Assembly (NCBI GenBank): GCA_007376445.1
Contig: VMGF01000003.1
Coordinates: 31,024 to 95,023, forward strand
Length of the DNA stretch: 64,000 nt
Direction of reading: 5' to 3'
From: Parcubacteria group bacterium Gr01-1014_3
GTDB taxonomy: Bacteria > Patescibacteriota > Minisyncoccia > UBA6257 > WO2-44-18
Shown here: in pieces, positions 1 to 64,000 of the stretch
Layout: the number at the start of each line of letters is the position of its first letter
How positions within the stretch are numbered: position 1 is the stretch's first letter
Made by a program: the position numbers and the translations under genes
Notes under the pieces: generated by a model
Told to the model about the DNA's origin: nothing
Database searches by the model: none
What the model saw: the letters and a program-made list of their open reading frames with translations, nothing else

Positions 1-60
1 CGAATGATGGATTCGTAATTCGTTTATTCGCTTGTTCGTATTGATTCGATATTCGTAATA

Positions 61-525
61 TTACTTCTTTTTCGTGTAGTTTAAAACTATCTTCTGCCCA
101 TCCTTCATTACTAAATTACCCAATTCAAGGCTTGGCTTCTCATCCACGGTCATTACTACATCATATCCCTCTCGCTCAATGGTTTTACCCCAAAGGCCGA
201 AAAATTCTCCCAGCAGATAGTCGCGGGCAACCTGCGCCTCAATGTGAATAGTTCCGGTGGTGTCATGCATATGGATCGGACGGTGACAGCTACCCTCCAA
301 GCCAAGGTCGGCCGGAATCGGATCATCTTCGCCATCAACCAAAATTTTCAGCACTGGATGCCAGTGTAGGGCCAGCTGCACATTCGGGAGTAAGCAAGGC
401 AAGTTCGCGACATTCACGGTACTCGCGGTGCCGTTAGATCCGCCCTTTAATTTCGGCCCAACAAAAACTACCGCCATCACCAAAACTACCGCTCCAATTA
501 CCCAATTTTGATATTTGCTCATCAT
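61..525 (-). CDS. hypothetical membrane-anchored His-rich protein (N-terminal TM helix; HWHP / HRPIHMH motifs suggest metal binding)
   Basis: ORF track; N-terminal hydrophobic helix; no family recognised. Confidence 0.4.
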   Translation of the reverse strand: MMSKYQNWVIGAVVLVMAVVFVGPKLKGGSNGTASTVNVANLPCLLPNVQLALHWHPVLKILVDGEDDPIPADLGLEGSCHRPIHMHDTTGTIHIEAQVARDYLLGEFFGLWGKTIEREGYDVVMTVDEKPSLELGNLVMKDGQKIVLNYTKKK

Positions 526-609
526 AGTGGTTTTATAGTAATATAAATCTGCTTAATGGGCAATTGCTCATTAACTTGCGGGGTGTCCCATTAGACGATC
601 CCGCAATAT

Positions 610-680
610 TGCGGGATCGTCTAATGGTAGGACGTCGCTCTCTGAAAGCGAAAATTTTGGTTCGATTCCAAGTCCCGCAG
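610..680 (+). tRNA. tRNA-Gln (anticodon CTG)
   Basis: Manual cloverleaf: acceptor TGCGGGA/TCCCGCA, D-arm GTCTAATGGTAGGAC, anticodon loop CTCTGAA, T-arm TTTGG-TTCGATT-CCAAG, discriminator G. Confidence 0.7.
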
Positions 681-738
681 CATATAGAGTTGGCTTAGCG
701 AGGAACGAGCTTAGCAACTCTTATGCCCCGCCATAGGC

Positions 739-1011
739 GTGGGCAAAAAAACTATGTACTATGTCTATATTCTTGAGTGCCAGGATAAAACGCTTTACAC
801 CGGAATTACTACCGATATCCAACGCCGTTTCAAAGAGCATAGTCTGGGAATAGGAAGCGCGTACACCAGGGCCAAAAAAGTAAATAAAGTTTTATATACC
901 GAGCAATTTAAAACAAGAAGCGAAGCTCAAAAGCGTGAAGCCGAAATCAAAAGCTGGCGCCGCGATAAAAAAATAAAATTAATAAAAAAGACCCGCAAGG
1001 TTTTACCTTGA
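739..1011 (+). CDS. GIY-YIG nuclease superfamily protein (UPF0213/YhbQ-like)
   Basis: YVYILECQDKTLYTGITTDIQRRFKEH is a classic GIY-YIG N-terminal motif. Confidence 0.8.
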   Translation: MGKKTMYYVYILECQDKTLYTGITTDIQRRFKEHSLGIGSAYTRAKKVNKVLYTEQFKTRSEAQKREAEIKSWRRDKKIKLIKKTRKVLP

Positions 1012-1026
1012 ACGGGTCTTCGTGAT

Positions 1027-1296
1027 TCAAACAGAATCCACGCACTGGCGGCAGTAAGCCGATCTGGGTTCGTCTGGGGCGAGTGCGTTGCCACAGTGAC
1101 TGCAAAATCTGTCAGCTGCGGGTTCCGGCAGTTTCGTCTTCGGCGGCTCTTCCACCTCGACTTTCACCTGCGGTGGATCATCCGCCGTGCAGTAGCTAGG
1201 ACACCAACCCTCGCCGTCCAACTCGCCACCACACCGGCTACAGTGCGTCGCGATCCATTCAACATATCCTGGTTTCGCCACGGGGCCTCCTTTCAA
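1027..1296 (-). CDS. hypothetical double zinc-ribbon protein (CxxC...CxxC x2)
   Basis: CSRCGG...CPSYC and CSHCGN...CRQC cysteine pairs. Confidence 0.4.
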   Translation of the reverse strand: MKGGPVAKPGYVEWIATHCSRCGGELDGEGWCPSYCTADDPPQVKVEVEEPPKTKLPEPAADRFCSHCGNALAPDEPRSAYCRQCVDSV

Positions 1297-1340
1297 TTCT
1301 TGGAATATTATAACTTATTTTTTAGCAACAGTCAATTCTA

Positions 1341-1376
1341 TCCCCCCCCACTTTCTCCTTCCAAACTGCTTAAGAG
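1341..1376. repeat. degenerate duplicate of the 3' coding end of the DEAD-box helicase gene (direct repeat partner of 1775..1808)
   Basis: The reverse complement reads KQFGRRKWGG, against KQFGRRKWGR* at the real helicase C-terminus; about 28 of 33 nt identical. Confidence 0.6.
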
Positions 1377-1393
1377 CATTATATAATTCAATA

Positions 1394-1738
1394 ATGTCAG
1401 AAACATTTAATCCACAATCTCAAGAGCGCCCTCCTGAAGACCCCTTGAAAAAAGAGCGGATAGAAAACGTGACCAAAGCACTTACTGAGGCTGAGGCAAT
1501 TTTTGAAGCCGAGGGCAGAGAGAAGGCAAAGTCACTTTTGCCGAGAATTTACGATGATTTAATTGTGTTAAACAAAAGAAGCAAAGAAGAGTGGGAAACT
1601 GTCTGGGTTTGGAATTCAGACGGAGATTTGACTGAAGAAGAATTTAACTCCCTGGATCATCGTAGAAGGCTATTATCCAATGCTATTGGTATTCTGACAG
1701 CATCGGGCGAAATCAGGCACGATCTAAACAAAATTTAA
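1394..1738 (+). CDS. hypothetical acidic protein lying between the two helicase-3'-end repeats
   Basis: ORF; TATATAAT -10-like box just upstream; rho-independent terminator just downstream. Confidence 0.5.
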   Translation: MSETFNPQSQERPPEDPLKKERIENVTKALTEAEAIFEAEGREKAKSLLPRIYDDLIVLNKRSKEEWETVWVWNSDGDLTEEEFNSLDHRRRLLSNAIGILTASGEIRHDLNKI

Positions 1739-1741
1739 AAT

Positions 1742-1774
1742 AAAAAAGACCCGATAGCTACCGGGTCTTTTTTA
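1742..1774. terminator. bidirectional rho-independent terminator (GACCCG...CGGGTC with A-run and T-run)
   Basis: Hairpin plus flanking A and T tracts between convergent genes. Confidence 0.7.
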
Positions 1775-3109
1775 TCTCCCCCACTTCCTTCTTCCAAACT
1801 GCTTGCTTGGGCCGGAAAAACCACTCGGGCGAGAAGATGGGCGTCCACCGCCAAAACCTGGGCGGGGTGCTTGCCCGCCGTGGCGGGGACCACCAAAGCC
1901 TGGCCTGCGACCAAAACCGGGACGGCTACCAAAACCTGGCCGACCACCTTCAAAGGCTGGCCGAGCTAACCTAACCGGCGCGCGATGCGGCGGAAGCTGT
2001 GGAACTTTAGAAAGCGGCAAAGCGCCACGCATCAGACGCTCGATATCCCGGACATCACCCTTCTGATTCGGCTCGGCAAAAGAAATAGCGTGACCCTCTT
2101 CACCGGCCCGGCCTGTGCGGCCAATGCGATGGATATAATCCTCGGCGCTTTGCGGAAGATCAAAGTTAATGACCAGCTCGATGCCTTTTACATCAATACC
2201 GCGAGCGGCGATATCCGTGGCCACCAGAATCCGATAACGTCCATTTTTAAAACCCTCCAAGGCATCCCGGCGCTGGCCAAGAGAACGATTAGAATGCAGC
2301 TCTGCTACCGTGTACCCAAAGGTACGAACTGACACGGTGATCTTTTTGGCGCCATATTTTGTGCGAGTGAACACCAAGACTGAACCTTTATATTCGCCCA
2401 ATAATTTTTCTAAAAGACGGACTTTGTCCATTTTTTCCAAAAAGAAAAGCTCGTGAGTAACTTTAGCCGCGGCGGTGCCTTGCGGAGCTACTTCCACGCG
2501 AAGTGGCAACCTCATCACCGATTTTGCCATCGATACGATACTTTCCGGCATCGTCGCGGAGAAAAGCATGGTCTGTCGCTCACGCGGTACCACGGCAAGA
2601 ATACGATTTAATTGCGGCGCGAAACCCATGTCCAACATTCTATCCGCTTCATCCAATACCAAGACCTCCACACCAGAAAGCGAGACGGTCCTTTGCTGAA
2701 TATGATCCACGATCCTGCCCGGAGTGCCGATGATAATGTTCGGATTTTTCTTTAGCATGCTCATTTGACGGCTCATTGAGTCGCCACCGATCACGATCAC
2801 GGATTTCAAACCAAGCGGGCCGGCGATCTTTTCAAAAGTTTCATGAACTTGATAAGCCAATTCCCTAGTAGGCAAAACTACCAAGCCCAACTTGCCTTTA
2901 AGCGCGGCCTGGATCATCGGGATACCAAAAGCGAGCGTCTTACCGGTGCCGGTCTGCGCGATACCCATCAAATCCTTGCCCTCCAAGGCAGACGGAATAC
3001 ACCTCTCCTGAATCGGTGTTGGGGTCGTAAAATTGAGCTTATCTAGCAACGCTAAGATATTGGGAGCGATGCCTAATTTGTAAAAACCGGAAGATTCATT
3101 CACGCCCAT
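1772..3109 (-). CDS. DEAD-box ATP-dependent RNA helicase with C-terminal Gly/Arg-rich (RPGFG) tail
   Basis: AQTGTGKT (motif I), PTRELA, VLDEADRMLDMGF (DEAD), SAT, HRIGRTGR motifs. Confidence 0.9.
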   Translation of the reverse strand: MGVNESSGFYKLGIAPNILALLDKLNFTTPTPIQERCIPSALEGKDLMGIAQTGTGKTLAFGIPMIQAALKGKLGLVVLPTRELAYQVHETFEKIAGPLGLKSVIVIGGDSMSRQMSMLKKNPNIIIGTPGRIVDHIQQRTVSLSGVEVLVLDEADRMLDMGFAPQLNRILAVVPRERQTMLFSATMPESIVSMAKSVMRLPLRVEVAPQGTAAAKVTHELFFLEKMDKVRLLEKLLGEYKGSVLVFTRTKYGAKKITVSVRTFGYTVAELHSNRSLGQRRDALEGFKNGRYRILVATDIAARGIDVKGIELVINFDLPQSAEDYIHRIGRTGRAGEEGHAISFAEPNQKGDVRDIERLMRGALPLSKVPQLPPHRAPVRLARPAFEGGRPGFGSRPGFGRRPGFGGPRHGGQAPRPGFGGGRPSSRPSGFSGPSKQFGRRKWGR

Positions 3110-3154
3110 AGTCTACCATAAAACTGGATAAAATGCACGCATTCCTATATTATC

Positions 3155-3631
3155 TTGAATAAGATGACTATTCGGATAGCAAATAAACAAGATCTTCCCT
3201 CGATCCTCAAAATGGCTTCGGAGATGATCGATTATCATCATTCGCTGGATAAGTACTACAAGCCATCCGCGGACTATAAAAATCTGGAGGAAACGATGAC
3301 TGCCGACCTCAACGATAAAGATGTCGTGTTTTTAATCGCCGAGGAAAATGGAAAGACTCTAGGCTATATCCGCGGCGTAGTGGAATCGGCGCCGGAGTAC
3401 ATCAAACCGAAAAAGATCGGCGTGGTTTTTGACGCTTTCGTGGAAGATAACGCGCGCGAAAGTGGGATCGGAAAACAGCTTTTTGAAGAACTGAAAAAAT
3501 GGTTCGCCACCAAAAAAGTTAAACACCTGGAGTTGAGCGTGGACGCCCGCAACTCCGCCGGTATCGCCTTTTGGAAAAAGCTCGGCTTCTCGGATTACAA
3601 ACTCCGCCTGCGCCAAGAACTCAATGATTAG
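3155..3631 (+). CDS. GNAT family N-acetyltransferase
   Basis: GIGKQLFEEL...ARNSAGIAFWKKLGF acetyl-CoA binding pattern. Confidence 0.75.
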   Translation: MNKMTIRIANKQDLPSILKMASEMIDYHHSLDKYYKPSADYKNLEETMTADLNDKDVVFLIAEENGKTLGYIRGVVESAPEYIKPKKIGVVFDAFVEDNARESGIGKQLFEELKKWFATKKVKHLELSVDARNSAGIAFWKKLGFSDYKLRLRQELND

Positions 3632-5171
3632 TCTTAAAAGCTGGGGCGTGCCTTTCCTGGCCCTGCTGGCGATAATCGCTTTTTTCCAGTTCGTCTCACC
3701 CAATATCCCCGAATCCGACAGCTTCTACTATATGGGCCTCGGCGCTCTTTATAGCGAACAGGGTATTTTCAACGTGGATTTCCCTTGGATCTTCCACTCC
3801 ACCATCCACACATTCTCTTCCTCGCTCTGGTGGGGGTTTGGAGTGGTGATGCTCCCTTTTTCCCTGCTACCGGACCAATTGCTAGCGATTAAAATTGCCG
3901 GCCTGATCTTCGGTTCGCTGGCGCTTTACGCCTACTATTATGTATCGCGGCGAGAAGATTTAGTGATGCCGCTTTTCTGGCCATTTCTGCTTTTCTTTTC
4001 GGCTCCCAATATCCTCTCCCGCTTCCTGATGGTGCGCCCGCAGATCATCTCCTTGCCGCTGAGCTTTTTATTGTTCTCCGGCCTGCTTAATAATCAATCC
4101 TGGCTGGTTTTCCTCGCTTCTTTTGGCATTGCCTGGTTCCATCTTAACTTTGCCTGGGTGCCGATAATGCTTTTGGTAATCGTGATGACGGCAAAATTAT
4201 TTTTCGAGAAATCTTTTAACTGGAAACCGGCTATGGCCGTGCTGAGCGGCGTACTTTTGGGCTGGGTCGCCCGCCCACAATTCTGGAACGCGGCCAATCT
4301 TTTTTATATCCAGATCTTCCAGCAAATCTTTGAGAAGCAGGGTGGCCTACCGCTTCTTTTTGGCAAAGAAAACCTCCCCCTCCCAGCCTCGATTCTATTC
4401 GGCAATTTTCTTATTATCCTAATCCTTTGGCTTGCCGTGATCGGCGTTGCCGCCTGGATGAGTTCGCGTTCCAGCCGATTTCAGTTGGGAGCCAAAGAAA
4501 AGATAACTCTTTGGACCAGTATAGCGATCTCCTCGATCTTCTTTTTGCTTTCTATTGTAGTGGCGCGCCGAGCCTATGATTTCTGGGTCGCTTTTGGCGT
4601 GCTCGCCATCGCCATGGCCTATTCGATTATTGTCCGGAACTCCACTCACCTACGTCTCCAATCGCTCGCTAACAATCTTATGATCGGCCTTTGGGCCGCG
4701 CTGGTTTTCCTGGCCTTATTCTCGGGTATTAAAATAATCGACGCCCTGAAACAAAGTTACGCGCCAAATGAACTCCAGGAAGTCTCCCTCTGGCTCAAGA
4801 GCAACTCCAAGCCAGGCGAGATCGTTTTTAATCTTCACTGGGCCGACTTCTCGCCGCTCTTTTTCTGGAATCGGAATAATTATTATGTTGGTGGCCTGGA
4901 TCCGATCTTCCAGTACTCCTATGACCCAAGTCTTTACTGGAAATTCCACTATCTTTCTACTGACCAAGTTACCAAAAAAACCTGCGGTGCTATCGAATGC
5001 ACCTCGGATCAACTCGTGGATACCTACGGTGTTTTGAAAAATGATTTTAACGCGAAATATGTCGTGCTGACTAAAAAAGAAAATCCAGCGGTCTTCCAAT
5101 ACCTCTCCTCTGACTCGCATTATGTAAAAAGTTTTGAGACTGAGAAGGAGGCGGTGTTTTTTATTAAATAA
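3624..5171 (+). CDS. polytopic integral membrane protein, possibly GT-C fold glycosyltransferase (PMT/ArnT-like)
   Basis: More than 10 predicted TM helices with a C-terminal soluble domain; family assignment tentative. Confidence 0.4.
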   Translation: MISLKSWGVPFLALLAIIAFFQFVSPNIPESDSFYYMGLGALYSEQGIFNVDFPWIFHSTIHTFSSSLWWGFGVVMLPFSLLPDQLLAIKIAGLIFGSLALYAYYYVSRREDLVMPLFWPFLLFFSAPNILSRFLMVRPQIISLPLSFLLFSGLLNNQSWLVFLASFGIAWFHLNFAWVPIMLLVIVMTAKLFFEKSFNWKPAMAVLSGVLLGWVARPQFWNAANLFYIQIFQQIFEKQGGLPLLFGKENLPLPASILFGNFLIILILWLAVIGVAAWMSSRSSRFQLGAKEKITLWTSIAISSIFFLLSIVVARRAYDFWVAFGVLAIAMAYSIIVRNSTHLRLQSLANNLMIGLWAALVFLALFSGIKIIDALKQSYAPNELQEVSLWLKSNSKPGEIVFNLHWADFSPLFFWNRNNYYVGGLDPIFQYSYDPSLYWKFHYLSTDQVTKKTCGAIECTSDQLVDTYGVLKNDFNAKYVVLTKKENPAVFQYLSSDSHYVKSFETEKEAVFFIK

Positions 5172-5203
5172 AAAGCCCGGTCGAATGACCGGGTGGTTTT
5201 TTT
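5171..5203. terminator. bidirectional terminator (CCCGGTCGAATGACCGGG + T-run)
   Basis: Hairpin with A and T runs between convergent genes. Confidence 0.65.
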
Positions 5204-6059
5204 AACTTGGAAGCTTTCTGGAAACGCCGACGGCGAATGGGGGTGTTAATGGGGCGCTATCACCAGCCGCAAACGACTTCCGGCTTGCTGGCCACGCCGG
5301 AAGTAGCTTTAAATCGAGCTCAATCGAAACAACCAACTCGGCCACCTGACTATGATCAAGTTTGTCCATACAGCCATAAGAGATTTTTTCCTCAAGAACT
5401 GAAATCCCTTTTGTGCGCATGATAAACACCTTGACCAATTCTTCGATAAAATAGGATTGCTCATATCCGTCGGGTAAATGGTCTAGCCGCGATTTCCAAT
5501 CATATCCGCCGCCAACCCACAAATGCGGCAGAATCGGCATCAGATACCAGCGAAGATCGCAGGTCTGTTTCTGCAAACGATCTGGCTGAATTCCAAAATG
5601 TACAAAACCAAATGACGCGTAAAGCATAGATACACGCCTGGGCTTCATGGGGTGCTGGCCATCGCTATCAAGGCCCAGAAAAGCGATATGCGTCTCGCGA
5701 ATAGTTTTGCCTTTCACAAAGGGGCAGGATGAATTGAGAACATCCGCGTCCCATGGGAATTTCGCCGCCGCGGCAAGCATGGTCTTATTAAACTTCACCT
5801 GGAAGTGTCTTTCCCAATCTTCCACGCCGAAGAAGTTCTCGGCCATAACGGCTTTCACGACCTTGTAGTCCATCGGCATATCCACTCCGCCACGGATCAT
5901 GCACTCGGCAACCTTTTTCGCGTACATCTTATCGGTCGCCAATCTCTCGAGGTGCTTCACTTCCATGCCCTGATCCACCAGCGCATCCATACAATTCAAA
6001 AGCAGCTTAAAGCTCATATTACCAACCGCGCGATCATCTTTCTCTGGCTTCACAGCCAC
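5202..6059 (-). CDS. hypothetical protein (285 aa), C-terminus low-complexity and GC-rich
   Basis: ORF only; 3' 100 nt unusually GC-rich, containing hairpin ACTTCCGGC...GCCGGAAGT. Confidence 0.35.
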   Translation of the reverse strand: MAVKPEKDDRAVGNMSFKLLLNCMDALVDQGMEVKHLERLATDKMYAKKVAECMIRGGVDMPMDYKVVKAVMAENFFGVEDWERHFQVKFNKTMLAAAAKFPWDADVLNSSCPFVKGKTIRETHIAFLGLDSDGQHPMKPRRVSMLYASFGFVHFGIQPDRLQKQTCDLRWYLMPILPHLWVGGGYDWKSRLDHLPDGYEQSYFIEELVKVFIMRTKGISVLEEKISYGCMDKLDHSQVAELVVSIELDLKLLPAWPASRKSFAAGDSAPLTPPFAVGVSRKLPS

Positions 6060-6109
6060 CTCCTCAAATAGTTAAAGTTCCGACTAGATATTACAATAAT
6101 AACTTGCTT

Positions 6110-6240
6110 TTGACAATATAAATTTTCAATTCGCAATTTTACAATTTTCAATCAATTTCCAAGCATGAATTTTCAAATAGTTTGAACTTTCGGTCTTGAC
6201 CCTTGAATGAAAATTGGTATTTGAAAATTGAGAATTAAAG
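6110..6240. repeat. intergenic repeat family A copy 1 (CAATTTTCAAT...GGTCTTGA...GAATGAAAATTGGTATTTGAAAATTGAGAATT)
   Basis: Near-identical blocks at 44075-44190, 47365-47516 and 50210-50290. Confidence 0.7.
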
Positions 6241-6245
6241 AACAT

Positions 6246-7154
6246 TTAAACTTTCAAATATCTTCGCACCGCAATCGTGCTAGAAACTCCGCCAAGAAAA
6301 ATACCAAATAAAAGCTGATAGCCAAACAATATCGGTAAATTACCAAAGAAGTAATTTGTCAGATTCATCTCCGGAATGAACGCGCCGACATAAGGCGAGG
6401 CCAGCGAAACTATCGGCGCCGCGATCATCAAGCTAATTACCGCGGCAATAGCTCCGTAAATAATGCCGTTCACCAGATAAGGCCCATTGATATACATATT
6501 AGAGGAACCCACCAGACGCATAATGCCGATCTCTTCGCGGTTGGAATAGATAGCGAGGCGGATGCTGTTGAAAGTCACCAAGGCGGCGATTAGCGCCAAG
6601 AACATCGTGGCTACCAAGCCAGAGTTCTGGAAGGTATCGATCAGGCGCGCCAAGCGATCAATCGCCAGGCGGTTTTCTGTATAGCTAACCTTTTCAATAA
6701 TCGAAGCCAGATTTTCATTGTCCAAATATTCCACGATGTTGGCATACTGCCCAGGATCATTCGCCTTAACATTCAACGCTGCGAGCAAAGGGTTGGCCTG
6801 CAATTCCGCGAGAGCCTGGGAAACGGTCGGATCATCTTTGTGGTCGTTTTTAAATATCTCTAAGGCCTTTTCTTGAGAAATATATTCCACGCTTTTTACT
6901 TCGACGAGACTTTCCATCGCCCGCTCTAATTTCAAAATTTCATCCTCTTTAGCTACATCTTTAAAATAAACGCTGATATCAATCTTGTCCTGAATTGAAG
7001 TCACCGCCACGCGGGAAATGGCGCTGAAAATGATCAGTCCGTTAAAAACTATCAGAGCCAAGATTAAGACAGCGATGGTGGTGATCGAAAGCCAGCCATT
7101 GCGGCTGAAGCTTTGAAGTCCAAACTTAATTATTCTCGCGAGTGTAGTTGCCAT
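6246..7154 (-). CDS. ftsX: cell division permease FtsX
   Basis: 4-TM topology with periplasmic domain; follows ftsE. Confidence 0.85.
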   Translation of the reverse strand: MATTLARIIKFGLQSFSRNGWLSITTIAVLILALIVFNGLIIFSAISRVAVTSIQDKIDISVYFKDVAKEDEILKLERAMESLVEVKSVEYISQEKALEIFKNDHKDDPTVSQALAELQANPLLAALNVKANDPGQYANIVEYLDNENLASIIEKVSYTENRLAIDRLARLIDTFQNSGLVATMFLALIAALVTFNSIRLAIYSNREEIGIMRLVGSSNMYINGPYLVNGIIYGAIAAVISLMIAAPIVSLASPYVGAFIPEMNLTNYFFGNLPILFGYQLLFGIFLGGVSSTIAVRRYLKV

Positions 7155-7158
7155 ATCT

Positions 7159-7839
7159 TTAATCTAGTATATATCTCCCACCCTCTTCATCTTTAATAAT
7201 TTTACCATTATCCAGGGTAATCACGCGGCGGCGAATCTTGTTGATGATTTCTTTGCTATGTGTCGCTAAAACCACCGTGGTGCCAAGTTCATTTATTTTT
7301 AAAAGCAGATTCACGATCTCCCAGGTATTATGCGGGTCCAAATTGCCGGTCGGCTCGTCGGCGATGATCACATCCGGGCGATGCACCATGGCGCGGGCGA
7401 TCGCCACCCTCTGCTTCATGCCGCCGGAAAGTTCGTGCGGGAAGCTATGCTGTTTATCCTTTAGGCCAACCATATCCAATACCTGCGGGACCAGCTCTTC
7501 GATCTCGTGCTCCGGACAGCCATTAACTTCCATCGCGAAGGCCACGTTTTCATACGCCGTCCTGGTTGGAAGTAGTTTAAAATCCTGGAACACGATACCG
7601 ATCTTCCTCCGAAGATCCGGTAGCTCTCTCATGCTTAGTTTATTCACCTCGGCAGAGCCGAAAAGAACCCTGCCTTGATTCGGTTTTTCTTCGGCAATAA
7701 GGAGCTTTACGATCGTGGACTTACCGGCGCCGGACTTACCCACCAAAGAAACAAACTCGCCAGGCGCGACTTTAAAGGAAATGTCGTCCAAAATCATCGA
7801 ATTGCCGTATTTTTTGGTTACTCCGTGGAAAGCTATCAT
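7159..7839 (-). CDS. ftsE: cell division ATP-binding protein FtsE
   Basis: GKSGAGKST Walker A, LSGGMKQR signature, IIADEPTGNLD Walker B. Confidence 0.9.
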   Translation of the reverse strand: MIAFHGVTKKYGNSMILDDISFKVAPGEFVSLVGKSGAGKSTIVKLLIAEEKPNQGRVLFGSAEVNKLSMRELPDLRRKIGIVFQDFKLLPTRTAYENVAFAMEVNGCPEHEIEELVPQVLDMVGLKDKQHSFPHELSGGMKQRVAIARAMVHRPDVIIADEPTGNLDPHNTWEIVNLLLKINELGTTVVLATHSKEIINKIRRRVITLDNGKIIKDEEGGRYILD

Positions 7840-7882
7840 AGTAGTAATCGCAAATATACAAATAAAAGATTAATATTGCGAA

Positions 7883-8293
7883 TTAAGCTACCGACGAATT
7901 CAAAATACGTCGATATTTAACTCCCTCTCTCGTAAAATATAGCAGAATTCCTAGCTTTAGACCAGCGCTTCGTAAATAAGTCAAAACCTGCTGAGTATGC
8001 ACATAACCAAACTTTTGAACGACTTTTAACTCCAAGAGAATTTTGTCATCTACAATAAAATCCGCAAAATACTTACCTATATTTTTAGCTTTGTATTCGA
8101 GCGGAATATAAACTTCCCGCTTAAATTCTAGGCCTTGTGTTTTCAATTCTTCAGCTAAAGCTCTTTGATAATCCTTTTCTGTAAATCCCCAACCTAATTC
8201 ATTAAAAACATCAAAAACAGCGCCTACAATTTTATAACTTAGCTCCGGTAAAATTACCTTATCAGCTTTTTCTATTTGCAATATTTTGTTCAT
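7883..8293 (-). CDS. GxxExxY family protein (PD-(D/E)XK nuclease-like)
   Basis: ELGWGFTEKDYQRAL carries the G-x-x-E-x-x-Y signature; paralog of 19019..19423. Confidence 0.8.
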   Translation of the reverse strand: MNKILQIEKADKVILPELSYKIVGAVFDVFNELGWGFTEKDYQRALAEELKTQGLEFKREVYIPLEYKAKNIGKYFADFIVDDKILLELKVVQKFGYVHTQQVLTYLRSAGLKLGILLYFTREGVKYRRILNSSVA

Positions 8294-8312
8294 AAATTCG
8301 CAATATTAGCGA

Positions 8313-9041
8313 TTACTCCAACTGTAGCTCTGCCTCCACAAACTTGTCGAGCTCTCCATCTAAAACCCGGTCCGGCTGGCGGTGCTCCACGTTTGTGCGG
8401 TGATCTTTGACCAGCTGATATGGATTCAGCACGTAAGATCGGATCTGATTCCCCCACTCCGGCTTTACTTTGGTGCGAAGCTCGGAAAGGGTTTGCTTCT
8501 GATTGGCGATCATCAACGCCAATAGCTTGGATTTCAAAAGCTGCATCGCCTTTTCCCGGTTCTGCGGCTGTGAACGCTCAGCCTGCGAAGCCGCGGCCAG
8601 GCCAGTCGGTAAATGAACAATGCGCATGGCCGTCTCGCGTTTATTTACATTCTGACCACCCGGCCCGCTGGAGCGCGACATTTCCAATTTCAAATCTTCC
8701 GGCGGGATCACGAGCTTACGATGTTCAATGTCCGGAAAGATCGGAACTATTTCCACCAGGGCAAACGAAGTATGGCGGAGTTTTTTGGAAGAAAATGGCG
8801 AAATTCGGACGAGCCGATGCACGCCCATTTCTTTTTTCAGCGTTCCATAGACAAATTCACCTTTTATTTCCATCGCGCGATCATCCACGATCGAAGTTTT
8901 CCAGCCCCGCTTTTCCGCGTACTTCAAATACATCTTAAAAAGCATATTCGCCCAATCCTTGGCGTCATCCCCGCCCACGCCGGCGTGAATAGTTAAGTGG
9001 ACTGGGCCGTGATCATATTTTCCTGTCAGGGGCTTAAACAT
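8313..9041 (-). CDS. prfB: peptide chain release factor 2 lacking N-terminal domain 1 (domains 2-4 only, 242 aa)
   Basis: SPF tripeptide (RISPFSS), GGQ motif (SGPGGQNVNK); aligns to E. coli RF2 from about residue 112 onward; ATG overlaps the stop of the upstream amidohydrolase (ATGTTTAA). Confidence 0.75.
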   Translation of the reverse strand: MFKPLTGKYDHGPVHLTIHAGVGGDDAKDWANMLFKMYLKYAEKRGWKTSIVDDRAMEIKGEFVYGTLKKEMGVHRLVRISPFSSKKLRHTSFALVEIVPIFPDIEHRKLVIPPEDLKLEMSRSSGPGGQNVNKRETAMRIVHLPTGLAAASQAERSQPQNREKAMQLLKSKLLALMIANQKQTLSELRTKVKPEWGNQIRSYVLNPYQLVKDHRTNVEHRQPDRVLDGELDKFVEAELQLE

Positions 9042-9852
9042 TGATTTTGAAAAGTTTCGCGGCGTTTTTATACATTACATATTCCATATCCGTCTTGGAA
9101 ATTCCCAGCTTTTTCACATATTTAATATATTCTTTCGGACCAGCGAGCGGCCAATCCGTGCCGAAAATAAGTTTACGGGGCGTCTGTGAATACGCGATCA
9201 GCTCCTTGATCTTCTGTATCGTCATTTTGCCATAAGGCGAGTTAAACCCGTCATGCAAAAACAAACCGGAAATATCGGCATAAACATTCGGATTCCTATA
9301 CAGAACTTCGGCGCAGTCCATCATCCAGGGATTCCCAAGATGCGCTATCACTATCTTTAGATTCGGAAAATCTACTGCCACCTCATCAACACCGAGCGGA
9401 TGCGCGTATTTCACTTTCGCGAAAGTCTTGTAGGCGAGCGTGTCTCCTGTATGGAAAATTACTGGTACGCCCAGTCGGTCGCACATTTCATAGATCGGTC
9501 GCGCGACCGAATCGCCTGGATAGAAATGCTGATAACCGAGGTAAAGTTTAACTCCGACGATCTTTTTCAGCCGGATCAAAACCTCCAGCCGATCCAAATC
9601 TTGCTTGGTGTATTCAGACACGTTCAAAGAACCAATCACATGCAGATTTGAAAGTTCTTCGGTTAATTTGATAAGCGTGTCCGTGGAGGGACCAGTGCCA
9701 TCCTCGCCTCGCCAATTCGCGATCACCAACGCGTGATCCACTTTATTCTTCTTCATCTCCGCTAAAAGAGCGCTTCTTATTTCTTCATAGGACTTTTTAG
9801 CGAACGGAGTATTTTCCAGCTTTGTTATGTGTGTGTGCGCGTCTATGATCAT
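9034..9852 (-). CDS. metal-dependent amidohydrolase (amidohydrolase-2 / TIM-barrel family)
   Basis: IDAHTH N-terminal metal-binding motif, HTGD, IAHLG motifs. Confidence 0.65.
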   Translation of the reverse strand: MIIDAHTHITKLENTPFAKKSYEEIRSALLAEMKKNKVDHALVIANWRGEDGTGPSTDTLIKLTEELSNLHVIGSLNVSEYTKQDLDRLEVLIRLKKIVGVKLYLGYQHFYPGDSVARPIYEMCDRLGVPVIFHTGDTLAYKTFAKVKYAHPLGVDEVAVDFPNLKIVIAHLGNPWMMDCAEVLYRNPNVYADISGLFLHDGFNSPYGKMTIQKIKELIAYSQTPRKLIFGTDWPLAGPKEYIKYVKKLGISKTDMEYVMYKNAAKLFKINV

Positions 9853-9854
9853 GG

Positions 9855-9927
9855 AGCCACCTCCCGGAATCGAACCGGGGACCTTTGCTTTACGAAAGCA
9901 CTGCTCTACCAGCTGAGCTAAGGTGGC
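9855..9927 (-). tRNA. tRNA-Thr (anticodon CGT), copy 1
   Basis: Manual cloverleaf on minus strand: GCCACCT...AGCTGGTAGAGC...loop TTCGTAA...TTCGATT...AGGTGGC; CCA may be encoded (9852-9854). Confidence 0.7.
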
Positions 9928-9934
9928 TTTGACG

Positions 9935-9966
9935 TTATATTATAACATTTCCCGAGTTTTTCCAAA
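9935..9966 (-). promoter_or_regulatory. sigma70-like promoter for tRNA-Thr copy 1 (TTGGAA -35, extended TGTTATAAT -10); duplicated at 10236-10280
   Basis: Minus strand reads TTGGAAaaactcgggaaatgtTATAAT 8 nt before the tRNA 5' end. Confidence 0.55.
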
Positions 9967-10075
9967 GAAAATAAGAGCAGGTGACGAGAATCGTCCGGTC
10001 ATACGACCGGACAGCCCAGTCGGATGACTGGGCGAACTCACGTCTCTACTTTACCCCGCACCTTTTCTCGATTAG

Positions 10076-10147
10076 AGCCAGAGAGAGGAGTCGAACCTCC
10101 AACCCCTCCCTTACGAAGGGATTGCTCTGCCATTGAGCTACTCTGGC
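10076..10147 (-). tRNA. tRNA-Thr-like (anticodon CGT), copy 2, flanked by 35-bp inverted repeats
   Basis: GCCAGAG..GCTCAATGGCAGAGC..loop TTCGTAA..GGAGGTTCGACTCCTCT..CTCTGGC; 27-43 mismatch. Confidence 0.6.
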
Positions 10148-10181
10148 AAATTTTATACGTGATCGAGAAAAGGTGCGGGGT

Positions 10182-10218
10182 TTACGAAAGTAGTGTTCTA
10201 CCACTGAACTATATCGGC
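10182..10218 (-). pseudogene. tRNA 5'-half fragment (acceptor, D-arm, anticodon stem-loop CTACT-TTCGTAA), no 3' half
   Basis: GCCGATATAGTTCAGTGGTAGAACACTACTTTCGTAAA then runs into inverted-repeat sequence; no complementary 3' acceptor nearby. Confidence 0.45.
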
Positions 10219-10284
10219 GTCTCTCTTTATTTAAATACTAGGTCATATTATAACATTTTGCGGATTTTTTCAAAGAAAATAATG

Positions 10285-10356
10285 AGCGGATAACGGGAGT
10301 CGAACCCGTGTCTGATCCTTGGGAAGGATCCATAATAGCCGTTATACGATACCCGC
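10285..10356 (-). tRNA. tRNA-Gly (anticodon CCC)
   Basis: GCGGGTA..GTATAACGGCTATTAT..GGATCC-TTCCCAA..ACGGGTTCGACTCCCGT..TATCCGC. Confidence 0.75.
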
Positions 10357-10359
10357 TTC

Positions 10360-10938
10360 TTAATACTCGCTATTCACCACTACTTCTTTACCATTCCAAG
10401 ATAAACTTGGCAATAAAATCATCACGCGGGCTAAGGCGCGGGCATCGGTTAGCCAGACTGCCAATTCTTTTTTCTGAAGAGTTAGCCGCCCCTCCAGCAC
10501 TTCCCTCTCCGCTTGAGGCACCAAAACCATCTTCCGAAACTCCGACAAACTCACTCCATAAAGACTCTCTACTGATTCGGCCAACTCAGGACTTTGCAGA
10601 TTCGGAGCGCTTAATTTATTTTCCACCAACTGCGCGAGATCGTTGCCCACGATCGTCTTGAGTCCGCCGTTAATTAAAATATTGTCGATCGCGCGGTTCA
10701 AAAGCTGGCGATGAAGCTCCCGCTTAAAGCCCTCGCTTTTTACATCAGTCCCCTGCGCTCCAAGAATATTTCCATAATATTGATAAGCCGCCACAAAGTC
10801 GTTATTCATTGATCTCGCCAGGATCATCTTCGCGTTCACGAACGCCACCGGATAATAACCAAAATGAACAAGGTAGTATCCGCCAAGGCCTAAAAACAAA
10901 ATTGAAAGTAGAATTATAAAGTAGTGGTTAGTTTTCAT
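10360..10938 (-). CDS. membrane-anchored protein, possibly SurA-N/PpiD-like periplasmic chaperone domain
   Basis: Single N-terminal TM, helical extracytoplasmic domain; weak similarity only. Confidence 0.35.
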   Translation of the reverse strand: MKTNHYFIILLSILFLGLGGYYLVHFGYYPVAFVNAKMILARSMNNDFVAAYQYYGNILGAQGTDVKSEGFKRELHRQLLNRAIDNILINGGLKTIVGNDLAQLVENKLSAPNLQSPELAESVESLYGVSLSEFRKMVLVPQAEREVLEGRLTLQKKELAVWLTDARALARVMILLPSLSWNGKEVVVNSEY

Positions 10939-10977
10939 TCCTTATTGTTATTGTCATAGTCATTTTGTCATCGTAAA

Positions 10978-11235
10978 TTACTGTATTTTTATTAACTTCT
11001 CCCCCGGCCGCTTATAGTCAAACTTGGCTTTTAATTCTTTGGCTAAATTCTCCGACTCGGCAAAATAATGAATATCCGATTCCAGAGTGGTGTTTTCATC
11101 ATCCAAAACCTGTATCTCATTGCCGAGCAAGTTCGCTTTGGCATCCAGCTCATTGTTATGGCCGTACAAGCGAACCAACTGGAGCGACAAGAACCCCACA
11201 AAGAGTATCGCCGCCGCCCAGATGAATAGCCGCAT
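10978..11235 (-). CDS. septum formation initiator (FtsB/DivIC-like) small coiled-coil membrane protein
   Basis: N-terminal TM followed by leucine-zipper-like coiled coil. Confidence 0.5.
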   Translation of the reverse strand: MRLFIWAAAILFVGFLSLQLVRLYGHNNELDAKANLLGNEIQVLDDENTTLESDIHYFAESENLAKELKAKFDYKRPGEKLIKIQ

Positions 11236-11299
11236 ACGTTAAGTTTAGAGAATTTTTGGGAAATAAAAAAGAGCGCTTATTCGCGCTCTTGATATTCAT

Positions 11300-12004
11300 C
11301 TAACTAGGATCTGATTTATTCTTCTTTCGGTCACGGACGAAGCGAATCACATATAATGGCGTAAACAGCAAGAACCAAAGGAATATTCCGCTGATAAATA
11401 CGACCAACATCAGCCACCATACTGCTAGCGTAACTGGCCAGAAGAGAAGCCCTAAAGCGCTAAAACCGGAAACAACCCAGAAGCCAAGCGGAGTCATTAA
11501 CCAGTCATTACTAAAATTCTCGTAGTTATTATCTTTCTGAACATCCCGCAAATCCCAACGATGATTCCTGCCATTTACAAACCAGGCATCAGGGTTTGGC
11601 GCGTGCGCCAGGCTAGCTCTATCGTGGCCTTCTTGAACAAGCGCCTCGATCATCTCGGCATTTTTTTTATCGATATCTTTCAGTCTTTGAATTGTTGAAT
11701 CGATAAATTGCCGAGCATAATCAATCTGCTTCTGTCTTCCGCCATTCAGGTAATAAGTTAAATTACGGAAAATAAAGATCAGATTCTCGACGGATGTAAC
11801 CACTGGCAGTACGGGCAGTGAAAGCATATTCTCAAACGCTCCGCTTGAACCGGAAGTCTGTCGATATTTTCGTTTGAGATCATATCTTTGATCTGCCGAT
11901 CGAACTTCTCTCGAAATCCAATGACCAAAATAAGCCGATGTCATAAATAGATATAGGCCCGCCATCAGCACCCAAAGCCATAGGTCCATTCTTTGTCCTC
12001 TCAA
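11300..12004 (-). CDS. hypothetical membrane protein (TM helices at both ends)
   Basis: ORF, hydrophobic segments. Confidence 0.4.
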   Translation of the reverse strand: MRGQRMDLWLWVLMAGLYLFMTSAYFGHWISREVRSADQRYDLKRKYRQTSGSSGAFENMLSLPVLPVVTSVENLIFIFRNLTYYLNGGRQKQIDYARQFIDSTIQRLKDIDKKNAEMIEALVQEGHDRASLAHAPNPDAWFVNGRNHRWDLRDVQKDNNYENFSNDWLMTPLGFWVVSGFSALGLLFWPVTLAVWWLMLVVFISGIFLWFLLFTPLYVIRFVRDRKKNKSDPS

Positions 12005-12030
12005 AAAGCTGGCCTAATTAAAGCACGAAA

Positions 12031-13851
12031 CTACTTTTTTAACAATTCCTTAAAAATGTTCGCGGGAATTTTTATTTGAGAGCCTTCACCGCGTTCTTTC
12101 AAGCGCTCCTTGCCACGTTGCTGCTTCTTCCAAAGCTTCATCTTGCGGGTGCGATCACCGCCATTTTTTCCGAAATCACCGAGATCTTTCTTGAGCGCCG
12201 GAATCGTCTCGCGCGCCACAATTTTACCGCCCACGACCGCCTGCAAGGCTTGAGTAAACTGCTGGGCTTGCAACAATGTCTTTAATTTCTCCACAGTCAT
12301 CCGGCCTTCCCGTTCGATCTCTTTTTTTGGAATAATTCTGGTTAAACCCGGGATCGCGTTGGCGGCCACGTGGATCTCCAGCTTCGCCACATTAGCCAGA
12401 GCATATCCGACCAGCTCATAACTCAAAGAGGCAAAACCATTAGAAACAGACTTCAATTTGTCGTCGAGATCACTGATCAGATCGGCGAGCGGCAGTTTCG
12501 CGGAAATTAAAATATTGTTGCCGAAATTCTTGGTTTCAATTTCGCTGAATCGGAAAATTTCCTTTAGCTGTAAGATCGCGCCAAGATATTTTGTCGGAGT
12601 TAATATTTCGATCTTTGAGATCGGCTCCTCCACCGCCTCCGCGTCGTTCGGAAAATCTTTCGGATTGGTGATCACCCTCCATTCACCCTTTTCTTTCACT
12701 CGATAAGCCACGGATGGGAAGCTGTGCACGGTTTCGATCTTAAACTCGCGCGCCAAACGCTCGGCGGTAATTTCAAAATGAAGCCGTCCTAAAAATCCGC
12801 CCTTGAATCCCCGGCCCAGAACTTCGTTCATATCCGCTTCAAATTTCAGCGAAGCGTCAGTGAGGCGTAGCTTTGATAGCGCTAGTTTCAATTCGTCATA
12901 TTGATCGGTATCTTCCGGATAAAATGACACGAAAACCACCGGCTTTGGCTCGCGATAACCAGGCAAAGCCATCTTTTTTACTTCCGCGGAAAGCGGTTGC
13001 TTCGAGGAAAGCAGCGTATCTCCGATTTTCAGCTTATCGGAATCCTTAATACCCGTGGCGATATAGCCGATCTCCCCGCTTTGAATAGATTTAGAAGGTT
13101 TTGGCTTCGGCGCGAAGTATCCTACTTCTTTTGCTTTGGCGGTGGTGTTGGTAGCGTTTAAAAAGATGTTGTCGTTTTCATTAAAGGATCCATTAAAAAC
13201 CCGGATATGAGCCAGGACGCCCTTGTGTTCGTCGTAATAAGAATCAAAAACTAAAGCGCGGGATAATCCGGCAATAGTTTGCGGTTCGCTCGGGGCCGGA
13301 ATTTTTTCCACGATTTTCTGCAAAAGAGTTTCCACGCCAATGCCCGTCTTTCCGGATACTTTCAAAATTTCTTCAGGATCCAAATTTAATAATAAACTCA
13401 AATCGTTTATGGCCGCTTCGATCTGATCCGGATCGGCCGCGTCAACTTTATTCACCGCGCCGATGATCGTCAGTCCGGACTTCCGGGCATTCTCAAAATT
13501 CGCCAAAGTCTGCGCCTGGATACCCTGCGTGGCGTCAACTAAAAGAACCGCGCCCTCCACGGCCGCGAGCGCGCGCGAAACTTCATAACCGAAATCAGAG
13601 TGCCCTGGCGTATCAATCAGATTCAGGACATAGGGTATAGCGTTTAGGGTATAGGACATTCTGACTGGAGCCATTTTGATGGTGATTCCTCTCTCCCGTT
13701 CCAACTCCAGCTGATCCAAAAACTGCGGCTTCATGAGCCGCTTTTCAATCGTGCCAGTGGATTCCAAGAGCCGGTCCGCCAAAGTGGACTTTCCATGGTC
13801 TATGTGCGCGATTATGCAGAAATTCCTGATGTGACTAGTCAACTGGTTCAT
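12031..13851 (-). CDS. lepA: translation elongation factor 4 (LepA) with Lys-rich C-terminal tail
   Basis: AHIDHGKST, DTPGH, NKVD GTPase motifs; LepA-specific C-terminal domain. Confidence 0.9.
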   Translation of the reverse strand: MNQLTSHIRNFCIIAHIDHGKSTLADRLLESTGTIEKRLMKPQFLDQLELERERGITIKMAPVRMSYTLNAIPYVLNLIDTPGHSDFGYEVSRALAAVEGAVLLVDATQGIQAQTLANFENARKSGLTIIGAVNKVDAADPDQIEAAINDLSLLLNLDPEEILKVSGKTGIGVETLLQKIVEKIPAPSEPQTIAGLSRALVFDSYYDEHKGVLAHIRVFNGSFNENDNIFLNATNTTAKAKEVGYFAPKPKPSKSIQSGEIGYIATGIKDSDKLKIGDTLLSSKQPLSAEVKKMALPGYREPKPVVFVSFYPEDTDQYDELKLALSKLRLTDASLKFEADMNEVLGRGFKGGFLGRLHFEITAERLAREFKIETVHSFPSVAYRVKEKGEWRVITNPKDFPNDAEAVEEPISKIEILTPTKYLGAILQLKEIFRFSEIETKNFGNNILISAKLPLADLISDLDDKLKSVSNGFASLSYELVGYALANVAKLEIHVAANAIPGLTRIIPKKEIEREGRMTVEKLKTLLQAQQFTQALQAVVGGKIVARETIPALKKDLGDFGKNGGDRTRKMKLWKKQQRGKERLKERGEGSQIKIPANIFKELLKK

Positions 13852-13903
13852 AAAGACACCTTATTATATACTATATCCTTAGGGTCTAAAAGACCTATTT
13901 TAT

Positions 13904-16231
13904 ATGGAAAAAACAGGTGAAGTTGCTCTAGCCCGGACTTTAGGTTTGGGCTCTATCGTTCTCTTGGGGGTAGGCGCCCTTTTAGGCGGCGGTCTTCACG
14001 TTCTCCTCGGTCCCGCCATCGGACTTTCCGGTCCGGGTATGTTTATCGCCATGATTTTGGGCGGCTTGATCGCTCTTTTGAACCTTCAGATGTATGTGGC
14101 TCTCGGCACCACCTTCCCCGAAGCCGGAGGCGGTTATCTCTGGGTCCGAAAGGGTCTCGGCAATTTCCAGGGTTTCCTCGCTGGCTGGCTTTCTTGGTTC
14201 GCGCATCTTGCGGCCGGAGGTCTCTACGCGCTAGGTTTCGGTTTTTATGTCCATGAATTACTCACTACCTTCCGAATCGACATTGGCATCAGCCAGGATC
14301 TGCTCCAAAAAATCACCGCCATCGCCGTTATTTTAATTTTCGGATACCTAAACTGGCGGGGATCAAAAATGAGCGGCAGTACGGAAAATATCATCACCGT
14401 AATTCTTCTCGCCATCCTCGGCGCCTACGTACTTTTTGGTAGCGCGCAAATATTAAGCTTTGATCAACCTCTTCAAAACTATCTTCCGCTTTTGCCAAAT
14501 GGAATGCTGGGCATAATCATGGCGGCCGGTTTGTTTTATATCGCTTTTGAAGGTTCTGAAATTCAAGTACAGGCAGGTGAAGAAACGAAAAATCCCCAGC
14601 AAACTATCAAGCGTGGCCTCTTTATGTCCTGGGGAGTTGTTACCGCGCTATACATACTGATTGCGCTGATTATCGTAGGCGTGGAAAACTGGCAAACGGT
14701 ATCGGGCTATGGTGAAAGCGCCATCGTGGAAACCGCGGCCAAGTTCATGCCATTCGGCCGGTTCTTGCTGGTATTAAGCGGCCTGCTTGCCAACATAGCC
14801 GCCCTTAACGCTACTATCTATTCTTCCAGCCGAGTTTCCTTTGCTCTGGCTCGCGATAAGAACGTCTGGTCTCGTCTCGCTGAAATTCACTTAACCAACT
14901 TCACGCCTCATCTTTCGGTCATCGGCTCAGTACTCTTAATGATAGTGATGGTGGTCTCCCTTCCGCTGATCGACGTGGCTAGCATGGCCAGCTTGCTCTT
15001 TATTTTGTTATTTCTTCAGCTGAACATCGCCGGCATCAGCATTCATTATAAATGGCCAGATACCAAGTGGTATTATAAGATCCCATTTTTCCCGGCCACT
15101 CCTCTTATCGCCACCGCTTTTTACATTCTATTGGCCTTTACGATGCTGAGCGTCAATTTGGTCGCCTGGGCCGTCACCGCTTTTTGGGTTCTGCTGGGAT
15201 TCGTGAATTATTTCGCCTACACTGAAACTCGTAGCCGCGAAGATTTTGAAACCGGAATCGTTTATGAGGAAGCTGTCCGAATCGGCCCCAAGACCGGCAA
15301 GCGCATCCTTTTGCCGCTCGCCCCTGGTTTAGCTTGGGAAGAAATTAGAAATTTGAGCGAGGTAGCTTTCGCGCTCGCGAGTAAATTCGATGGAGAATTA
15401 ATTATCGTTCGCGTGCATGAGGTTCCGCCGGCCATGGCCCTACACCCGAACGCGGTGGGCAAAACCACGCTGGACCAGGAAAAAGAATTATTTGAAAAGC
15501 TCCAGGATCTGGTCACCGAGTACAACGTTAAAACCGGTCCGGCGAAAAAAGACATCAATTTTCACAGCCTGATCCTGATCGGCCGCGACGTGGTGGATGT
15601 GATCTTGGATGTAATTAAAATGGAAGATTGCGATCTTCTGATGATGAACTGGCAGGGCTACACGCAGGCGAAAGGCGCCATTTTAGGCCGCCGTATTGAC
15701 CGCGTCCTCCGTGAAGCCAAGTGTGACTTATTGGTTATTAAAAATCCGAAACCAATCAACTCTATCCTGCTCGCTATACATCCATCAGCCAAGAGTCCGT
15801 ATTTGGAACTCATGGGCGAGATTGCTACCGGCTTAATAGATTTCTACAAATCCAAGATCGAGCTTTTCAGCGTGATCGCGCAAAATGTGCCGGCTTATCT
15901 CAAGCCCGATCCGACCATGGCATTGAAGCGCTTACAAATGAAGCGTAAAGATTTCGCCAACATTATTTATGCCTCCGAAAAATCCGTAGTCAGCGGAATT
16001 CTCAAAGAAGCTGAGCAGAAGCAATCAGATCTGATCATCGTGGGCGCTTCGCTACCAAAGATTTTAAAAGAGATCCGTTTCGGCACGGATGCCGAGATGA
16101 TTGTAAAACTAGCCAAAACTTCAGTCATGATCGTGCGCGGACATCAGGGTCCGGCTGAGAATTTTATCCGTAATCTGCTTCATAAGTTTTCCACACCCAA
16201 GGAGCTTCCGGAAAAACCTCCGGTGGTATAA
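13904..16231 (+). CDS. APC-family amino acid permease fused to two C-terminal universal stress protein (UspA) domains
   Basis: 12-TM permease core followed by two USP-like alpha/beta domains. Confidence 0.75.
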   Translation: MEKTGEVALARTLGLGSIVLLGVGALLGGGLHVLLGPAIGLSGPGMFIAMILGGLIALLNLQMYVALGTTFPEAGGGYLWVRKGLGNFQGFLAGWLSWFAHLAAGGLYALGFGFYVHELLTTFRIDIGISQDLLQKITAIAVILIFGYLNWRGSKMSGSTENIITVILLAILGAYVLFGSAQILSFDQPLQNYLPLLPNGMLGIIMAAGLFYIAFEGSEIQVQAGEETKNPQQTIKRGLFMSWGVVTALYILIALIIVGVENWQTVSGYGESAIVETAAKFMPFGRFLLVLSGLLANIAALNATIYSSSRVSFALARDKNVWSRLAEIHLTNFTPHLSVIGSVLLMIVMVVSLPLIDVASMASLLFILLFLQLNIAGISIHYKWPDTKWYYKIPFFPATPLIATAFYILLAFTMLSVNLVAWAVTAFWVLLGFVNYFAYTETRSREDFETGIVYEEAVRIGPKTGKRILLPLAPGLAWEEIRNLSEVAFALASKFDGELIIVRVHEVPPAMALHPNAVGKTTLDQEKELFEKLQDLVTEYNVKTGPAKKDINFHSLILIGRDVVDVILDVIKMEDCDLLMMNWQGYTQAKGAILGRRIDRVLREAKCDLLVIKNPKPINSILLAIHPSAKSPYLELMGEIATGLIDFYKSKIELFSVIAQNVPAYLKPDPTMALKRLQMKRKDFANIIYASEKSVVSGILKEAEQKQSDLIIVGASLPKILKEIRFGTDAEMIVKLAKTSVMIVRGHQGPAENFIRNLLHKFSTPKELPEKPPVV

Positions 16232-16392
16232 TAAGAGTAATCCCACCTTTAGATTCCAGATCAAATAATTGATCACGGGAGGTCGAATCGCTCCAGCCCT
16301 TGGGCTGACGGCTGAGACCACCCACCTAGCTTTCGCTGGGTCGTCTAAGGCGGGGTTACAAAGCTCCCTCTTTATCGAGGGATTTTTGTTTC

Positions 16393-16459
16393 CAGGCAGT
16401 AGAAGTTCGCCAAGGCCATTAGGGCCTCTGGGCTCATCGGGCGAACTTTCACTGCCTGG
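16393..16459. ncRNA. conserved long hairpin motif copy 1 (CCAGGCAGTAGAAGTTCGCC...GGCGAACTTTCACTGCCTGG) in the leader of the exonuclease gene
   Basis: Same stem with compensatory substitutions recurs at 40489-40554. Confidence 0.45.
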
Positions 16460-16515
16460 TTTACAAGGTCATTATTTTTCTATAAGATTGCGGCGTACCT
16501 TGAAAAGGAGAAAAT

Positions 16516-17163
16516 ATGAACCCCCATGTAAACCGAATCGCATTCGTGGACATAGAAACCACCGATATCAAATACTTTAAGTTATTGAATCCTGCCAGAG
16601 AAGACCTCACGCCGTGGGCGGAGATTTGTGAGATTGGAATTGTCGTAGCCACCCCCGACCTCCAAATTATCGAAGAATTTGAAGCCAAGACAACTCTCCG
16701 GTTCCCAGCTCGGCTCGATCCGCGAGCGCAAGCAGTTAATGGGTATGACGAAAAAGACTGGGAACATTCGCGTGATATCGCCGATGCCTTGCAGGCTTAC
16801 GGCCGGCTAATGGAAAGCGCTGGTGGCTGCCTGTTCGCTTCGCAAAATCCAACCTTTGACCGCACGATCTTAGAGATCGCCTGCATTCAGCATATGGTCA
16901 AAGTTAAGATCGATTATCATTCACTCGATGTCTGGACTCATTCATTCGCCACTCTGAGTGCGAAAGGATACAAGCTGGAAAATTACGGCCTAAATTCCGT
17001 GGCCAAGTTCCTGGGTATGAACGAAGAGCCACTGCCGCATCGAGGACTGACCGGCGCCAGATATGCCTGGGAAGTTACTAAGCGAGTCCGCGAGTTGCCG
17101 ATGAAAGCTGCTGGTATTGTTGGTTCGCCGATTGGTTGCCTGGGGACGCCGACCAATGAGTAA
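16516..17163 (+). CDS. DEDD-family 3'-5' exonuclease (DnaQ/RNase T-like)
   Basis: FVDIETTD Exo I motif, second acidic motif and H-x4-D Exo III region. Confidence 0.7.
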   Translation: MNPHVNRIAFVDIETTDIKYFKLLNPAREDLTPWAEICEIGIVVATPDLQIIEEFEAKTTLRFPARLDPRAQAVNGYDEKDWEHSRDIADALQAYGRLMESAGGCLFASQNPTFDRTILEIACIQHMVKVKIDYHSLDVWTHSFATLSAKGYKLENYGLNSVAKFLGMNEEPLPHRGLTGARYAWEVTKRVRELPMKAAGIVGSPIGCLGTPTNE

Positions 17164-17641
17164 GAAAAAAAGGCGCGAAAAGATCGATCCTGATGTCGCG
17201 AACGCGGCCGATATGAATATGGCCCAGCTGATTCTGCGCAGAAAAGCAGAGGAAAAAGAACTGAGCGAATGTGTTTTCTGCCAAGTTGTCCGCGACAGGA
17301 AAAGAATGATCATCGATTTTAAACATCTTTTTTTGATGAAAGACGCCTTTCCGGTGGTTCAAGATCACTTGCTTATCGTTAGCAAGGAACATCTGCCCGG
17401 CTGCCTGGATCTTCCCGAAACTGCCTGGCTGGAAATCCCGGAGCTGATCAAAGCCGGACTCGGCATGACTAAGCACTACGATCCATCGATTACCGGTTTT
17501 AACCTTGGGCATAACAGCGGCCCGGACGCCGGACAAACTGTCCCACACTGCCACTTTCACCTGTTCCCCCGCCGCAAAGGAGATGTAAAAAATCCCCGCG
17601 GCGGAATCAGAAACTTTAAAACTCCAATTGTTCCTTATTAA
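17156..17641 (+). CDS. HIT (histidine triad) family hydrolase
   Basis: HCHFHLFPR histidine triad near C-terminus; start moved to internal Met overlapping previous stop. Confidence 0.7.
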   Translation: MSKKKRREKIDPDVANAADMNMAQLILRRKAEEKELSECVFCQVVRDRKRMIIDFKHLFLMKDAFPVVQDHLLIVSKEHLPGCLDLPETAWLEIPELIKAGLGMTKHYDPSITGFNLGHNSGPDAGQTVPHCHFHLFPRRKGDVKNPRGGIRNFKTPIVPY

Positions 17642-17645
17642 CCAA

Positions 17646-17700
17646 AACCCGGTCATCGACCGGGTTTTTTTATATAAAAAAACCGGCTTTTAAGCCGGTT
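17646..17700. terminator. pair of rho-independent terminators (AACCCGGTCATCGACCGGGTT + T-run; AACCGGCTTTTAAGCCGGTT)
   Basis: Two hairpins with A and T tracts between convergent genes. Confidence 0.7.
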
Positions 17701-18397
17701 TGGATTCGCTTCGATCGATCCTCCAGTAATCGTTAGCGATCGTGTTCTGATAGAAGTCGATAATGACTTTCATGGGTTTGTCGGCTAGATTCTTGAGCGT
17801 GTCAGTCATTTCTTTATCGAGACTGCGTCCGCTGACGCGATACAGAAGACGATCTCCTGCCGCTAGGTTAAGGAGCTTAAAGTTCTTATAGTCATTTTCT
17901 GATGTTTGGCATATCGCGCAAGCTCGGTAGCTTGGATAAGCGTCATCATAATCATTGGACGATGATCCTTCGTACGCGGAATATCCTACCAAGAAGCGGT
18001 GAGGGCAGTACTCCTCCTGGAATACTTTCTGGCATTCATCATATCGCGATGCGGCGTCCTCGGCCTCTTTCACCGTGATATCTTTTCTCTCCATATCGGC
18101 GGCGAATTTCAGCAGCTCGCTTCTCTTTGCCGTGAACTCTGGCGAAAAATCCAGGAACAGTAGCAGATTCGCCTCAATCCGCGATTGCTGATTTTGGCTA
18201 TCATTCACCTTATCGTGAAAAAGCTTCAGTCTGCTTTTCAAATCCACGATCGCGGCCTCGACAGAGCGAACAACCCGAGAATCCCGGCGAATCTTACTCT
18301 TAGTTGTCCTTAAGGCCATCTTCAAAGTTTTTCGCTGATTAGCGCTGTGCCGCCCAGGCATACTTTTCATCCGATCCTCCTTCAAAATACTTCGCAT
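17690..18397 (-). CDS. hypothetical protein (235 aa; charged N-terminus, CxxC pair)
   Basis: ORF bounded by terminators. Confidence 0.45.
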   Translation of the reverse strand: MRSILKEDRMKSMPGRHSANQRKTLKMALRTTKSKIRRDSRVVRSVEAAIVDLKSRLKLFHDKVNDSQNQQSRIEANLLLFLDFSPEFTAKRSELLKFAADMERKDITVKEAEDAASRYDECQKVFQEEYCPHRFLVGYSAYEGSSSNDYDDAYPSYRACAICQTSENDYKNFKLLNLAAGDRLLYRVSGRSLDKEMTDTLKNLADKPMKVIIDFYQNTIANDYWRIDRSESKPA

Positions 18398-18411
18398 AGA
18401 ATACCATAACC

Positions 18412-18440
18412 AAAACCCCCGGTCAATTGACCGGGGGTTT
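18412..18440. terminator. bidirectional terminator AAACCCCCGGTCAATTGACCGGGGGTTTT
   Basis: Perfect 10-bp stem with A and T runs. Confidence 0.75.
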
Positions 18441-18461
18441 TAATAAAACATTAAATTCAAA

Positions 18462-18974
18462 CTACTCTAAAATACCATCAAGGTTTACGTCGTATAGAAT
18501 CGCCTCTGAAACAAGGCGGTAACGCGCGAGATCGTCTGATTTGAACCAAAGATTGATCTCCGCCTTAGCCTCCTCGGCGTTGCCGGAAGCATGAACGATG
18601 TTCCGCACAGCTCGGTTATCGGCGTCAGCGAGTTGATAAGAGTCCACGGTATAGTCGCCACGAATCGTGCCAACGTCCGAAGAGAGTGGCTCGGTGCCGC
18701 CAATCAGCTTTCGAACTATGCCGATCGCGTGGGCGCCCTCCCAAGCCATTGCCACTACCGGCCCGCTGGTCATGAGCCTTTTAAGATGTCCGAGCACTGG
18801 GTCTTTCATTTTGGCGTAATGCTGACCGATCGTTTCCGCGTTCGGCGTGACTAATTTTATGCCAACTAGCTTTAAGCCAACCCTCTCCAGGCGACCAATC
18901 ACCGCTCCGATAAGACCACGCTGAACACCATCGGGTTTTATTAATACTAAGGTTTGTTCTTGTTTAAGCTTCAT
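18462..18974 (-). CDS. ndk: nucleoside diphosphate kinase
   Basis: NIVHASGNAEEAKAEINLWF active-site His region. Confidence 0.9.
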   Translation of the reverse strand: MKLKQEQTLVLIKPDGVQRGLIGAVIGRLERVGLKLVGIKLVTPNAETIGQHYAKMKDPVLGHLKRLMTSGPVVAMAWEGAHAIGIVRKLIGGTEPLSSDVGTIRGDYTVDSYQLADADNRAVRNIVHASGNAEEAKAEINLWFKSDDLARYRLVSEAILYDVNLDGILE

Positions 18975-19018
18975 AGGGTTACGAATAACGAATTTATACT
19001 AATTAACGAATAATCGAA

Positions 19019-19423
19019 TTATAATTGATTTATAATCCTCTTGAATACCACGCCATCATTACTGAATGTAATCAAAATTGCAAGCCGTAAATTATTTAAT
19101 TTTAAATATTCGAGAACCTGATCAATGTGGGACTTAGAAAATCGTAGGCCACGCTTTATTTCTACAATGATTTTGTCATCGACTAAAAAATCTAAAAACT
19201 TTCTGCCAACAACCTCGTCTTGATACTTTATCGGACAATTAACTTGTTCAAGAAAGGATATTCCAGAACCTTTTAATGCCTGAGCCAGTGCCTTTTGATA
19301 ATATTTCTCGAGCAGACCCGGTCCGATTTCATTGAACACATCAAAAGCCCGGCCGATAATTTTATAGCTCAACTCTGGATAAATAAGATCATCTCTTTTT
19401 AAAACCGAAGCCTGTTTAATCAT
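19019..19423 (-). CDS. GxxExxY family protein (PD-(D/E)XK nuclease-like), second paralog
   Basis: EIGPGLLEKYYQKAL signature; flanked by inverted CGAATAACGAAT / ATTCGTTATTCG repeats. Confidence 0.8.
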   Translation of the reverse strand: MIKQASVLKRDDLIYPELSYKIIGRAFDVFNEIGPGLLEKYYQKALAQALKGSGISFLEQVNCPIKYQDEVVGRKFLDFLVDDKIIVEIKRGLRFSKSHIDQVLEYLKLNNLRLAILITFSNDGVVFKRIINQL

Positions 19424-19462
19424 AGATTCGTTTATTCGTATATTCGCCCGATTCGTTATTCG

Positions 19463-20896
19463 CTACTTGGTGATTTTCAGGTGTAGCTCTTTCATCTGCT
19501 TGTCGTCAACATCGGATGGGGCGTCCATCATCAGGTCTCGGCCATCGCCGGTTTTGGAAAACGCGATCACTTCGCGGATGTTTGGTTCATTCAACAGAAT
19601 CATCATCAAGCGATCAAAGCCGATTGCCGCTCCACCATGCGGAGGCACGCCATAAGAGAACGCGTCCATCATGTGGCCGAACTTATCGATCACCACCTTT
19701 TCTTCATAGCCAAGTAAAGTAAACGCTTTCTTCAAAAGATCCGGCAAGTGGTTACGGATGCTCCCACCGGCGATCTCAAAACCATTCAAAGCAAGGTCGT
19801 ACTGCATCGCCATCACATCTTTCAATTTGTCATAGTCATTGTCATTGGTCATATCTGGCAGTTTTTCTCCGTATGGCATACTGAACGGATTGTGGCCGAA
19901 GTCCCATTTTTTTCTCTGCCCTGAGCCCGCCTGCCCCGCCGCGGCGGTGGCCGAAGGGTCCTTCACCTCTTCGTAGAACGGAAAATCAATCACCCAGACG
20001 AAAGCTAGTTCGTTAGGATCATTTTTATCCTTTCGGAAATCCGGCTTATCGTTGCCATACTTTTCCATCGCTTCTTTATAGGAAATTCGCGGGAATGGAG
20101 CTTGCTGGATTTTCTTTTCCGGAAATTCACGCGTGACCAACTCGATCATCAAACCCTCGAGCACCGCCAAAACATCTTCGCGATTCACAAAGCTCATCTC
20201 TAAATCGATCTGTGTAAACTCCGGCTGGCGATCGCCGCGGGTATCCTCATCCCGGAAGCAACGAGCCACCTGAAAATATCGCTCCAATCCAGCCACCATC
20301 AAAAGCTGTTTATATTGCTGGGGAGACTGCGGAAGCGCGTAAAACTTGCCAGGGTACAATCGAGACGGCACTAAATAATCCCGAGCGCCTTCCGGCGTAG
20401 ACTTTGAAAGAATCGGAGTTTCCACCTCCACAAAATCCTGGCCTTTCATATATTCATCAATAAAGCCGAGGGTTTTACTTCGCAAGCGCAAATTCCTCTG
20501 CATTCTGGCTCGGCGTAAATCTACATAGCGGTATTTCATCCGGGCCTCCTCGCCAATCTCCGAACCATCCGTATCCACCGCGATCGGTGGAGTTTTCGCT
20601 TCGGAGTAAACTGATACTTCTTTTGCCAATATCTCGATCGTGCCGGTAGAAATATTCGGATTGACCATATTCGCCGGGCGAGCGTTGACCTGACCGGTGA
20701 TTTTCACCACCCACTCCGGGCGAAGCTTGTCAGCTTGCTCGTATAAATCTTTTAAAAAGACGACCTGAACCACGCCGCTCCGATCCCGAAGTTCAATAAA
20801 AATAAGTTTGCCGTGATCCCGGCGTACATGCACCCAGCCGGAAATTTCTACCTGCTCGCCGACTTTATTTACTAAGTCTCTGATAAGAGTTCGCAT
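19463..20896 (-). CDS. aspS: aspartyl-tRNA synthetase (bacterial type, likely non-discriminating)
   Basis: OB-fold N-domain, class II motifs, GAD-like insertion, GGAAIGFDRL motif 3; start placed at internal Met. Confidence 0.9.
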   Translation of the reverse strand: MRTLIRDLVNKVGEQVEISGWVHVRRDHGKLIFIELRDRSGVVQVVFLKDLYEQADKLRPEWVVKITGQVNARPANMVNPNISTGTIEILAKEVSVYSEAKTPPIAVDTDGSEIGEEARMKYRYVDLRRARMQRNLRLRSKTLGFIDEYMKGQDFVEVETPILSKSTPEGARDYLVPSRLYPGKFYALPQSPQQYKQLLMVAGLERYFQVARCFRDEDTRGDRQPEFTQIDLEMSFVNREDVLAVLEGLMIELVTREFPEKKIQQAPFPRISYKEAMEKYGNDKPDFRKDKNDPNELAFVWVIDFPFYEEVKDPSATAAAGQAGSGQRKKWDFGHNPFSMPYGEKLPDMTNDNDYDKLKDVMAMQYDLALNGFEIAGGSIRNHLPDLLKKAFTLLGYEEKVVIDKFGHMMDAFSYGVPPHGGAAIGFDRLMMILLNEPNIREVIAFSKTGDGRDLMMDAPSDVDDKQMKELHLKITK

Positions 20897-20921
20897 TGAT
20901 AATGAGTTTATCAAATAATCG

Positions 20922-21374
20922 CTACTTTGTCTCTTTTTTGATGACTTCCAAAATTCCAGAAATAACCTCACTTACCATCGCTCGCTCTCTAGTATTACCG
21001 TCTTTGTCCTTCACGTTTTCAAAAAGTAACTTGTCCCCGACTTTAATTAAATTCCGCAAATCTTCCTTTTCTTCTTTTGACAAACCCCGACCCGCATTAT
21101 TGCTATAGCTCTTCATGTCAAAATCGCCGGCTACCCAGCGAGCTATAAATTCTTCAGATTTCTCCAGATTACCCGAGTGGAACCATTCATCTTTTACATT
21201 TACCAACGGTCGTCCTTTTTCTCTGCCAATTAAGGTGATCTTATAAATAGTTTTGTCGTTTCCGCCAGTCGTCTCTATCGAAACGCGATCCCCGTTTACT
21301 AATTCACGTAAATCTACCTGTTCGATATTTTTTTCTTTTTCAGCCCTAGGCAGTTCCGGCTTCTCGAATTTCAT
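20922..21374 (-). CDS. hypothetical protein (150 aa)
   Basis: ORF only. Confidence 0.4.
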   Translation of the reverse strand: MKFEKPELPRAEKEKNIEQVDLRELVNGDRVSIETTGGNDKTIYKITLIGREKGRPLVNVKDEWFHSGNLEKSEEFIARWVAGDFDMKSYSNNAGRGLSKEEKEDLRNLIKVGDKLLFENVKDKDGNTRERAMVSEVISGILEVIKKETK

Positions 21375-21636
21375 AAATCAATCATATCTTTTCAAAACAT
21401 CTCCGTCAAAATACCCACGCACTAATTTTGCTTTTTCAATATTTAAACTTTTATATCTTTAAGTCTTATCTAAATTAAAACAGCGATACGCTAGGGATCA
21501 CGGCTATTCGCCGCCCGCGTATCGCTGTTTATATATCTGCAAAATTAGTACGGGGTTATCGTTTTGTAACTAAAATTCCTTCGCTTTTAGCTTGGAATTT
21601 TAGACAAAGCCGATAAAAAAGACCCCAATTAGGGGT

Positions 21637-21843
21637 CTACTTCTTATGTTTCGCTTTCCATTTCTGATATCGTTTCTGGACCGATTTGTTATTCCAAAGC
21701 CGGAAATACATTTCTTTACCCAGGGCGGTTCCCCGCTTGATCTCATCCAGCACGCTTCCGCCGCCCATCTGAATACCCAGCTCGCCCTTCGCGTCGGTCG
21801 CGATAAATTCCAAAAAATCCTGATCGGGAGACCAGTAACCCAT
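21637..21843 (-). CDS. small hypothetical protein (68 aa) with terminator hairpin at its 3' end
   Basis: ORF; AGACCCCAATTAGGGGTCT hairpin at 21614-21632. Confidence 0.3.
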   Translation of the reverse strand: MGYWSPDQDFLEFIATDAKGELGIQMGGGSVLDEIKRGTALGKEMYFRLWNNKSVQKRYQKWKAKHKK

Positions 21844-21875
21844 GTCGTTTCTCCTTAAGAACTGAAAATACTATA

Positions 21876-22796
21876 TCACTGCCTTACTAACTTTAAAACT
21901 CCGCCGCTCCAACTCGAACCCATCGTCCCCTTCTCCAGGGTAGTGAAGATCTGCGCCCCCGCGGATTTGAGACGAGCGAGCGCTGCCGGCGTGGGGTGGC
22001 CGTAAGTATTTTTGCCAACTTCGATGATCGCGGCCTTCGGTTTTACCGCGGCTAAAAATTCCGCGCCGCTGGAAAATCGAGAACCGTGATGCCCGACCTT
22101 CAAAATATCCGCCGATAGATCGTATCTTTTCATCAACTCGTTTTCGACATTAAAGCCAATATCTGCCGTAAATAAGATCTTGAAGTTCTTGTCGCGAAGC
22201 ATAGTCACCAAGCTGGTGTCGTTTAGCTCGCTACTTAATAGATCACCGCTATTCGGAGAAAGAATGCCTAAGGCCGTATCCTCGTGAATTATCCGATCTT
22301 CCTCCGCTAATTGAATATACGGAACGCCCCGATTCTGAAGCTCGTTGATTAGAGTCTGATAAGCTCCGGCAGTGCCTTTTCTGCCATTCCCAATAAACGC
22401 TCCGACTTCATAATTTTTCAGCACATCAATAAACCCTCCGAAGTGGTCTAACTGGGGATGGGTCATCAAAAGCATATCGATATACCGGTCCTGGGGCGGT
22501 AAGACTTTGGCCAGCGCCGTTAACACTTTGCCATCCGGATTCCCAGCATCGATCAATAACTTCGGGCCACCAGGAAAAATAATCAGCTGGCTATCCCCTT
22601 GCCCGACATCCAGAAAATAAATTCTGGCACTATCACGCGTGATAGTGCTTGCTTGGATAATCTGATACCAGACAATTCCGTCCAGCAATAATAACGCCGC
22701 TACAATATATAAAACCCAGTTAGACTTTTTTGCTTTGGAATTTTTGTTCAGCATAATAGACAAGTCCAATAAGCGCGGCCCAATAAAGCACGCCAT
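21876..22796 (-). CDS. comEC: ComEC C-terminal metallo-beta-lactamase domain protein (split from N-terminal part)
   Basis: HxHxDH-type MBL motifs (HPQLDH, HHGSR); likely starts at internal Met near 22754. Confidence 0.7.
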   Translation of the reverse strand: MACFIGPRLLDLSIMLNKNSKAKKSNWVLYIVAALLLLDGIVWYQIIQASTITRDSARIYFLDVGQGDSQLIIFPGGPKLLIDAGNPDGKVLTALAKVLPPQDRYIDMLLMTHPQLDHFGGFIDVLKNYEVGAFIGNGRKGTAGAYQTLINELQNRGVPYIQLAEEDRIIHEDTALGILSPNSGDLLSSELNDTSLVTMLRDKNFKILFTADIGFNVENELMKRYDLSADILKVGHHGSRFSSGAEFLAAVKPKAAIIEVGKNTYGHPTPAALARLKSAGAQIFTTLEKGTMGSSWSGGVLKLVRQ

Positions 22797-24153
22797 AGAA
22801 CCAATTAAAGTTCACTACTTCGAATACTCCGCCTAGCTTAGAAAACCAGTCGATGACCGTCAACTCGTAAGTAAGGAGTATGCTGACCAGCCAAGCTAAC
22901 GCCTGCGCCAACCAGCCAGAGATCACGGCCGCGAAAGCCACCATAAATCCAAAAAACATCGTGAGCGGTATGGCGGAAAGTAAAAGCATATTGGTCAACA
23001 AACCCATCGCGGAAACTGTGCCGAATGAACTTAATAAAATCGGGAGCACGGCCAGCTGCGCGGAAAGGGTGGCAAAAAGATTCTGCCGCCAGTTCAGGAT
23101 TCCCGGCTCCTCTTTCGCGCGGACAAGCTTTCGTAATGCCGGAGCCAGATAAACGATTCCTAAAAGCGCAGCGAAGGAAAGCTGGAAGCCAATATCCCAC
23201 ACCAACACTCTCGGATTCGCGAGCACCATCAGGAGCGCGGCAAGCGCGAGAGCGTTCCGGAAATTGTGGATCCGCCCGATCTGGTTCGCGAGTAAAAGCA
23301 AAGAAGCCATGATCGCCGCCCGCACCACCGAGGCTTCGGCTCCCGTCATCACCACGAAGCCAAGAATGATCACCACGGTCAGGACGAAAAACGTCCGCCG
23401 CGAGACCCGGCCCGCTAGAGCTAGGCCAATAGCGTCAATAATAATCGCCACGTTGTACCCGGAGAGCGCGACTAAATGAGAAGTGCCAGTCAAACTCAAC
23501 TTTTCCCGGAATTCTTTGGTGAAGCCGGAGGTATCGCCCAGAATTAACCCGGAAAGAAAAGCGGCCCGCTCTGGCGAGAGGACTTTATAAAATGAATCCC
23601 GCACAAAATCCCGTATCGAAAACAATCCCCGCTTCAGCCAAAAACCTTCATTCTCCCCGGTTGGCGTAATTTTCGGATTCCGCATTCGCGCCACAATGCC
23701 ATTTTTCAGATAGGAATTTTTATATTCCTCCGGAATCTCTTCTACCTTGCCATCAATTTTCAAAACATCGCCATATTTATATGCCGGGTATTTCGAGGTG
23801 AATATTTTAAGCCTGCCGTTATATGACTCGCGAATCGCCATAATTAACTCCTGACTCTCCATTCCCTGCTCGGCTTTGGCCACAAACCCGGTCAGTTCCG
23901 CCTTTTGTCCGACCGGTAAATTACTGGACAGGCGGAACTGGTCGACGATGACAACATGACCATAACCAATGACCAGAAAAATGCTTAATGCCGCCATCCA
24001 ATAACGTCCCAGAAGTAAAAACAGCGCGCCCAGTAAAAGCGTGATTCCGATAATTATCCAGAACCTACTTCCCCATTCTTGAAACACGCTTGCCAGAAAT
24101 ACCCCAATCAAAAATAAGCTGGAGGAATAGAAAAATATAGAGCCGGGTTTCAT
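22720..24153 (-). CDS. comEC: ComEC N-terminal part (DUF4131 + competence/Rec2 membrane domain)
   Basis: Polytopic membrane domain typical of ComEC; overlaps the downstream MBL ORF in a different frame. Confidence 0.7.
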   Translation of the reverse strand: MKPGSIFFYSSSLFLIGVFLASVFQEWGSRFWIIIGITLLLGALFLLLGRYWMAALSIFLVIGYGHVVIVDQFRLSSNLPVGQKAELTGFVAKAEQGMESQELIMAIRESYNGRLKIFTSKYPAYKYGDVLKIDGKVEEIPEEYKNSYLKNGIVARMRNPKITPTGENEGFWLKRGLFSIRDFVRDSFYKVLSPERAAFLSGLILGDTSGFTKEFREKLSLTGTSHLVALSGYNVAIIIDAIGLALAGRVSRRTFFVLTVVIILGFVVMTGAEASVVRAAIMASLLLLANQIGRIHNFRNALALAALLMVLANPRVLVWDIGFQLSFAALLGIVYLAPALRKLVRAKEEPGILNWRQNLFATLSAQLAVLPILLSSFGTVSAMGLLTNMLLLSAIPLTMFFGFMVAFAAVISGWLAQALAWLVSILLTYELTVIDWFSKLGGVFEVVNFNWFYGVLYWAALIGLVYYAEQKFQSKKV

Positions 24154-24193
24154 TGCGGCAAGTATAGCCAGCTAAACCACAAACAGTCAAAAA

Positions 24194-24418
24194 TTACTTC
24201 TTATTCCCAATAGCAATATAGAGGATCGCGCGCTTTATAAGTTCTATGATAACAGCTCCAATACCACCACCGAATATAATCGCCCCCATAGCCAACAAAA
24301 TTCCCTCCTCCCAAAGAGCTAAAGTTAAACCAAAAACCCAAATTGCCAAAAAAACGTAGGCTCCAATATATACAACCTTGAGGACGCGATACCAAATTTT
24401 AGCCTCTAAATCTTTCAT
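24194..24418 (-). CDS. small membrane protein (2 TM)
   Basis: ORF, hydrophobic. Confidence 0.3.
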   Translation of the reverse strand: MKDLEAKIWYRVLKVVYIGAYVFLAIWVFGLTLALWEEGILLAMGAIIFGGGIGAVIIELIKRAILYIAIGNKK

Positions 24419-24420
24419 TT

Positions 24421-24819
24421 TTACTTTCTACGAAAACCTCCTATTAAAATGTAAGCTGTCAGTGCCCAAACTGGCACAATCCCAAAAGTTAATGGATCTT
24501 TCACTGCCCTGCTAGCCCAAAGATACATCCCATCAGAAACAAGGACAATCGGGCCGAACACCCACCAAACAATAACCAGCAATGCCAATATTTCGCCAAT
24601 TCTTCTTAGAGGCGTGCTTTGAACTAAGCCTAACCTTCGCTTCTTCGCCGATCTATATGCAAGGGAACCTAAGGTCATGATGAAGCCAATTATTGGGGTA
24701 TTGCCAGGATATGACCCATTAACAACGTTAACCAGACTGATAATCCCCAATATGCCCACGGCCAAGGCGATAGTTGAGCCAACAAACCTTTTATCGAAAC
24801 CAGTAGATTTTATTTCCAT
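24421..24819 (-). CDS. small membrane protein (3-4 TM)
   Basis: ORF, hydrophobic. Confidence 0.35.
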   Translation of the reverse strand: MEIKSTGFDKRFVGSTIALAVGILGIISLVNVVNGSYPGNTPIIGFIMTLGSLAYRSAKKRRLGLVQSTPLRRIGEILALLVIVWWVFGPIVLVSDGMYLWASRAVKDPLTFGIVPVWALTAYILIGGFRRK

Positions 24820-24853
24820 GTATCTTTACATTATAGCATTAGTTCTAAATAAA

Positions 24854-25369
24854 TTAATCTTGATTTTCTTTAGAATACTGCCACAAAGCCTTATCAACTG
24901 TTCTAATATCCAAGCCAACATTTTTTGATATTTCACGAATATAAATAAAATATTTTTTCCAGTATTGAAAAGTATAACTAGCCGGAGGCTTACCCCAGCC
25001 AATAGACCATAGGACTCGAAAATCTAGAACTGGGTATTGTTCCGGAAATGCAAAATGTAAAATTACTGACGCCATAGGCCAGGAAACTCCATTTAAACCA
25101 AGCAAGCTGGAAATGCGAGCCTGTTCGGTTTTGGCTGATAAGCTAAATTTAGTAATCTCTATGACTGCCTCCGGATCATTATTCTTACAATGCCTAACTA
25201 TACGCGGTGCCTTCCAATGTCCGATTTTGATTAGCTCATCGATATTCAAATATCGCCGATTGAATAAAATCTTTTTTAGTTCGGCCTCAATCATCTTGTC
25301 CTTAACGCTGGCCTTCTTGTCGTATTTTTCAGCATATTCAATTAGTAATGCCTTATTATTTATATCCAT
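24854..25369 (-). CDS. hypothetical protein (171 aa)
   Basis: ORF only. Confidence 0.4.
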   Translation of the reverse strand: MDINNKALLIEYAEKYDKKASVKDKMIEAELKKILFNRRYLNIDELIKIGHWKAPRIVRHCKNNDPEAVIEITKFSLSAKTEQARISSLLGLNGVSWPMASVILHFAFPEQYPVLDFRVLWSIGWGKPPASYTFQYWKKYFIYIREISKNVGLDIRTVDKALWQYSKENQD

Positions 25370-25376
25370 TTGAGTT

Positions 25377-26573
25377 TTATTTAATTATTCCCCCGCCAAG
25401 CATCGTACCTTTCTTATCATAAAAAACTGCCGATTGGCCGGGGGCTACAAATTTCATCGGACGATGAAATTTTAGTTCACCAGTTTTAAGTTTAAAGTTT
25501 AAAGTTAGAACAGCGGGTTGAAGAGGCTGGCGGTAGCGGACGCGGGCGGAAACCGGAATAGCTGTAAGATTGCCGCGGCGCTTTGCGCCTCGCAATGACA
25601 GGGGTTCGAAAAATAAATTAACATCGGTTAATACGACTTCTTTCCGGTAAAGTGCCGGGTTGTCTTCGCCTTCGGCGACGACCACGATATTTTTCTTTAT
25701 ATCTTTACTGGCCACATAAAGCGGCTTGTCGCTACCGCCGACGCCAAGGCCGTGGCGCTGGCCGATCGTATAGAAATGGGCGCCGTGATGCTCTCCTATC
25801 TCGTTGCCGTGAATATCTAGGATTGCTCCCTTCTTCGGCTTAATGTATTTCGCCAAAAAATCCGGCAAAGAAACCTGACCCAAAAAGCAGATGCCCTGCG
25901 AATCCTTTTTCGTGGCATTGTGCAGGCCAAACTTTTCAGCCAGTTTTCGAACCTGCGGCTTTGTGTAATCCCCAACCGGGAACAAACAGTGCTTCAACTG
26001 CTCGGGCTTGAGTGTCCACAAAAAATAAGATTGATCCTTGTTCTTGTCCTTAGCGATCGCTATCATTCTAACTTTCAACTTTGAACTTGGAACTTTTAAC
26101 TCGCGCAGTAGCGCGTAATGCCCCGTCGCCACGAAGTCCGCGCCCATCTCCAGGGCTTTTTTATAAAATAAACCGAATTTAATTTCCTTGTTACACATCA
26201 CATCCGGATTCGGCGTGATCCCTTTTTTATATCCATCCACCATATACTTCACCACTAGGTCTTTATATTCCTGCTCGTAATCAAAAGCGTAAAACGGGAT
26301 ATTCAGATGCTCCGCCGCCCGGCGCGCGTCTTCGGCGTCCTCTGCGGCACAACCATCCACATTGAAACACTTCAAGTGAACTCCCACGACATCGTAGCCT
26401 TCCTTTTTCAGCAATGCCGCGGCTACGGACGAATCAACGCCGCCTGACATACCTACAAACACCCTTCGGCTTGGTTCGGCTACGCTCACCACGAGTCGCT
26501 CAGGGTAAACTATTTTTTGCTTAGAGTTCTTCTTCACGGAATATATTTTACGATAAATTTTCCAAATTGGCAA
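25377..26573 (-). CDS. mnmA: tRNA-specific 2-thiouridylase MnmA, with two in-frame low-complexity insertions
   Basis: VGMSGGVDSSV PP-loop, catalytic Cys region, YFLW motif. Confidence 0.9.
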   Translation of the reverse strand: MPIWKIYRKIYSVKKNSKQKIVYPERLVVSVAEPSRRVFVGMSGGVDSSVAAALLKKEGYDVVGVHLKCFNVDGCAAEDAEDARRAAEHLNIPFYAFDYEQEYKDLVVKYMVDGYKKGITPNPDVMCNKEIKFGLFYKKALEMGADFVATGHYALLRELKVPSSKLKVRMIAIAKDKNKDQSYFLWTLKPEQLKHCLFPVGDYTKPQVRKLAEKFGLHNATKKDSQGICFLGQVSLPDFLAKYIKPKKGAILDIHGNEIGEHHGAHFYTIGQRHGLGVGGSDKPLYVASKDIKKNIVVVAEGEDNPALYRKEVVLTDVNLFFEPLSLRGAKRRGNLTAIPVSARVRYRQPLQPAVLTLNFKLKTGELKFHRPMKFVAPGQSAVFYDKKGTMLGGGIIK

Positions 26574-26590
26574 AATTAAAAACCGCCCCG

Positions 26591-26848
26591 TTATTGGGGC
26601 GGTTCGTGTTGCGTGGCACCAGGAGAGCCCACTTCTGGCTTTCTCTGAATACGTTCTTTCTCGTCTTGCCTACAGAGATCAATCATGACTAATCCGGTAA
26701 CTGGCCCGAATGCAGTCATTAATATCAAAAGCACAAATGACCCTATTGGTTGTTGTCGGAAGGAAGCATGCAGATAACGGCAAAGCCTTCCGGCACACCA
26801 TGCGCCAGTCCACAGCCACCAGGCCAGGGAAATGTAGAGGTAGATCAT
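26591..26848 (-). CDS. small membrane protein
   Basis: ORF, 2 TM; terminator hairpin CCGCCCC-GTTATT-GGGGCGG at its end. Confidence 0.35.
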   Translation of the reverse strand: MIYLYISLAWWLWTGAWCAGRLCRYLHASFRQQPIGSFVLLILMTAFGPVTGLVMIDLCRQDEKERIQRKPEVGSPGATQHEPPQ

Positions 26849-27108
26849 TGTTCCTTCGTGTTCTCGTTGAATGGCCAGATCTTTTTTATGTCCATCACAA
26901 TCAGAAACCAGAAAAGTGACATAATCGCGGCCTGGAGAGTCGAGCCTGTTTGATTATCCCAACGACACTCTAAGCCAAAGCCGACCCGCTTAGCCAGCTC
27001 ATCCTGTTGTTTATAATCGAATCCGATAAGATAAACCGCCATCAGGAAAAAGTTGGTGGTGTAGCCCCACATGAGCCACCACAGCGACTCTGACCAATCC
27101 CAGCCCAT
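26845..27108 (-). CDS. small membrane protein (Trp-rich)
   Basis: ORF, 2 TM, overlapping stop/start with downstream gene. Confidence 0.35.
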   Translation of the reverse strand: MGWDWSESLWWLMWGYTTNFFLMAVYLIGFDYKQQDELAKRVGFGLECRWDNQTGSTLQAAIMSLFWFLIVMDIKKIWPFNENTKEQ

Positions 27109-27204
27109 ATGACCTCCTTTTTAAGTTCTGTGCAAATTATATCATATTAAATATAAATTGTCAAAAGATTGCTTAGCGGCGAACTTTTCGATACACTATT
27201 CCAT

Positions 27205-27780
27205 ATGTCGCTTACTTATAATGAACTCAAACCTGGCGCTGTCTTCATGTATGAGGGTCAGCCGTATGAAGTCTTGGAATTCGAGTTTTTGCGCATGCAA
27301 CAGCGTAAACCAGTGGCGCAGACCAAGATCAAAAACCTAGTGACGGGTAAAATTTTGGAACGAAATTTCCATCAAAACGAAACCTTTGAAGAAGCGGAGA
27401 TCGAAAAGCACCAGATCAAATATATGTATAATAGCCGCGGAGAATACTGGTTCTCCGAGCCGAAGGATTCATCCAAGCGCTTCTCAATAAAAGAAGAGGC
27501 TTTGCCACCGGCGGTTAGATTTTTGAAAACAAATACCGAAGTTACGGCCAACAAGATGGGAGATGAGATCATCAGCGTGCAGGTACCGGTCAAAGTTGAG
27601 TTAATGGTCAAAGAGGCTCCTCCGGGCGGCAAAGGCGATACCGTGACTGGCGGTGATAAGAAAGTGGTGCTGGAAACCGGCGCGGAAGTTACCGTTCCTA
27701 TGTTCGTGAATACTGGGGATATTATCAGGATCAATACCGCGACGGGGCAATATACAGAAAGAGTTGAGAAGTCCAAATAA
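27205..27780 (+). CDS. efp: elongation factor P
   Basis: KOW-like N-domain (VFMYEGQPYEVLEF) and two OB domains. Confidence 0.85.
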   Translation: MSLTYNELKPGAVFMYEGQPYEVLEFEFLRMQQRKPVAQTKIKNLVTGKILERNFHQNETFEEAEIEKHQIKYMYNSRGEYWFSEPKDSSKRFSIKEEALPPAVRFLKTNTEVTANKMGDEIISVQVPVKVELMVKEAPPGGKGDTVTGGDKKVVLETGAEVTVPMFVNTGDIIRINTATGQYTERVEKSK

Positions 27781-27784
27781 AAAA

Positions 27785-27805
27785 CCGCTCAGTGAGCGGT
27801 TTTTT
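27785..27805. terminator. terminator CCGCTCAGTGAGCGG + T-run (bidirectional, shared with tgt)
   Basis: Hairpin and T tract. Confidence 0.7.
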
Positions 27806-29012
27806 ATTTGGACTTGGCTAACTTTTCTCGAATCTTTCGGAATAGATTTTCCATAAACCAAAGGTTATGAGCGGTAGCCAAGATCGGGCCAAGCATCTCC
27901 CCTGCGCGGAAAAGATGAGCCAAATATGAACGGCTATAGTTTTTACAGGTATAGCAGCCGCACTTTTTGTCGATCGGATTTTTGTCTTCCAGATTTTTAG
28001 CGAGTTTTAAATTAAATCTTCCACCCTCCACCAAAGCCGCGCCATTCCTGGCCAGCCGGGTCGGGGCCACGCAATCAAAAGTATCCACGCCGGCCATTAC
28101 GGCTTTTTCTATATCCTCCGGAGAGCCGATGCCCAAAAGATGCCGAGGTTTTTCCTCTGGTAAAAGCGGCATAATCCAGTCCAGGATTTTATACATATCC
28201 GACTTGATCTTGCCCATCGCGCCGCCAATACCCACACCATCAAAACCTAAATTGCCGATTACTTTGGCTGATTCTTTGCGCAGATCCTCAAATACACCAC
28301 CCTGAATCACGCCATATAAAGCCTGCCGCCCAATGGGATTGGGCGAGCCTCGCCCAGAATGGGCGGGCTTTTTGTGTTTGAAAGCTTCCAGACAACGGAC
28401 CGCCCAGCGATGCGTGCGCTTCATAGAGCGCTTGGTATATTCATAGTCGTGAAGCGGAGAGGTGCACTCATCAAAAGCAAAAATTAAATCAGCGCCAAGA
28501 TTTTCCTGAATTTGGATAGATTTTTCCGGGCTGATGAAATGGCTCGAGCCGTCGATATGCGAGCGGAACTCCACGCCCTCCTCGCTGATCTTGGTCAGTT
28601 TCTCTTTTTTAGGAATCGCGTGCTCCGCCTCGCCCTCGCGTAAGACCCCGGTCTTTTCTCCGGGGAAAATATTGGCAACTTTACCCACGCCATGCTCCAG
28701 GGCCGCGCCTAAACTGAATACCTGAAAACCGCCGCTGTCCGTCCAGATCGGCCGGTCCCAATTCATAAACTTATGAAGTCCGCCCATTTTTTTAACTATC
28801 TCATCGCCCGGGCGGAGATAGAGATGATAGGTATTACAAAGCAAAGAATCAGAGCCGATTTCTTTAAGTTGATCCACGGTCAGGCCCTTGATGGCCGCCT
28901 GTGTGCCAACCGGAATAAAAGCCGGCGTATGGATCACTCCATGCGCGGTTTTTATAATGCCTAATCTTGCTCGAGTCCTATTTGATTTTTTAATAATTTG
29001 AAAGATTCCCAT
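27804..29012 (-). CDS. tgt: queuine tRNA-ribosyltransferase
   Basis: ARLGIIKTAHGVIHTPAFIPVGT N-terminus, catalytic Asp region, CCxC...H zinc site. Confidence 0.9.
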   Translation of the reverse strand: MGIFQIIKKSNRTRARLGIIKTAHGVIHTPAFIPVGTQAAIKGLTVDQLKEIGSDSLLCNTYHLYLRPGDEIVKKMGGLHKFMNWDRPIWTDSGGFQVFSLGAALEHGVGKVANIFPGEKTGVLREGEAEHAIPKKEKLTKISEEGVEFRSHIDGSSHFISPEKSIQIQENLGADLIFAFDECTSPLHDYEYTKRSMKRTHRWAVRCLEAFKHKKPAHSGRGSPNPIGRQALYGVIQGGVFEDLRKESAKVIGNLGFDGVGIGGAMGKIKSDMYKILDWIMPLLPEEKPRHLLGIGSPEDIEKAVMAGVDTFDCVAPTRLARNGAALVEGGRFNLKLAKNLEDKNPIDKKCGCYTCKNYSRSYLAHLFRAGEMLGPILATAHNLWFMENLFRKIREKLAKSK

Positions 29013-29015
29013 AGA

Positions 29016-29092
29016 TGTAAATTTTCAATTTTAAATTTTGAAATTTTAATTTAAATTAAAATTTATAATTTCAAATTTTAAATTATTGAGTA
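29016..29092. promoter_or_regulatory. AT-rich palindromic leader element family B copy 1 (contains perfect palindrome AAATTTTAATTTAAATTAAAATTT), directly upstream of tgt
   Basis: Near-identical blocks upstream of rplL (35869-35951) and rnc (46806-46876); no Shine-Dalgarno. Confidence 0.6.
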
Positions 29093-29102
29093 ACAGAAAA
29101 AA

Positions 29103-29651
29103 CTATTTCCTAACCACTACCGGTTTCACTTTGGTTAAATCCACGATCTTGGAACCCTTGGTCTTACGGTTAATACCGGCAAAAATGACCGCGTCAATTA
29201 AGTTGGCCTTTTCGCCGAAAACTTCCTTGTAGGTACGAGGATCACTGATCGGTTTCTGGCCGGCGATATTCGCGCTGGTAGCCACGATCGGTTTATCGAA
29301 ATGCTGGAATAACTTTTTAATTTTAGCATTCTTGGAAATGCGGAAAGCCGCGGATTTCTTTTGGGTAACCAGCGGGGAAAGATTCTTAGCTTTGAAAATA
29401 AAGTTGGTCGGCACCTTCGCGGACTTCACGATCTTCTTCGGCTTATCGGTCACGATCGCGTAGTCCATGAGCATGTTGATATCTTTGACCAGAAGCGGGA
29501 AAGACTTGCCGATCGGGCGATTTTTAATGCGATAAACCTTCAAAACTGCCACTGGATTGGTGGCATCACAAAATAGGCCATAAACGGTCTCGGTTGGGTG
29601 AATAACTACCCCTCCGGCGTTCAAAATTTGAGCAATTTTAGAGGCATCCAT
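29103..29651 (-). CDS. tsaC: L-threonylcarbamoyladenylate synthase (TsaC/YrdC)
   Basis: HPTETVYGL motif, YrdC fold length. Confidence 0.85.
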   Translation of the reverse strand: MDASKIAQILNAGGVVIHPTETVYGLFCDATNPVAVLKVYRIKNRPIGKSFPLLVKDINMLMDYAIVTDKPKKIVKSAKVPTNFIFKAKNLSPLVTQKKSAAFRISKNAKIKKLFQHFDKPIVATSANIAGQKPISDPRTYKEVFGEKANLIDAVIFAGINRKTKGSKIVDLTKVKPVVVRK

Positions 29652-29705
29652 AGTATTCGCATATTATACTAAAAAACCGCCCCTTTGTAAAGGGACGGTT
29701 AAATA

Positions 29706-30191
29706 TTAATCAAGCATCTTAGCAGTAACCAAATTATAGAGAGCGTGGGCAAAAGTCGTGATGACCAACGCTCGCAGCTGGAAAATCCGGCTACGGTAGC
29801 TGTCCACCGAGCAAGCTTTGATAAAGAACAAGCAGAGAATAAATCCGCCACAACCCTGGAGAAGAATATTGTAGGTATGTCCATGCCCGAGGCCGAACGC
29901 GACCGAGGCAATCGCGGACATCAACAGCAGAACCGGAATATAAATCTTTTTCCAGAAAAAGATTAACGGACCAAGAGGTAGCAGACGGAATGACAATTCT
30001 TCTTTGAAAGCGGAGGTGACTAGATCTATGATGCCAAAACCGTGGCCTTGAATTTTCGCGAACACACCGGCATAGTCCAGCATAGCCAAGGCCAGGAAGG
30101 ACCATCCAGATATTGCCAGCCAGGCGTTTATCGACAAAAAGAAGCTGGCCTCAAAATTTGCCGGCTCAGTACGCAACCAATGTTTCAGCAA
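29706..30191 (-). CDS. CPBP family intramembrane metalloprotease (CAAX protease-like, short)
   Basis: FGLGHG and FAHALYN motifs typical of CPBP/Abi. Confidence 0.55.
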   Translation of the reverse strand: MLKHWLRTEPANFEASFFLSINAWLAISGWSFLALAMLDYAGVFAKIQGHGFGIIDLVTSAFKEELSFRLLPLGPLIFFWKKIYIPVLLLMSAIASVAFGLGHGHTYNILLQGCGGFILCLFFIKACSVDSYRSRIFQLRALVITTFAHALYNLVTAKMLD

Positions 30192-30292
30192 AAACCAACA
30201 CTAGCCAACATATCGCTGTGCGTTCCGAATGTATCGGCCCACGACTCACCTCTCTTTTTAAAGTACTAAATAATTATAACCAATTTATCCGG

Positions 30293-30364
30293 TGGTCTCA
30301 ACGGGAATCGAACCCGTGTTTTTGCCGTGAGAGGGCAACGTCCTAGCCGCTAGACGATAAGACC
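30293..30364 (-). tRNA. tRNA-Glu (anticodon CTC)
   Basis: GGTCTTA..GTCTAGCGGCTAGGAC..TTGCC-CTCTCAC-GGCAA..ACGGGTTCGATTCCCGT..TGAGACC; TATAAT -10 at 30376-30381 with TTGAAG -35. Confidence 0.75.
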
Positions 30365-30381
30365 ATTACTCGCGTATTATA

Positions 30382-31614
30382 CTAAATTTGCTGGATTTCT
30401 TCAACGATCTTATCCAGCTGAATTCCGTGGGAAGCTTTAACCAAAACCATATCCCCTTTCTTGATCAACTGCTGAACAGCGAGCTTAGCTTCATCGGCTG
30501 TTTCATACATATGAATACTCTTCTTTGGAAGTCCGGCTTTATGAGCGGCTTCGGCAATAAACTTTGCCCTAGCTCCAACCGTCACTAAAATATCAAAAAC
30601 TTTCGCCGACAACCGGCCGATCATCTCGTGCGCTTCGATGGTGTATTTACCAATTTCCAACATATCTCCCAGCACACCGATCCTGCGCGTGGCCCGGAGA
30701 GATTTCGCTGTTTCAATCGCCGCGCGCATGGAAAGGGGCGAGGCGTTATAGGTGTCGTCAATTACATATGAACCCTTCACGCCCGGGATCATCTTCATCC
30801 GATGCGCTGGCGCTTGATAGTAGCTCAAAGCTTCGGCTACCCGCACCAGATTCATTCCGAAAGACAGGCCGACTGCCGCCGCGGCGGCGGCGGCATAACC
30901 CTGGGTTTTGCCAAAAACACCCTCCATCCGGACCGGCACAAAGTTGCTTCCATGCTCAAGCTTGAAGGTGATGCCGAGCGGTCGGCGATTCTCGCTGCGA
31001 TTTTCAAAGTTAGTAATCCGTACCTGCGCCCCGTCGCCATATCCATAAGTCACCACATTAGCGCGAGTCCGGTCTTTCATATCAAAAACCGCCTCATCGT
31101 CATAATTCAAAACAGCGAATCCAATCGTCGGCAAAGTTTCCACTAAACGAGACTTCTCCCGAGCCACCGCGTCCGGACCGCTGTAATACTCCACGTGCGT
31201 CGGAATATCTCCTATGGCCGTCACCACGCTAATCTGTGGTTTTACGATCTCCAATAAATACTTAATATCCCCCGGCCGGTCGGCGGCGTACTCCAAGATC
31301 AATATCTCCGGATAGGTACCGGAAAACATCAGCCGTAAAAATGACCGGCAGATCACCTTGATCCAAAAAATAAGACCACCAGTCTGATCCCAATCACCCA
31401 AAACCGTGAGCGGAAGCCCGATCTCATTATTGAAATTACCACTGGAAGCCCGCACCCGGCGGATACTTCGCATCACCGCCAATATCGCCTCTTTAGTGGA
31501 GGTCTTGCCAACGCTTCCGGTTATGCCAATCACGCCCGGCTGATATTTCTTCACCGTCCAGATCGCTAGAGTACGCAATATCCATTTTAAAAATTTTAAT
31601 TTAAGCGCTTTCAT
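30382..31614 (-). CDS. murF: UDP-N-acetylmuramoyl-tripeptide--D-alanyl-D-alanine ligase
   Basis: GITGSVGKTSTKE Mur ligase P-loop; position in mraZ cluster. Confidence 0.85.
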   Translation of the reverse strand: MKALKLKFLKWILRTLAIWTVKKYQPGVIGITGSVGKTSTKEAILAVMRSIRRVRASSGNFNNEIGLPLTVLGDWDQTGGLIFWIKVICRSFLRLMFSGTYPEILILEYAADRPGDIKYLLEIVKPQISVVTAIGDIPTHVEYYSGPDAVAREKSRLVETLPTIGFAVLNYDDEAVFDMKDRTRANVVTYGYGDGAQVRITNFENRSENRRPLGITFKLEHGSNFVPVRMEGVFGKTQGYAAAAAAAVGLSFGMNLVRVAEALSYYQAPAHRMKMIPGVKGSYVIDDTYNASPLSMRAAIETAKSLRATRRIGVLGDMLEIGKYTIEAHEMIGRLSAKVFDILVTVGARAKFIAEAAHKAGLPKKSIHMYETADEAKLAVQQLIKKGDMVLVKASHGIQLDKIVEEIQQI

Positions 31615-31617
31615 ATT

Positions 31618-33201
31618 TTATTGGGCAATCGGAACATCCGGCGGAATATTGTAATAGTTTAAAATAAACTGGGCCAATTCACGAAACGCGGGAACTACGG
31701 TCGCGCCGGCTAATCTAGCCTGCGGCTTATCAACTTTGATCAGCACGGTGAATTTCGGATCAGTAGCAGGGGCAAAACCGACATATGTGTGTATAAAATT
31801 ATCGCCATAACCGCCTTTTATCAAATCTGCGACCTGAGCAGTTCCGGTTTTCCCGGCTATTCGATAATTTGGAATGTGCGCGATCTCCGCTTTGTCCACC
31901 GCCGAGATCATCATATTTGTCACCTGATGGGCAGTCTCCGCGCTGATAACATTCTCCATGGCTAGCGGCATTTCATCCTGGTTCAGATATGGCCGCATCC
32001 GGATACCATCGTTAGCGATCGCGGAGATCGCGGAGATAAGCTGGATCGGAGTCACGGCCACGCCCTGACCGAAAGAAGCGGTAGCGAAGTTAATGTCCCG
32101 AGAACTAGTTTTTAAGTTCCTTAAATTACCAGAAATTTCACCTGGCAGTTTAATGCCAGTCGGCTCGTCAAGGCCGAATTTCAAAAGATAATTATAAAAA
32201 ATATCATGGCCCGTCGTCCGTTCCGCGAAGGCCGCGCCGGTGTTCACGGATTCTTCGATAACACCCGTCATCGTAAGCTTACCGTGAGCCTTCAAATCCC
32301 AGTTCCTGATAGTTTTTCCGTTTACGATCAACGAGCCGGAATCATAAAAGGTTGTGTCCGGAGTGATCTTGCCGCTATCAATACCCGCCGACATCGTGAT
32401 CACCTTGAAGACCGAGCCAGGCTCGTACAGGCTCTGAATATTCGGATTTAAAAAGGTTTTAATATTTGATTTGGAATAGTTATTCGGATCAAAATTCGGG
32501 TAGCTCCCCATCGCTAAGATCTTACCGGTGCGTGGATCTTGCACGATCACGCTTCCGCTCGGCGCGTTGAATTTTTTGATAGTATCCTCCAGAACTTTTT
32601 CCGCCTGCGATTGGATATTGCGATCGATGGTTAAGTGAATATCGTCATCTTGCAACTTCTGATTGTAGTAAGACTCCAAGCCATAGCGGCCGCCAATGCC
32701 GTCATTTTTGTCACTAGATCCCACGAATCCCAAAAGCTGGGCGGCTAAATTTTCAAAAGGATAAAAGCGGAACATCTCGGACTCGATATGGATTCCTCGA
32801 ATGCCCAATTCCTTAATTTTCTCAACCTGGGTATCGGTGGCCTTAGCTTCTAATAGCGCGTATTGGCTATTGGGTTTAGATAAAATGGTTTGTAACTTTC
32901 CAACTTCAATCCCTAAAACTGGAGACAGCGCGGTGGCGGCTTCGGCCGCGTCATCAATTTCTATTGGCACGCCGTAGATCACCGGATATTCCTTGTTGAG
33001 GGCCACTGGAATCTCGTTGCCATTGCGATCAGTAAAATAAATTCCCCGGCGTTCGGGGTTCAGTATGCTGCCCAAGTTTCCCCGGGCCGCGGCTTTTGCT
33101 AAATAGTATCCGGTCTTATCGATCTGAAGATCATACATATTAAAAGCCAGCGCGGAATAGCTGACGATGATCAGGCCGATAATTATCCAGTACCTAAACA
33201 T
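31618..33201 (-). CDS. ftsI: penicillin-binding protein 2 / FtsI transpeptidase
   Basis: Membrane anchor, dimerisation domain, transpeptidase motifs SxxK (SVFK), SxN, KTG(T). Confidence 0.85.
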   Translation of the reverse strand: MFRYWIIIGLIIVSYSALAFNMYDLQIDKTGYYLAKAAARGNLGSILNPERRGIYFTDRNGNEIPVALNKEYPVIYGVPIEIDDAAEAATALSPVLGIEVGKLQTILSKPNSQYALLEAKATDTQVEKIKELGIRGIHIESEMFRFYPFENLAAQLLGFVGSSDKNDGIGGRYGLESYYNQKLQDDDIHLTIDRNIQSQAEKVLEDTIKKFNAPSGSVIVQDPRTGKILAMGSYPNFDPNNYSKSNIKTFLNPNIQSLYEPGSVFKVITMSAGIDSGKITPDTTFYDSGSLIVNGKTIRNWDLKAHGKLTMTGVIEESVNTGAAFAERTTGHDIFYNYLLKFGLDEPTGIKLPGEISGNLRNLKTSSRDINFATASFGQGVAVTPIQLISAISAIANDGIRMRPYLNQDEMPLAMENVISAETAHQVTNMMISAVDKAEIAHIPNYRIAGKTGTAQVADLIKGGYGDNFIHTYVGFAPATDPKFTVLIKVDKPQARLAGATVVPAFRELAQFILNYYNIPPDVPIAQ

Positions 33202-33491
33202 TAATTTCTGGCTAGATAATCTGGTCGACGTTCTTTAACCAATCCCAGCTTGCTAACTAAAAGGTCCGCGTCCTCAAGGTCTAGCAGGCTGTAAACCTGA
33301 TTTTTGAGCGACGCGTTCTTAGTCCGAATTTCTTCCACCGCCTCCTGCTGTTTAGCGATCAAATGATCCAAGCTCACGCTCTGGCTATAAGCAATGATGC
33401 TAAATACCGCTTCAGCGAGGAAAAGGACGGCGAAAAAGGCCGCAAAGAGATTGATCCTGAATTTTTGTTTATTTGGTTCGATGAATGTCAT
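33201..33491 (-). CDS. ftsL: cell division protein FtsL-like
   Basis: Small bitopic coiled-coil protein between rsmH and ftsI. Confidence 0.5.
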   Translation of the reverse strand: MTFIEPNKQKFRINLFAAFFAVLFLAEAVFSIIAYSQSVSLDHLIAKQQEAVEEIRTKNASLKNQVYSLLDLEDADLLVSKLGLVKERRPDYLARN

Positions 33492-33492
33492 T

Positions 33493-34383
33493 TTAGATAA
33501 GCTGTGCCGCCCGTAACTTAGCCGAGCGCGACCTTGGGTTGGTCATAATTTCTGGGTTGGTGGCAATAATGGGTTTTTTTGTCAGGGTTTTCAGTTTCCC
33601 GGATTTTTCGAGGTCACGGAAAGAGTTTTTAACGATCCGGTCTTCCAGGGAATGGAAAGAGATAATGGCGACCCGGGCGCCTGGCTTCAGGATTGTTTCC
33701 AGATTATTTAAAGCTTGCTGTAGATTCTCTAATTCCCGGTTGGCGTAGATGCGGAGCGCCTGGAATGTCCTGGTGGCCGGATGAATACGCCCGCGTTCGT
33801 AGTTTTCCGGAACTGCCGCCTTAACTATTTCGGCCAGCTGCTTGGTAGTCTCGATAGATTTCTTTCTGCCCGCCGCTTTAATGGCCTTGGCAATCTTTGG
33901 CGCGTAACTCTCTTCGCCAAACTCGCTGATGATTTTCGTAAGCTCGGCCTCGGAAAGTTCTTTTAAAATTTCTTGGACTGATTTTGAAGTGGCGCTATAA
34001 GTCATGATCAGCGGCTCGTCGGACTGGAAGCTGAATCCCCTGCCTCCGCCGATCTGTTCGGAAGAAAATCCCAGATCCAAAATCAACCCATCGGCTTTGT
34101 GTAATTTTTTACTTTCCAAAATCGCCGGAAGGTCGGCGTAATTCTCGCCGGTCTTTTCCCAGTCTATTCCCAATACATGCCCGGTGAGACCAACTTTTTC
34201 CCGCAGTGCCGCGGTGTGGCCCTCAGCTCCGGCTGTGCCGTCAATAAAAAATTCTCCCGGCTTCGGATCCAGAACTTTAATAACCTCGTCGAGCAGAACT
34301 GGAACATGTTTAGAATTAGGAATCATGAATAAGGAATTATGGTTGATTAGTTTTATTTGTTTGGGGTGATTTTGAAAATTCAT
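33493..34383 (-). CDS. rsmH: 16S rRNA (cytosine1402-N4)-methyltransferase
   Basis: MraW family SAM-binding motifs (DGTAGAEGH). Confidence 0.9.
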   Translation of the reverse strand: MNFQNHPKQIKLINHNSLFMIPNSKHVPVLLDEVIKVLDPKPGEFFIDGTAGAEGHTAALREKVGLTGHVLGIDWEKTGENYADLPAILESKKLHKADGLILDLGFSSEQIGGGRGFSFQSDEPLIMTYSATSKSVQEILKELSEAELTKIISEFGEESYAPKIAKAIKAAGRKKSIETTKQLAEIVKAAVPENYERGRIHPATRTFQALRIYANRELENLQQALNNLETILKPGARVAIISFHSLEDRIVKNSFRDLEKSGKLKTLTKKPIIATNPEIMTNPRSRSAKLRAAQLI

Positions 34384-34394
34384 AATTCTTGATT

Positions 34395-34826
34395 CTAAAT
34401 TCCTAATTCTCCGAGCTTCTCAGCGATATCGTCGGATGAAGCTTCGGTTTTTGATTTGTAAGATTTCCAACTTGCCTCATCCCAGATTTCGATTCGGTCA
34501 TACAGACCCGCGAAGATTGCCTGTTTTTTTAAAGACGCGTAGTTTCTCAAGTATTCTGGAATTAAAATTCTTCCCTGATTATCAAACTCAACTTCGCTCG
34601 CGCCCGCGAGCATCAAACGAGCGAATGCCCGAGAATCGGATTTCATAAAAGACATGCCGGCAATTTTGGCGGTTAATTTTTCCCAGCTTTCTTTTGTAAA
34701 TACAAACAAGCAGTGATCCAATCCGCGCGCGATAATTGCTCCATCGCCAAGCTGCGGCCGAAATTTAGCCGGTAAAGCTACGCGTCCTTTATTGTCTAAA
34801 CTATGTGTATATTCGCCGATGAACAT
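34395..34826 (-). CDS. mraZ: transcriptional regulator MraZ
   Basis: Duplicated DxxxR motifs, MFIGEYTHSLDNKGRVALP. Confidence 0.9.
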   Translation of the reverse strand: MFIGEYTHSLDNKGRVALPAKFRPQLGDGAIIARGLDHCLFVFTKESWEKLTAKIAGMSFMKSDSRAFARLMLAGASEVEFDNQGRILIPEYLRNYASLKKQAIFAGLYDRIEIWDEASWKSYKSKTEASSDDIAEKLGELGI

Positions 34827-35033
34827 TTGAGCTTATTATTTTAAAAGTTATCCCCAGAAACGGCTGTTATCCCCACCTTTATCCACCTTTCACCACTTAA
34901 CATCAATATACCCCACTCCTCCTCTTAAGGTAAAGCTGAAGTTGTGGATAATTCCCCACACTTAAAATAGGCTTAAATTTAGCGGGTTGACCGCTTTAAA
35001 TTAGCCGTGTAAATTGCTTATAAGTTCGATCGG

Positions 35034-35105
35034 GGGCATTTAGCTCAGTGGTAGAGCGTTCCGTTCACATCGGAAAGGTCACAGGTTCGATCCCTGTAAT
35101 GCCCA
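35034..35105 (+). tRNA. tRNA-Val (anticodon CAC)
   Basis: GGGCATT..GCTCAGTGGTAGAGC..TTCCG-TTCACAT-CGGAA..ACAGGTTCGATCCCTGT..AATGCCC-A; TTGACC-17-TAAATT promoter at 34987-35015. Confidence 0.8.
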
Positions 35106-35146
35106 CAAAAAATAAAAAAACCACCCCGCTTAGGGTGGTGTGAGTT

Positions 35147-41864: not shown

Positions 41865-44048
41865 CTATTCCAGTTTTACGGAGAGTAATCGCGAAGTTCC
41901 ATCGCTTCCCATCGTAACGCCATACATGATATCCGCCGATTCCATGGTGGCGCGATTATGCGTGACAATAATAAACTGAGTTTTGGAAGAAAAATCTTTA
42001 ACCAGTTCCGCGAACTTTCGCGCGTTGCGTTCGTCCAGGGCGGCATCTACTTCATCAAGCACCAAAAACGGCGGTGGACTGACGGAAATCAAGGCAAACA
42101 AAACCGCCACGGACACCAAGGCCTTTTCTCCGCCAGAAAGCATTTCGAGGCCACTGATCTTTTTGCGAGGAATACTGATGCCCATCTCAATGCCACCGTG
42201 GTCGAATTTATGGTCCTCCTCCCTTTCCGCCGCCCCCTGCCTACCGGCAGGCAGGTCCTCCACCATCGCTTCCTCGGCTTCACTTATAATTTTCTTTTCT
42301 TTTTTAACCAGAGTTAGCTTTGCTGATCCGCCGTCGAAAAGCAGTTTGAAATATTTATTGAATTCTTCGTTGATGGACTTGAGCGCGCTGTTAAATTCTC
42401 CGTGAATTTTCTCATCCAAGTCATTAATAAGTAAGGCGAGATCGGCTGAAGCTTTTTTCAAATCTTCATTTTGCGCGGACAAAAAATTGTAGCGTGATTC
42501 AGTTTCCTGCGCTTCTTTAACTAGCGCCGGATCAAGATCACCAATACCAGCCAACTCCGCGCGCAGCTTGAACATCCGCTTCTCCATCTCGGCGAAATCG
42601 CTAGTCTTTCCGCCCGAGGCGGATCCTCGTTGGGAGGAAAATTCATGCAATCGGCGGCCAGATTGCATCGCCAGGTTTTCCAGTTCTTTCCGGCGGATCT
42701 CTACTCTTTCTCTTTCAAATAAAATTTTATTCTTCTCGGTATCCAGACGCGCCATCTCATCTTTTTTCTGCTCGACTAATTCAAAGGCTCTCCGGAAAGT
42801 GCCGGTGAACTGCTTGAGCGTGTCGTTGAGGTGGCTTTCCGCCTCCCTAAGCTTATTTAAATCAGCGTCCACCGTCTGAATATCCGCCATCGCCTTTTTC
42901 TTAGCACTATCCAATTCAGCGATCTTTTCATCCCGGCCGGAATTATCTGCCTGCAAGCTGTCATCGATACGCTTGATCAGCTTTTGCAAAAGCGACTTCA
43001 CTGCGCCAAAATCGCCTTCATTTAATACCGCGCCAATCGCGCCCTTCACTTCCTCAAGCAGTTTCACCGCCTCCGCGGCTTTAATTTCGCTCTTCGGCTG
43101 AGCCGCCAAAAACTCCATCTGCGCCTCCAAACGGCCAAGTTCTTTTTGAAGTAAAGATTTCCGGTTTAGAACATCGCTCTGCTGTTTTTTAAAATCGTTG
43201 AATCCTTTGTCGTCGGAAGGCTGAGCTTTTTCTACTTTATGTAATTCTTCCTGTAATTTTCTTAATTCTTGATTCTTGATTCCTACTTCCTGATTTATTT
43301 TTTGGATCTGCGGTTCAATGGCGGAAAAATCCGATTCGATCACGCCGAGTCTTCCGCTGAAATAATTTTCCTCCAAAGTTCGCAATTCTTTTTCGACTTC
43401 GGCATGCTTTTCCCAACGCGTGGTCTGGCGTCTTAATAACCGAAGATGTGGCAGTATCTCCTGCACCATCGCCTCCACCTTATCGAGGTTGATCTTGGTA
43501 TTCTTCAGTTTATTCTGCGCCTCATGCTTTTTGAGCTGATACTGACGAAGGCCGAGTACCTCTTCGATCATCTCGCGCCGTTCTTCCTGGCTAGCCCGCA
43601 CGAATAGATCGCTACTGCCCTGGTTTATGATAGAAAACCCTTTTGTGCCGAGGCGGGCTTTGGCAAAAAAATCGATAATGTCTTTTAAGCGGACCTCCGA
43701 GCCATTTAATAAATATTCCGAAGTGCCATCGCGGCTAATCTTGCGGGTAATCGCGATCTCGGTGTAATCAATGGGAAAAAACCGGGTGCTGTTGTCGAAA
43801 ACAATGGTCGCCTGCGCCATACCAACACGCGGGCGCTCCGGCGTGCCAGCGAAGATCAGATCTTCCGCTTTGGCGCCACGGATATTTTTCGCTTCGCGTT
43901 CACCCAAAAGCCAACGCAAAGCGTCGATGACATTCGATTTACCAGAACCATTCGGACCAACAATAGCCGTGATTCCAGCCGGAAAATCGAGCGTGGTTTT
44001 GGAAACAAATGACTTAAAACCCACCAGCTCTAACTGCTTAAGTAGCAT
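41865..44048 (-). CDS. smc: SMC-family chromosome segregation ATPase (short, 727 aa)
   Basis: N-terminal Walker A GPNGSGKSN, long coiled coil, C-terminal LSGGEKALVSVAVLFAL...LDEVDAALDE. Confidence 0.8.
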   Translation of the reverse strand: MLLKQLELVGFKSFVSKTTLDFPAGITAIVGPNGSGKSNVIDALRWLLGEREAKNIRGAKAEDLIFAGTPERPRVGMAQATIVFDNSTRFFPIDYTEIAITRKISRDGTSEYLLNGSEVRLKDIIDFFAKARLGTKGFSIINQGSSDLFVRASQEERREMIEEVLGLRQYQLKKHEAQNKLKNTKINLDKVEAMVQEILPHLRLLRRQTTRWEKHAEVEKELRTLEENYFSGRLGVIESDFSAIEPQIQKINQEVGIKNQELRKLQEELHKVEKAQPSDDKGFNDFKKQQSDVLNRKSLLQKELGRLEAQMEFLAAQPKSEIKAAEAVKLLEEVKGAIGAVLNEGDFGAVKSLLQKLIKRIDDSLQADNSGRDEKIAELDSAKKKAMADIQTVDADLNKLREAESHLNDTLKQFTGTFRRAFELVEQKKDEMARLDTEKNKILFERERVEIRRKELENLAMQSGRRLHEFSSQRGSASGGKTSDFAEMEKRMFKLRAELAGIGDLDPALVKEAQETESRYNFLSAQNEDLKKASADLALLINDLDEKIHGEFNSALKSINEEFNKYFKLLFDGGSAKLTLVKKEKKIISEAEEAMVEDLPAGRQGAAEREEDHKFDHGGIEMGISIPRKKISGLEMLSGGEKALVSVAVLFALISVSPPPFLVLDEVDAALDERNARKFAELVKDFSSKTQFIIVTHNRATMESADIMYGVTMGSDGTSRLLSVKLE

Positions 44049-44074
44049 ACCTTAATTCTAAAACACAAAACTCC

Positions 44075-44190
44075 AATTTCCAATTATCAATTTTCATTCA
44101 ATACGCAATAACCAAACTTTAAACGGTTTAAAAATTGGTTCTTTGAAAATTCAATGAAAATTGCAAAATTGAGAATTGAAAATTAAAGGA
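44075..44190. repeat. intergenic repeat family A copy 2
   Basis: CAATTTTCATTCAAT ... ATTCAATGAAAATTGCAAAATTGAGAATTGAAAATT inverted arms. Confidence 0.65.
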
Positions 44191-44194
44191 GCCC

Positions 44195-45991
44195 CTATGG
44201 GGCTCCGTCAACTATCGCTTCGACTTCTCGTCCATCCAGCGTTTCTTTTTCCAGAAGAGCTTTCGCTATTTTTTCAAGCTTATCCTGATTATCTTTAATC
44301 AACTTCACTGCTAGCTCATAAGCCTCGTCCAGAAGCTTTTTCACTTCCGCGTCAATGATCTGCTTAGTCGCTTCGGAACAATTCATCGTGTCGGAGGTAA
44401 TGTTCAAGAACGCCGCCCGAGTCACAAAAACTTCCTTTCCGACCTTGTCGCTCATGCCATACTCACACACCATAGCTCTCGCAACTCGGCTTGCTTCGCG
44501 GAAATCAGATGAAGCGCCGCTACTTTCGGAATTGAACTTGTACATCTCACCGGCTCGGCCACCCATCATCACCGCCATCTGCGCTAACATCATTTCCTTG
44601 CTTTGAATATGAACGTCTTCGTCCGGAAGCATCCACGTCGCGCCACCCGATGGTCCGCGCGGAATGATCGTCACGATGCGGACAGGATTTGATCCTTTAT
44701 TCCGCAAAAGCGTGGTGATCAGAGCGTGGCCGCCTTCATGATAAGCCGTAATAGCTTTTTCCCGGTCGGGAATAAAATTCTTCGATGCCGCGCCCATCAT
44801 CACTTTAATGATCGCCTCATCCAGATCCGCGCTATCAATCGCGGGTTTTTTCTTACCAACCGCGGCAATTGCCGATTCGTTCATAACCGCGGCCAAGTCA
44901 GCGCCAGAAAACCCGGAAGTGCCCTTAGCAACTCTTTGCAGGCTCACGTCCGGAGCTAATTTCTTACCCTTAGAATGAACCAAGAGAATTGCTTCTCTTG
45001 ATCTAACGTCGGGACGAGCAATTAATATCTTTCGATCTAGCCGGCCAGGCCGGACAATTGCTTCGTCAAGCGATTCTGGGCGGTTCGTCGCCGCCAGAAC
45101 TACCACTCGGTCAGAACTGGAAAAACCATCCATCTCGGTCAAAAGCGAGCTCAAAGTTTGATTGTATTCCTCATGCGTCATGCGCATTGTCCGAGTGCTA
45201 GCAACAGTATCCAATTCATCAATGAAGATGATACAGGGCTGACTCTTGCGGGCTTTCTCAAACATTTCACGGACTCGGCCAGCGCCAACGCCAACGAACA
45301 TTTCCACGAACTTAGAGCCATCCATGCTGATAAAAGCCATATTGGATTCCCCGGCCGTAGCTTTGGCCAGCAAAGTTTTGCCGTTACCAGGAGGTCCAAC
45401 TAGAAGAACTCCTCGCGGAACCTTAGCGCCAACGTCAGTATACTTTGTCGGATTATCAAAAAAATCGACGATCTCTTTCAACTCCTTGATCGCTTCATCG
45501 CAACCGGCCACGTCAGAATATCTCTCCTTCGGTCGCTTTGCTTCGCCGATCTTAGTCTGATCCATGGCCATCTGCCGCTGACGTTTATTGATCCAGAGCA
45601 TCGCGGCGATCAGCAGTAAAATCGGACCAAAGATAAACAACAGGGTGAAGATAATACTCCAGCCCCACCAGGCAGCTTCGGTCTTTTGGCGAGTTACGGG
45701 TATGCCTTTAGCGACCGCTTTCTCCACGAGATCGTTCACGTCAAAAACGGTAGACCGGAATTTATTGCCGTCTGTATATTCGCCTGTCGCGATGGCCGAC
45801 TCCACGTTAACCGCTAACGACTTAACATTTCCATCATTGATTGCCTTATAAAGCTCGGTGACCGTGATGTCCCGCGCTGCTTCCGTAATCGGAACACGCA
45901 CAACTATCATCGAAAGGGCTATCATGATCAGCGAAGCTATAAAAAATATCCGTAAGAAAGCTCTCAGCGGTGAAGGCGGTTTATTTTCCAC
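44195..45991 (-). CDS. ftsH: ATP-dependent zinc metalloprotease FtsH
   Basis: GPPGNGKT Walker A, AAA SRH, HEGGHA zinc motif. Confidence 0.9.
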   Translation of the reverse strand: MENKPPSPLRAFLRIFFIASLIMIALSMIVVRVPITEAARDITVTELYKAINDGNVKSLAVNVESAIATGEYTDGNKFRSTVFDVNDLVEKAVAKGIPVTRQKTEAAWWGWSIIFTLLFIFGPILLLIAAMLWINKRQRQMAMDQTKIGEAKRPKERYSDVAGCDEAIKELKEIVDFFDNPTKYTDVGAKVPRGVLLVGPPGNGKTLLAKATAGESNMAFISMDGSKFVEMFVGVGAGRVREMFEKARKSQPCIIFIDELDTVASTRTMRMTHEEYNQTLSSLLTEMDGFSSSDRVVVLAATNRPESLDEAIVRPGRLDRKILIARPDVRSREAILLVHSKGKKLAPDVSLQRVAKGTSGFSGADLAAVMNESAIAAVGKKKPAIDSADLDEAIIKVMMGAASKNFIPDREKAITAYHEGGHALITTLLRNKGSNPVRIVTIIPRGPSGGATWMLPDEDVHIQSKEMMLAQMAVMMGGRAGEMYKFNSESSGASSDFREASRVARAMVCEYGMSDKVGKEVFVTRAAFLNITSDTMNCSEATKQIIDAEVKKLLDEAYELAVKLIKDNQDKLEKIAKALLEKETLDGREVEAIVDGAP

Positions 45992-46111
45992 GTACCATCT
46001 CCTTTCATTTTCAATGAACCTTACAATTCAAACACTAACTTTAGCCTCGGTCAAAGCACTAGAACACAGAATTTTACAATGACAATATGACGATGACCGA
46101 TGAAAAATAGC

Positions 46112-46804
46112 CTACTCCTCCCATTTCGTCAGAGCCTGCTTGGCCGCGTCTACTTCCGCGTCTTGCTTCGCCTGCCCGCTACCGGTAGCTAAGTGCTTTT
46201 CACCGATATACACGCCAACCCGGAAAACTTTCTGGTGATCTGGACCGCTCTCTTCGAGAACTTTATAGATCGGCGTGATCTTGAATTCGCTCTGCGCCTT
46301 TTCCTGTAAGTTGCTTTTCGCGTCTTTGATCAGTCCTTTTTTGAAAACTTCTTCGAGATGCTCCAATACGAAAGTCACTACGAATTTCTTAGCCGGCGCG
46401 TAGCCGTCGTCTAAATAAATCGCGCCGATAACCGCCTCGATCGCGTTCGCCAAGATCACATCCCTGGCGCGGCCGGTATCTTTTGCTTCTCCGCGGGACA
46501 TCAGCACGTATTTTTCAAGATCAATGGATTTCGCCACCGTGGCCATCATCACGTAATTCACCAGCGCCGCGCGGATCCCGGTCAGCGGGCCCTCTTTATA
46601 ATCTGGGTACCTATTATATAGCTCCTCGGTGACGATCAGCTCCAGCACCGCGTCGCCCAAAAACTCCAGCCGTTCGTTGTGAGGTACTTCCCACTTTGGG
46701 TTTTCATTTAAATACGAGCGGTGCGTCAAAGCCTCCTTCAAAAGGTCTTTGTTCTTAAAAACATAATCTACGTTTTTTTCAAACGTTTTAATATTTTGTA
46801 ACAT
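46112..46804 (-). CDS. rnc: ribonuclease III
   Basis: ERLEFLGDAVL catalytic signature; C-terminal dsRBD. Confidence 0.9.
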   Translation of the reverse strand: MLQNIKTFEKNVDYVFKNKDLLKEALTHRSYLNENPKWEVPHNERLEFLGDAVLELIVTEELYNRYPDYKEGPLTGIRAALVNYVMMATVAKSIDLEKYVLMSRGEAKDTGRARDVILANAIEAVIGAIYLDDGYAPAKKFVVTFVLEHLEEVFKKGLIKDAKSNLQEKAQSEFKITPIYKVLEESGPDHQKVFRVGVYIGEKHLATGSGQAKQDAEVDAAKQALTKWEE

Positions 46805-46805
46805 C

Positions 46806-46876
46806 AGACAAATTTTAAATTTTTAATTTTGAAATTTTAAATTAATTTAAAATTTTTAATTTATAATTGAAAATTA
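46806..46876. promoter_or_regulatory. AT-rich palindromic leader element family B copy 3, directly upstream of rnc
   Basis: TTTAAAATTTTTAATTTATAATTGAAAATTATT core. Confidence 0.6.
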
Positions 46877-47350
46877 TTTTTCAGCCGCTTTCTCTTTCTT
46901 CTCCCTCTTCGGCTCCTCTTTCAAGTCGCCTGAGGCGATCATCTGCTTATAAACCGTGCCAAGCACGCCATTAATAAATTTACCGGAATTCGGACCGCCG
47001 TAATTTTTCGAAATCTCAATGGCTTCATTAATCGCCACCTTCGGTGGAACTTCCTCATGATCGGCATACATCAGCTCATAAAGTCCGATACGAATGGCAT
47101 TGCGGTCAATAATCGCGATCTGCTCAAGCGGCCAATCCGGCGCGACCTTCGTGATTATCTCGTTCAGGTCTTTTAAATGTTCAACTATCCCCTTTACTAA
47201 ACGCCAGGCAAAATCCGGCTCATCGATACCCGGAGCGAACTCCAGTAAGTTCCTCTCAACGATCTTGATAAGGTCATTCTTCTGACTATAAAAATCCCAC
47301 TCGTACAAAGATTGTAGGACTACGGAACGCGCTAGTTGTCGAGTAGCCAT
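46874..47350 (-). CDS. nusB: transcription antitermination factor NusB with Lys/Glu-rich tail
   Basis: NusB fold signature. Confidence 0.85.
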
Positions 47351-47364
47351 GTTTTTATTATTAC

Positions 47365-47516
47365 AGAAAAATTCTCAATTTTCAAATACCTGTTTTTGAA
47401 TTTCCAAATATCAATTTTGCAATTTTCAATCAATTTACAATGAATTAATTTTCAAAACCATTGATCCTTAGGTCTTGATGATTGAATGAAAATTGGTATT
47501 TGGAAATTGAAAATTA
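47365..47516. repeat. intergenic repeat family A copy 3 (longest)
   Basis: Aligns along about 110 nt with copy 1 at 6128-6240. Confidence 0.7.
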
Positions 47517-47766
47517 CTTAGAGGATCCGTAGTGGGCGCACTGTGGGCAGGTTTTGTGCGACAAAACCGGACCCTGGCAATTCGGGCATACGGAAATATT
47601 CAGCTTCTTGAGGGCCATATGCGAACGCCTGCGCCCCGTCTTCCCTTTTGAATGATGTTTTGTTGGTACACCTCCCATAAATTTATTAGTTAGATTATAT
47701 AGCTATTTCAGATTTTCGTCAACTTTGACTTTCAAATACACCGAGGCGTAAAATTAAGGGAGTTGT

Positions 47767-48891
47767 TTGAAATGGAGATCAACCGTGCAGAGCAGCAAAC
47801 TCTACCTCGCTTTAATATTTACTTCATTAATAGTAGCCTGCTCGAAAAAACCAATACCGCAAACTCCTATCGCGAGTGTTCCGGTGGTTAACTCGGTTCC
47901 TAAACCCTTACCGCCTCAACCAAAAACTCCTGGCGAAATTTTTGAAGAAGCAGATTATCTTGCTTATATCACCATCGAATTCCTGCTTGACCCGAAAAAC
48001 CCCGCCACCTACCGGCGAGGAGTCGGCTCCGGCTCGCTGTTTGAATTCGAAAAAAATCTTTACGTACTGACCGCGGCCCATCTCAAACCGCCATTTGGCG
48101 AGATTCAAAGCGTCTGGGTCAGACTGAAAGACAAAGAATATTACGAAAAACATCTGGAAGCTGAATTTGTGGCCTATGATCGGGTGCTAGATGTCGCCAT
48201 CTTGGGTTTCAAGGAAAAGTTTGAATATAAAGGAAGGCTTGCCAACTTCGGTAAATCCGCGACGCTCAAGCAGGGCGATGTAGTGGCCGCTCTCGGAGCG
48301 CCAAATCAGATACCGGACTGCTTTTCCGGCGGCCTGATCGAAAATCCTTTCGTTGGAATGGATGAAGGCACGGACCATCCCGGACTGATCTTCTATAGCG
48401 CCACGGTAAGGCCCGGTAATTCTGGTGGTCCCTTGTTGGATCAGTATGGCGAATTGGTAGGTATCAATATCCGAATCTTCGGAGGCAATCCCGGCAACTG
48501 GAGCGCTCAAGCGGTGCCGATCGATGACATTAAAAATCTTATCCCGAAGATCATGGCCGTCGGCTCGGACTGGCCGCACATGATCCTGCCGATGACGATC
48601 CTCAACGGCTGGGACATCACTCCATACGGCTATGAACGCTTGGGACTGAAAGCCCCGGATAAACCCGGGCTGGTAATTATGAAGATTCCCGCTGTCTTCG
48701 CCGAAAAATATAAAGACTTTAAGGTTGGCGATCTGATCCTGAAGGTGAACGGAGAAAAAATCGTTAATGCCGGCCGCTTCATTCATCAGATCATGACCGA
48801 CGTAGAGTTGCCGGACAGCGTTGAGCTCTTGATCGAACGGGACGGAGAAACCCTGACGCTTAAAGCCCCCCTGATGCCGTTTTTTAAATAA
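47767..48891 (+). CDS. trypsin-like serine protease with C-terminal PDZ domain (HtrA/DegP-like lipoprotein), paralog 1
   Basis: TTG start with AAGGGAG RBS; lipobox LIVAC; LTAAHL (His), DVAIL (Asp), GNSGGPL (Ser); PDZ GLVIMKIP...GDLILKVNG. Confidence 0.8.
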   Translation: MKWRSTVQSSKLYLALIFTSLIVACSKKPIPQTPIASVPVVNSVPKPLPPQPKTPGEIFEEADYLAYITIEFLLDPKNPATYRRGVGSGSLFEFEKNLYVLTAAHLKPPFGEIQSVWVRLKDKEYYEKHLEAEFVAYDRVLDVAILGFKEKFEYKGRLANFGKSATLKQGDVVAALGAPNQIPDCFSGGLIENPFVGMDEGTDHPGLIFYSATVRPGNSGGPLLDQYGELVGINIRIFGGNPGNWSAQAVPIDDIKNLIPKIMAVGSDWPHMILPMTILNGWDITPYGYERLGLKAPDKPGLVIMKIPAVFAEKYKDFKVGDLILKVNGEKIVNAGRFIHQIMTDVELPDSVELLIERDGETLTLKAPLMPFFK

Positions 48892-48973
48892 ACCTGACCC
48901 TCTCTTGCGATTTCGCGAGGGAGGGTTTATTCTTTGTGAAGTTTTCGGAACCTTGAAATAAAGGAGGTCTCTA

Positions 48974-50182
48974 ATGAGACGAATCGTGGCTGTCGCCGGA
49001 CTGCTTGTTTGTGTTGCTATTATGACCGGATGCATCCCAAGTTTCTTGAAGCCGACCTATAGCAACTTCGCTGAAAATCTTGCGTTGGACCAAGACACTT
49101 CGTTTGGATGTGACGACGCCAAGGATGGCTTAGCCAAGCCTGAAAAAACTGCCGAAGAAATCTATCAATGCGTTAACGTAGTTCATCTTGAATTGGTGGT
49201 TGGATTAAGCCGGGAGGCCGGAAGCGCGGCGGGATTCGTTGTGAAATACAACAACAAACCGCACATTCTGACCGCGGGCCACGTTAACACGACCAACGTC
49301 AAATTCAAGGCAATCTATGCTTACTTCAGCCAGGGCCATCAGAGGCCGGAAGAAGTTGAGATCGTTGTTTCGGATAATTTCCTGGACTTTGCCTTGCTCC
49401 GATTCAAAGATCCGAAGTTCGTCTACGATGGCCCATACGCGGTACTTGGCTGTTCTAGCGGCTTGAGTGTTGGGCAAAAAGTATACGCGCTTGGGTCTCC
49501 GCTCGGATTCCGATACTACTTTTCGGAAGGGATCATCGGAAAGATCGAGCAGGGCATGGATCATGACGGAATTCTCCAGCCGGAGATCATCATGCATGGC
49601 GCCACGATCAATCCAGGAAATTCCGGCGGACCGCTGGTTGATAAGTATGGAAGAGTAGTCGGCATCAATGTGATGGGCATCAGCGGGGGTTTCTCTCCGT
49701 TCCGTCCGTCGATAGTCACTACTATGCCGGTCGCGATACCGATCGATGATGTGAAATCTGTGGTCATGCGTACCAGAAAAGGCGGACCTGTTGAGCATTC
49801 CTATCTCGGACTCAAACTCTGGGACACGCGCGACCTCAATCCGTTGGACTACGAACAGCGCGAGGTGACAATTCCCGACCGAGATGGCCTGATCGTTTTC
49901 CTGATGGCAAAGAATTCGCCGGCCGCGAAATCGGGCCTTCAAAAGGGCGATCTGATCCTGGAATGCGACGGTAAAAAGTACGACCGCACCTGCGAGATCG
50001 CCAAGCGCGCGCTTTTCGAGACCGAACCCGGAACCGAAATGGAATTTAAGGTTCTGCGGCAATACACCGGTTATCAGATTGTTGAAACCAATGAAAAAGG
50101 TATGGCTGTGTACAAGACCGCTTATACCAAAATGAAGAATCCAGCCGTCCTGACCATCAAAGTCAAGCCGGAGGTTAGGTAA
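48974..50182 (+). CDS. trypsin-like serine protease with PDZ domain (HtrA-like lipoprotein), paralog 2
   Basis: Lipobox IMTGC; LTAGHV, DFALL, GNSGGPL; C-terminal PDZ. Confidence 0.8.
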   Translation: MRRIVAVAGLLVCVAIMTGCIPSFLKPTYSNFAENLALDQDTSFGCDDAKDGLAKPEKTAEEIYQCVNVVHLELVVGLSREAGSAAGFVVKYNNKPHILTAGHVNTTNVKFKAIYAYFSQGHQRPEEVEIVVSDNFLDFALLRFKDPKFVYDGPYAVLGCSSGLSVGQKVYALGSPLGFRYYFSEGIIGKIEQGMDHDGILQPEIIMHGATINPGNSGGPLVDKYGRVVGINVMGISGGFSPFRPSIVTTMPVAIPIDDVKSVVMRTRKGGPVEHSYLGLKLWDTRDLNPLDYEQREVTIPDRDGLIVFLMAKNSPAAKSGLQKGDLILECDGKKYDRTCEIAKRALFETEPGTEMEFKVLRQYTGYQIVETNEKGMAVYKTAYTKMKNPAVLTIKVKPEVR

Positions 50183-50209
50183 ACAATCGTCCCCGCAAAT
50201 GCGGGGACT

Positions 50210-50290
50210 TTTAATTTTCAATTCTCAATTTTGCAATTTTCAAATTTGGAAATTGAATGAAAATTGGTAATTGGAAATTGATAATTGGTG
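50210..50290. repeat. intergenic repeat family A copy 4 (short)
   Basis: CAATTTTGCAATTTTCAAATTTGGAAATTGAATGAAAATTGGTAATTGGAAATTG. Confidence 0.65.
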
Positions 50291-50324
50291 TTGTATAGTC
50301 TTGGTAGTTACTTGAAAGGGCTCA

Positions 50325-51068
50325 TTGGTGGAGAAAATTCTCTCGATCACGCTTGCGCTGATCTTCTGTCAGGCCTGTACTCCCGCGGAGATCCAGCCAC
50401 TACCCGATCCCCTAGCGAATTTGCCGGTCAAAACCGCCCAGCAGATCTACGACGAAGCTGATTATTTCGTGATGATTGAAGGAAGCCGGTACGCCGATGG
50501 CGATTTTCAATCCTTCAAGCTTTCCGGGTTTTTGCTTCAATACGCCGACACCTACTATATAGTTACCGCCGGGCATATCAAAAAACCCGGACAGATCATC
50601 TCCGAACCTCTCCGTGTAACTTTGAAAAATGAGACGAACCGTTACTATCACGCCAAAATTCTCGCGATAGATAATGACTATGACGTGGCAATCCTGAAGA
50701 TCGGTTCGGACGCCTTCGATTTTCGCGGCAATATCGGCAAGTTCGGGAACTCCGACTTGGTTGAATTAGATGATCCAGTAATATCCATCGGGAATCCGCC
50801 CGGACACGACTGGCATCTTTCCACCGGAAAAGTGTTAAGTCGGAACTATCGCAACTATAAAAACGTCGCCAAGCATATTCAGCATTCCGCCTGGGGCGGC
50901 CATGGCAGTTCCGGCGGCCCATTACTCAACCGTTACGGTCAGATCATCGGCATGAACATTTCGATGAAGACCGCCAGCATCGACGAAACGAGCTCGAACC
51001 GGATCAACGCTCTTCCCGCGAAATATATTCAAAGATTTTTAGAAAAGGTTTTGCAAAATCCCCACTAG
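50325..51068 (+). CDS. trypsin-like serine protease without PDZ domain, paralog 3
   Basis: Signal peptide; VTAGHI, DVAIL, GSSGGPL triad. Confidence 0.7.
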   Translation: MVEKILSITLALIFCQACTPAEIQPLPDPLANLPVKTAQQIYDEADYFVMIEGSRYADGDFQSFKLSGFLLQYADTYYIVTAGHIKKPGQIISEPLRVTLKNETNRYYHAKILAIDNDYDVAILKIGSDAFDFRGNIGKFGNSDLVELDDPVISIGNPPGHDWHLSTGKVLSRNYRNYKNVAKHIQHSAWGGHGSSGGPLLNRYGQIIGMNISMKTASIDETSSNRINALPAKYIQRFLEKVLQNPH

Positions 51069-51148
51069 ATGGGGATTTTTTTAATTTTATATATTCTGTT
51101 TCCAGAAAGTAGTTGTCCGAGCAAGAAAAATTTAGTAAAATTCTAGCA

Positions 51149-54100
51149 ATGCCTCGCTTTACTCATCTACATACGCATAGCCACTATTCGTTGCTTGATG
51201 GCCTCACCCAAATTAACGATCTCGTAAAACGCGCCAAGGAACTCGGCATGGATTCGCTCGCGGTCACCGACCACGGCAACCTTTATGGCGCCATCGAATT
51301 CTACAAAGCGGCCAAGGCCGCCGGAATTAAACCAATTCTGGGCGTGGAGGCGTACATAATGCCCAACACCAACGGTAATTCGACTACGACAGAACGCTAT
51401 TATCACCTGATCATTCTTTGTAAAAATCTGACCGGCTGGAAAAATCTTTTGAAACTCATCACTCATGCTAATTTGGAGGGCTTCTATTATAAGCCGCGCA
51501 TCAATAAGGACTTTTTACGCAAACACAGCGAGGGCCTGATCGCGCTTTCTGCCTGCCTCGCCGGAGAAGTCTCCAGAGCGATCATGGCAAATAAAATGCC
51601 GGAAGCAGAAAAGATCGCGCTGGAATATCAGGATATTTTTGGAGCGGGAAATTTCTATCTCGAAGTCGGCCATCACCCCGGCATCAAAGAAACCATAAAA
51701 GCCGGCGCGGGCTTGATAGAGATCTCTAAAAAAACCGGCATTCCTCTCGCCGCCACGCAAGACATCCACTATCTCAAAAAAGAGGACGCCAAATACCATG
51801 ATATTCTCCTCGCCGTCCAAACTGGAAATAAATTGAATGACCCCGATCGGCTGACTCTCAAAGACGATGACTTCTCGATGCGTTCCCCGGAAGAAATGGC
51901 CAGTTTCTTTACTCACATCCCGGAAGCTATTGAAAATACCGCCAAGATCGCCGATATGTGTAATATCGAACTCGAACTCGGCAAGATCCAACTCCCAAAA
52001 TTCGCCGTGCCTGTCGATAAGAGCGCGCAAGATTATCTCAAGCAACTTATCGAAGAACGCACCAGTAAACGCTACGCCGTATTAAATGAAGTCGTACAGC
52101 AGCGCATATCTTACGAACTTAGCGTCGTTGAAAAGATGGGTTTTGCCGATTATTTCTTGATCGTCCAAGACTTCATCAACTGGGCTAAAGATCGTGGCAT
52201 CGTGGTGGGGCCGGGCCGTGGTTCGGCCGCGGGAAGTATCGTGGCCTACATTCTTGGCATCACTGACGTCGACCCGATCAAATATGAACTACTCTTTGAG
52301 CGTTTCTTGAACCCGGATCGTATTCAGATGCCTGATATCGACATTGATATTGCTGACCATCGCCGAGGTGAAGTACTCGCCTATCTCACGCAGAAATATG
52401 GAGACGATCGCGTCGCCCACATCATCACCTTCGGAACCATGGCCGCCCGCGCTTCTATTAGAGACGTAGGCCGCGCTTTAGATATCAGCCTCGCCTTTTG
52501 CGATCAGCTAGCCAAACTCATCCCTTTCAACCAAGACCTGGACGAAGCCCTTAAAAGCACCAGTGAGCTGGCCACGCTTTATCGCACCAACCCAGACGCG
52601 CAACGCATCATCGACGCCGCCAAAAAATTGGAGGGCGTGGCTCGCCATGCTTCCATGCACGCCTGCGGTATCGTGATTTCCAATGAACCGCTCATCAATC
52701 AGCTCCCGCTCCAGCGCGCGCCACAAGACGAAAATTCTATTTTGACTCAGTTTGAAATGCACACCGTAGAAGACCTCGGACTTTTAAAAATGGACTTGCT
52801 CGGTCTAAAAAACCTGACCATCATCGAGAATGCCCTAGTTCTGATCAAGGAAAATCACGGCGTGGATCTTGATATACATAAACTTCCGGAATGGGACGCA
52901 AAAACCGAGAAGCTGCTTCAGGCCGCCGACACGACCGGCGTGTTTCAATTTGAATCTTCGGGTATGCGGAGATATATGAAAGAGATCAAGCCATCGGAGC
53001 TTGAAGATCTGATCGCTCTCGTGGCTCTCTACCGCCCTGGCCCGATGGACCTGATCCCGGATTACATTCAAGTCAAACACGGCCTCAAGCAGGTTAAATA
53101 TCTTCATCCGAAACTCGAACCGATCTTGAAAACGACCTACGGCGTGGGTATTTATCAGGAGCAGATGATGCGTATCGCTCGCGACCTCGCCGGCTTCACT
53201 CTCGCCGAAGCCGACACTCTCCGTAAAGCCATCGGTAAGAAAATTAAAGAACTCCTGGATAAGCAGGAAGAAAAATTGATTAAAGGTATGCTTGCTAATG
53301 GAATTGAACCCGCCACGGCCAAGGCCATCTGGGAACTCTTCCCCCCATTCGCCCGCTACGGCTTCAACCGCTCCCATGCCGCCTGCTATGCCCTGATCGG
53401 TTATCAGACCGCCTACCTGAAAGCTAACTATCCAGTTGAACTAATGACCGCCGTACTCAACGCCGATTCCGGCGACACTGACCGCATCTCTTTCTTAATT
53501 ACCGAATGCCAAAAGATGGGCATTCAGATCCTCCCGCCAGATATCAATAAAAGCTCCGCTAGATTCACGCCTGAAGACAAAAATATTCGTTTCGGTTTAG
53601 CGGCCATTAAAAATGTGGGTGAAAATATCGTGAAGCTTCTGATTGAGGAGCGTCAGCGCGGTGGACCATTCCCCGATCTCGTTTCTCTGCTTCAGCGCGT
53701 GCAGAATCGCGACTTAAATAAAAAATCGCTGGAAAGTCTGGCGAAGTGTGGCGTCTTTGATTCGCTCAATATTGAACGCAACCAGATCGTCGCCAATCTC
53801 GAAGATATCGTAAAATTCAGCTCACTCGTGAAGAAAACCGGCCAAAGCACCCAGATGGGACTTTTTGGAAATACCATCTCCAGTAAATCACTCAAACTCG
53901 CTCCCGCCGCCGCGGCTGGCACACAAGAGCGCCTGCTTTGGGAAAAGGAACTGCTCGGCCTCTACTTATCCGATCATCCGCTGAATAGTTATAAAGAAAA
54001 ATTCCGCTCGGCGGGAATCCGCGATATTAAAGATGTAATGACCAGCGCGAATCCGGCCACGCCGAATACGATGTATAAGATCGGCGGCTTAGTTTCCAAA

Positions 54101-54310
54101 GTTCAAAAAATAGTAACCCGCCTCGGCCAACCGATGGTCTTCGTGAAGGTGGAAGATATGAATACCACGCTGGAAGTCGTCGTCTTCTCCGACACGCTCG
54201 CGAAAAACCCCGACATCTGGCAAGAAAATAAGATCTTAGTCATCAATGGCAAAATGTCCTGGCGCAACGGCGAGCAGAAACTCATCTGCAATAGCGCGAC
54301 TGAAGTATAA
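51149..54310 (+). CDS. dnaE: DNA polymerase III alpha subunit (short form)
   Basis: PHP domain HTHSHYSLLDG, polymerase core, OB-fold; start placed at ATG. Confidence 0.9.
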   Translation: MPRFTHLHTHSHYSLLDGLTQINDLVKRAKELGMDSLAVTDHGNLYGAIEFYKAAKAAGIKPILGVEAYIMPNTNGNSTTTERYYHLIILCKNLTGWKNLLKLITHANLEGFYYKPRINKDFLRKHSEGLIALSACLAGEVSRAIMANKMPEAEKIALEYQDIFGAGNFYLEVGHHPGIKETIKAGAGLIEISKKTGIPLAATQDIHYLKKEDAKYHDILLAVQTGNKLNDPDRLTLKDDDFSMRSPEEMASFFTHIPEAIENTAKIADMCNIELELGKIQLPKFAVPVDKSAQDYLKQLIEERTSKRYAVLNEVVQQRISYELSVVEKMGFADYFLIVQDFINWAKDRGIVVGPGRGSAAGSIVAYILGITDVDPIKYELLFERFLNPDRIQMPDIDIDIADHRRGEVLAYLTQKYGDDRVAHIITFGTMAARASIRDVGRALDISLAFCDQLAKLIPFNQDLDEALKSTSELATLYRTNPDAQRIIDAAKKLEGVARHASMHACGIVISNEPLINQLPLQRAPQDENSILTQFEMHTVEDLGLLKMDLLGLKNLTIIENALVLIKENHGVDLDIHKLPEWDAKTEKLLQAADTTGVFQFESSGMRRYMKEIKPSELEDLIALVALYRPGPMDLIPDYIQVKHGLKQVKYLHPKLEPILKTTYGVGIYQEQMMRIARDLAGFTLAEADTLRKAIGKKIKELLDKQEEKLIKGMLANGIEPATAKAIWELFPPFARYGFNRSHAACYALIGYQTAYLKANYPVELMTAVLNADSGDTDRISFLITECQKMGIQILPPDINKSSARFTPEDKNIRFGLAAIKNVGENIVKLLIEERQRGGPFPDLVSLLQRVQNRDLNKKSLESLAKCGVFDSLNIERNQIVANLEDIVKFSSLVKKTGQSTQMGLFGNTISSKSLKLAPAAAAGTQERLLWEKELLGLYLSDHPLNSYKEKFRSAGIRDIKDVMTSANPATPNTMYKIGGLVSKVQKIVTRLGQPMVFVKVEDMNTTLEVVVFSDTLAKNPDIWQENKILVINGKMSWRNGEQKLICNSATEV

Positions 54311-54347
54311 AAAAGCACCCATTTCTGGGTGCTTGCTAGTCACTATT

Positions 54348-54917
54348 CTAGTATTCCGCTCTTGCCTTGTCCTGAGCTGGCGGAAGAGGCTTCCCTTGAA
54401 TCGGTTCGGCCTTTTCTCTCAACTTCCGCTTCATTTCGCGAAGCGCGAGAAGCTGAACCACATCAACACGACCGATGGTCTTAATCAAATCATAAGTCTC
54501 TTGGTCAAGGTGAATGTAACGAACATCCTCCCCTTGACCAACATAAACACGAAGAACTCGCTTCTTATCCCATGCGTATGTCGCACTCACTCTCGCGTTC
54601 ACATAGCTCACGAGCTGTTCGTCGGTAAGCGTTGGTCCCTGTGCCGCCTCATCGGCTAGCCGATGAGGCTTGATGCAGTCCTCATCATAGGCCTGATAAA
54701 TGGCAAGTCCCAGCCCTGAAACTACAACAGCAATAATGAGTATTGGCACCAATGACGCAAGAAGCTTCATTGAAAAAATCCTCTTAAAAATACTCGGCCG
54801 GCGAAGCTTCACAAGCTCCGCCTCTTGCTCTCCGTTCTTCGCCTTAAGTCCCTCAATCAAATGCTCGCACTCCTCCATCGTCATACCTTGATCGCCGACC
54901 TCTACATCATCAGACAT
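54348..54917 (-). CDS. hypothetical membrane-anchored protein carried on the dnaE 3'-end insertion
   Basis: ORF with single TM. Confidence 0.4.
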   Translation of the reverse strand: MSDDVEVGDQGMTMEECEHLIEGLKAKNGEQEAELVKLRRPSIFKRIFSMKLLASLVPILIIAVVVSGLGLAIYQAYDEDCIKPHRLADEAAQGPTLTDEQLVSYVNARVSATYAWDKKRVLRVYVGQGEDVRYIHLDQETYDLIKTIGRVDVVQLLALREMKRKLREKAEPIQGKPLPPAQDKARAEY

Positions 54918-55015
54918 TTGCCGCCTCCTTGCCCCGCCATCGGCGTGGGCTGAAAAAAGGTTGTAAACTAACTGCTGGATATGTTAACCAATTTCCTTGA
55001 ATTTGTCAAATCATC

Positions 55016-55047
55016 CCACCCCACTATCACATGTGATAGTGGGGTGG
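55016..55047. promoter_or_regulatory. 32-bp perfect palindrome CCACCCCACTATCACATGTGATAGTGGGGTGG overlapping the promoter (TATAAT at 55048-55053) of the HTH gene
   Basis: Palindrome immediately followed by TATAAT and an 11-nt leader. Confidence 0.7.
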
Positions 55048-55064
55048 TATAATATTCATTACTT

Positions 55065-55544
55065 ATGATAATCAACAATAAAAAGCTGATTGGTAAATCA
55101 GCAGAAGATTGGACCGAGAAACTTTGGCTAAAGTTAATAGAAAAAGTTAGTCAAACAAATAATGAAGAGGCCACGAGAAAACTGATTGAGCACCTACTTA
55201 GCGCTGATGAGAAAAAGATGATCGCAAAAAGACTCGGTGTTATTGCGCTAATAAAATCTGACAAGTCTTATAAAGAAATCAGTGAAATTCTATGGTTGTC
55301 CCCCAATACCATCAGCACGATCAAAAAGAACATTTTAGGAAATGATGGAAATTATAAGAGTTATCGTAAATTTTATGGCGGGCCGAAAAAATGGAGCGCG
55401 GATATAAAATACGAAAAACCTTTTTGGGAAGACTTCAATCTATTAGAATTTATTGACGATTTGCTTCCGAGATATAGGGGTATAGGACTATTGAGCTCGC
55501 CGGACGTTGCCGCGAATCATACATATCGCAGAAGGCGAAAATAA
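55065..55544 (+). CDS. helix-turn-helix DNA-binding protein (sigma region-4 / TrpR-YerC-like HTH), probable regulator binding the flanking palindromes
   Basis: LSADEKKMIAKRLGVIALIKSDKSYKEISEILWLSPNTISTIKKNI HTH. Confidence 0.5.
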   Translation: MIINNKKLIGKSAEDWTEKLWLKLIEKVSQTNNEEATRKLIEHLLSADEKKMIAKRLGVIALIKSDKSYKEISEILWLSPNTISTIKKNILGNDGNYKSYRKFYGGPKKWSADIKYEKPFWEDFNLLEFIDDLLPRYRGIGLLSSPDVAANHTYRRRRK

Positions 55545-55557
55545 GGCCTCAATCAAT

Positions 55558-55585
55558 CAGCCACTATCACATGTGATAGTGGCTG
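55558..55585. promoter_or_regulatory. 28-bp perfect palindrome CAGCCACTATCACATGTGATAGTGGCTG downstream of the HTH gene
   Basis: Third copy of the palindrome family. Confidence 0.7.
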
Positions 55586-55592
55586 GAAAATA

Positions 55593-55671
55593 AAGTCCTG
55601 GTCGTAAGCGGGAAAATGAGCTGGCGTAACGGCGAACAGAAACTCATCTGTAATAGCGCGGTGGAAATATA
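55593..55671 (+). pseudogene. duplicated 3' end of dnaE (encodes KVLVVSGKMSWRNGEQKLICNSAVEI*), direct-repeat partner of 54231-54310, with its own terminator at 55668-55700
   Basis: About 85% nucleotide identity to the real dnaE 3' end. Confidence 0.65.
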
Positions 55672-55684
55672 AATGCTCCGGTAA

Positions 55685-56086
55685 TTACCGGAGCATTTTT
55701 TTATTTAGAGCTTCTTCGAGCAAACCCACAACGCAATCATACCCACCCTTTTTTGCCCAAAAAATCGCAATACTGTCCCCGGCACGAGGATCGGCGCCAT
55801 GGGAAAGCAATATTCTCACAAGCTCATAATTACCCGCATTGGCCGCACAGCTTAAAGCATAGTCGTTTTGAGCGTGTACGTTTGCGCCGTTTTTTAAAAT
55901 GAATTCGGTCAGCTCGGAATTTCTGGTCAAAAGCCAGACTTCCCAGTCTTCTCGTTTTCGATCATGTATGGTCATAATTACTTCTTCGAGTGACGCCGAC
56001 GCACCGAAAGCTTCCAAGAAATCGGCGCGGGCTTCTACGCATGCACCCATAACTTCAAGTTCTTTGAGGGTAATGATTTTTTGCAA
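55685..56086 (-). CDS. ankyrin-repeat protein
   Basis: ALSCAANAGNYELVRILLSHGADP repeats. Confidence 0.7.
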   Translation of the reverse strand: MQKIITLKELEVMGACVEARADFLEAFGASASLEEVIMTIHDRKREDWEVWLLTRNSELTEFILKNGANVHAQNDYALSCAANAGNYELVRILLSHGADPRAGDSIAIFWAKKGGYDCVVGLLEEALNKKMLR

Positions 56087-56185
56087 AGTGCCTCCTATGC
56101 GAATTGCGTTTCATATTATAAATTAAAAATTTTACTATGTCAAATTCTTTCAAAGCGCGGAGTTCCCTGTTAGAATAATCTACAT

Positions 56186-57907
56186 ATGAAAGAGAATGGG
56201 TCTCTCGAAAATATACGGCACTCGCTCGCCCATCTTTTGGCGGCGGCGGTTTTGAAAAAATACCCGGACGCTAAACTCGGCATCGGTCCGGTGATTGAGA
56301 ATGGATTTTATTATGATTTCCTCCTGCCAGCCGCTCTGACCCCGGAAAATCTCAAAGAATTTGAGAAAACGATGAGGAATCTGGTAAATCAGAAGCTCCC
56401 TTTCTCTGGCAAAGAAGTCAGCGCCGCGGAAGCCAAAAAACTCTTCAAAGATCAGCCATTCAAGCTAGATCTCATAAAAGAATTCGCTAAGGATAAAAAA
56501 CCAATGACCGTATATTCAACCGGCGAGGTCTTTATGGATCTCTGTCGCGGCGGTCATGTGGAAAGTACATCGGAAATCAACGCCGAATCCTTCAAGCTCG
56601 ACAAACTCGCCGGCGCTTATTGGCGCGGTGATGAGAAAAAGCCACAACTCCAGCGTATCTATGGCTTGGCTTTCGCCTCGAAAAAAGAGCTCGAAGAATA
56701 TGTAAAAATGCGCGAAGAAGCTATTAAGCGCGATCACCGCAAGCTCGGTAAAGACCTCGAGCTCTTTTCGATCATTGATGAAATTGGTCCTGGCCTTCCC
56801 CTCTTTTATCCAAAAGGCGCGCTTCTCCGCCGCTTAGTAGAAAATTATATTATTCAGCTTCAGGAACAACGCGGCTATGAGCCGATCTGGATTCCCCACA
56901 TCACCAAAGGCGAGCTTTATAAGATCTCCGGCCATCTGGATAAATACGACGCCATGTACCCGCCGATGAAGCTCAAGAACGAAGCGGATTATTATCTGAA
57001 ACCGATGAACTGTCCGCACTTCATGATGCTTTATAAAACCCTGCCGCATTCCTATAAAGAGCTTCCAATCCGCTGGACCAGCACTACCACCAATTATCGC
57101 TATGAAAAATCCGGCGAACTCTCCGGCTTAACCCGCGTCCGCTCGCTCACCCAGGACGACTGCCATGTCTTCGCCCGGCCCGATCAGATCTCCGGAGAAA
57201 TAAATCTTATGCTGGATATGATCGCGGAAGTATACGAAAAATTCGGCTTTAAGGATTTCTGGGTCCGCATCTCCACTCATGATCCGAAAGATAAGACGAA
57301 ATACATCGGTGATCCGAAAATCTGGGAAGAATCGGAGGCGACTCTGACAAAGCTAATCGAAAATCGCGGCTGGAAACACGAAATCGGCGTGGGCGAAGCG
57401 GCTTTCTATGGACCGAAGCTGGATTTCATCTTCAAAGACGTTCTCGGCCGCGAATGGCAACTCTCCACCATTCAGCTGGACATGAACCTGCCGGAAAGAT
57501 TTGAATTGGAGTACGTCGGTGAAGACGGAAAGAAACAAAGGCCCGTGGTCATTCACCGCGCCATCCTCGGCTCTACAGAACGCTTCCTCGGAATTTTGAT
57601 AGAACATTTTGGCGGCAACTTCCCTCTCTGGCTCGCGCCGGTGCAGATCCGCATCATCCCTATCGCCGACCGGCATCTGGATTACGCCAAGAAAGTCGCC
57701 GCTCAACTCAAAGATTATCGAGTAGAGATTGCCGGCGAAAGCGAAACTATGGGTAAAAAAATCCGCGCCGCGGAGATGCAAAAAATTCCATTTGTCTTAA
57801 TCATGGGCGATGAAGAAGAAAAATCCGATACTGTCAGCGTGCGTGAAGGTCACAAGGGTGATCAGGGCAAGATGACAATAGCCGATCTCCTAAAGAAGTT
57901 AGTATAA
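56186..57907 (+). CDS. thrS: threonyl-tRNA synthetase lacking the N-terminal TGS domain
   Basis: HSLAH editing motif at the N-terminus, class II core, anticodon-binding domain. Confidence 0.9.
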   Translation: MKENGSLENIRHSLAHLLAAAVLKKYPDAKLGIGPVIENGFYYDFLLPAALTPENLKEFEKTMRNLVNQKLPFSGKEVSAAEAKKLFKDQPFKLDLIKEFAKDKKPMTVYSTGEVFMDLCRGGHVESTSEINAESFKLDKLAGAYWRGDEKKPQLQRIYGLAFASKKELEEYVKMREEAIKRDHRKLGKDLELFSIIDEIGPGLPLFYPKGALLRRLVENYIIQLQEQRGYEPIWIPHITKGELYKISGHLDKYDAMYPPMKLKNEADYYLKPMNCPHFMMLYKTLPHSYKELPIRWTSTTTNYRYEKSGELSGLTRVRSLTQDDCHVFARPDQISGEINLMLDMIAEVYEKFGFKDFWVRISTHDPKDKTKYIGDPKIWEESEATLTKLIENRGWKHEIGVGEAAFYGPKLDFIFKDVLGREWQLSTIQLDMNLPERFELEYVGEDGKKQRPVVIHRAILGSTERFLGILIEHFGGNFPLWLAPVQIRIIPIADRHLDYAKKVAAQLKDYRVEIAGESETMGKKIRAAEMQKIPFVLIMGDEEEKSDTVSVREGHKGDQGKMTIADLLKKLV

Positions 57908-58133
57908 GGGCTTCAGCGGCCGTTTTTTCTTCGCCCTCGGCGCGCCGCTCCGACTTAAGTCGGAGACCGATTATAGGATAGTCCAGCCGGCGCGCCTCCC
58001 CACGGCCCCGCTAAAAGCGGAGCCTCGCCGTTGGCGGGGCGTGGCGGGATGTTCCGAAAAATTAATTGGCCTCCGCTTTGTTAAATAAAGGAAATTATAT
58101 ATAGAAAAACCCCGTCCTTTCAAGGGCGGGGTT

Positions 58134-58550
58134 CTAAATTGTTATCACAGTTTTGCCGATCACGGTCTTATCTGCCCGAATCAGCTTCAATTCGATCCGG
58201 ATGACTTTTCCATTTTGGACTTCAGCTTCGAGCTCAATATCTTCACCTCGAGAATCATCTAGTACCCGCCACTTCCCGTCAATTAAGGCGGATACGGCTT
58301 TGTTCTCTTCATCCTTGAAACCCCAGGTCTTAAGGACAACCTCCTTACCTAACGGCTCAAAAGCCACGCCGCAAATATCCGGATTAGTGGGATGCTCATA
58401 GAAGTAAAAATGCCCCCACCACGGAAAAGATCCGATTTTGTCTTTGTATGACGGGATAGGTCTTTCCTCGTCGGTATTCCAAAAAGCGTTTAATTTCGGA
58501 TAGCCTTTCCAGCTTGAAAAATCCGGCGGCTGTTTGTCCTGATTACTCAT
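58134..58550 (-). CDS. hypothetical protein, paralog of 60661..61143 (PDF[ST]SWK...WGxK family)
   Basis: Shared motifs PDFSSWK, FPWWG/PFWCG, LKTWGFK/LKIWGLK. Confidence 0.5.
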   Translation of the reverse strand: MSNQDKQPPDFSSWKGYPKLNAFWNTDEERPIPSYKDKIGSFPWWGHFYFYEHPTNPDICGVAFEPLGKEVVLKTWGFKDEENKAVSALIDGKWRVLDDSRGEDIELEAEVQNGKVIRIELKLIRADKTVIGKTVITI

Positions 58551-58581
58551 CGACCACCTCTTTTGGAGAACTACTTTCAGT

Positions 58582-60033
58582 CTACCTCGTTGCCAGAAGC
58601 TCCTGCAAGATTTTCCGGATCACCTCCGGATTCCCCCTCCCCTTCAAGGCCGCCATGGTTTTGCCCACCAAAAACTGCAGGGCGTTCATTTTGCCTTTTT
58701 TATAATCTTCGATCGCTTTCGGATTTTCCGTTAGGACCTGCTCAGCGGTCGGGCGGATGCTTCCCTCGTCGGAAACTTGGCCAAGATTCTCCTGCTCCAT
58801 CACCGCGCTCGGATCCAGGCCGGTTTCAGACATCTTCGCGAGCACATTCTTCGCGCCCCGGCTGGAGAGTTTATCATTGGCGATCAGCTCGACAAGATCA
58901 GCAAAATTCTCCGGGTCAATCTTGAGATTGGAAAAGGAAGTGTCTGTTTGCGACATAATTCCACGGAGATCACTGGTAAGATAGTTGTATAAAAGCTGAG
59001 TCTTCTCGGGCAATTTTGCCGAATCTCCCGCCGTGGCGGGCAAGTCCGCGGCTAATTCTGAAACTGCCTCCTCGAAGTACTCCGCCATCGCCCGATCCGC
59101 GGCTAAAATATCCGCCTGCTCCGATTTCAATCCGAATTCCTTGGCAAACCGAAGACGCTTCGCGGATGGCAACTCCGGAATATCTAATTTTAAAGATTTC
59201 AAATCAAAATGGCTCATATCGAGCGGTGGCAAATCCGGCTCCGGGAAATAGCGATAATCATGCGCCGACTCTTTCAGGCGCTGCGAAACGGTTTTATTAT
59301 GGACATCATCCCAGCCGCGGGTTTCTTGCACTACCTTGCCGCCGGACTCTAAAACTTCTTCTTGCCGTTTTATCTCATAATCAATCGCCCCCTGAACGGC
59401 TTTAAAAGAATTGATGTTTTTTACTTCTACCTTAGTGCCGAGCGTACTGCCAGAACTGATGGAAACATTGGCCTCCACCCTCATCTGCCCTTTATCCATA
59501 TCCGCGTCAGAAACGCCCAAATAGCGCAAAATTAGCTGTAATTCCCTGGCAAAGGCCACCGCCTGCTCGGCATTCTTGATATCCGGTTCGGTCACCAATT
59601 CCATCAAAGGAACGCTCGCTCGGTTCAAATCAACGAGCGAAGATTTCTTATCATCAGCGTGAAGTAGCCGACCAGTATCCTCTTCCAAGTGAATACGGGT
59701 CAGGCGGACGCCATTTAATAAACCGCCGAAAATCAGAGGCAGATCATATTGAGAAATCTGATAGCCCTTCGGAAGGTCAGGGTAAAAATAATTCTTGCGG
59801 TCGAATTTAGAAAACTGTGGAATATCTCCGTTCAATGCCATGCCAACTTTCAAAACTGCTTCCACGGCTTTTTTGTTGATCGTCGGCAAAGTCCCCGGAT
59901 GGCCGGAGCAGATCGGGCAGATATTCGTGTTGGGGTGCTTTTCCATCGGGTCATTCAAGCACTCGCAGAACATCTTGGTCGCGGTCTTAAGTTCGGCGTG
60001 TATCTCCAAGCCGATTGTGGGTTGATATTTCAT
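58582..60033 (-). CDS. gatB: Asp-tRNA(Asn)/Glu-tRNA(Gln) amidotransferase subunit B
   Basis: MKYQPTIGLEIHAEL N-terminus, YqeY-like C-terminus. Confidence 0.9.
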   Translation of the reverse strand: MKYQPTIGLEIHAELKTATKMFCECLNDPMEKHPNTNICPICSGHPGTLPTINKKAVEAVLKVGMALNGDIPQFSKFDRKNYFYPDLPKGYQISQYDLPLIFGGLLNGVRLTRIHLEEDTGRLLHADDKKSSLVDLNRASVPLMELVTEPDIKNAEQAVAFARELQLILRYLGVSDADMDKGQMRVEANVSISSGSTLGTKVEVKNINSFKAVQGAIDYEIKRQEEVLESGGKVVQETRGWDDVHNKTVSQRLKESAHDYRYFPEPDLPPLDMSHFDLKSLKLDIPELPSAKRLRFAKEFGLKSEQADILAADRAMAEYFEEAVSELAADLPATAGDSAKLPEKTQLLYNYLTSDLRGIMSQTDTSFSNLKIDPENFADLVELIANDKLSSRGAKNVLAKMSETGLDPSAVMEQENLGQVSDEGSIRPTAEQVLTENPKAIEDYKKGKMNALQFLVGKTMAALKGRGNPEVIRKILQELLATR

Positions 60034-60099
60034 TGCTTCTAGTATAAAATAGATGAACTCTTTGATAAAGGTCGCCAGAGACGACCAAGGAGGCAGCTA

Positions 60100-60630
60100 G
60101 TGATTATTACCGTTGGCGGCCACATTGGCTCGGGTAAGAGCACGGCCTGTAAGATTCTAAGGGAGCGTTATCTGCTTAATTACAGTTATTCTTACACCGG
60201 CCAGATCTTCCGGGATATGGCCGAGGAGCGTGGACTATCGATTGAAGATTTCTACGCGCAGATGAAAGCGGATCCAGATGGTGAAAAGGCCATCGATCTC
60301 CGTCAGGCGGAGCGGATGAACTCCGAAAACTACCTGATCGTGGACGGCCGGATGGCCGCCTTTCAAAAGACAGTATTCGACATGAAGCGTGTTCTCCTGA
60401 CTGTTAATCCAGAAGAAGGCGCGCGGCGTACTATGCTCCGTGAAAAGAAAGGCAAGTCGCTGACGCAAACGTTGGCGGACAATATCAAGCGCGCGAATGA
60501 CGAACGGGCGCGATACAACAGCCTTTATAACATCAAAGACTTCCTTGATCCTCGGCATTACGACGTCGTGATCGACACCACGAAGATTCCGGCCTATGAG
60601 GTAGCGCACCGGGTCTACATGGCGCTGTAA
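60100..60630 (+). CDS. cmk: cytidylate kinase-like P-loop NMP kinase
   Basis: MIITVGGHIGSGKST P-loop. Confidence 0.75.
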   Translation: MIITVGGHIGSGKSTACKILRERYLLNYSYSYTGQIFRDMAEERGLSIEDFYAQMKADPDGEKAIDLRQAERMNSENYLIVDGRMAAFQKTVFDMKRVLLTVNPEEGARRTMLREKKGKSLTQTLADNIKRANDERARYNSLYNIKDFLDPRHYDVVIDTTKIPAYEVAHRVYMAL

Positions 60631-60660
60631 AAAATCAAAACCCCGACATATTGTCGGGGT

Positions 60661-61143
60661 TTATTTATTATCTGTTGGCGGTAAACCGGTCAAATCTCTC
60701 GGAATGACAACGCGGATAACCTCAGCGTCAGCCCTTCTCCGATCCAGGATCCTCACCGCGCACGCGAAGACGCTAATGGGTTTTTTGTCCTTATTTCTGA
60801 AAACGGTAGTCAGTACACCCACATAATCTTTACCGGAAAAAAATTCCCAATCCTTGCCGCGTAAGATCGCGTAACCATTATAATACTCTTCCGTTTTTAA
60901 TCCCCATATCTTTAGCACCTGGCCATATCCAAAAATTTCAATCGCTATGCCATCCGCGCTTCCAGAAGGGTCCTCGTATGTAGTTTCATAACCGCACCAA
61001 AATGGATTTTCGCCGTCTCCTTCATCGGGAGATTTTTTGAGAAAGTCGGGTCTATTAGGGGCGTAGAAAAATGACTTTCTTTCGATTAATTTCCAGGACG
61101 TGAAATCCGGCACCGGGCTTTTAGCCATTTTGGTTTCCTTCAA
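60661..61143 (-). CDS. hypothetical protein, paralog of 58134..58550
   Basis: See paralog motifs above. Confidence 0.5.
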   Translation of the reverse strand: MKETKMAKSPVPDFTSWKLIERKSFFYAPNRPDFLKKSPDEGDGENPFWCGYETTYEDPSGSADGIAIEIFGYGQVLKIWGLKTEEYYNGYAILRGKDWEFFSGKDYVGVLTTVFRNKDKKPISVFACAVRILDRRRADAEVIRVVIPRDLTGLPPTDNK

Positions 61144-61200
61144 ATTACTGACAATAAATTAACAAAAAATCCCCCCGTTGTAAACGGAGGGATTCGAATC

Positions 61201-61722
61201 TTACATGTCCCCGATCCAGGGACGAAGCCATTCGTAAACAGCGTCAAAGTCCATCGGATCACCCTGTGGGCGCTCCATCGTGAAGACCTGCTCCTTCTCG
61301 ACAATCGACATGATCCACTCTTCCTCATGCGGCTTCAAGAGAAGCACGGTGATATCGAGAGCATGCGAGTGAGAAATTTCCGCCTGCGTGTTGCTGCCAA
61401 TATAGCCATGGGACTTGGACTGGCCTTCCAGCGCAGTCGGATTAAAAACAAGGCAGAGGCCGCCCAGGGTACGGGTTTTGCGCAGCTTGCTGAAATGGCT
61501 GAGCACCATACCCGGCACCTTCGCCTTGTAGGCTGAAGATTTCATGCGAAGACGCTCCGGCTTCCGGATGAACTTCTTCCGATGGCGTCGGAAATTCGGT
61601 TGAAAAACCAGAACCCCGCGTTTTTGGAGATAGCTCACAAAACTATCAATCGAAGCCTTATATCTTTGACTGGCGCAAATCACCAGAGGTCGCTTCAAAC
61701 CCAATGGAAACTCCTTAAACAA
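61201..61722 (-). CDS. hypothetical protein, possibly Rossmann-like nucleotide-binding
   Basis: ORF only. Confidence 0.35.
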   Translation of the reverse strand: MFKEFPLGLKRPLVICASQRYKASIDSFVSYLQKRGVLVFQPNFRRHRKKFIRKPERLRMKSSAYKAKVPGMVLSHFSKLRKTRTLGGLCLVFNPTALEGQSKSHGYIGSNTQAEISHSHALDITVLLLKPHEEEWIMSIVEKEQVFTMERPQGDPMDFDAVYEWLRPWIGDM

Positions 61723-61783
61723 CTAACCATAAACTAACGAAAAATTTATTGATTGTCAATAAAAAAACCAGTCAAATGACCGG

Positions 61784-62335
61784 TTAAATCTTATTATAAA
61801 CGATATCCACTTTTTCCATTTTCGAAAGCACTCCGCCGGGGCCCTGCAGGCGAGACAAGGTTTTAACGAGAATATCCAGCAGGATTTTGGGGTCTGGGTG
61901 ATTCACCACCTCGACCTCTTTTCGTTCACACAAACCCCTTACGAAATCATTGTAAGCAGAGTTCGTAGAATTCCGATATGACCCCACGAAAACTATCCGC
62001 TTCACGCCCATTTGGAGCATGCTTTTGACGCAGTCGATACAGGGCGTGGCCACCACGTAAGCCGTCGCGCCATTGATGTCAGCGACCGAATTATCAATCG
62101 CGTTCCGCTCGCCATGCTGAGTGCGTTTGCAATGCCCTTCGATCATCAGATGACCGACGTCATCACAAGTATCCGCGCCCGCTACCGAACCGTTATATCC
62201 CGCGCCGACGATCTTATTGTTCTTCACTAAAACGCAGGCAGTCCGTAAACGATCGCAACTTCCCCGCGAAGACATGACCGTGGCCATCAGCAGAAAAAGT
62301 TCGTCCCAGCTCGGCTTATCCGTGGCGTCGCTCAT
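61784..62335 (-). CDS. dCMP/cytidine deaminase family protein (ComEB-like)
   Basis: HGERNAI and PCIDC zinc-binding motifs; AGGAGG RBS. Confidence 0.85.
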   Translation of the reverse strand: MSDATDKPSWDELFLLMATVMSSRGSCDRLRTACVLVKNNKIVGAGYNGSVAGADTCDDVGHLMIEGHCKRTQHGERNAIDNSVADINGATAYVVATPCIDCVKSMLQMGVKRIVFVGSYRNSTNSAYNDFVRGLCERKEVEVVNHPDPKILLDILVKTLSRLQGPGGVLSKMEKVDIVYNKI

Positions 62336-62412
62336 AAAACCTCCTAAGAACTTCTGGGATTGTACAAAATAAAAACCGCCCTCGCAAGTACATTCAGTAC
62401 ACTTTCTAGCGA

Positions 62413-62547
62413 GACAATAATCATTTTTCGGAACATGTCGGAGCCCAGACAGCTTGGTTTTTCGCGAAGCGAAAATGTCTGGGCGAGAGAGAAGAAAATC
62501 CGGCTGCTAGAGCCGGATTATTCTGTTTCCGAAAAATGATTATTGTC
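62413..62547. ncRNA. about 135-nt structured element: 23-bp outer inverted repeat (GACAATAATCATTTTTCGGAAAC) enclosing three inner hairpins; lies where rplA/L1 leader would be expected
   Basis: Perfect outer stem plus inner hairpins CCCAGACA...TGTCTGGG, TTTTCGCGAAGCGAAAA, AATCCGGCTGCTAGAGCCGGATT; no ORF. Confidence 0.45.
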
Positions 62548-62552
62548 GAAGC

Positions 62553-62981
62553 CTACTTCTCGATTACCTCGATGCCCATATTCCGGGCGGTGCCGGCGAT
62601 GATCCTCATCGCGGCGTCGATATCGTGAGCATTCAGATCTACCATCTTCTTTTCCGCGATCGCGCGGACATCGGCCTGAGTAACTTTACCAACTTTCTTC
62701 TTGTTCGGTTCGCCGGAACCCTTTTCAATACCAGCGGCTTTTTTCAATAAAGAAGAAGCCGGGGAAGTCTTTAGCTTGAAATCAAAGGTACGGTCTTCGT
62801 AGATCGTAATTACAGCCGGCACTACATCGCCGATCATGTCCTTGGTCGCTTCATTGAACTTCTTACAGAAGTCCTGAATGTTGATACCGTGCGGACCAAG
62901 CGCCGTACCGATTGGCGGGGCTGGATTAGCCTTCCCGGCGTCAATTTGTAGCTTTAAAGTTGTCTTAATAGGCTTTGCCAT
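62553..62981 (-). CDS. rplK: 50S ribosomal protein L11
   Basis: [35 protein letters not shown]. Confidence 0.9.
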
Positions 62982-62999
62982 TTTGTTTGTCTATTATAC

Positions 63000-63539
63000 T
63001 TATAATTTTTGAACCTGTAAAGAATCAAGCTCTACTACCGTATCGCGGCCGAAGATGCCTACTAAAACCTTAACTTTGCCTTTTTCCTGGTCAACTTCGG
63101 AAACTTTCGCGTCATAATCCTTAAAAGGACCATCGGTGATCTTCACGGTCTCCCCGACTTGTAAATCCACGTTGAATTTCGCCTCCTTGCCGGCGCCTAT
63201 CCTACCCATCAGCCCATCGATCTCCGCCTGAGACAATGGAGTAGGCGTGGTGGAATCAGAACCTACGAATCCGGTAACACGAGGAGTGTTGCGAACCACA
63301 TACCAAGAGTCCTCGGTCAGAACCATTTCAACCAAAACATACCCCGGATAGATCTTCTCTTCCGCGGTGCGACGCTTGCCGTTTTTTATTTTGATCTTGG
63401 TTTCCTTCGGAACGATGATGTTGAAGATCTTGTCGTTCATTGCCAAAGAATCAACGCGCTGCTTTAAATAACGCGCCACCGCGTCTTCATAACCAGAATA
63501 AGTATGTACTGCGTACCAATGACGTGCTTTATCTACCAT
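63000..63539 (-). CDS. nusG: transcription termination/antitermination factor NusG
   Basis: NGN domain (WYAVHTYSGYE) and KOW domain. Confidence 0.9.
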   Translation of the reverse strand: MVDKARHWYAVHTYSGYEDAVARYLKQRVDSLAMNDKIFNIIVPKETKIKIKNGKRRTAEEKIYPGYVLVEMVLTEDSWYVVRNTPRVTGFVGSDSTTPTPLSQAEIDGLMGRIGAGKEAKFNVDLQVGETVKITDGPFKDYDAKVSEVDQEKGKVKVLVGIFGRDTVVELDSLQVQKL

Positions 63540-63558
63540 AAAAGTTTAATTTATAAAA

Positions 63559-63744
63559 TTAAAGTAATAATTTACCAAGTAGAAACGTAAAGATATAATC
63601 TAAAACCCCCAAAAACATCGCCACTACGAGCGACATTGCCACGACCGAAACAGTCATGCGCATGGTTTCATTCGCGCTCGGCCAGTTCACCCGCTTAAAC
63701 TCCTGCTGGGATTCCTGTAAAAATGATTTGACTTTGCTTAACAT
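63559..63744 (-). CDS. secE: preprotein translocase subunit SecE
   Basis: Single TM small protein immediately upstream of nusG. Confidence 0.8.
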   Translation of the reverse strand: MLSKVKSFLQESQQEFKRVNWPSANETMRMTVSVVAMSLVVAMFLGVLDYIFTFLLGKLLL

Positions 63745-63771
63745 AGTATTGCTATTTTATAACTTAAAACC

Positions 63772-64000
63772 CTAGATGTCAAGGTTTTTCACGTATTGCG
63801 CCCGGCTCTGAATGAACTGCTTACGAGGCTCCACTTCATCGCCAAGAAGAATATCGAATAGCCTGTCGGCTTCCTTCGCGTCCTCAACAATCACCTTTCT
63901 TAGGAGGCGGTTGGCCGGATTCATCGTAGTTTCCCAGAGCTGAGCTGGATTCATTTCACCAAGACCCTTATAGCGCTGAATGGAAATTCCCTTAACTTCA
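63772..64000 (-). CDS. gyrB: DNA gyrase subunit B, C-terminal end (gene continues beyond window)
   Basis: [13 protein letters not shown]...[24 protein letters not shown] matches GyrB C-terminus. Confidence 0.75.

Follow-up and report, generated by a model that had tools for sequence, protein, structure and literature searches.

Tandem heptanucleotide repeats next to start codons have been reported from marine Beggiatoaceae, some Cyanobacteria, and some Bacteroidetes, where direct repeats of TAACTGA stand directly before starts that lack a Shine-Dalgarno (SD) sequence, occur in ribosomal-protein operons and sometimes within open reading frames (ORFs), and are missing from close relatives with their shorter intergenic regions (MacGregor 2015, PMC4679880). 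Their distribution across phyla is sporadic, their arrangement is almost always direct, and S1, Csp, and CsrA have been proposed to bind them (PMC4679880). Heptamer simple-sequence repeats are in general excess and are ascribed to polymerase slippage, at least as the work of Mrazek et al. (2007) is summarised in the same paper (PMC4679880). Here, we analysed a 64-kb stretch of DNA, referred to below as the window, in which three A/T-rich blocks stand directly before the ATGs of tgt, rplL, and rnc, all on the minus strand. These positions, given in the initial annotation, could be confirmed, as could the identities of the six flanking genes by Pfam (Sua5/YrdC, TGT, L10, L12, NusB, and RNase III).

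Like the TAACTGA repeats, the blocks consist of tandem 7-nt units that come within a few nucleotides of SD-less starts, lie inside operons, including a ribosomal-protein operon, and are sporadic, being missing from the orthologous sites of close relatives; related heptad arrays are also found occasionally in ORFs. Unlike the TAACTGA repeats, the blocks are built from AAATTTT and AAAATTN units in arrays that are inverted about a dyad, a composite of ~65 nt has been copied whole with its irregular unit order, and the host is a CPR bacterium, a group from which none are described in the literature searched. Given this unit and its inversion, we place the blocks outside the strict TAACTGA family and inside the broader class of heptanucleotide arrays, in which, as here, a 7-nt tandem unit goes together with a nearby SD-less start and a sporadic distribution.

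The STRR heptamer repeats of cyanobacteria are likewise arrays of heptanucleotide units. They and other heptanucleotide simple-sequence repeats resemble the blocks in that period 7 is over-represented, locations are mostly intergenic, and slippage is the likely cause of growth. They differ in that they have been described as plain, direct repetitions of a single unit rather than as dispersed fixed composites, and no case in which they replaced translational coupling at an operon junction is known to us.

Small palindromic repeats, such as the Correia/NEMIS MITEs of Neisseria, REP/BIME, and the Rickettsia palindromic elements, are dyad-symmetric sequences of less than 150 nt that are interspersed in both orientations, are co-transcribed with neighbouring genes, and vary in presence between close lineages; the Rickettsia elements also insert in frame in proteins. 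The blocks share with these elements their short length, dyad symmetry, interspersion in both orientations, and lineage-variable presence, and heptad arrays related to the blocks are inserted in frame in proteins, as in Rickettsia. In contrast to MITE and REP sequences, the blocks show no recognised target-site duplication and no cognate transposase in the 64-kb window, and they are made of tandem heptads with a weak hairpin and without GTAG/CGTC tags. Specifically, Pfam found no transposase or RAYT in the 64-kb window, Y1-transposase domains included, and inspection of four copies revealed no consistent flanking direct repeat, the relatives being too diverged for this comparison or carrying another element. 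A REP/BIME identity was rejected, as the blocks are almost pure A/T and lack both the tag and, within the window, the Y1-transposase domain.

A/U-rich SD-independent leaders, known as S1-dependent enhancers and from the SD-poor initiation of Bacteroidetes, also place unstructured A/U-rich sequence just 5' of an SD-less start. Such leaders are conserved features of a gene or a phylum, whereas the blocks are a recent insertion missing from orthologous junctions. Another kind of tandem array, the TIGR array, occurs in CPR bacteria. TIGR arrays (TIGR-Tas) comprise tandem units of ~36 nt with box C/D motifs and dual spacers and adjoin a Nop-domain gene (PMC12045711). This identity was excluded for the blocks, which have a period of 7 rather than 36, none of these motifs, and Sua5/TGT, L10/L12, and NusB/RNase III as their neighbours.

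Each block fills a spacer of 69 to 90 nt from stop codon to ATG (Table 1) and has a G+C content of 6 to 10%, compared with 47% for the window. The repeat element itself, which we call family B, spans ~65 nt and consists of A and T only, except for one to three G or C. Tandem Repeats Finder resolved every block as a period-7 array, and this tandem structure of 8 to 10 units is the key regularity, absent from the initial annotation. On the coding strand, the units switch from A3T4 (AAATTTT, AAATTAT) to A4T3-N (AAAATTT/C/G) about a central dyad. The perfect 24-bp palindrome that had been noticed in the tgt copy is indeed there (Table 1), and the rnc copy contains a second one, centred at 46843/46844; the perfect dyad of the rplL copy extends over just 6 bp. 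The ends of the element are also related by dyad symmetry, resembling those of a second family, family A (TAATTTTCAATT...AATTGAAAATTA), which is described below, and the A4T3 unit is itself nearly self-complementary. In the rplL spacer, the element is preceded by a (TAA)5 run, while the 5' end of the element in the rnc spacer overlaps the nusB stop, with the TAA lying inside the AATAATTTT end. An ending in -ACA-ATG, which had been attributed to all three blocks, holds for copies 1 and 2 only, as copy 3 ends TTTGTCTGATG.

Table 1. Positions of intergenic spacers, repeat elements, and promoters in the window
Feature	Position	Strand	Remarks
tgt spacer	29013..29102	-	from Sua5/YrdC stop TAG (29103-29105) to tgt ATG (29010-29012)
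Family-B element in tgt spacer	~29020-29084		period 7, 9.9 units; nhmmer 37.4 bits, E 6e-10
Perfect 24-bp palindrome AAATTTTAATTTAAATTAAAATTT	29041..29064	.	where A3T4 units switch to A4T3
rplL spacer	35869..35951	-	from rplJ (L10) stop TAA to rplL (L12) ATG (35866-35868)
Family-B element in rplL spacer	~35877-35940		9.3 units
rnc spacer	46805..46873	-	from nusB stop TAA to rnc (RNase III) ATG (46802-46804)
Family-B element in rnc spacer	~46810-46875		7.9 units (~8)
Promoter before Sua5	29663..29691	-	TTTACA-17-TATAAT; overlaps terminator 29675-29700
Promoter before rplJ	36599..36628	-	TTGACA-18-TATAAT (12/12); adjoins terminator 36610-36638
Promoter before nusB	47357..47385	-	TTGAAA-17-AATAAT; -10 box ends 6 nt before ATG, leaderless geometry
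Family-A element A1	6109..6237	-	fold z -3.6
Family-A element A2	44048..44194	-	between FtsH terminator and SMC ATG; fold z -3.9
Family-A element A4	47370..47517	-	between rpmF and nusB; fold z -3.6 to -4.1
Family-A element A3	50203..50306	+	family-B profile match, E 2e-5

The blocks form a real sequence family, as the initial annotation had maintained. Pairwise Smith-Waterman scores among them were 79 to 105, compared with 32 to 35 ± 6 for dinucleotide shuffles (z, 7 to 12), and none of 1,000 shuffles reached the observed values. Since the blocks are periodic, we also chose a harsher null in which whole repeat units are shuffled; z was then 4.2 to 9.8, and the observed pairwise scores were reached in 0 to 2 of 2,000 trials. 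Because the scores beat even these heptad-unit shuffles, the copies share ancestry and not merely a style. Seven low-GC stretches (≤5 G+C per 40 nt) are present in the 64-kb window, and only the three family-B blocks have the AAATTTT/AAAATTT character. Similarly, a family-B profile did not match the window's other AT-rich intergenic stretches (at 21423, 24917, 56109, and 63528). The profile has a clear polarity, with 34 to 37 bits in the forward and 11 to 17 bits in the reverse orientation. In addition, family-B blocks recur in independent assemblies from several samples and are therefore not assembly artefacts.

A search for further copies brought up one new site. That is, a metagenome scan revealed a fourth family-B copy between infB and rbfA on contig L016, which is ~93% identical to the rnc copy over 74 nt, irregular units included. 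With respect to the gene that follows it, this copy is inverted (score of 126 reversed versus 78 direct); it ends 20 nt from the ATG, as compared with 5 to 9 nt for the three copies in the window; three of the four copies thus have the same orientation. Taking the 64-kb window and the metagenome contigs together, the element occupies at least four junctions. The scan otherwise returned the source species, one Bacteroidota look-alike, and chance-like matches in very AT-rich DNA, and a viral scan yielded just a giant-virus contig of 23% GC (also the metagenome match L024), again a chance-like match. The look-alike, (AAATTTT)2-AAATTAATT-(AAAATTN)4, separates murG from the murC GTG on a contig with a Cytophagales-like Bacteroidota MurG; this contig, labelled Bifidobacterium, is mis-binned Bacteroidota DNA and contains four other heptad arrays. 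Another look-alike of the form (AAATTTT)n(AAAATTN)n was seen in L014, a contig of 31% GC.

The orthologous junctions of relatives spoke against the proposal that the blocks are a conserved leader. Judging by L12 and NusB homologues, the organism belongs among Candidatus Harrisonbacteria-like Patescibacteria from groundwater, and two contigs (L027 and L028) match the window at 100% identity. At the nusB-rnc junction, the two genes overlap by 32 nt in L005/L007 (L12 79% and NusB 76% identical) and also overlap in L034 (NusB 83% identical), while L033 (NusB 96% identical) has a 98-nt element of a G+C-containing palindrome family, and L035/L036 (NusB 81% identical) have a 72-nt spacer with CTAGTSG heptads. 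At the Sua5-tgt junction, a TAATG is common to both genes in L005/L007 and the genes abut in L008; L029, L031, and L032, whose Sua5 protein is identical (DNA, 85 to 97%), carry an unrelated 62-nt imperfect palindrome containing G+C. At the rplJ-rplL junction, L005/L007 have a 17-nt gap; the family-B copy is retained, one TAA unit shorter, in the related population L001 as well as in L002 to L004, L012, and L015 (rplJ-rplL DNA 96% identical). The alternative elements at the junctions of sister lineages fold significantly (z, -4.4 to -6.9).

Thus, with the junctions of L005/L007, L008, and L034 empty through overlap or abutment, and those of L029 to L032, L033, and L035 filled by unrelated hairpin elements, we rejected a conserved leader, and a conserved shared operator is equally unsupported. 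The tgt, rplL, and rnc junctions were ancestrally overlapping or nearly abutting, i.e., translationally coupled. Family B is dispersed in both orientations, and occupancy of the tgt and rnc sites differs in sister populations. Together, these comparisons show that a single heptad-repeat element, restricted to one lineage, gave rise to all of the blocks and was inserted into operon-internal junctions in both orientations. On the best reading, the host of the at least four junction copies (Sua5-tgt, rplJ-rplL, nusB-rnc, and infB-rbfA) is a single Harrisonbacteria-like (Patescibacteria/CPR) groundwater population.

Family B, which is A/T-only and folds weakly, belongs to a broader period-7 class that repeatedly fills junctions and even loops of housekeeping proteins in this clade. 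A lag scan (28-nt windows with at least 22 self-matches, lags 4 to 12) marked seven segments at lag 7 in the 64-kb window, as against none at every other lag and none in shuffles; lag-7 segments numbered five in the 8.4-kb sister contig L029 and zero in L005, L008, and L034. Family A consists of inverted ATTTTCA and TGAAAAT heptad arrays around a loop (elements A1 to A4) and folds significantly (z, -2.5 to -4.1); its kinship with family B is indicated by matches to the family-B profile, the best of which is A3. The family-A sites are insertions too, with 148 nt between rpmF and nusB in the window versus 27 nt in L007 and 146 nt between FtsH and SMC versus 41 to 44 nt in L034 and L035. Within ORFs, (AAAAGTT)n and (AAAACTT)n arrays in frame in TrmD encode stretches of 11 and 13 residues, insertions of 3 and 8 residues relative to L005. 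MnmA contains heptad arrays in the window and five in-frame arrays in L029, some of which form adjacent inverted pairs, e.g., (GTCATTA)4/(CAATTAC)4; the MnmA arrays are located at loops where the window and L029 lineages differ. Inverted heptads also occur between mraZ and rsmH, as (GAATTNN)n/(NNAATTC)n arrays with a fold z of -4.7.

A bolder proposal, to which we give a small chance of being right, is that the blocks are one product of a process, active in at least some Patescibacteria and Bacteroidota, that writes and turns over arrays in a 7-nt register, usually as inverted hairpin pairs, both between cistrons and in the surface loops of housekeeping proteins, faster than species-level divergence. 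It might amount to slippage of a polymerase or primase in a 7-nt register, or to a dedicated protein that mobilises or binds heptads, and it could be coupled to the expression of internal cistrons from SD-less, processed, or A/U-rich 5' flanks.

As regards transcription, sigma-70-type promoters scoring 10 to 12/12 are located directly upstream of Sua5, rplJ, and nusB (Table 1), each beside the terminator of the preceding unit, and no terminator was found between any of these genes and its block. From these two observations, we consider the blocks to be internal to two-gene operons. As for translation, the absence of an SD sequence before the three ATGs was borne out, with no 4-nt AGGAGG core (AGGA, GGAG, or GAGG) found upstream of tgt, rplL, or rnc. 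SD-less starts are, however, the norm in the window, so that the lack of an SD does not distinguish these three genes: ~53 of the 69 listed starts lack an SD and ~16 have a 4-nt SD core, counts that are approximate because the start positions come from a mechanical ORF list. The relatives' tgt, rplL, and rnc are SD-less as well and depend on the upstream gene overlapping them or lying close by. With the blocks abutting their ATGs in the absence of an SD, tgt, rplL, and rnc must initiate on A/U-rich RNA without SD pairing. In addition, a TATAAT-like -10 box precedes the ATG of many genes of the window by 6 to 12 nt, suggesting that mRNAs with a very short leader or none are common in this genome.

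In our view, the blocks are probably not a shared regulatory leader; rather, a young dispersed heptad insertion seems to have replaced translational coupling at these junctions and to be tolerated as unstructured A/U-rich RNA. Each block would be transcribed by read-through from the strong promoter before the upstream gene and would become the unstructured A/U-rich 5' flank of the downstream cistron. Initiation at tgt, rplL, and rnc would then be SD independent, proceeding either by direct ribosome entry (S1- or Csp-type binding) or by re-initiation after termination, and the SD-less start on the block flank would take the place of translational coupling. Copies would persist because their composition is harmless to initiation and leaves it unblocked, not because the three genes are co-regulated. 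As to their origin, the heptads probably grow by replication slippage, and the composite may be copied to new sites by mobilisation in trans or by recombination.

The blocks might instead be read as internal promoters, each giving tgt, rplL, or rnc its own short-leader or leaderless transcript from a sigma-70-type promoter, and a shared promoter had indeed been suggested in the initial annotation. Consistent with this idea are the -10 boxes that commonly stand shortly before ATGs in this genome, the hexamer pairs TTAAAA-17-TAAAAT-7-ATG in the rnc copy and TTTAAA-16-TAAAAT in the tgt copy, and the fact that the -35 boxes of the SMC and nusB promoters (TTGGAA or TTGAAA) are formed by terminal heptads of family A, that of nusB lying within the last heptads of A4. 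Yet promoter-like matches within the blocks score 9/12 at most, which is what A/T-only DNA gives, whereas real promoters here score 10 to 12/12 and have a G at position 3 of the -35 box. The best hexamer pairs, moreover, are at non-homologous positions in copies 1 and 3, and the rplL copy has no promoter-like pair near its ATG; hexamers with a 16- to 18-nt spacing, at homologous positions and directed at the gene, are thus not a property of the blocks. With strong promoters of their own before the upstream genes, an inverted rbfA copy that stops well short of its ATG, and junctions in relatives that are empty or hold different elements, we find no support for a shared promoter and consider internal promoters unlikely.

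RNA processing would offer another route to separate expression. An A-U hairpin or an A/U-rich single strand could be cut by RNase III or another endonuclease, which would separate the cistrons and leave a 5' end near the AUG that is usable by leaderless-type initiation; at rnc, RNase III would regulate itself. There are precedents in Correia elements and the E. coli rnc leader, both of which are RNase III substrates, and in phage T7 early mRNA, which is cut at intercistronic hairpins. One family-B copy does lie in the rnc leader, and other junction elements, both in the window and in relatives, fold significantly and end just before the start (z, -2.7 to -6.9). The family-B RNAs, in contrast, form weak folds of -6 to -12 kcal/mol, without G-C or G-U pairs and no better than dinucleotide shuffles (z, -1.66, -1.30, and -0.39), and the 24-bp palindrome brings no gain in RNA stability over composition. 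In AAAATTT, 6 of the 7 positions are self-complementary; the dyad symmetry is therefore largely built into the unit, and the RNA accordingly folds no better than shuffles. Rfam, searched at the gathering threshold over the whole window, returned six tRNAs only, with no family matching the blocks. Based on these folds and the lack of an Rfam match, we rejected a stable RNA hairpin as well as riboswitch-like, L10-leader, and rnc-leader-type structures, and we regard processing of the blocks as quite unlikely.

At the DNA level, the palindrome or the heptads might serve as a binding site for a dimeric regulator or nucleoid-associated protein, or form a cruciform, resulting in co-regulation or recombination hot spots. 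Two copies do have perfect 24-bp palindromes, and the DNA identity between the window and L029 falls at the tgt junction, from 91 to 100% upstream to 73 to 92% downstream, as would be compatible with a recombination breakpoint. However, the genes downstream of the four copies share no function (tRNA modification, ribosomal stalk protein, RNase, and ribosome-binding factor), the sites are not conserved in relatives, the dyad of the rplL copy is minimal, the fourth copy is inverted, and no regulator gene is associated with the blocks. A regulator-binding palindrome that co-regulates tgt, rplL, and rnc, the other function put forward in the initial annotation, hence finds no support, and we consider a DNA-level site in general very improbable. 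Finally, it is scarcely credible that each block expanded independently by slippage at its own A/T-rich junction, without being copied from site to site. Heptamer simple-sequence repeats, summarised as the commonest long repeats in many bacteria, are ascribed to slippage (PMC4679880), and look-alikes do occur in the unrelated Bacteroidota contig and in L014, but heptad-unit shuffles hardly ever match the observed pairwise scores, and the rnc and rbfA copies agree even in their irregular units.

For the replacement of translational coupling by a tolerated insertion, too, there are observations on the other side. Selection for a directional function might explain why three of the four copies have the same orientation and end 5 to 9 nt from the ATG. 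Strong hairpins make up all other junction elements of the clade, a hint that dyad symmetry itself may matter. Note also that the geometry of the hexamer pair in the rnc copy resembles that of the leaderless promoters of this genome.

CPR genomes are very small and tightly packed and are usually seen as repeat-poor. Here, essential operons (rplJL, nusB-rnc, Sua5-tgt, and infB-rbfA) are split by young repeat insertions, and sister lineages have independently acquired different elements at these very junctions. Such junctions offer natural experiments in the translation of internal cistrons when neither SD pairing nor coupling is available. The finding also adds a fourth, very distant group to the Beggiatoaceae, Cyanobacteria, and Bacteroidetes, from which start-adjacent heptamer repeats were reported before. 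On the practical side, it is a warning for annotation, as the rplL start was miscalled here by gene callers, and the blocks seem to break metagenome assemblies, most contigs of the species being 1 to 3 kb long and several of them ending near a block. While no new regulon is revealed, the interest of family B lies mainly in the fast turnover of junction elements, their exclusive period of 7, and their presence in a streamlined CPR host.

The family-A elements are hairpins of 100 to 150 nt made of inverted ATTTTCA/TGAAAAT heptad arrays, and they fold as RNA more stably than shuffled sequences (z of -2.5 to -4.1). Two of these elements lie upstream of SMC and nusB; there the final heptads provide the -35 box (TTGGAA or TTGAAA), with precisely 17 nt separating it from a -10 box that falls outside the element, its end being 6 nt upstream of the ATG. 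At the family-A sites, the spacers of relatives are far shorter.

Positions of repeat elements and associated features (window coordinates unless a contig is named)
Feature	Gene or junction	Position	Strand
Family-A elements		6109-6237	-
Family-A elements		44048-44194	-
Family-A elements		47370-47517	-
Family-A elements		50203-50306	+
Promoter with family-A-derived -35 box	SMC	44083-44055	
Promoter with family-A-derived -35 box	nusB	47385-47357	
Inverted (GAATTNN)n/(NNAATTC)n heptad arrays	mraZ->rsmH	34300-34415	-
In-frame period-7 DNA arrays	TrmD	38152-38185, 38491-38519	
In-frame period-7 DNA arrays	MnmA	25482-25506, 26070-26101	
In-frame period-7 DNA arrays	MnmA	L029 4785-5497	
G+C-containing palindromic family		L029 1205-1266; L031; L032; L033 902-999	
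Further short-period junction arrays in relatives		L033 322-418; L035 10484-10561, 9770-9800	
Intergenic heptad arrays		L023 2846-2979, 5493-5533, 7000-7039, 13160-13237	
26-bp perfect palindrome AGCCACTATCACATGTGATAGTGGCT (4 occurrences, 2 exact)		22625-22650, 37352-37377, 55019-55044, 55559-55584	
94-nt direct repeat, 79% identical	dnaE 3' end	54218-54311, 55580-55673	
61-nt repeat	downstream of SMC and of L11	41795-41855, 62485-62545	
65-nt SD-containing leader	upstream of phosphoribosyltransferase gene	41611-41675	
Two small PD-(D/E)XK nuclease genes (PF13366)		7883-8293, 19019-19423	
Two tRNA-Thr(CGT) genes		9852-9927, 10075-10147	

Heptad arrays of another sequence occupy the mraZ-rsmH junction, where they fold into a hairpin of -22.8 kcal/mol (z -4.7) whose 3' arm overlaps the probable start region of rsmH. 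Period-7 arrays also lie in frame within the housekeeping genes TrmD and MnmA, encoding Lys/Leu-rich loop insertions, two of the encoded stretches comprising 11 and 13 residues; the MnmA of a sister lineage (L029) carries five different arrays, some of them adjacent inverted pairs.

Among near relatives, in populations 85 to 97% identical to the window, the Sua5-tgt and nusB-rnc junctions are filled by a G+C-containing palindromic family in which GTCATTCTGA...GAAGAATC pairs with GATCCTTCG...CTCAGGATGAC. Its members fold strongly (z -4.4 and -5.3), and the window holds no copy. Relatives have further short-period arrays at junctions: at rpmF-nusB an array of 9-nt units (TTCATAAAG.../...CTTTATAAAC), and CTAGTSG heptads that precede both rnc and rpmF. 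Several heptad arrays were also found in a Cytophagales-like Bacteroidota contig (L023), which one record labels as a Bifidobacterium breve MAG; one of them, in the spacer from murG to the GTG codon at which murC starts, resembles the A/T-only family-B blocks, and the same block recurs in two further records (L011 and L022).

Several other repeats accompany individual genes of the window. Downstream of the sigma-factor gene, the AGCCACTATCACATGTGATAGTGGCT palindrome serves as a terminator-like hairpin. Two of its copies lie on either side of an ORF (55065-55544) that resembles a Trp repressor. Between the dnaE-end repeats lies a 1.27-kb segment that contains two small ORFs and looks like an insertion with duplication of the dnaE end. 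Of the two PF13366 nuclease genes, both of which may be mobile or selfish, the second has short tandem repeats on either side (19010-19037 and 19414-19446). A 41-nt repeat (9934-9974 and 10242-10282, 85% identical) lies upstream of one tRNA-Thr(CGT) gene and of the neighbouring tRNA-Gly gene, and the phosphoribosyltransferase leader is present again on related contigs (L001 1520-1584 and L029 3394-3458).

In public gene calls, L12 begins nine codons downstream of its first ATG (115 versus 124 aa; window 35853-35868), a start prediction that seems to have been misled by the A/T block. Across the whole window, by approximate counts from a mechanical ORF list, about three-quarters of the listed start codons are missing a Shine-Dalgarno (SD) core, and a box resembling TATAAT stands 6 to 12 nt upstream of many starts. 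It therefore seems that this organism mainly uses mRNAs with no leader or a very short one.

Follow-up and report, generated by a model that had tools for sequence, protein, structure and literature searches.

Results

The dnaE–thrS locus

In the genome of a groundwater Parcubacteria (CPR) bacterium, the very end of dnaE is followed by a 1.36-kb cassette of two genes that carries no integrase gene. The locus lies in the 64-kb stretch of DNA that we analysed as a whole (the window), and its features are listed in Table 1. In the source MAG, the 1053-aa product of dnaE carries the name DNA polymerase III subunit alpha; the gene is tabulated with its annotated start, and the true start is probably 51149. 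The original prediction placed a membrane-anchored gene on the minus strand and an HTH gene on the plus strand between two copies of the dnaE end, and we find both genes as described. A Pfam search of the cargo proteins assigned the HTH gene to Trp_repressor and orf189, which has one hydrophobic TM-like window beginning at residue 43, to no Pfam family. The sole homologue of orf189 among 1.84 billion representative proteins is P0151 (49–51% identity), which also adjoins dnaE and a TrpR-like gene. Stable hairpins follow each copy of the dnaE end, as predicted, with folding energies of −14.7 and −18.8 kcal/mol (z −4.7 and −6.6). Hairpin A terminates orf189, because its T-run is present on the minus strand only; transcription of the HTH gene probably stops at terminator B, which may originally have served dnaE.

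Table 1 Coordinates of the features at the dnaE–thrS junction and of related sites elsewhere in the window
Feature	Position	Strand	Basis or remark
dnaE (DNA polymerase III alpha), intact	51113..54310	+	Pfam PHP, DNA_pol3_alpha, finger, HHH_6 and OB domains
Live copy A of dnaE terminus (last 30 codons, stop and 1 nt)	54218..54311	+	Repeat alignment
Hairpin A	54313..54334	-	T-run on minus strand only
orf189, cargo gene 1 (189 aa)	54348..54917	-	AAGGAGG motif before ATG
Promoter-like site of orf189, TTGACA-17-TAACAT	54981..55009	-	6 nt from palindrome 1
Palindrome 1 (32 nt, perfect; core 20-mer 55022-55041)	55016..55047	.	Between divergent promoters; putative operator
Promoter-like site of TrpR-like gene	55026..55053	+	-35 hexamer within palindrome 1; -10 is a TG-extended TATAAT
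TrpR-family HTH regulator, cargo gene 2 (159 aa)	55065..55544	+	Pfam PF01371 (Trp_repressor), 7.8e-12
Palindrome 2 (28 nt, perfect; core 55562-55581)	55558..55585	.	Putative downstream operator copy
Relic copy B of dnaE terminus (non-coding, frame and stop kept)	55580..55673	+	Repeat alignment
Terminator B	55671..55698	+	Canonical plus-strand intrinsic terminator
Ankyrin-repeat gene, in the slot between relic B and thrS	55685..56086	-	Pfam
thrS, conserved right-hand neighbour of dnaE in the clade	56186..57907	+	Comparison with relatives
Third exact copy of the 20-mer	37355..37374	.	Overlaps stop of sigma-70-type gene
Variant palindrome CACTATCACGCGTGATAGTG	22628..22647	.	Inside metallo-beta-lactamase ORF 21876-22796
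Helicase case (terminus 1772-1804, relic 1338-1371) around 114-aa orphan gene	1338..1804	-	Repeat search
114-aa orphan gene with terminator, between helicase terminus and relic	1394-1738	+	

The two copies of the dnaE terminus form an ungapped direct repeat of 94 nt, in which 74 of 94 positions are identical (79%) and the copies are spaced by 1362 nt; the duplication measures 88–94 nt at this identity, with a longest identical run of 14 nt. Both copies are in frame as dnaE C-termini (WQENKILVINGKMSWRNGEQKLICNSATEV and WLENKVLVVSGKMSWRNGEQKLICNSAVEI) and both end in TAA. The repeat had been predicted as 80 bp at about 85% identity with a second copy ending at 55671; it is real and slightly longer, and the figures change to 77.5% over the same 80 nt and an end at 55672. 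Its local alignment score of 78–88 lies far above all 200 dinucleotide-preserving shuffles (mean 20, maximum 29), so the similarity is not compositional only, and it is the strongest nearby direct repeat within the window. Both halves of the locus are recovered at 100% identity (window 50213–55045 and 55018–57943) in an independent Logan assembly of run SRR8863434, whose sole break lies inside the 32-nt palindrome; the two-gene structure is therefore not an artefact of one assembler.

The relic as a former dnaE terminus

Copy B is non-coding today because a TAG at 55577–55579 closes the frame upstream. Relative to live copy A, 20 of 93 nt differ in this relic, altering only six residues, all conservatively and including a serine codon switch between TCC and AGC. 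Compared with the live dnaE terminus of a sister contig (L100), 19 of 93 nt differ and only four residues change. The stop codon is preserved in both comparisons. In simulations with an equal number of randomly scattered substitutions, so few residue changes occur at a frequency of ≤6e-5. The few, conservative residue changes and the retained stop therefore argue that relic B took shape as a functional dnaE end in some lineage; the codon pattern indicates that it worked as a terminus until recently, with little decay afterwards.

L100 carries a dnaE relic of its own, and the four termini can be compared. Live copy A and the L100 live terminus are 86.6% identical, matching the rest of dnaE. The two relics are the least similar pair (73.6%), and the L100 relic is closest to the live copy of the window (85.7%). 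As the least similar pair, the two relics are not orthologous leftovers of one event.

The dnaE–thrS junction in related genomes

The gap between dnaE and thrS is variable across 80 species. A comparison of dnaE 3′ neighbourhoods among relatives, proposed earlier as a search for empty sites, yielded 13 related loci in which thrS directly follows dnaE at a distance of ≤60 nt; in other relatives the gap reaches up to 3.5 kb and holds unrelated genes. We found neither a donor nor an excised circle, and no empty site at strain level; the closest relative that has the locus is 87% identical at the nucleotide level.

In this relative, L100, nucleotide identity to the window is 87% in dnaE and 84% in the 5′ region of thrS, and the interior is of different or strongly diverged gene content. 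Its order is dnaE, an orf189 homologue (49–51% aa identity to the window protein), a TrpR homologue (50% aa identity within the N-terminal 96 residues) whose operator, CACTATTCAGCTGAATAGTG, is different, a dnaE relic of 17 codons, a different downstream gene and thrS. Downstream of its orf189 homologue, L100 has a hairpin that is homologous to hairpin A and shares its loop. The gene after the relic encodes a 132-aa membrane protein (orf132) unrelated to the ankyrin-repeat gene of the window, and homology resumes at 56091, ahead of thrS. The relic comprises 31 codons in the window and 17 codons in L100, and the palindrome abuts the relic in one of the two genomes and lies 50 nt away in the other. 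The TrpR-like protein of the window is more similar to proteins in unrelated contexts (74% and 61%) than to that of L100.

In a Jorgensenbacteria contig (L029), two dnaE relics are stacked. The one nearer dnaE (8850–8888) is better preserved, with 11 of 12 residues kept and 10 of 39 nt different, than the more decayed one at 9692–9730; the longest identical run is 17 nt. Counted back from the stop, the junctions lie at codon −31 in the window, −17 in L100, and −12 and about −13 in L029. The dnaE end thus looks like a recurrent capture site for small cassettes. Relics of dnaE are seen in three genomes only, and recurrence of capture rests on few events. The suggestion of a new kind of cassette, made in the original prediction, gains strength from the diverged L100 cassette with its own relic at a different junction and from the stacked relics of L029.

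The TrpR-like regulator and its palindromes

The HTH gene scores 45.5 bits against the Trp_repressor profile, compared with a gathering cut-off of 27. Its structural model, which has a pLDDT of 75–88 over residues 10–93 only, matches E. coli TrpR over these residues (Foldseek probability 1.0, TM ~0.65), and the top 40 Foldseek matches are all TrpR or TrpR-like structures. The GC content of the gene is 0.36 versus ~0.49 around it, and its GC3 is 0.38 versus 0.57–0.58 in dnaE and thrS.

The two perfect palindromes reported earlier are present and share the 20-mer CACTATCACATGTGATAGTG; the right arm of palindrome 2 overlaps the start of relic B by 6 nt. Palindromes stand on either side of the TrpR-like gene, both in the window and in nine of nine homologue-bearing loci from other assemblies. 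The motif has 50 matches in 165 kb of loci that bear a TrpR-like gene versus three in 930 kb of other loci, and one of these three (L002) is a second copy of the window's own site. The palindrome centre (ACATGT, ACGCGT, ATTGAT or TTCAGCTGAA) varies with the clade of the TrpR-like protein. A search of IMG/VR gave no match to the palindrome or to the TrpR-like protein. The palindromes had also been considered as possible marks of the insertion boundaries. We reject a role as element ends or att sites, since the HTH gene alone lies between them, and its homologues in unrelated contexts are bracketed by the same or co-varying palindromes.

TrpR-family regulators bind 20-bp palindromes (PMC9413887), and we infer a regulatory role in which the palindromes are the 20-bp operators of the TrpR-like repressor. 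On this arrangement of sites, the repressor probably autoregulates and controls orf189, and probably has at least two further predicted sites within the window. Immediately ahead of the promoter of a membrane orphan gene (212 aa) we find the third exact copy of the 20-mer, and the metallo-beta-lactamase ORF that contains the variant follows a Competence-domain ORF (22720–24153). Like the TrpR/HisR (YerC) repressors (PMC9413887), the protein combines a Trp_repressor domain and a TrpR-like fold with a 20-bp perfect palindrome overlapping its own promoter. It differs from them in (i) a 60-aa C-terminal extension of unknown fold, (ii) operator copies on both sides of the gene, in some genomes as arrays of 2–5 per side, and (iii) the lack of a link to amino-acid biosynthesis genes. 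Few transcription factors are characterised in Parcubacteria, and the regulator family with its operator as defined here offers a handle on regulation in these organisms.

Discussion

The original prediction of an insertion at the dnaE 3′ end agrees with our data: dnaE is intact and a second dnaE terminus is left behind. We lean towards a reading in which foreign two-gene cassettes have been captured repeatedly between dnaE and thrS, without an integrase, by homology-anchored and illegitimate recombination. Along the recombination route that we infer, DNA of a related lineage would have recombined with dnaE and its terminus serving as homology, and the other joint would have formed within the last ~30 dnaE codons at a very short match, such as TGGC or, at the stop, TATAAA. 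With the joint made within these codons, dnaE would stay complete and a second terminus, once functional in some lineage, would remain as a non-coding relic. Homology-facilitated illegitimate recombination (HFIR) would place this joint at 3–8 nt of microhomology; TGGC is shared where palindrome 2 meets the relic, and TATAAA at the two stop codons. Sliding identity of the window dnaE against L100 reveals no breakpoint (best chi-square 3.1), nor does GC3, in a test of weak power; neither therefore gives direct evidence that dnaE sequence was imported. If the 94-nt repeat were the sole arm, RecA would be poorly served by its 79% identity and identical runs of at most 14 nt, and random illegitimate joining does not explain why the junctions cluster within ~30 codons of the stop, which needs survivorship (long repeats being unstable).

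On this reading no integrase is needed at the dnaE–thrS slot, where natural transformation and RecA-type or illegitimate recombination would do the work instead. The window contains a ComEC-type Competence ORF (Pfam PF03772, 1e-47) with the metallo-beta-lactamase ORF adjacent, and natural competence with homologous integration has been shown for other Patescibacteria, the Saccharibacteria (PMC10633639); by analogy, transfer into this organism may have occurred by natural transformation. A rather doubtful extension makes the relic a portable homology arm: the cassette would carry a dnaE terminus, home into the dnaE–thrS slot, restore dnaE and regenerate the repeat. Once a competent relative had taken up the DNA, both the dnaE body and the carried terminus would pair with the single dnaE end of the recipient, and older cassettes with their relics would be pushed downstream, giving the stack of L029.

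The repeat had originally been read as an attL/attR-like footprint. Genomic islands and integrative elements that encode an integrase insert at the 3′ ends of tRNA, tmRNA or protein genes and bring a replacement end with them, and the locus resembles them in repeats derived from the 3′ end of the target, a target kept intact and empty sites in relatives. It differs in its size of only 1.36 kb, in having no integrase and in repeats without an exact core at a variable junction: neither an identical core nor a fixed crossover position recurs across the insertions, the longest run in the window being 14 nt and the left edge differing in each case. A classical attL/attR pair of the site-specific kind is disfavoured by the variable junctions and by repeats of 79% identity that lack a long identical core; of the att-like reading, the terminus-derived repeats and the intact dnaE are supported and the site-specific pair is not. 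In agreement with the earlier observation that no integrase is visible, no recombinase gene was found in the cassette, in the whole dnaE–thrS interval of L100 or, by Pfam, among ten unassigned ORFs of the window. Integrase-less elements that pile up at one chromosomal site are known as IMEX elements, which use the host XerCD at dif, as in the CTX/TLC arrays of Vibrio; the target here, a coding terminus, bears no resemblance to a dif site. An IS- or MITE-type transposon was rejected, with no transposase, a repeat of 88–94 nt at 79% and palindromes that flank the HTH gene only.

These comparisons bear on an alternative that we consider unlikely, namely a non-autonomous site-specific element (CIME/IME-like or a satellite cassette) whose attP mimics the dnaE terminus and whose integrase is encoded elsewhere in the genome or by a helper element. 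The architecture is that of a classical attL/attR footprint with a restored gene end, a related cassette in L100 and stacked relics in L029 occur at the same gene end, and the longest identical runs (14 nt in the window, 17 nt in L029) cover the same K-L-I-C codons, a possible core. These codons are, however, the most conserved part of the protein, where identity is expected regardless, and the left edge of similarity shifts between −31, −17, about −13 and −12 codons. The lack of a recombinase gene in the cassette, in the L100 interval and among the ORFs searched in these 64 kb of the genome also counts against this alternative, as does the lack of IMG/VR matches to the palindrome and the TrpR-like protein. 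Quite unlikely, too, is one ancient insertion in the ancestor of the window and L100, inherited vertically with fast evolution of the cargo and later trimming of the relic in one lineage, with no recurrent mobility. Gene order and orientation agree between both genomes, the hairpin after orf189 is homologous, and dnaE differs at 33% of third positions, a distance at which a weakly constrained protein could reach ~50% identity. Yet a pseudo-sequence drifting since before the split would not be expected to retain the clean coding signature of relic B against both live termini (≤6e-5), nor does a single event fit relics that form the least similar pair, with the L100 relic resembling the live copy of the window. 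The single insertion is further opposed by the different junctions, palindrome–relic distances and operators, by a TrpR-like protein closer to those in unrelated contexts than to its L100 counterpart, and by the different genes after the relics (ankyrin-repeat versus orf132).

Gene-end direct repeats can also arise by local tandem duplication or replication slippage, here followed by unrelated insertions between the copies, and require no mobility gene. Copies made in situ start identical, however, and the non-functional one decays randomly; the 20 differences are mostly synonymous or conservative with the stop kept, and the pattern of termini is reciprocal between the window and L100. Tandem duplication of the dnaE end is thus strongly disfavoured by the codon-pattern test and highly improbable. 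A variable/template repeat pair of a diversity-generating retroelement (DGR) or an assembly artefact is barely credible. Such pairs likewise place a ~100-nt repeat of a gene 3′ end a short distance downstream, the contig is metagenomic, and another relative (L062) has a DGR between dnaE and thrS. As a positive control, that DGR shows six of eight mismatches at template adenines and a reverse transcriptase. At the window locus, by contrast, no reverse transcriptase ORF lies nearby and mismatches are not adenine-specific (5–7 of 20 involve adenine, in either direction); an artefact is countered by two independent assemblies that are 100% identical across both repeat copies.

Cassette capture by host recombination, the reading that we prefer, resembles two described systems and may be a variant of these. 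Minimal mobile elements (MMEs) of Neisseria (Saunders & Snyder 2002; Snyder et al. 2007), as described in PMC3787668, occupy a slot between two conserved genes (here dnaE and thrS), with different cassettes in close relatives and no transposase or integrase, and in that description their exchange is attributed to natural transformation and recombination in the flanks. Our locus likewise contains no mobility genes or IS terminal inverted repeats. Unlike in MMEs, a duplicated and diverged copy of the flanking-gene terminus accompanies the cassette, relics can stack, the left joint lies within the coding end of an essential gene, and the hosts are uncultivated Parcubacteria, for which transformation is only presumed. 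The same topology without a site-specific enzyme results from HFIR, which combines one homologous with one illegitimate end, and from Campbell-type insertion-duplication, where single crossovers duplicate a gene end by 109–950 bp in E. coli (PMC3240628). Those are laboratory events with identical homology, whereas here natural repeats at 79% identity are involved and the events recur at one gene end.

CPR/Patescibacteria have tiny genomes and their gene gain is poorly understood; the window contains no recognisable integrase or transposase. If host recombination alone indeed places small cassettes repeatedly at the end of a conserved, essential gene, this would constitute a concrete and testable route of gene gain, and displaced gene termini would be a datable fossil record of successive events. 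The original prediction also pointed to a helicase gene with the same architecture on a smaller scale, and this second case in the window is real: the last 11 codons of the DEAD-box helicase recur, with a 1-nt indel, on the far side of the 114-aa orphan gene.

A second, once-functional dnaE terminus

The terminus of dnaE (A) recurs 1362 nt downstream (B), and both copies align without gaps at 79% identity over 94 nt with a score of 78-88, compared to a best score of 29 among 200 dinucleotide shuffles. This bears out the direct repeat of the original prediction, in which an identity of ~85% was set too high (77.5% over the 80 nt considered there). A is the true dnaE end according to its Pfam domains. 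B translates in the dnaE frame as WLENKVLVVSGKMSWRNGEQKLICNSAVEI*; this frame is closed upstream by a TAG within the adjoining palindrome, which makes B a non-coding relic. Both copies have a strong hairpin behind them: hairpin A, whose T-run is on the minus strand, therefore terminates the convergent gene orf189, and hairpin B is a canonical plus-strand terminator. The Logan assembly of SRR8863434 recovers window positions 50213-55045 and 55018-57943 at 100% identity, with its sole break inside the 32-nt palindrome, showing that both repeat contexts are assembler-independent. We found no further dnaE relics between B and thrS in the window and no Rfam family above chance at 53.5-56.5 kb.

Of 93 nt compared, 20 differ between A and B. 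They affect 13 codons: seven keep their amino acid, among them a TCC/AGC serine pair, and the other six undergo only conservative replacements. The stop is retained; random placement of the same number of substitutions matches this pattern in 0-6e-5 of simulations. Compared to the live terminus of L100, a sister contig described below, B differs at 19 nt but only 4 residues, which none of 50,000 simulations equalled. The significance of the relics rests only on such per-case shuffles and simulations, a proteome-wide permutation control being unusable with homologous dnaE in all loci. Given the small number of residue changes, B was maintained by purifying selection as the functional dnaE end of some lineage, and its coding-conserved differences exclude duplication in situ followed by drift. 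B has scarcely decayed since it was functional, which argues for an insertion that is recent relative to the split between window and L100 (33% third-position differences in dnaE). We further rejected a diversity-generating retroelement (DGR) as the source of A and B, since their mismatches show no specificity for adenine and the neighbourhood encodes no reverse transcriptase.

The cassette between A and B encodes two hypothetical proteins in NCBI naming. For orf189, we found no Pfam family, and the single-sequence AlphaFold model was too poor for use (pLDDT 58.6). Residues 10-93 of the TrpR-family helix-turn-helix (HTH) protein match E. coli TrpR in the predicted model, and the gene is AT-rich relative to its surroundings. 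Promoter-like sites point outward from palindrome 1: the site of the HTH gene has its -35 element within the palindrome, and that of orf189 (TTGACA-17-TAACAT) begins 6 nt from it.

Coordinates of features in the window and in comparison loci
Locus	Feature	Position	Strand	Remarks
Window	dnaE terminus A	54218-54311	+	live
Window	Hairpin A	54313-54334	-	
Window	orf189	54348-54917	-	AAGGAGG ribosome-binding motif, one TM-like segment
Window	Palindrome 1	55016-55047		
Window	TrpR-family HTH gene	55065-55544	+	PF01371 at 7.8e-12
Window	Palindrome 2	55558-55585		
Window	dnaE terminus B	55580-55673	+	relic
Window	Hairpin B	55671-55698	+	
Window	20-mer copy	37355-37374		
Window	Sigma-70-type gene	37360-37965		
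Window	20-mer variant	22628-22647		centre CGCG
Window	Competence locus	21876-24153		two ORFs
Window	Metallo-beta-lactamase-domain ORF	21876-22796		
Window	Competence-domain ORF	22720-24153		
Window	tRNA-Gln	610-681		
Window	GIY-YIG nuclease gene	739-1011		90 aa, Pfam 3.5e-20
Window	Helicase-end copies	1338-1804		
Window	Orphan gene	1394-1738		114 aa
Window	tRNA-Thr(CGT) x2, tRNA-Gly(CCC)	9852-9927, 10075-10147, 10284-10356		within 9852-10356
Window	61-nt direct repeat	9934-9993, 10242-10302		80% identical
Window	AT-rich intergenic repeats	6109-6237, 28979-29087, 35843-35951, 44056-44185, 46807-46878, 47373-47516, 50209-50295		
L029	PaaX/Cas2-like gene with repeats	8925-9645		
L049	PaaX/Cas2-like gene with palindromes	9224-10006		
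L062	DGR	7227-9739		
L062	Reverse transcriptase	7227-8297		
L062	Template repeat	8606-8728		
L062	Variable repeat	9079-9201		
L096	TrpR-type palindrome arrays	9781-10905		
L098	TrpR-like gene with palindromes, between PolA-domain genes	5288-8119		
L100	Extra ~150 nt	2440-2626		reverse-complement 1315-1500

Palindromes as putative operators of the TrpR-like regulator

We considered the palindromes as possible att sites or ends of the element. The window contains four occurrences of their 20-mer CACTATCACATGTGATAGTG (expected 0.00), one of them a 2-mismatch variant, and two of these copies flank the HTH gene, one on each side. Nine loci from other assemblies encode TrpR-like homologues with 41-74% identity; in all nine, the same or a variant palindrome lies directly 5' of the gene beside a TATAAT/TATGAT box and recurs just 3' of the stop, at times in arrays of 2-5 per side. 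The palindrome centre tracks the protein clade (ACATGT, ACGCGT or ATTGAT; TTCAGCTGAA in L100). We counted 50 motif matches in 165 kb of gene-bearing loci compared to 3 in 930 kb of others, one of these three (L002) being a copy of the window's own site. TrpR-family regulators bind 20-bp palindromes (PMC9413887). Present with every TrpR-like homologue in unrelated contexts and co-varying with the protein, the palindromes are putative operators and not element ends.

The homologues have unrelated neighbours (MreB, polA pieces, Mur ligase and others), so that palindrome, gene and palindrome form a self-contained regulator unit. A conserved two-gene module around all homologues was rejected for the same reason, the pairing with an orf189 homologue being confined to the window and L100. 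Neither the 20-mer nor the TrpR-like protein has matches in IMG/VR, on which ground we rejected a phage or viral origin.

Of the two sites away from the cassette, the 20-mer copy overlaps the stop of a sigma-70-type gene and lies just 5' of a promoter (TTGACC-17-TAATAT) that serves an orphan gene for a 212-aa membrane protein; the variant lies within the ORF with the metallo-beta-lactamase domain, which comes after the Competence-domain ORF. Their positions suggest a small regulon touching a sigma factor and the competence locus. In L094-L097, the regulator gene is flanked on either side by 2-5 TrpR-type palindromes at spacings of 50-130 nt; these arrays exceed the needs of simple autoregulation and are reminiscent of centromere-like or nucleoprotein-complex sites. 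In L098 and L099, the TrpR-like gene and its palindromes are located between separate genes for the PolA 5'-3' exonuclease and polymerase domains; in L093, the gene lies beside, but outside, such a pair.

A sister locus with reversed terminus types

An exhaustive HMMER search returned a single orf189 homologue, P0151 (51% identity by phmmer, 49% by BLASTP), which led to L100, a 3.9-kb contig of GCA_041643015.1. Its dnaE is 87.0% identical to that of the window over the last 1315 nt (96% at the amino acid level), and nucleotide identity is 84% from window position 56091 into thrS. The contig is arranged as dnaE, orf189 homologue, two palindromes, TrpR-like gene, two palindromes, dnaE-terminus relic R (GWRNGEQKLIVNNATEV*, 17 codons) and an unrelated 132-aa membrane gene where the window has its ankyrin gene. 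The orf189 homologue is convergent on dnaE and has a homologous terminator hairpin; the TrpR-like protein (PF01371 at 8.5e-9) shares 50% identity over its N-terminal 96 residues and differs in its C-terminus. The relic junction lies at 17 codons in L100 and 31 in the window, and the palindrome-relic distance is 50 nt in L100, the two abutting in the window.

Over the shared 53-56 nt, identities of the termini, with A' the live terminus of L100, are 86.6% (A-A'), 85.7% (A-R), 80% (B-A'), 78.7% (A-B), 77.4% (A'-R) and 73.6% (B-R). The final 16 nt, ACTGAAGTATAAAAAA, are identical between A and R, and the ...AVE(I/V)* type is common to B and A'. Window and L100 each hold one terminus of either type in reversed roles. 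With B and R least alike and similarity shared by A with R and by B with A', the relics are not orthologous remains of one event, and our reading of these sequences is that related cassettes were captured twice, probably independently, with exchange between lineages.

In L100, ~150 nt without counterpart in the window separate the dnaE stop from the terminator of the orf189 homologue. They contain nested inverted repeats (GTCATTGCG...CGCAATGAC and GAAGCAATCT...AGATTGCTTC) and may represent a small insert, either structured or mobile. The 8-mer ATCCCCCC near either end of the L100 cargo is probably coincidental, as is a CACTATTC half-site that follows hairpin A; both were noticed post hoc.

Recurrent insertion at the dnaE-thrS junction

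In 80 species-representative Parcubacteria loci, dnaE is usually followed by thrS. The two genes lie ≤60 nt apart in 13 loci, representing the empty site, and elsewhere the gap reaches 3.5 kb with unrelated, mostly orphan genes; this variable content marks the junction as a gene-gain hotspot. Empty sites together with the once-functional relic confirm the proposed insertion at the dnaE end that leaves a second terminus. In other searches for close relatives, the closest match to the dnaE C-terminus in a metagenome-contig scan was 47%, a word-indexed protein search found dnaE matches of ≤59% and classed orf189 as an orphan, and 90%-identity cluster look-ups yielded nothing useful.

L029, a Jorgensenbacteria MAG, is arranged as dnaE, a gene for a 515-aa TPR membrane protein, relic 1, a PaaX/Cas2-like gene, relic 2, another gene and thrS. 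Relic 1 (EPKLICDEVKEL*) differs at 10 of 39 nt and one residue with the stop retained (0 of 20,000 simulations); relic 2 (ESKLIRDEVTEP*) is more decayed (score 39 compared to a shuffle maximum of 24). Better preservation of the dnaE-proximal relic is a prediction of serial insertion at the live terminus.

The PaaX/Cas2-like regulator gene of L029 has flanking repeats of its own, imperfect hairpins of ~36 nt. A repeat-scan match in L049 is a pair of perfect 36-37-nt palindromes around such a gene. A small regulator gene between two sites seems to recur as a unit across these genomes, in or near this hotspot. The repeat-scan match in the dnaE-thrS gap of L062, another Parcubacteria locus, is a true DGR, in which the variable repeat forms the 3' end of a 222-aa gene and six of eight mismatches lie at template adenines.

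A DEAD-box helicase in the window had been credited with the same architecture. Its last 11 codons (KQFGRRKWGR*) are repeated 433 nt downstream with two arginine codons synonymously swapped and one indel, and the copies enclose an orphan gene and its terminator; the layout agrees with that at dnaE, and the repeat is too short for statistics. A stand-alone GIY-YIG nuclease gene adjoining tRNA-Gln lies ~330 nt from the helicase-end relic.

Candidate mechanisms of cassette gain

The insertion duplicates a once-functional terminus, recurs, and has variable junctions. We found no recombinase gene in the cassettes or among 10 unassigned ORFs of the window. Since our view is limited to 64 kb of the genome, an integrase acting in trans is possible; the variable junctions count against it. 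Of the integrative element originally proposed, the insertion and the second terminus thus stand, the palindromes do not, and site-specific integration probably does not. The cassette is best filed as integrase-free, within a recombination-driven dnaE-thrS hotspot, with terminus relics as its distinctive feature.

Host recombination functions would act on DNA from related lineages in either of two geometries. By homology-facilitated illegitimate recombination (HFIR), the classical expectation, dnaE would supply a long homologous arm, and the cargo would join at its far end through the microhomology TGGC, 31 codons before the stop, making the live terminus imported and the relic native. Alternatively, the cassette would arrive with its former host's terminus through crossovers located within dnaE and close to the TATAAA that both stops share, making the live terminus native and the relic foreign. 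Sequence comparison mildly favours the latter, because A-A' identity matches the 87% seen across dnaE, in which no recombination breakpoint is detectable, and because terminator B would then be the one that originally belonged to dnaE, with hairpin A assigned to the cargo.

Gene-end duplication by single crossover and HFIR are both documented (PMC3240628), and minimal mobile elements of Neisseria are defined as cassettes exchanged between conserved flanks in the absence of mobility genes (PMC3787668). The cassette is a variation on these elements, HFIR and insertion-duplication, backed by three genomes. Natural competence occurs in other Patescibacteria (PMC10633639), and the window encodes a ComEC-type Competence ORF with an adjacent metallo-beta-lactamase ORF. 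These two ORFs overlap by 77 nt; the locus may be genuinely split, or a frameshift or sequencing error may have divided it.

Additional features of the window

The window is ordinary core genome (ribosomal proteins, ftsI/murF/mraW, SMC, ComEC, dnaE, thrS, gatB and others). An AT-rich repeat family (AAATTTTCAATTTT... / ...GAAAATTGAGAATTA) lies between genes across its length. At the tandem tRNA-Thr and tRNA-Gly genes, a 61-nt direct repeat spans the regions upstream of the first tRNA-Thr and of tRNA-Gly, extending into the tRNA-Gly 3' end, and points to a local duplication.

Follow-up and report, generated by a model that had tools for sequence, protein, structure and literature searches.

Several described systems resemble the structured element that we report here. 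The REP, BIME and REPIN sequences of proteobacteria are multi-copy, non-coding and extragenic, often lie just after stop codons, fold into hairpins with compensatory changes, form mosaics of palindromic modules, and can act as terminators or mRNA stabilisers. MITEs such as Correia/NEMIS of Neisseria, ERIC/IRU of enterobacteria and BOX/RUP of pneumococci are 100–150 nt long with terminal inverted repeats, are present in tens of intergenic copies that can be near-identical at unrelated loci, vary in presence or absence between relatives, and are co-transcribed with neighbouring genes. Integron attC sites conserve structure over sequence, follow right after ORFs in a fixed orientation, and fold better on one strand. 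The L11 (rplKA) operon has an autoregulatory site for ribosomal protein L1; such operators are known to be located 5' of the gene that L1 regulates, the E. coli one being upstream of rplK, not downstream.

The element lies behind rplK in a 64-kb window (the whole stretch of DNA analysed here) and shares the listed features of the REP-type repeats, a nested copy and a dispersed 28-nt module being its counterpart to their mosaics, as well as those of the MITEs. It differs from REP and REPIN–RAYT systems in that the consensus is without a GTAG-type REP head, no RAYT-like gene was found (a weak test), its unit, about 135 nt long, forms a three-way junction in which loop motifs are conserved, rather than a simple or doublet hairpin, and the host is of a CPR lineage. 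It differs from the MITEs in that the inverted-repeat ends are its least conserved part, unlike those of classical transposons, in lacking a clear target-site duplication or a known cognate IS, and in showing covariation helix by helix together with a strand-specific wobble bias.

Pfam searches confirm the gene order that an earlier sequence-only reading of this DNA had described (Table 1). There is no rplA after rplK, which is followed by a spacer and then by a dCMP deaminase gene (dcd), and rplJ–rplL lie 26 kb away. The absence of rpmG before secE and of rpoB after rplL was likewise correctly noted: only 27 nt separate secE from the end of the preceding GyrB-like ORF, which we take to be a GyrB C-terminus, so that there is no room for rpmG, and rplL is followed by tRNA-Val and then mraZ. 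The promoter-like site and ribosome-binding site of dcd are both beyond the element on the dcd side, and the spacer stretch past the element (62365–62412) resembles the 3' half of the plain rplK terminators found in the relatives L007 and L028. Two ORFs on the minus strand downstream of dcd (60661–61143, 160 aa; 61201–61722, 173 aa) have no Pfam match; the 173-aa ORF is syntenic with dcd in L007 (42% identity), and weak similarity is seen in several other loci. Elsewhere in the window (9852–10356, minus strand) two tRNA-Thr(CGT) genes lie about 150 nt apart, followed by tRNA-Gly(CCC), and a duplicate tRNA-Thr anticodon is somewhat unexpected for so small a genome.

Table 1. Features of the rplK locus, copies of the repeat, and related sequences; positions are those of the window unless a locus (L number) is named.
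Feature	Position	Strand	Evidence or remark
secE	63559-63744	-	Pfam SecE, E=1e-18
nusG	63000-63539	-	Pfam NusG + KOW
rplK (L11), final gene of secE-nusG-rplK unit	62553-62981	-	Pfam Ribosomal_L11_N + Ribosomal_L11; stop codon TAG 62553-62555
Spacer between rplK and deaminase gene, 217 nt	62336-62552		
Repeat copy 1, 135 nt	62413-62547		Starts 5 nt after rplK stop; CM 130.5 bits, E=5e-40
Closing stem, arm 1, 21 nt	62413-62433		Perfect complement of arm 2
Closing stem, arm 2	62527-62547		
Composite hairpin (family helices H4/H5)	62443-62484		Nested tip 62459-62475
Hairpin H6, 9 bp, 5 G-C	62497-62519		Terminator-like on both strands (terminator scan)
Spacer stretch past element	62365-62412	-	Weak hairpin (CTCGC...GCGAG) + GGCGGTTTTTATTTTG (62365-62380)
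dcd promoter-like site TTGCGA-17-TACAAT	62387-62359	-	Promoter scan, consensus match only
dcd ribosome-binding site AGGAGG	62345-62340	-	Sequence
dCMP/cytidine deaminase-family gene (dcd), 183 aa	61784-62335	-	Pfam dCMP_cyt_deam_1, E=2.7e-19
rplJ	35952-36533	-	Pfam Ribosomal_L10; unlinked from rplK
rplL	35494-35868	-	Pfam Ribosomal_L12; unlinked from rplK
Repeat copy 2	41736-41855		CM 98.3 bits; 9 nt after stop of SMC-like gene
SMC-like ATPase gene upstream of copy 2	41865-44048	-	Pfam
Repeat copy 3	57880-58027		CM 65.1 bits; thrS 3' end, between convergent genes
thrS	56186-57907	+	Pfam tRNA-synt_2b/HGTP_anticodon/tRNA_SAD
Assembly break, L001	ends at 1097		
Assembly breaks, L158 and L160	start inside copy 1		
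Assembly break, L161	starts inside copy 2		
Second palindromic family, L099	1205-1345, 12782-13023		
Second palindromic family, L130	7928-8092, 4288-4538		
Second palindromic family, L111	409-546		
Second palindromic family, L113	9981-10118		
28-nt module, L117	226-253, 370-397		
28-nt module, L132	2418-2445, 6379-6406		
28-nt module, L111	627-654		
28-nt module, L130	8022-8049		

The structured element noticed behind rplK is real: its ends form a perfect inverted repeat, 0.02 matches to the arm would be expected by chance, and relative to shuffled sequences its two strands fold with z-scores of -9.6 and -9.95. The outer stem had been put at 23 perfect base pairs; the perfect part is 21 bp, and two more pairs need a bulge. 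Inner hairpins are also present, albeit as two hairpin domains, one with a nested tip, and not as the three hairpins first described. The CM described below matches this copy at 62412–62545 on the plus strand, which is antisense to rplK. Within the closing stem the inner part, TTTTTCGGAA, is conserved in the family and the outer part, GACAATAATCA, is subfamily-specific. The motifs CGGAG and CGAGAG (plus strand), both conserved, flank the composite hairpin. On the minus (rplK-sense) strand H6 is followed by the tail TTCTTCTCTC (62487–62496), and on the plus strand by ATTCTGTTTC; the terminator scan picks out H6 with UUCUUCUCUC when read in the direction of rplK, and picks out H6 in the opposite direction too. 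As a G+C-rich hairpin with a U-run downstream of a stop codon, H6 has the composition of a predicted intrinsic terminator. The family-conserved loop motif of H6, GCCGCUGGAGC, reads GCUGCUAGAGC in copy 1. The 21-nt arm has no second occurrence in the window at up to three mismatches, from which the element appeared to be unique there; this was overturned by profile and CM searches, which found further copies. The same element is present in L002, a strain-level variant with an identical L11 protein. At 570–612 of L002 the H6 variant carries a 25-nt self-complementary insertion exactly at the hairpin tip, and hairpin tips may be hot spots for palindromic insertions.

A covariance model (CM) was built from four copies (R1) and rebuilt from 16 (R2). 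The window contains three copies, and with filters off the CM finds nothing else above the scores of plain hairpins; copies score 65–130 bits against about 10–20 bits for plain hairpins. Copy 2 is upstream of a phosphoribosyltransferase gene and is followed by a T-run in the sense direction ('sense' denoting throughout the strand co-linear with rplK). Among related genomes the CM recovers 11 copies in 10 MAG loci, all of them close relatives that lack L1. Profile searches show two copies in L007, one upstream of secE and one after gyrB, and homologues in L015, besides copy 2 of the window. An exact-pattern scan of metagenome contigs returned 75 stretches, largely from groundwater, in which R2 identifies 63 copies, 56 of them distinct. 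The CM matches thus total 77, with a density of roughly one copy per 15–20 kb in the contigs sampled; one 49-kb groundwater contig has at least three copies, and L088 has three within 2 kb. In viral contigs there was a single pattern match, which the CM did not confirm, and no copy was found there.

No Rfam 15 family matches the element: in searches of the whole window at gathering score and of loci L099 and L130, only tRNAs reach threshold. Between 62200 and 62700 two chance-level matches are all that appear at E≤10, so that neither an L1 leader, another ribosomal protein leader nor any other family is recognised in the spacer. Full-text literature searches found no described CPR repeat or ncRNA of this kind. 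The structured repeat family itself is well supported, and it is previously uncatalogued, being absent from Rfam and undescribed in the literature searched.

The copies share a common fold, a three-way junction formed by a closing stem (H1 and H2), a long hairpin (H3–H5) and a short hairpin (H6). Pairing fills 90.6% of cells in the 16-sequence alignment, with 35 of the 40 pairs changed on both sides, and 95.2% of cells among the 56 distinct metagenome copies, with compensatory changes at 37 of 40 pairs; these CM alignments are fitted to the model and so favour the structure. None of 500 shuffles reached the observed values, and sliding the partners by 1–3 columns left 39–54% of cells paired. 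An earlier RNAalifold analysis of a plain MAFFT alignment had already given 20 compensated pairs among four sequences, and covariation is strong in all six helices. The unpaired positions are strongly conserved in several motifs (plus strand): GGAAC..CGGAG before H4, GCUUGG inside H4, CGAGRGNGAAGAAAA between the hairpins, GCCGCUGGAGC at the tip of H6, and UUAUUCUGNUUCCGAAAA. Compensatory changes combined with conserved loop motifs point to selection on a folded single strand.

The closing stem behaves differently from this core. Every copy has complementary ends, yet the outermost positions vary by subfamily, only the inner TTTTCGGAAC/GTTCCGAAAA is conserved, and the tips of the stem are the least conserved part of the family. 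Closing stems are subfamily-specific, with GACAATAA(A)T in window copy 1 and L156b and GGGCAACTAC in several others, and in one subfamily the complementarity runs 50–75 nt per arm into copy-specific sequence.

The two strands are not equivalent. Read on the strand antisense to the upstream gene, wobble pairs comprise 115 G-U cells against 43 A-C cells; by column, G-U exceeds A-C in 24 and the reverse holds in four, and the genome set gives 42 G-U against 17 A-C. Folding energy, a measure independent of the model, is also lower for the antisense strand in 12 of 14 copies. Mutational skew was considered as a cause of the G-U asymmetry and rejected, as in the window, where it was tested, the G/T-rich strand is the opposite one. 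Wobble bias and better antisense folding together point to the antisense single strand, whether RNA or DNA, as the one under selection, and a preference for antisense folding is not what a sense-strand terminator predicts.

The position of the copies relative to genes is biased on one side. Of 54 non-redundant copies with a neighbour on the sense 5' side, 41 have that neighbour in the same orientation and 13 in the opposite one (binomial p=1.8e-4); in 28 of the 41 co-oriented cases the model match starts within 25 nt of the stop codon, the usual range being 3–25 nt. Neighbours on the other side are oriented at random (25 versus 22), with just three of 22 convergent stops within 25 nt. Followed out to its true ends, the palindrome frequently starts within the stop codon or directly at it, as in L013, L085, L126, L156b, L083, L015 and L023. 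The closest relatives with the same rplK–dcd junction, L007 and L028, have an ordinary terminator in the spacer and no element. A T-rich tail follows the whole palindrome in the sense direction in seven of 64 copies, a U-run follows the closing stem in the antisense direction in one of 64, and only one subfamily has the U-run after H6. With so few T-rich tails, and the H6 U-run so restricted, termination is not the whole story. We also considered that the outer stem is a pre-existing host terminator; this is clear in L126, L156b, L013 and L085, but it is not general because only seven of the 64 copies have the T-rich tail. No conserved promoter was found upstream in the antisense direction.

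Plain terminators in the window also abut or overlap stop codons, and include unusually long perfect hairpins of 19–22 bp. Terminator-like hairpins with perfect stems of 13–22 bp are found at 40094–40139, 27765–27819, 36609–36642, 55014–55052 and 21476–21532; some of these stems include A/U tracts, and one hairpin overlaps the stop codon at 27804–27806. A nested palindrome of about 100 nt occupies 40945–41076 on the minus strand, between rpsP (40615–40941) and a phosphoribosyltransferase gene (41077–41604). Its near-perfect outer stem of about 32 bp surrounds a terminator hairpin, AGCCACCC-GUAU-GGGUGGCU, with a U-run, and a second U-run follows the outer stem (MFE -79 kcal/mol, z=-11). This is the architecture of the family, a long closing stem around a terminator, with a different core. 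It seems that this genome tolerates, or even favours, palindromes that are long and perfect.

Several observations bear on how the copies came to be dispersed. Many pairs of copies are 85–95% identical without similarity in their flanks, and cores of 92–95% identity stand in unrelated flanks. The L095 copy, for example, matches window copy 1 at 94.8% identity, both inner stems included, differs from it in the closing stem, and sits after another gene, a 133-aa ORF behind a PheT-like gene; the L086 and L107 copies are 94.9% identical at different loci. Orthologous spacers differ in occupancy between related genomes (L131 versus L086 and L149). The family is thus composed of sequences under 300 bp that are non-coding, multi-copy and near-identical at unrelated loci, as in MITEs. 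Contigs of the window's own organism from independent short-read assemblies are broken within copies 1 and 2 (Table 1). Every contig retrieved with the exact proteins of rplK, dcd and the gene beside copy 2 either carries the element or breaks off within it, and no nucleotide-level empty site was recovered at strain level among them. We considered whether the family similarity is an assembly artefact, and this is excluded by the independent assemblies.

The machinery of any such dispersal was sought in the neighbourhood of the copies. Pfam recognised no transposase among nine neighbouring genes, and the genes bracketed by copies include RmuC, nucleotidyl transferases, an RNaseH-like protein and a 5'-3' exonuclease, none of them a transposase. 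Searches for IS200 TnpA and RAYT by tblastn found nothing in 1.73 Mb, although this is a weak test. The flanks often read TC before and TCG after the palindrome, at about 40–50% per position and not generally, and we saw no clean duplication of a target site.

In L099 and L130 a full copy sits where paralogous, larger palindromic repeats have a simple 28-nt hairpin. These larger repeats constitute a second palindromic family, of the form GTTCCGTAGCGAGTGCCGAGGAG...[hairpin]...GAGCGAGCGACGAAAC...GGTAGCTTAGGAAC, which has the same motif vocabulary (CGAG, GGAG, a GCUGG loop), is undetected by R2, and matches nothing in Rfam; two of its copies contain, in place of the central hairpin, a complete and inverted copy of the family described here. 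The 28-nt perfect hairpin module, CCGAGCACTCAACGCTTTGAGTGCTCGG, recurs both alone and inside larger repeats, which suggests a BIME-like mosaic of palindromic modules in these groundwater CPR genomes.

The absence of rplA can be considered separately from the element. No L1 coding sequence was found in the 64-kb window by tblastn with E. coli and Thermus L1 queries, nor at E≤10 in its six-frame translation by tblastn and HMM using eight CPR L1 proteins. A scan with the rplK protein, taking one genome per species, gave 80 loci, among them 37 close loci (L11 identity of 72% or more, with 1.5 kb or more of sequence downstream) and 32 more distant ones. L1 is near rplK in none of the 37 close loci, and neither is rplJ or rplL, whereas rplK–rplA is present in 18 of the 32 distant loci. 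The E. coli and Thermus L1s, the eight CPR L1s and the HMM made from them found no L1 in close loci or element-bearing contigs, and this negative is meaningful because the same queries pick up L1 at 38–55% identity in the distant loci. A large Parcubacteria group without L1, OD1-L1, is described in PMC5220378 (citing Brown et al. 2015), and the L1-less OD1-L1 clade also appears in bioRxiv 10.1101/2022.01.07.475337. The suggestion that this locus fits the pattern of L1-less Parcubacteria therefore holds; the absence of L1 is real at this locus, matches a known trait of the clade, and hence is not new.

Adjacency of rplK and dcd is also seen in L007, L028 and L080. In two L1-bearing loci, L069 (10001–11654) and L077 (10001–15256), the deaminase gene directly follows rplA, in the order rplK–rplA–dcd, and because of this the rplK–dcd junction in the window looks like a clean deletion of rplA. 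A third, L062 (4963–7438), has a dCMP deaminase-family gene after rplA at a distance, and rplJ–rplL are already unlinked from rplKA in all three of these L1-bearing CPR loci. The simplest history suggested by these gene orders would be that rplA was lost by deletion from an ancestral rplK–rplA–dcd arrangement, in a lineage where rplJL was already unlinked.

The sequence-only reading had proposed that the element is a vestigial or repurposed L1-binding leader, and its position is indeed where rplA would be; the junction motif GGAG...GAGAG, to our eye, vaguely recalls L1-binding mRNA sites. The rplK neighbourhood is all that it has in common with the L1 site of the L11 operon. It is 3' of rplK and 5' of dcd and recurs behind SMC-like, thrS, gyrB and numerous other genes; L007 and L028 lack it at this junction and have a plain terminator there instead. 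It matches no ribosomal protein leader in Rfam, and the lineage has no L1 to bind it, as judged from the window, the 37 close rplK loci and the literature. Dispersal over unrelated loci refutes the idea of an L1 relic for practical purposes, and we regard it as scarcely credible. Almost as improbable, in our estimation, is that copies are attC-like sites, in which a recombinase would recognise a single-stranded hairpin as in integron cassettes. The size, the position just after ORFs and the orientation relative to the ORF fit such sites, structure is conserved while stem sequence varies, and the preferred folding strand is antisense to the ORF, as is the bottom strand of attC. Against this, the flanking genes are syntenic housekeeping genes and not cassettes, no integrase was seen near the copies examined, and there are no RYYYAAC/GTTRRRY (R/L) boxes at the hairpin base, where a conserved GGAAC/GTTCC adjoins the junction instead. 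Hammerhead, twister, group II domain V, SRP, 6S and tRNA-like identities were rejected too, their core motifs being absent by eye and Rfam giving no match.

An elaborate bidirectional intrinsic terminator, one of many long hairpins evolved independently in this genome and with neither family identity nor mobility, would account for the terminator-like character of H6 on both strands, which has a U-run behind it when read in sense and a U-rich tail when read the other way. It would likewise account for the location 3–25 nt after stop codons and the terminator at the same place in relatives, and long perfect terminator hairpins of 19–32 bp do occur elsewhere in this genome (40094–40139, 27765–27819, 40945–41076). 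We think this decidedly unlikely, as the copies share an alignable core of about 100 nt with conserved loops and junctions, which ordinary terminators lack and which separates them from plain hairpins by CM score; cores 92–95% identical recur at unrelated loci, and many copies have no U-run at all, most lacking one after the closing stem. The family alignment thus contradicts a terminator-only interpretation and shows the element to be more than that. The strand asymmetry, which compositional skew does not explain, would fit small structured RNA genes or processed antisense RNAs transcribed opposite the upstream gene, in which the conserved GGAG/GGA-containing junction and loop motifs would bind a protein or another RNA. 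Covariation in all six helices and the high conservation of unpaired motifs agree with this, and for want of an Rfam match such an RNA would be a new class. However, no conserved promoter is present, a closing-stem U-run occurs in one of 64 copies, and the transcript would continue into an essential gene, entering it from the 3' end; furthermore, one copy per 15–20 kb, presence/absence variation and nesting are typical of repeats rather than RNA genes, and closing stems are unrelated between near-identical cores. We consider this explanation somewhat unlikely.

With moderate confidence, we favour the explanation that the element belongs to a new structured palindromic repeat family of the REP/MITE kind, and that at this locus it most likely provides the secE–nusG–rplK unit with its terminator and 3'-end structure. 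The family would be restricted to one lineage, with units of roughly 120–150 nt in which a variable closing stem encloses a conserved three-way-junction core with two hairpin domains and unpaired motifs. It would have proliferated through the intergenic spacers of Paceibacteria/Parcubacteria that lack L1, a group of groundwater bacteria with tiny genomes, in the manner of a MITE or REP–BIME element that is mobile or recombining but non-autonomous, with copies settling immediately behind stop codons, where terminators lie, and at other hairpins' tips. Copy 1 would then separate the end of the secE–nusG–rplK unit from dcd, which is predicted to have its own promoter. Most likely H6 and its U-run terminate the transcription of rplK and protect the 3' end. 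The element has nothing specific to do with L1.

A bolder proposal, which we consider somewhat unlikely, is that these copies represent an abundant structured nucleic acid, single-stranded and of a new class, in Paceibacteria that lack L1: either an antisense-encoded three-way-junction RNA at the 3' ends of housekeeping genes, or a structure-specific mobile element, selection in either case being on the strand opposite the upstream gene. As a mobile element it would target hairpin tips, those of terminators and of its own relatives, via the folded strand and without a recognisable transposase.

These observations have consequences for how such loci are read. The region behind rplK is not to be used as evidence for a relic L1 operator. 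Because independent short-read assemblies break in the middle of copies, the family is a practical cause of fragmented CPR metagenome assemblies. A load of about one copy per 15–20 kb in the contigs sampled is notable for genomes thought to be streamlined. The repeat family shapes operon boundaries behind essential genes, and it offers a handle on how repeats spread in CPR bacteria.
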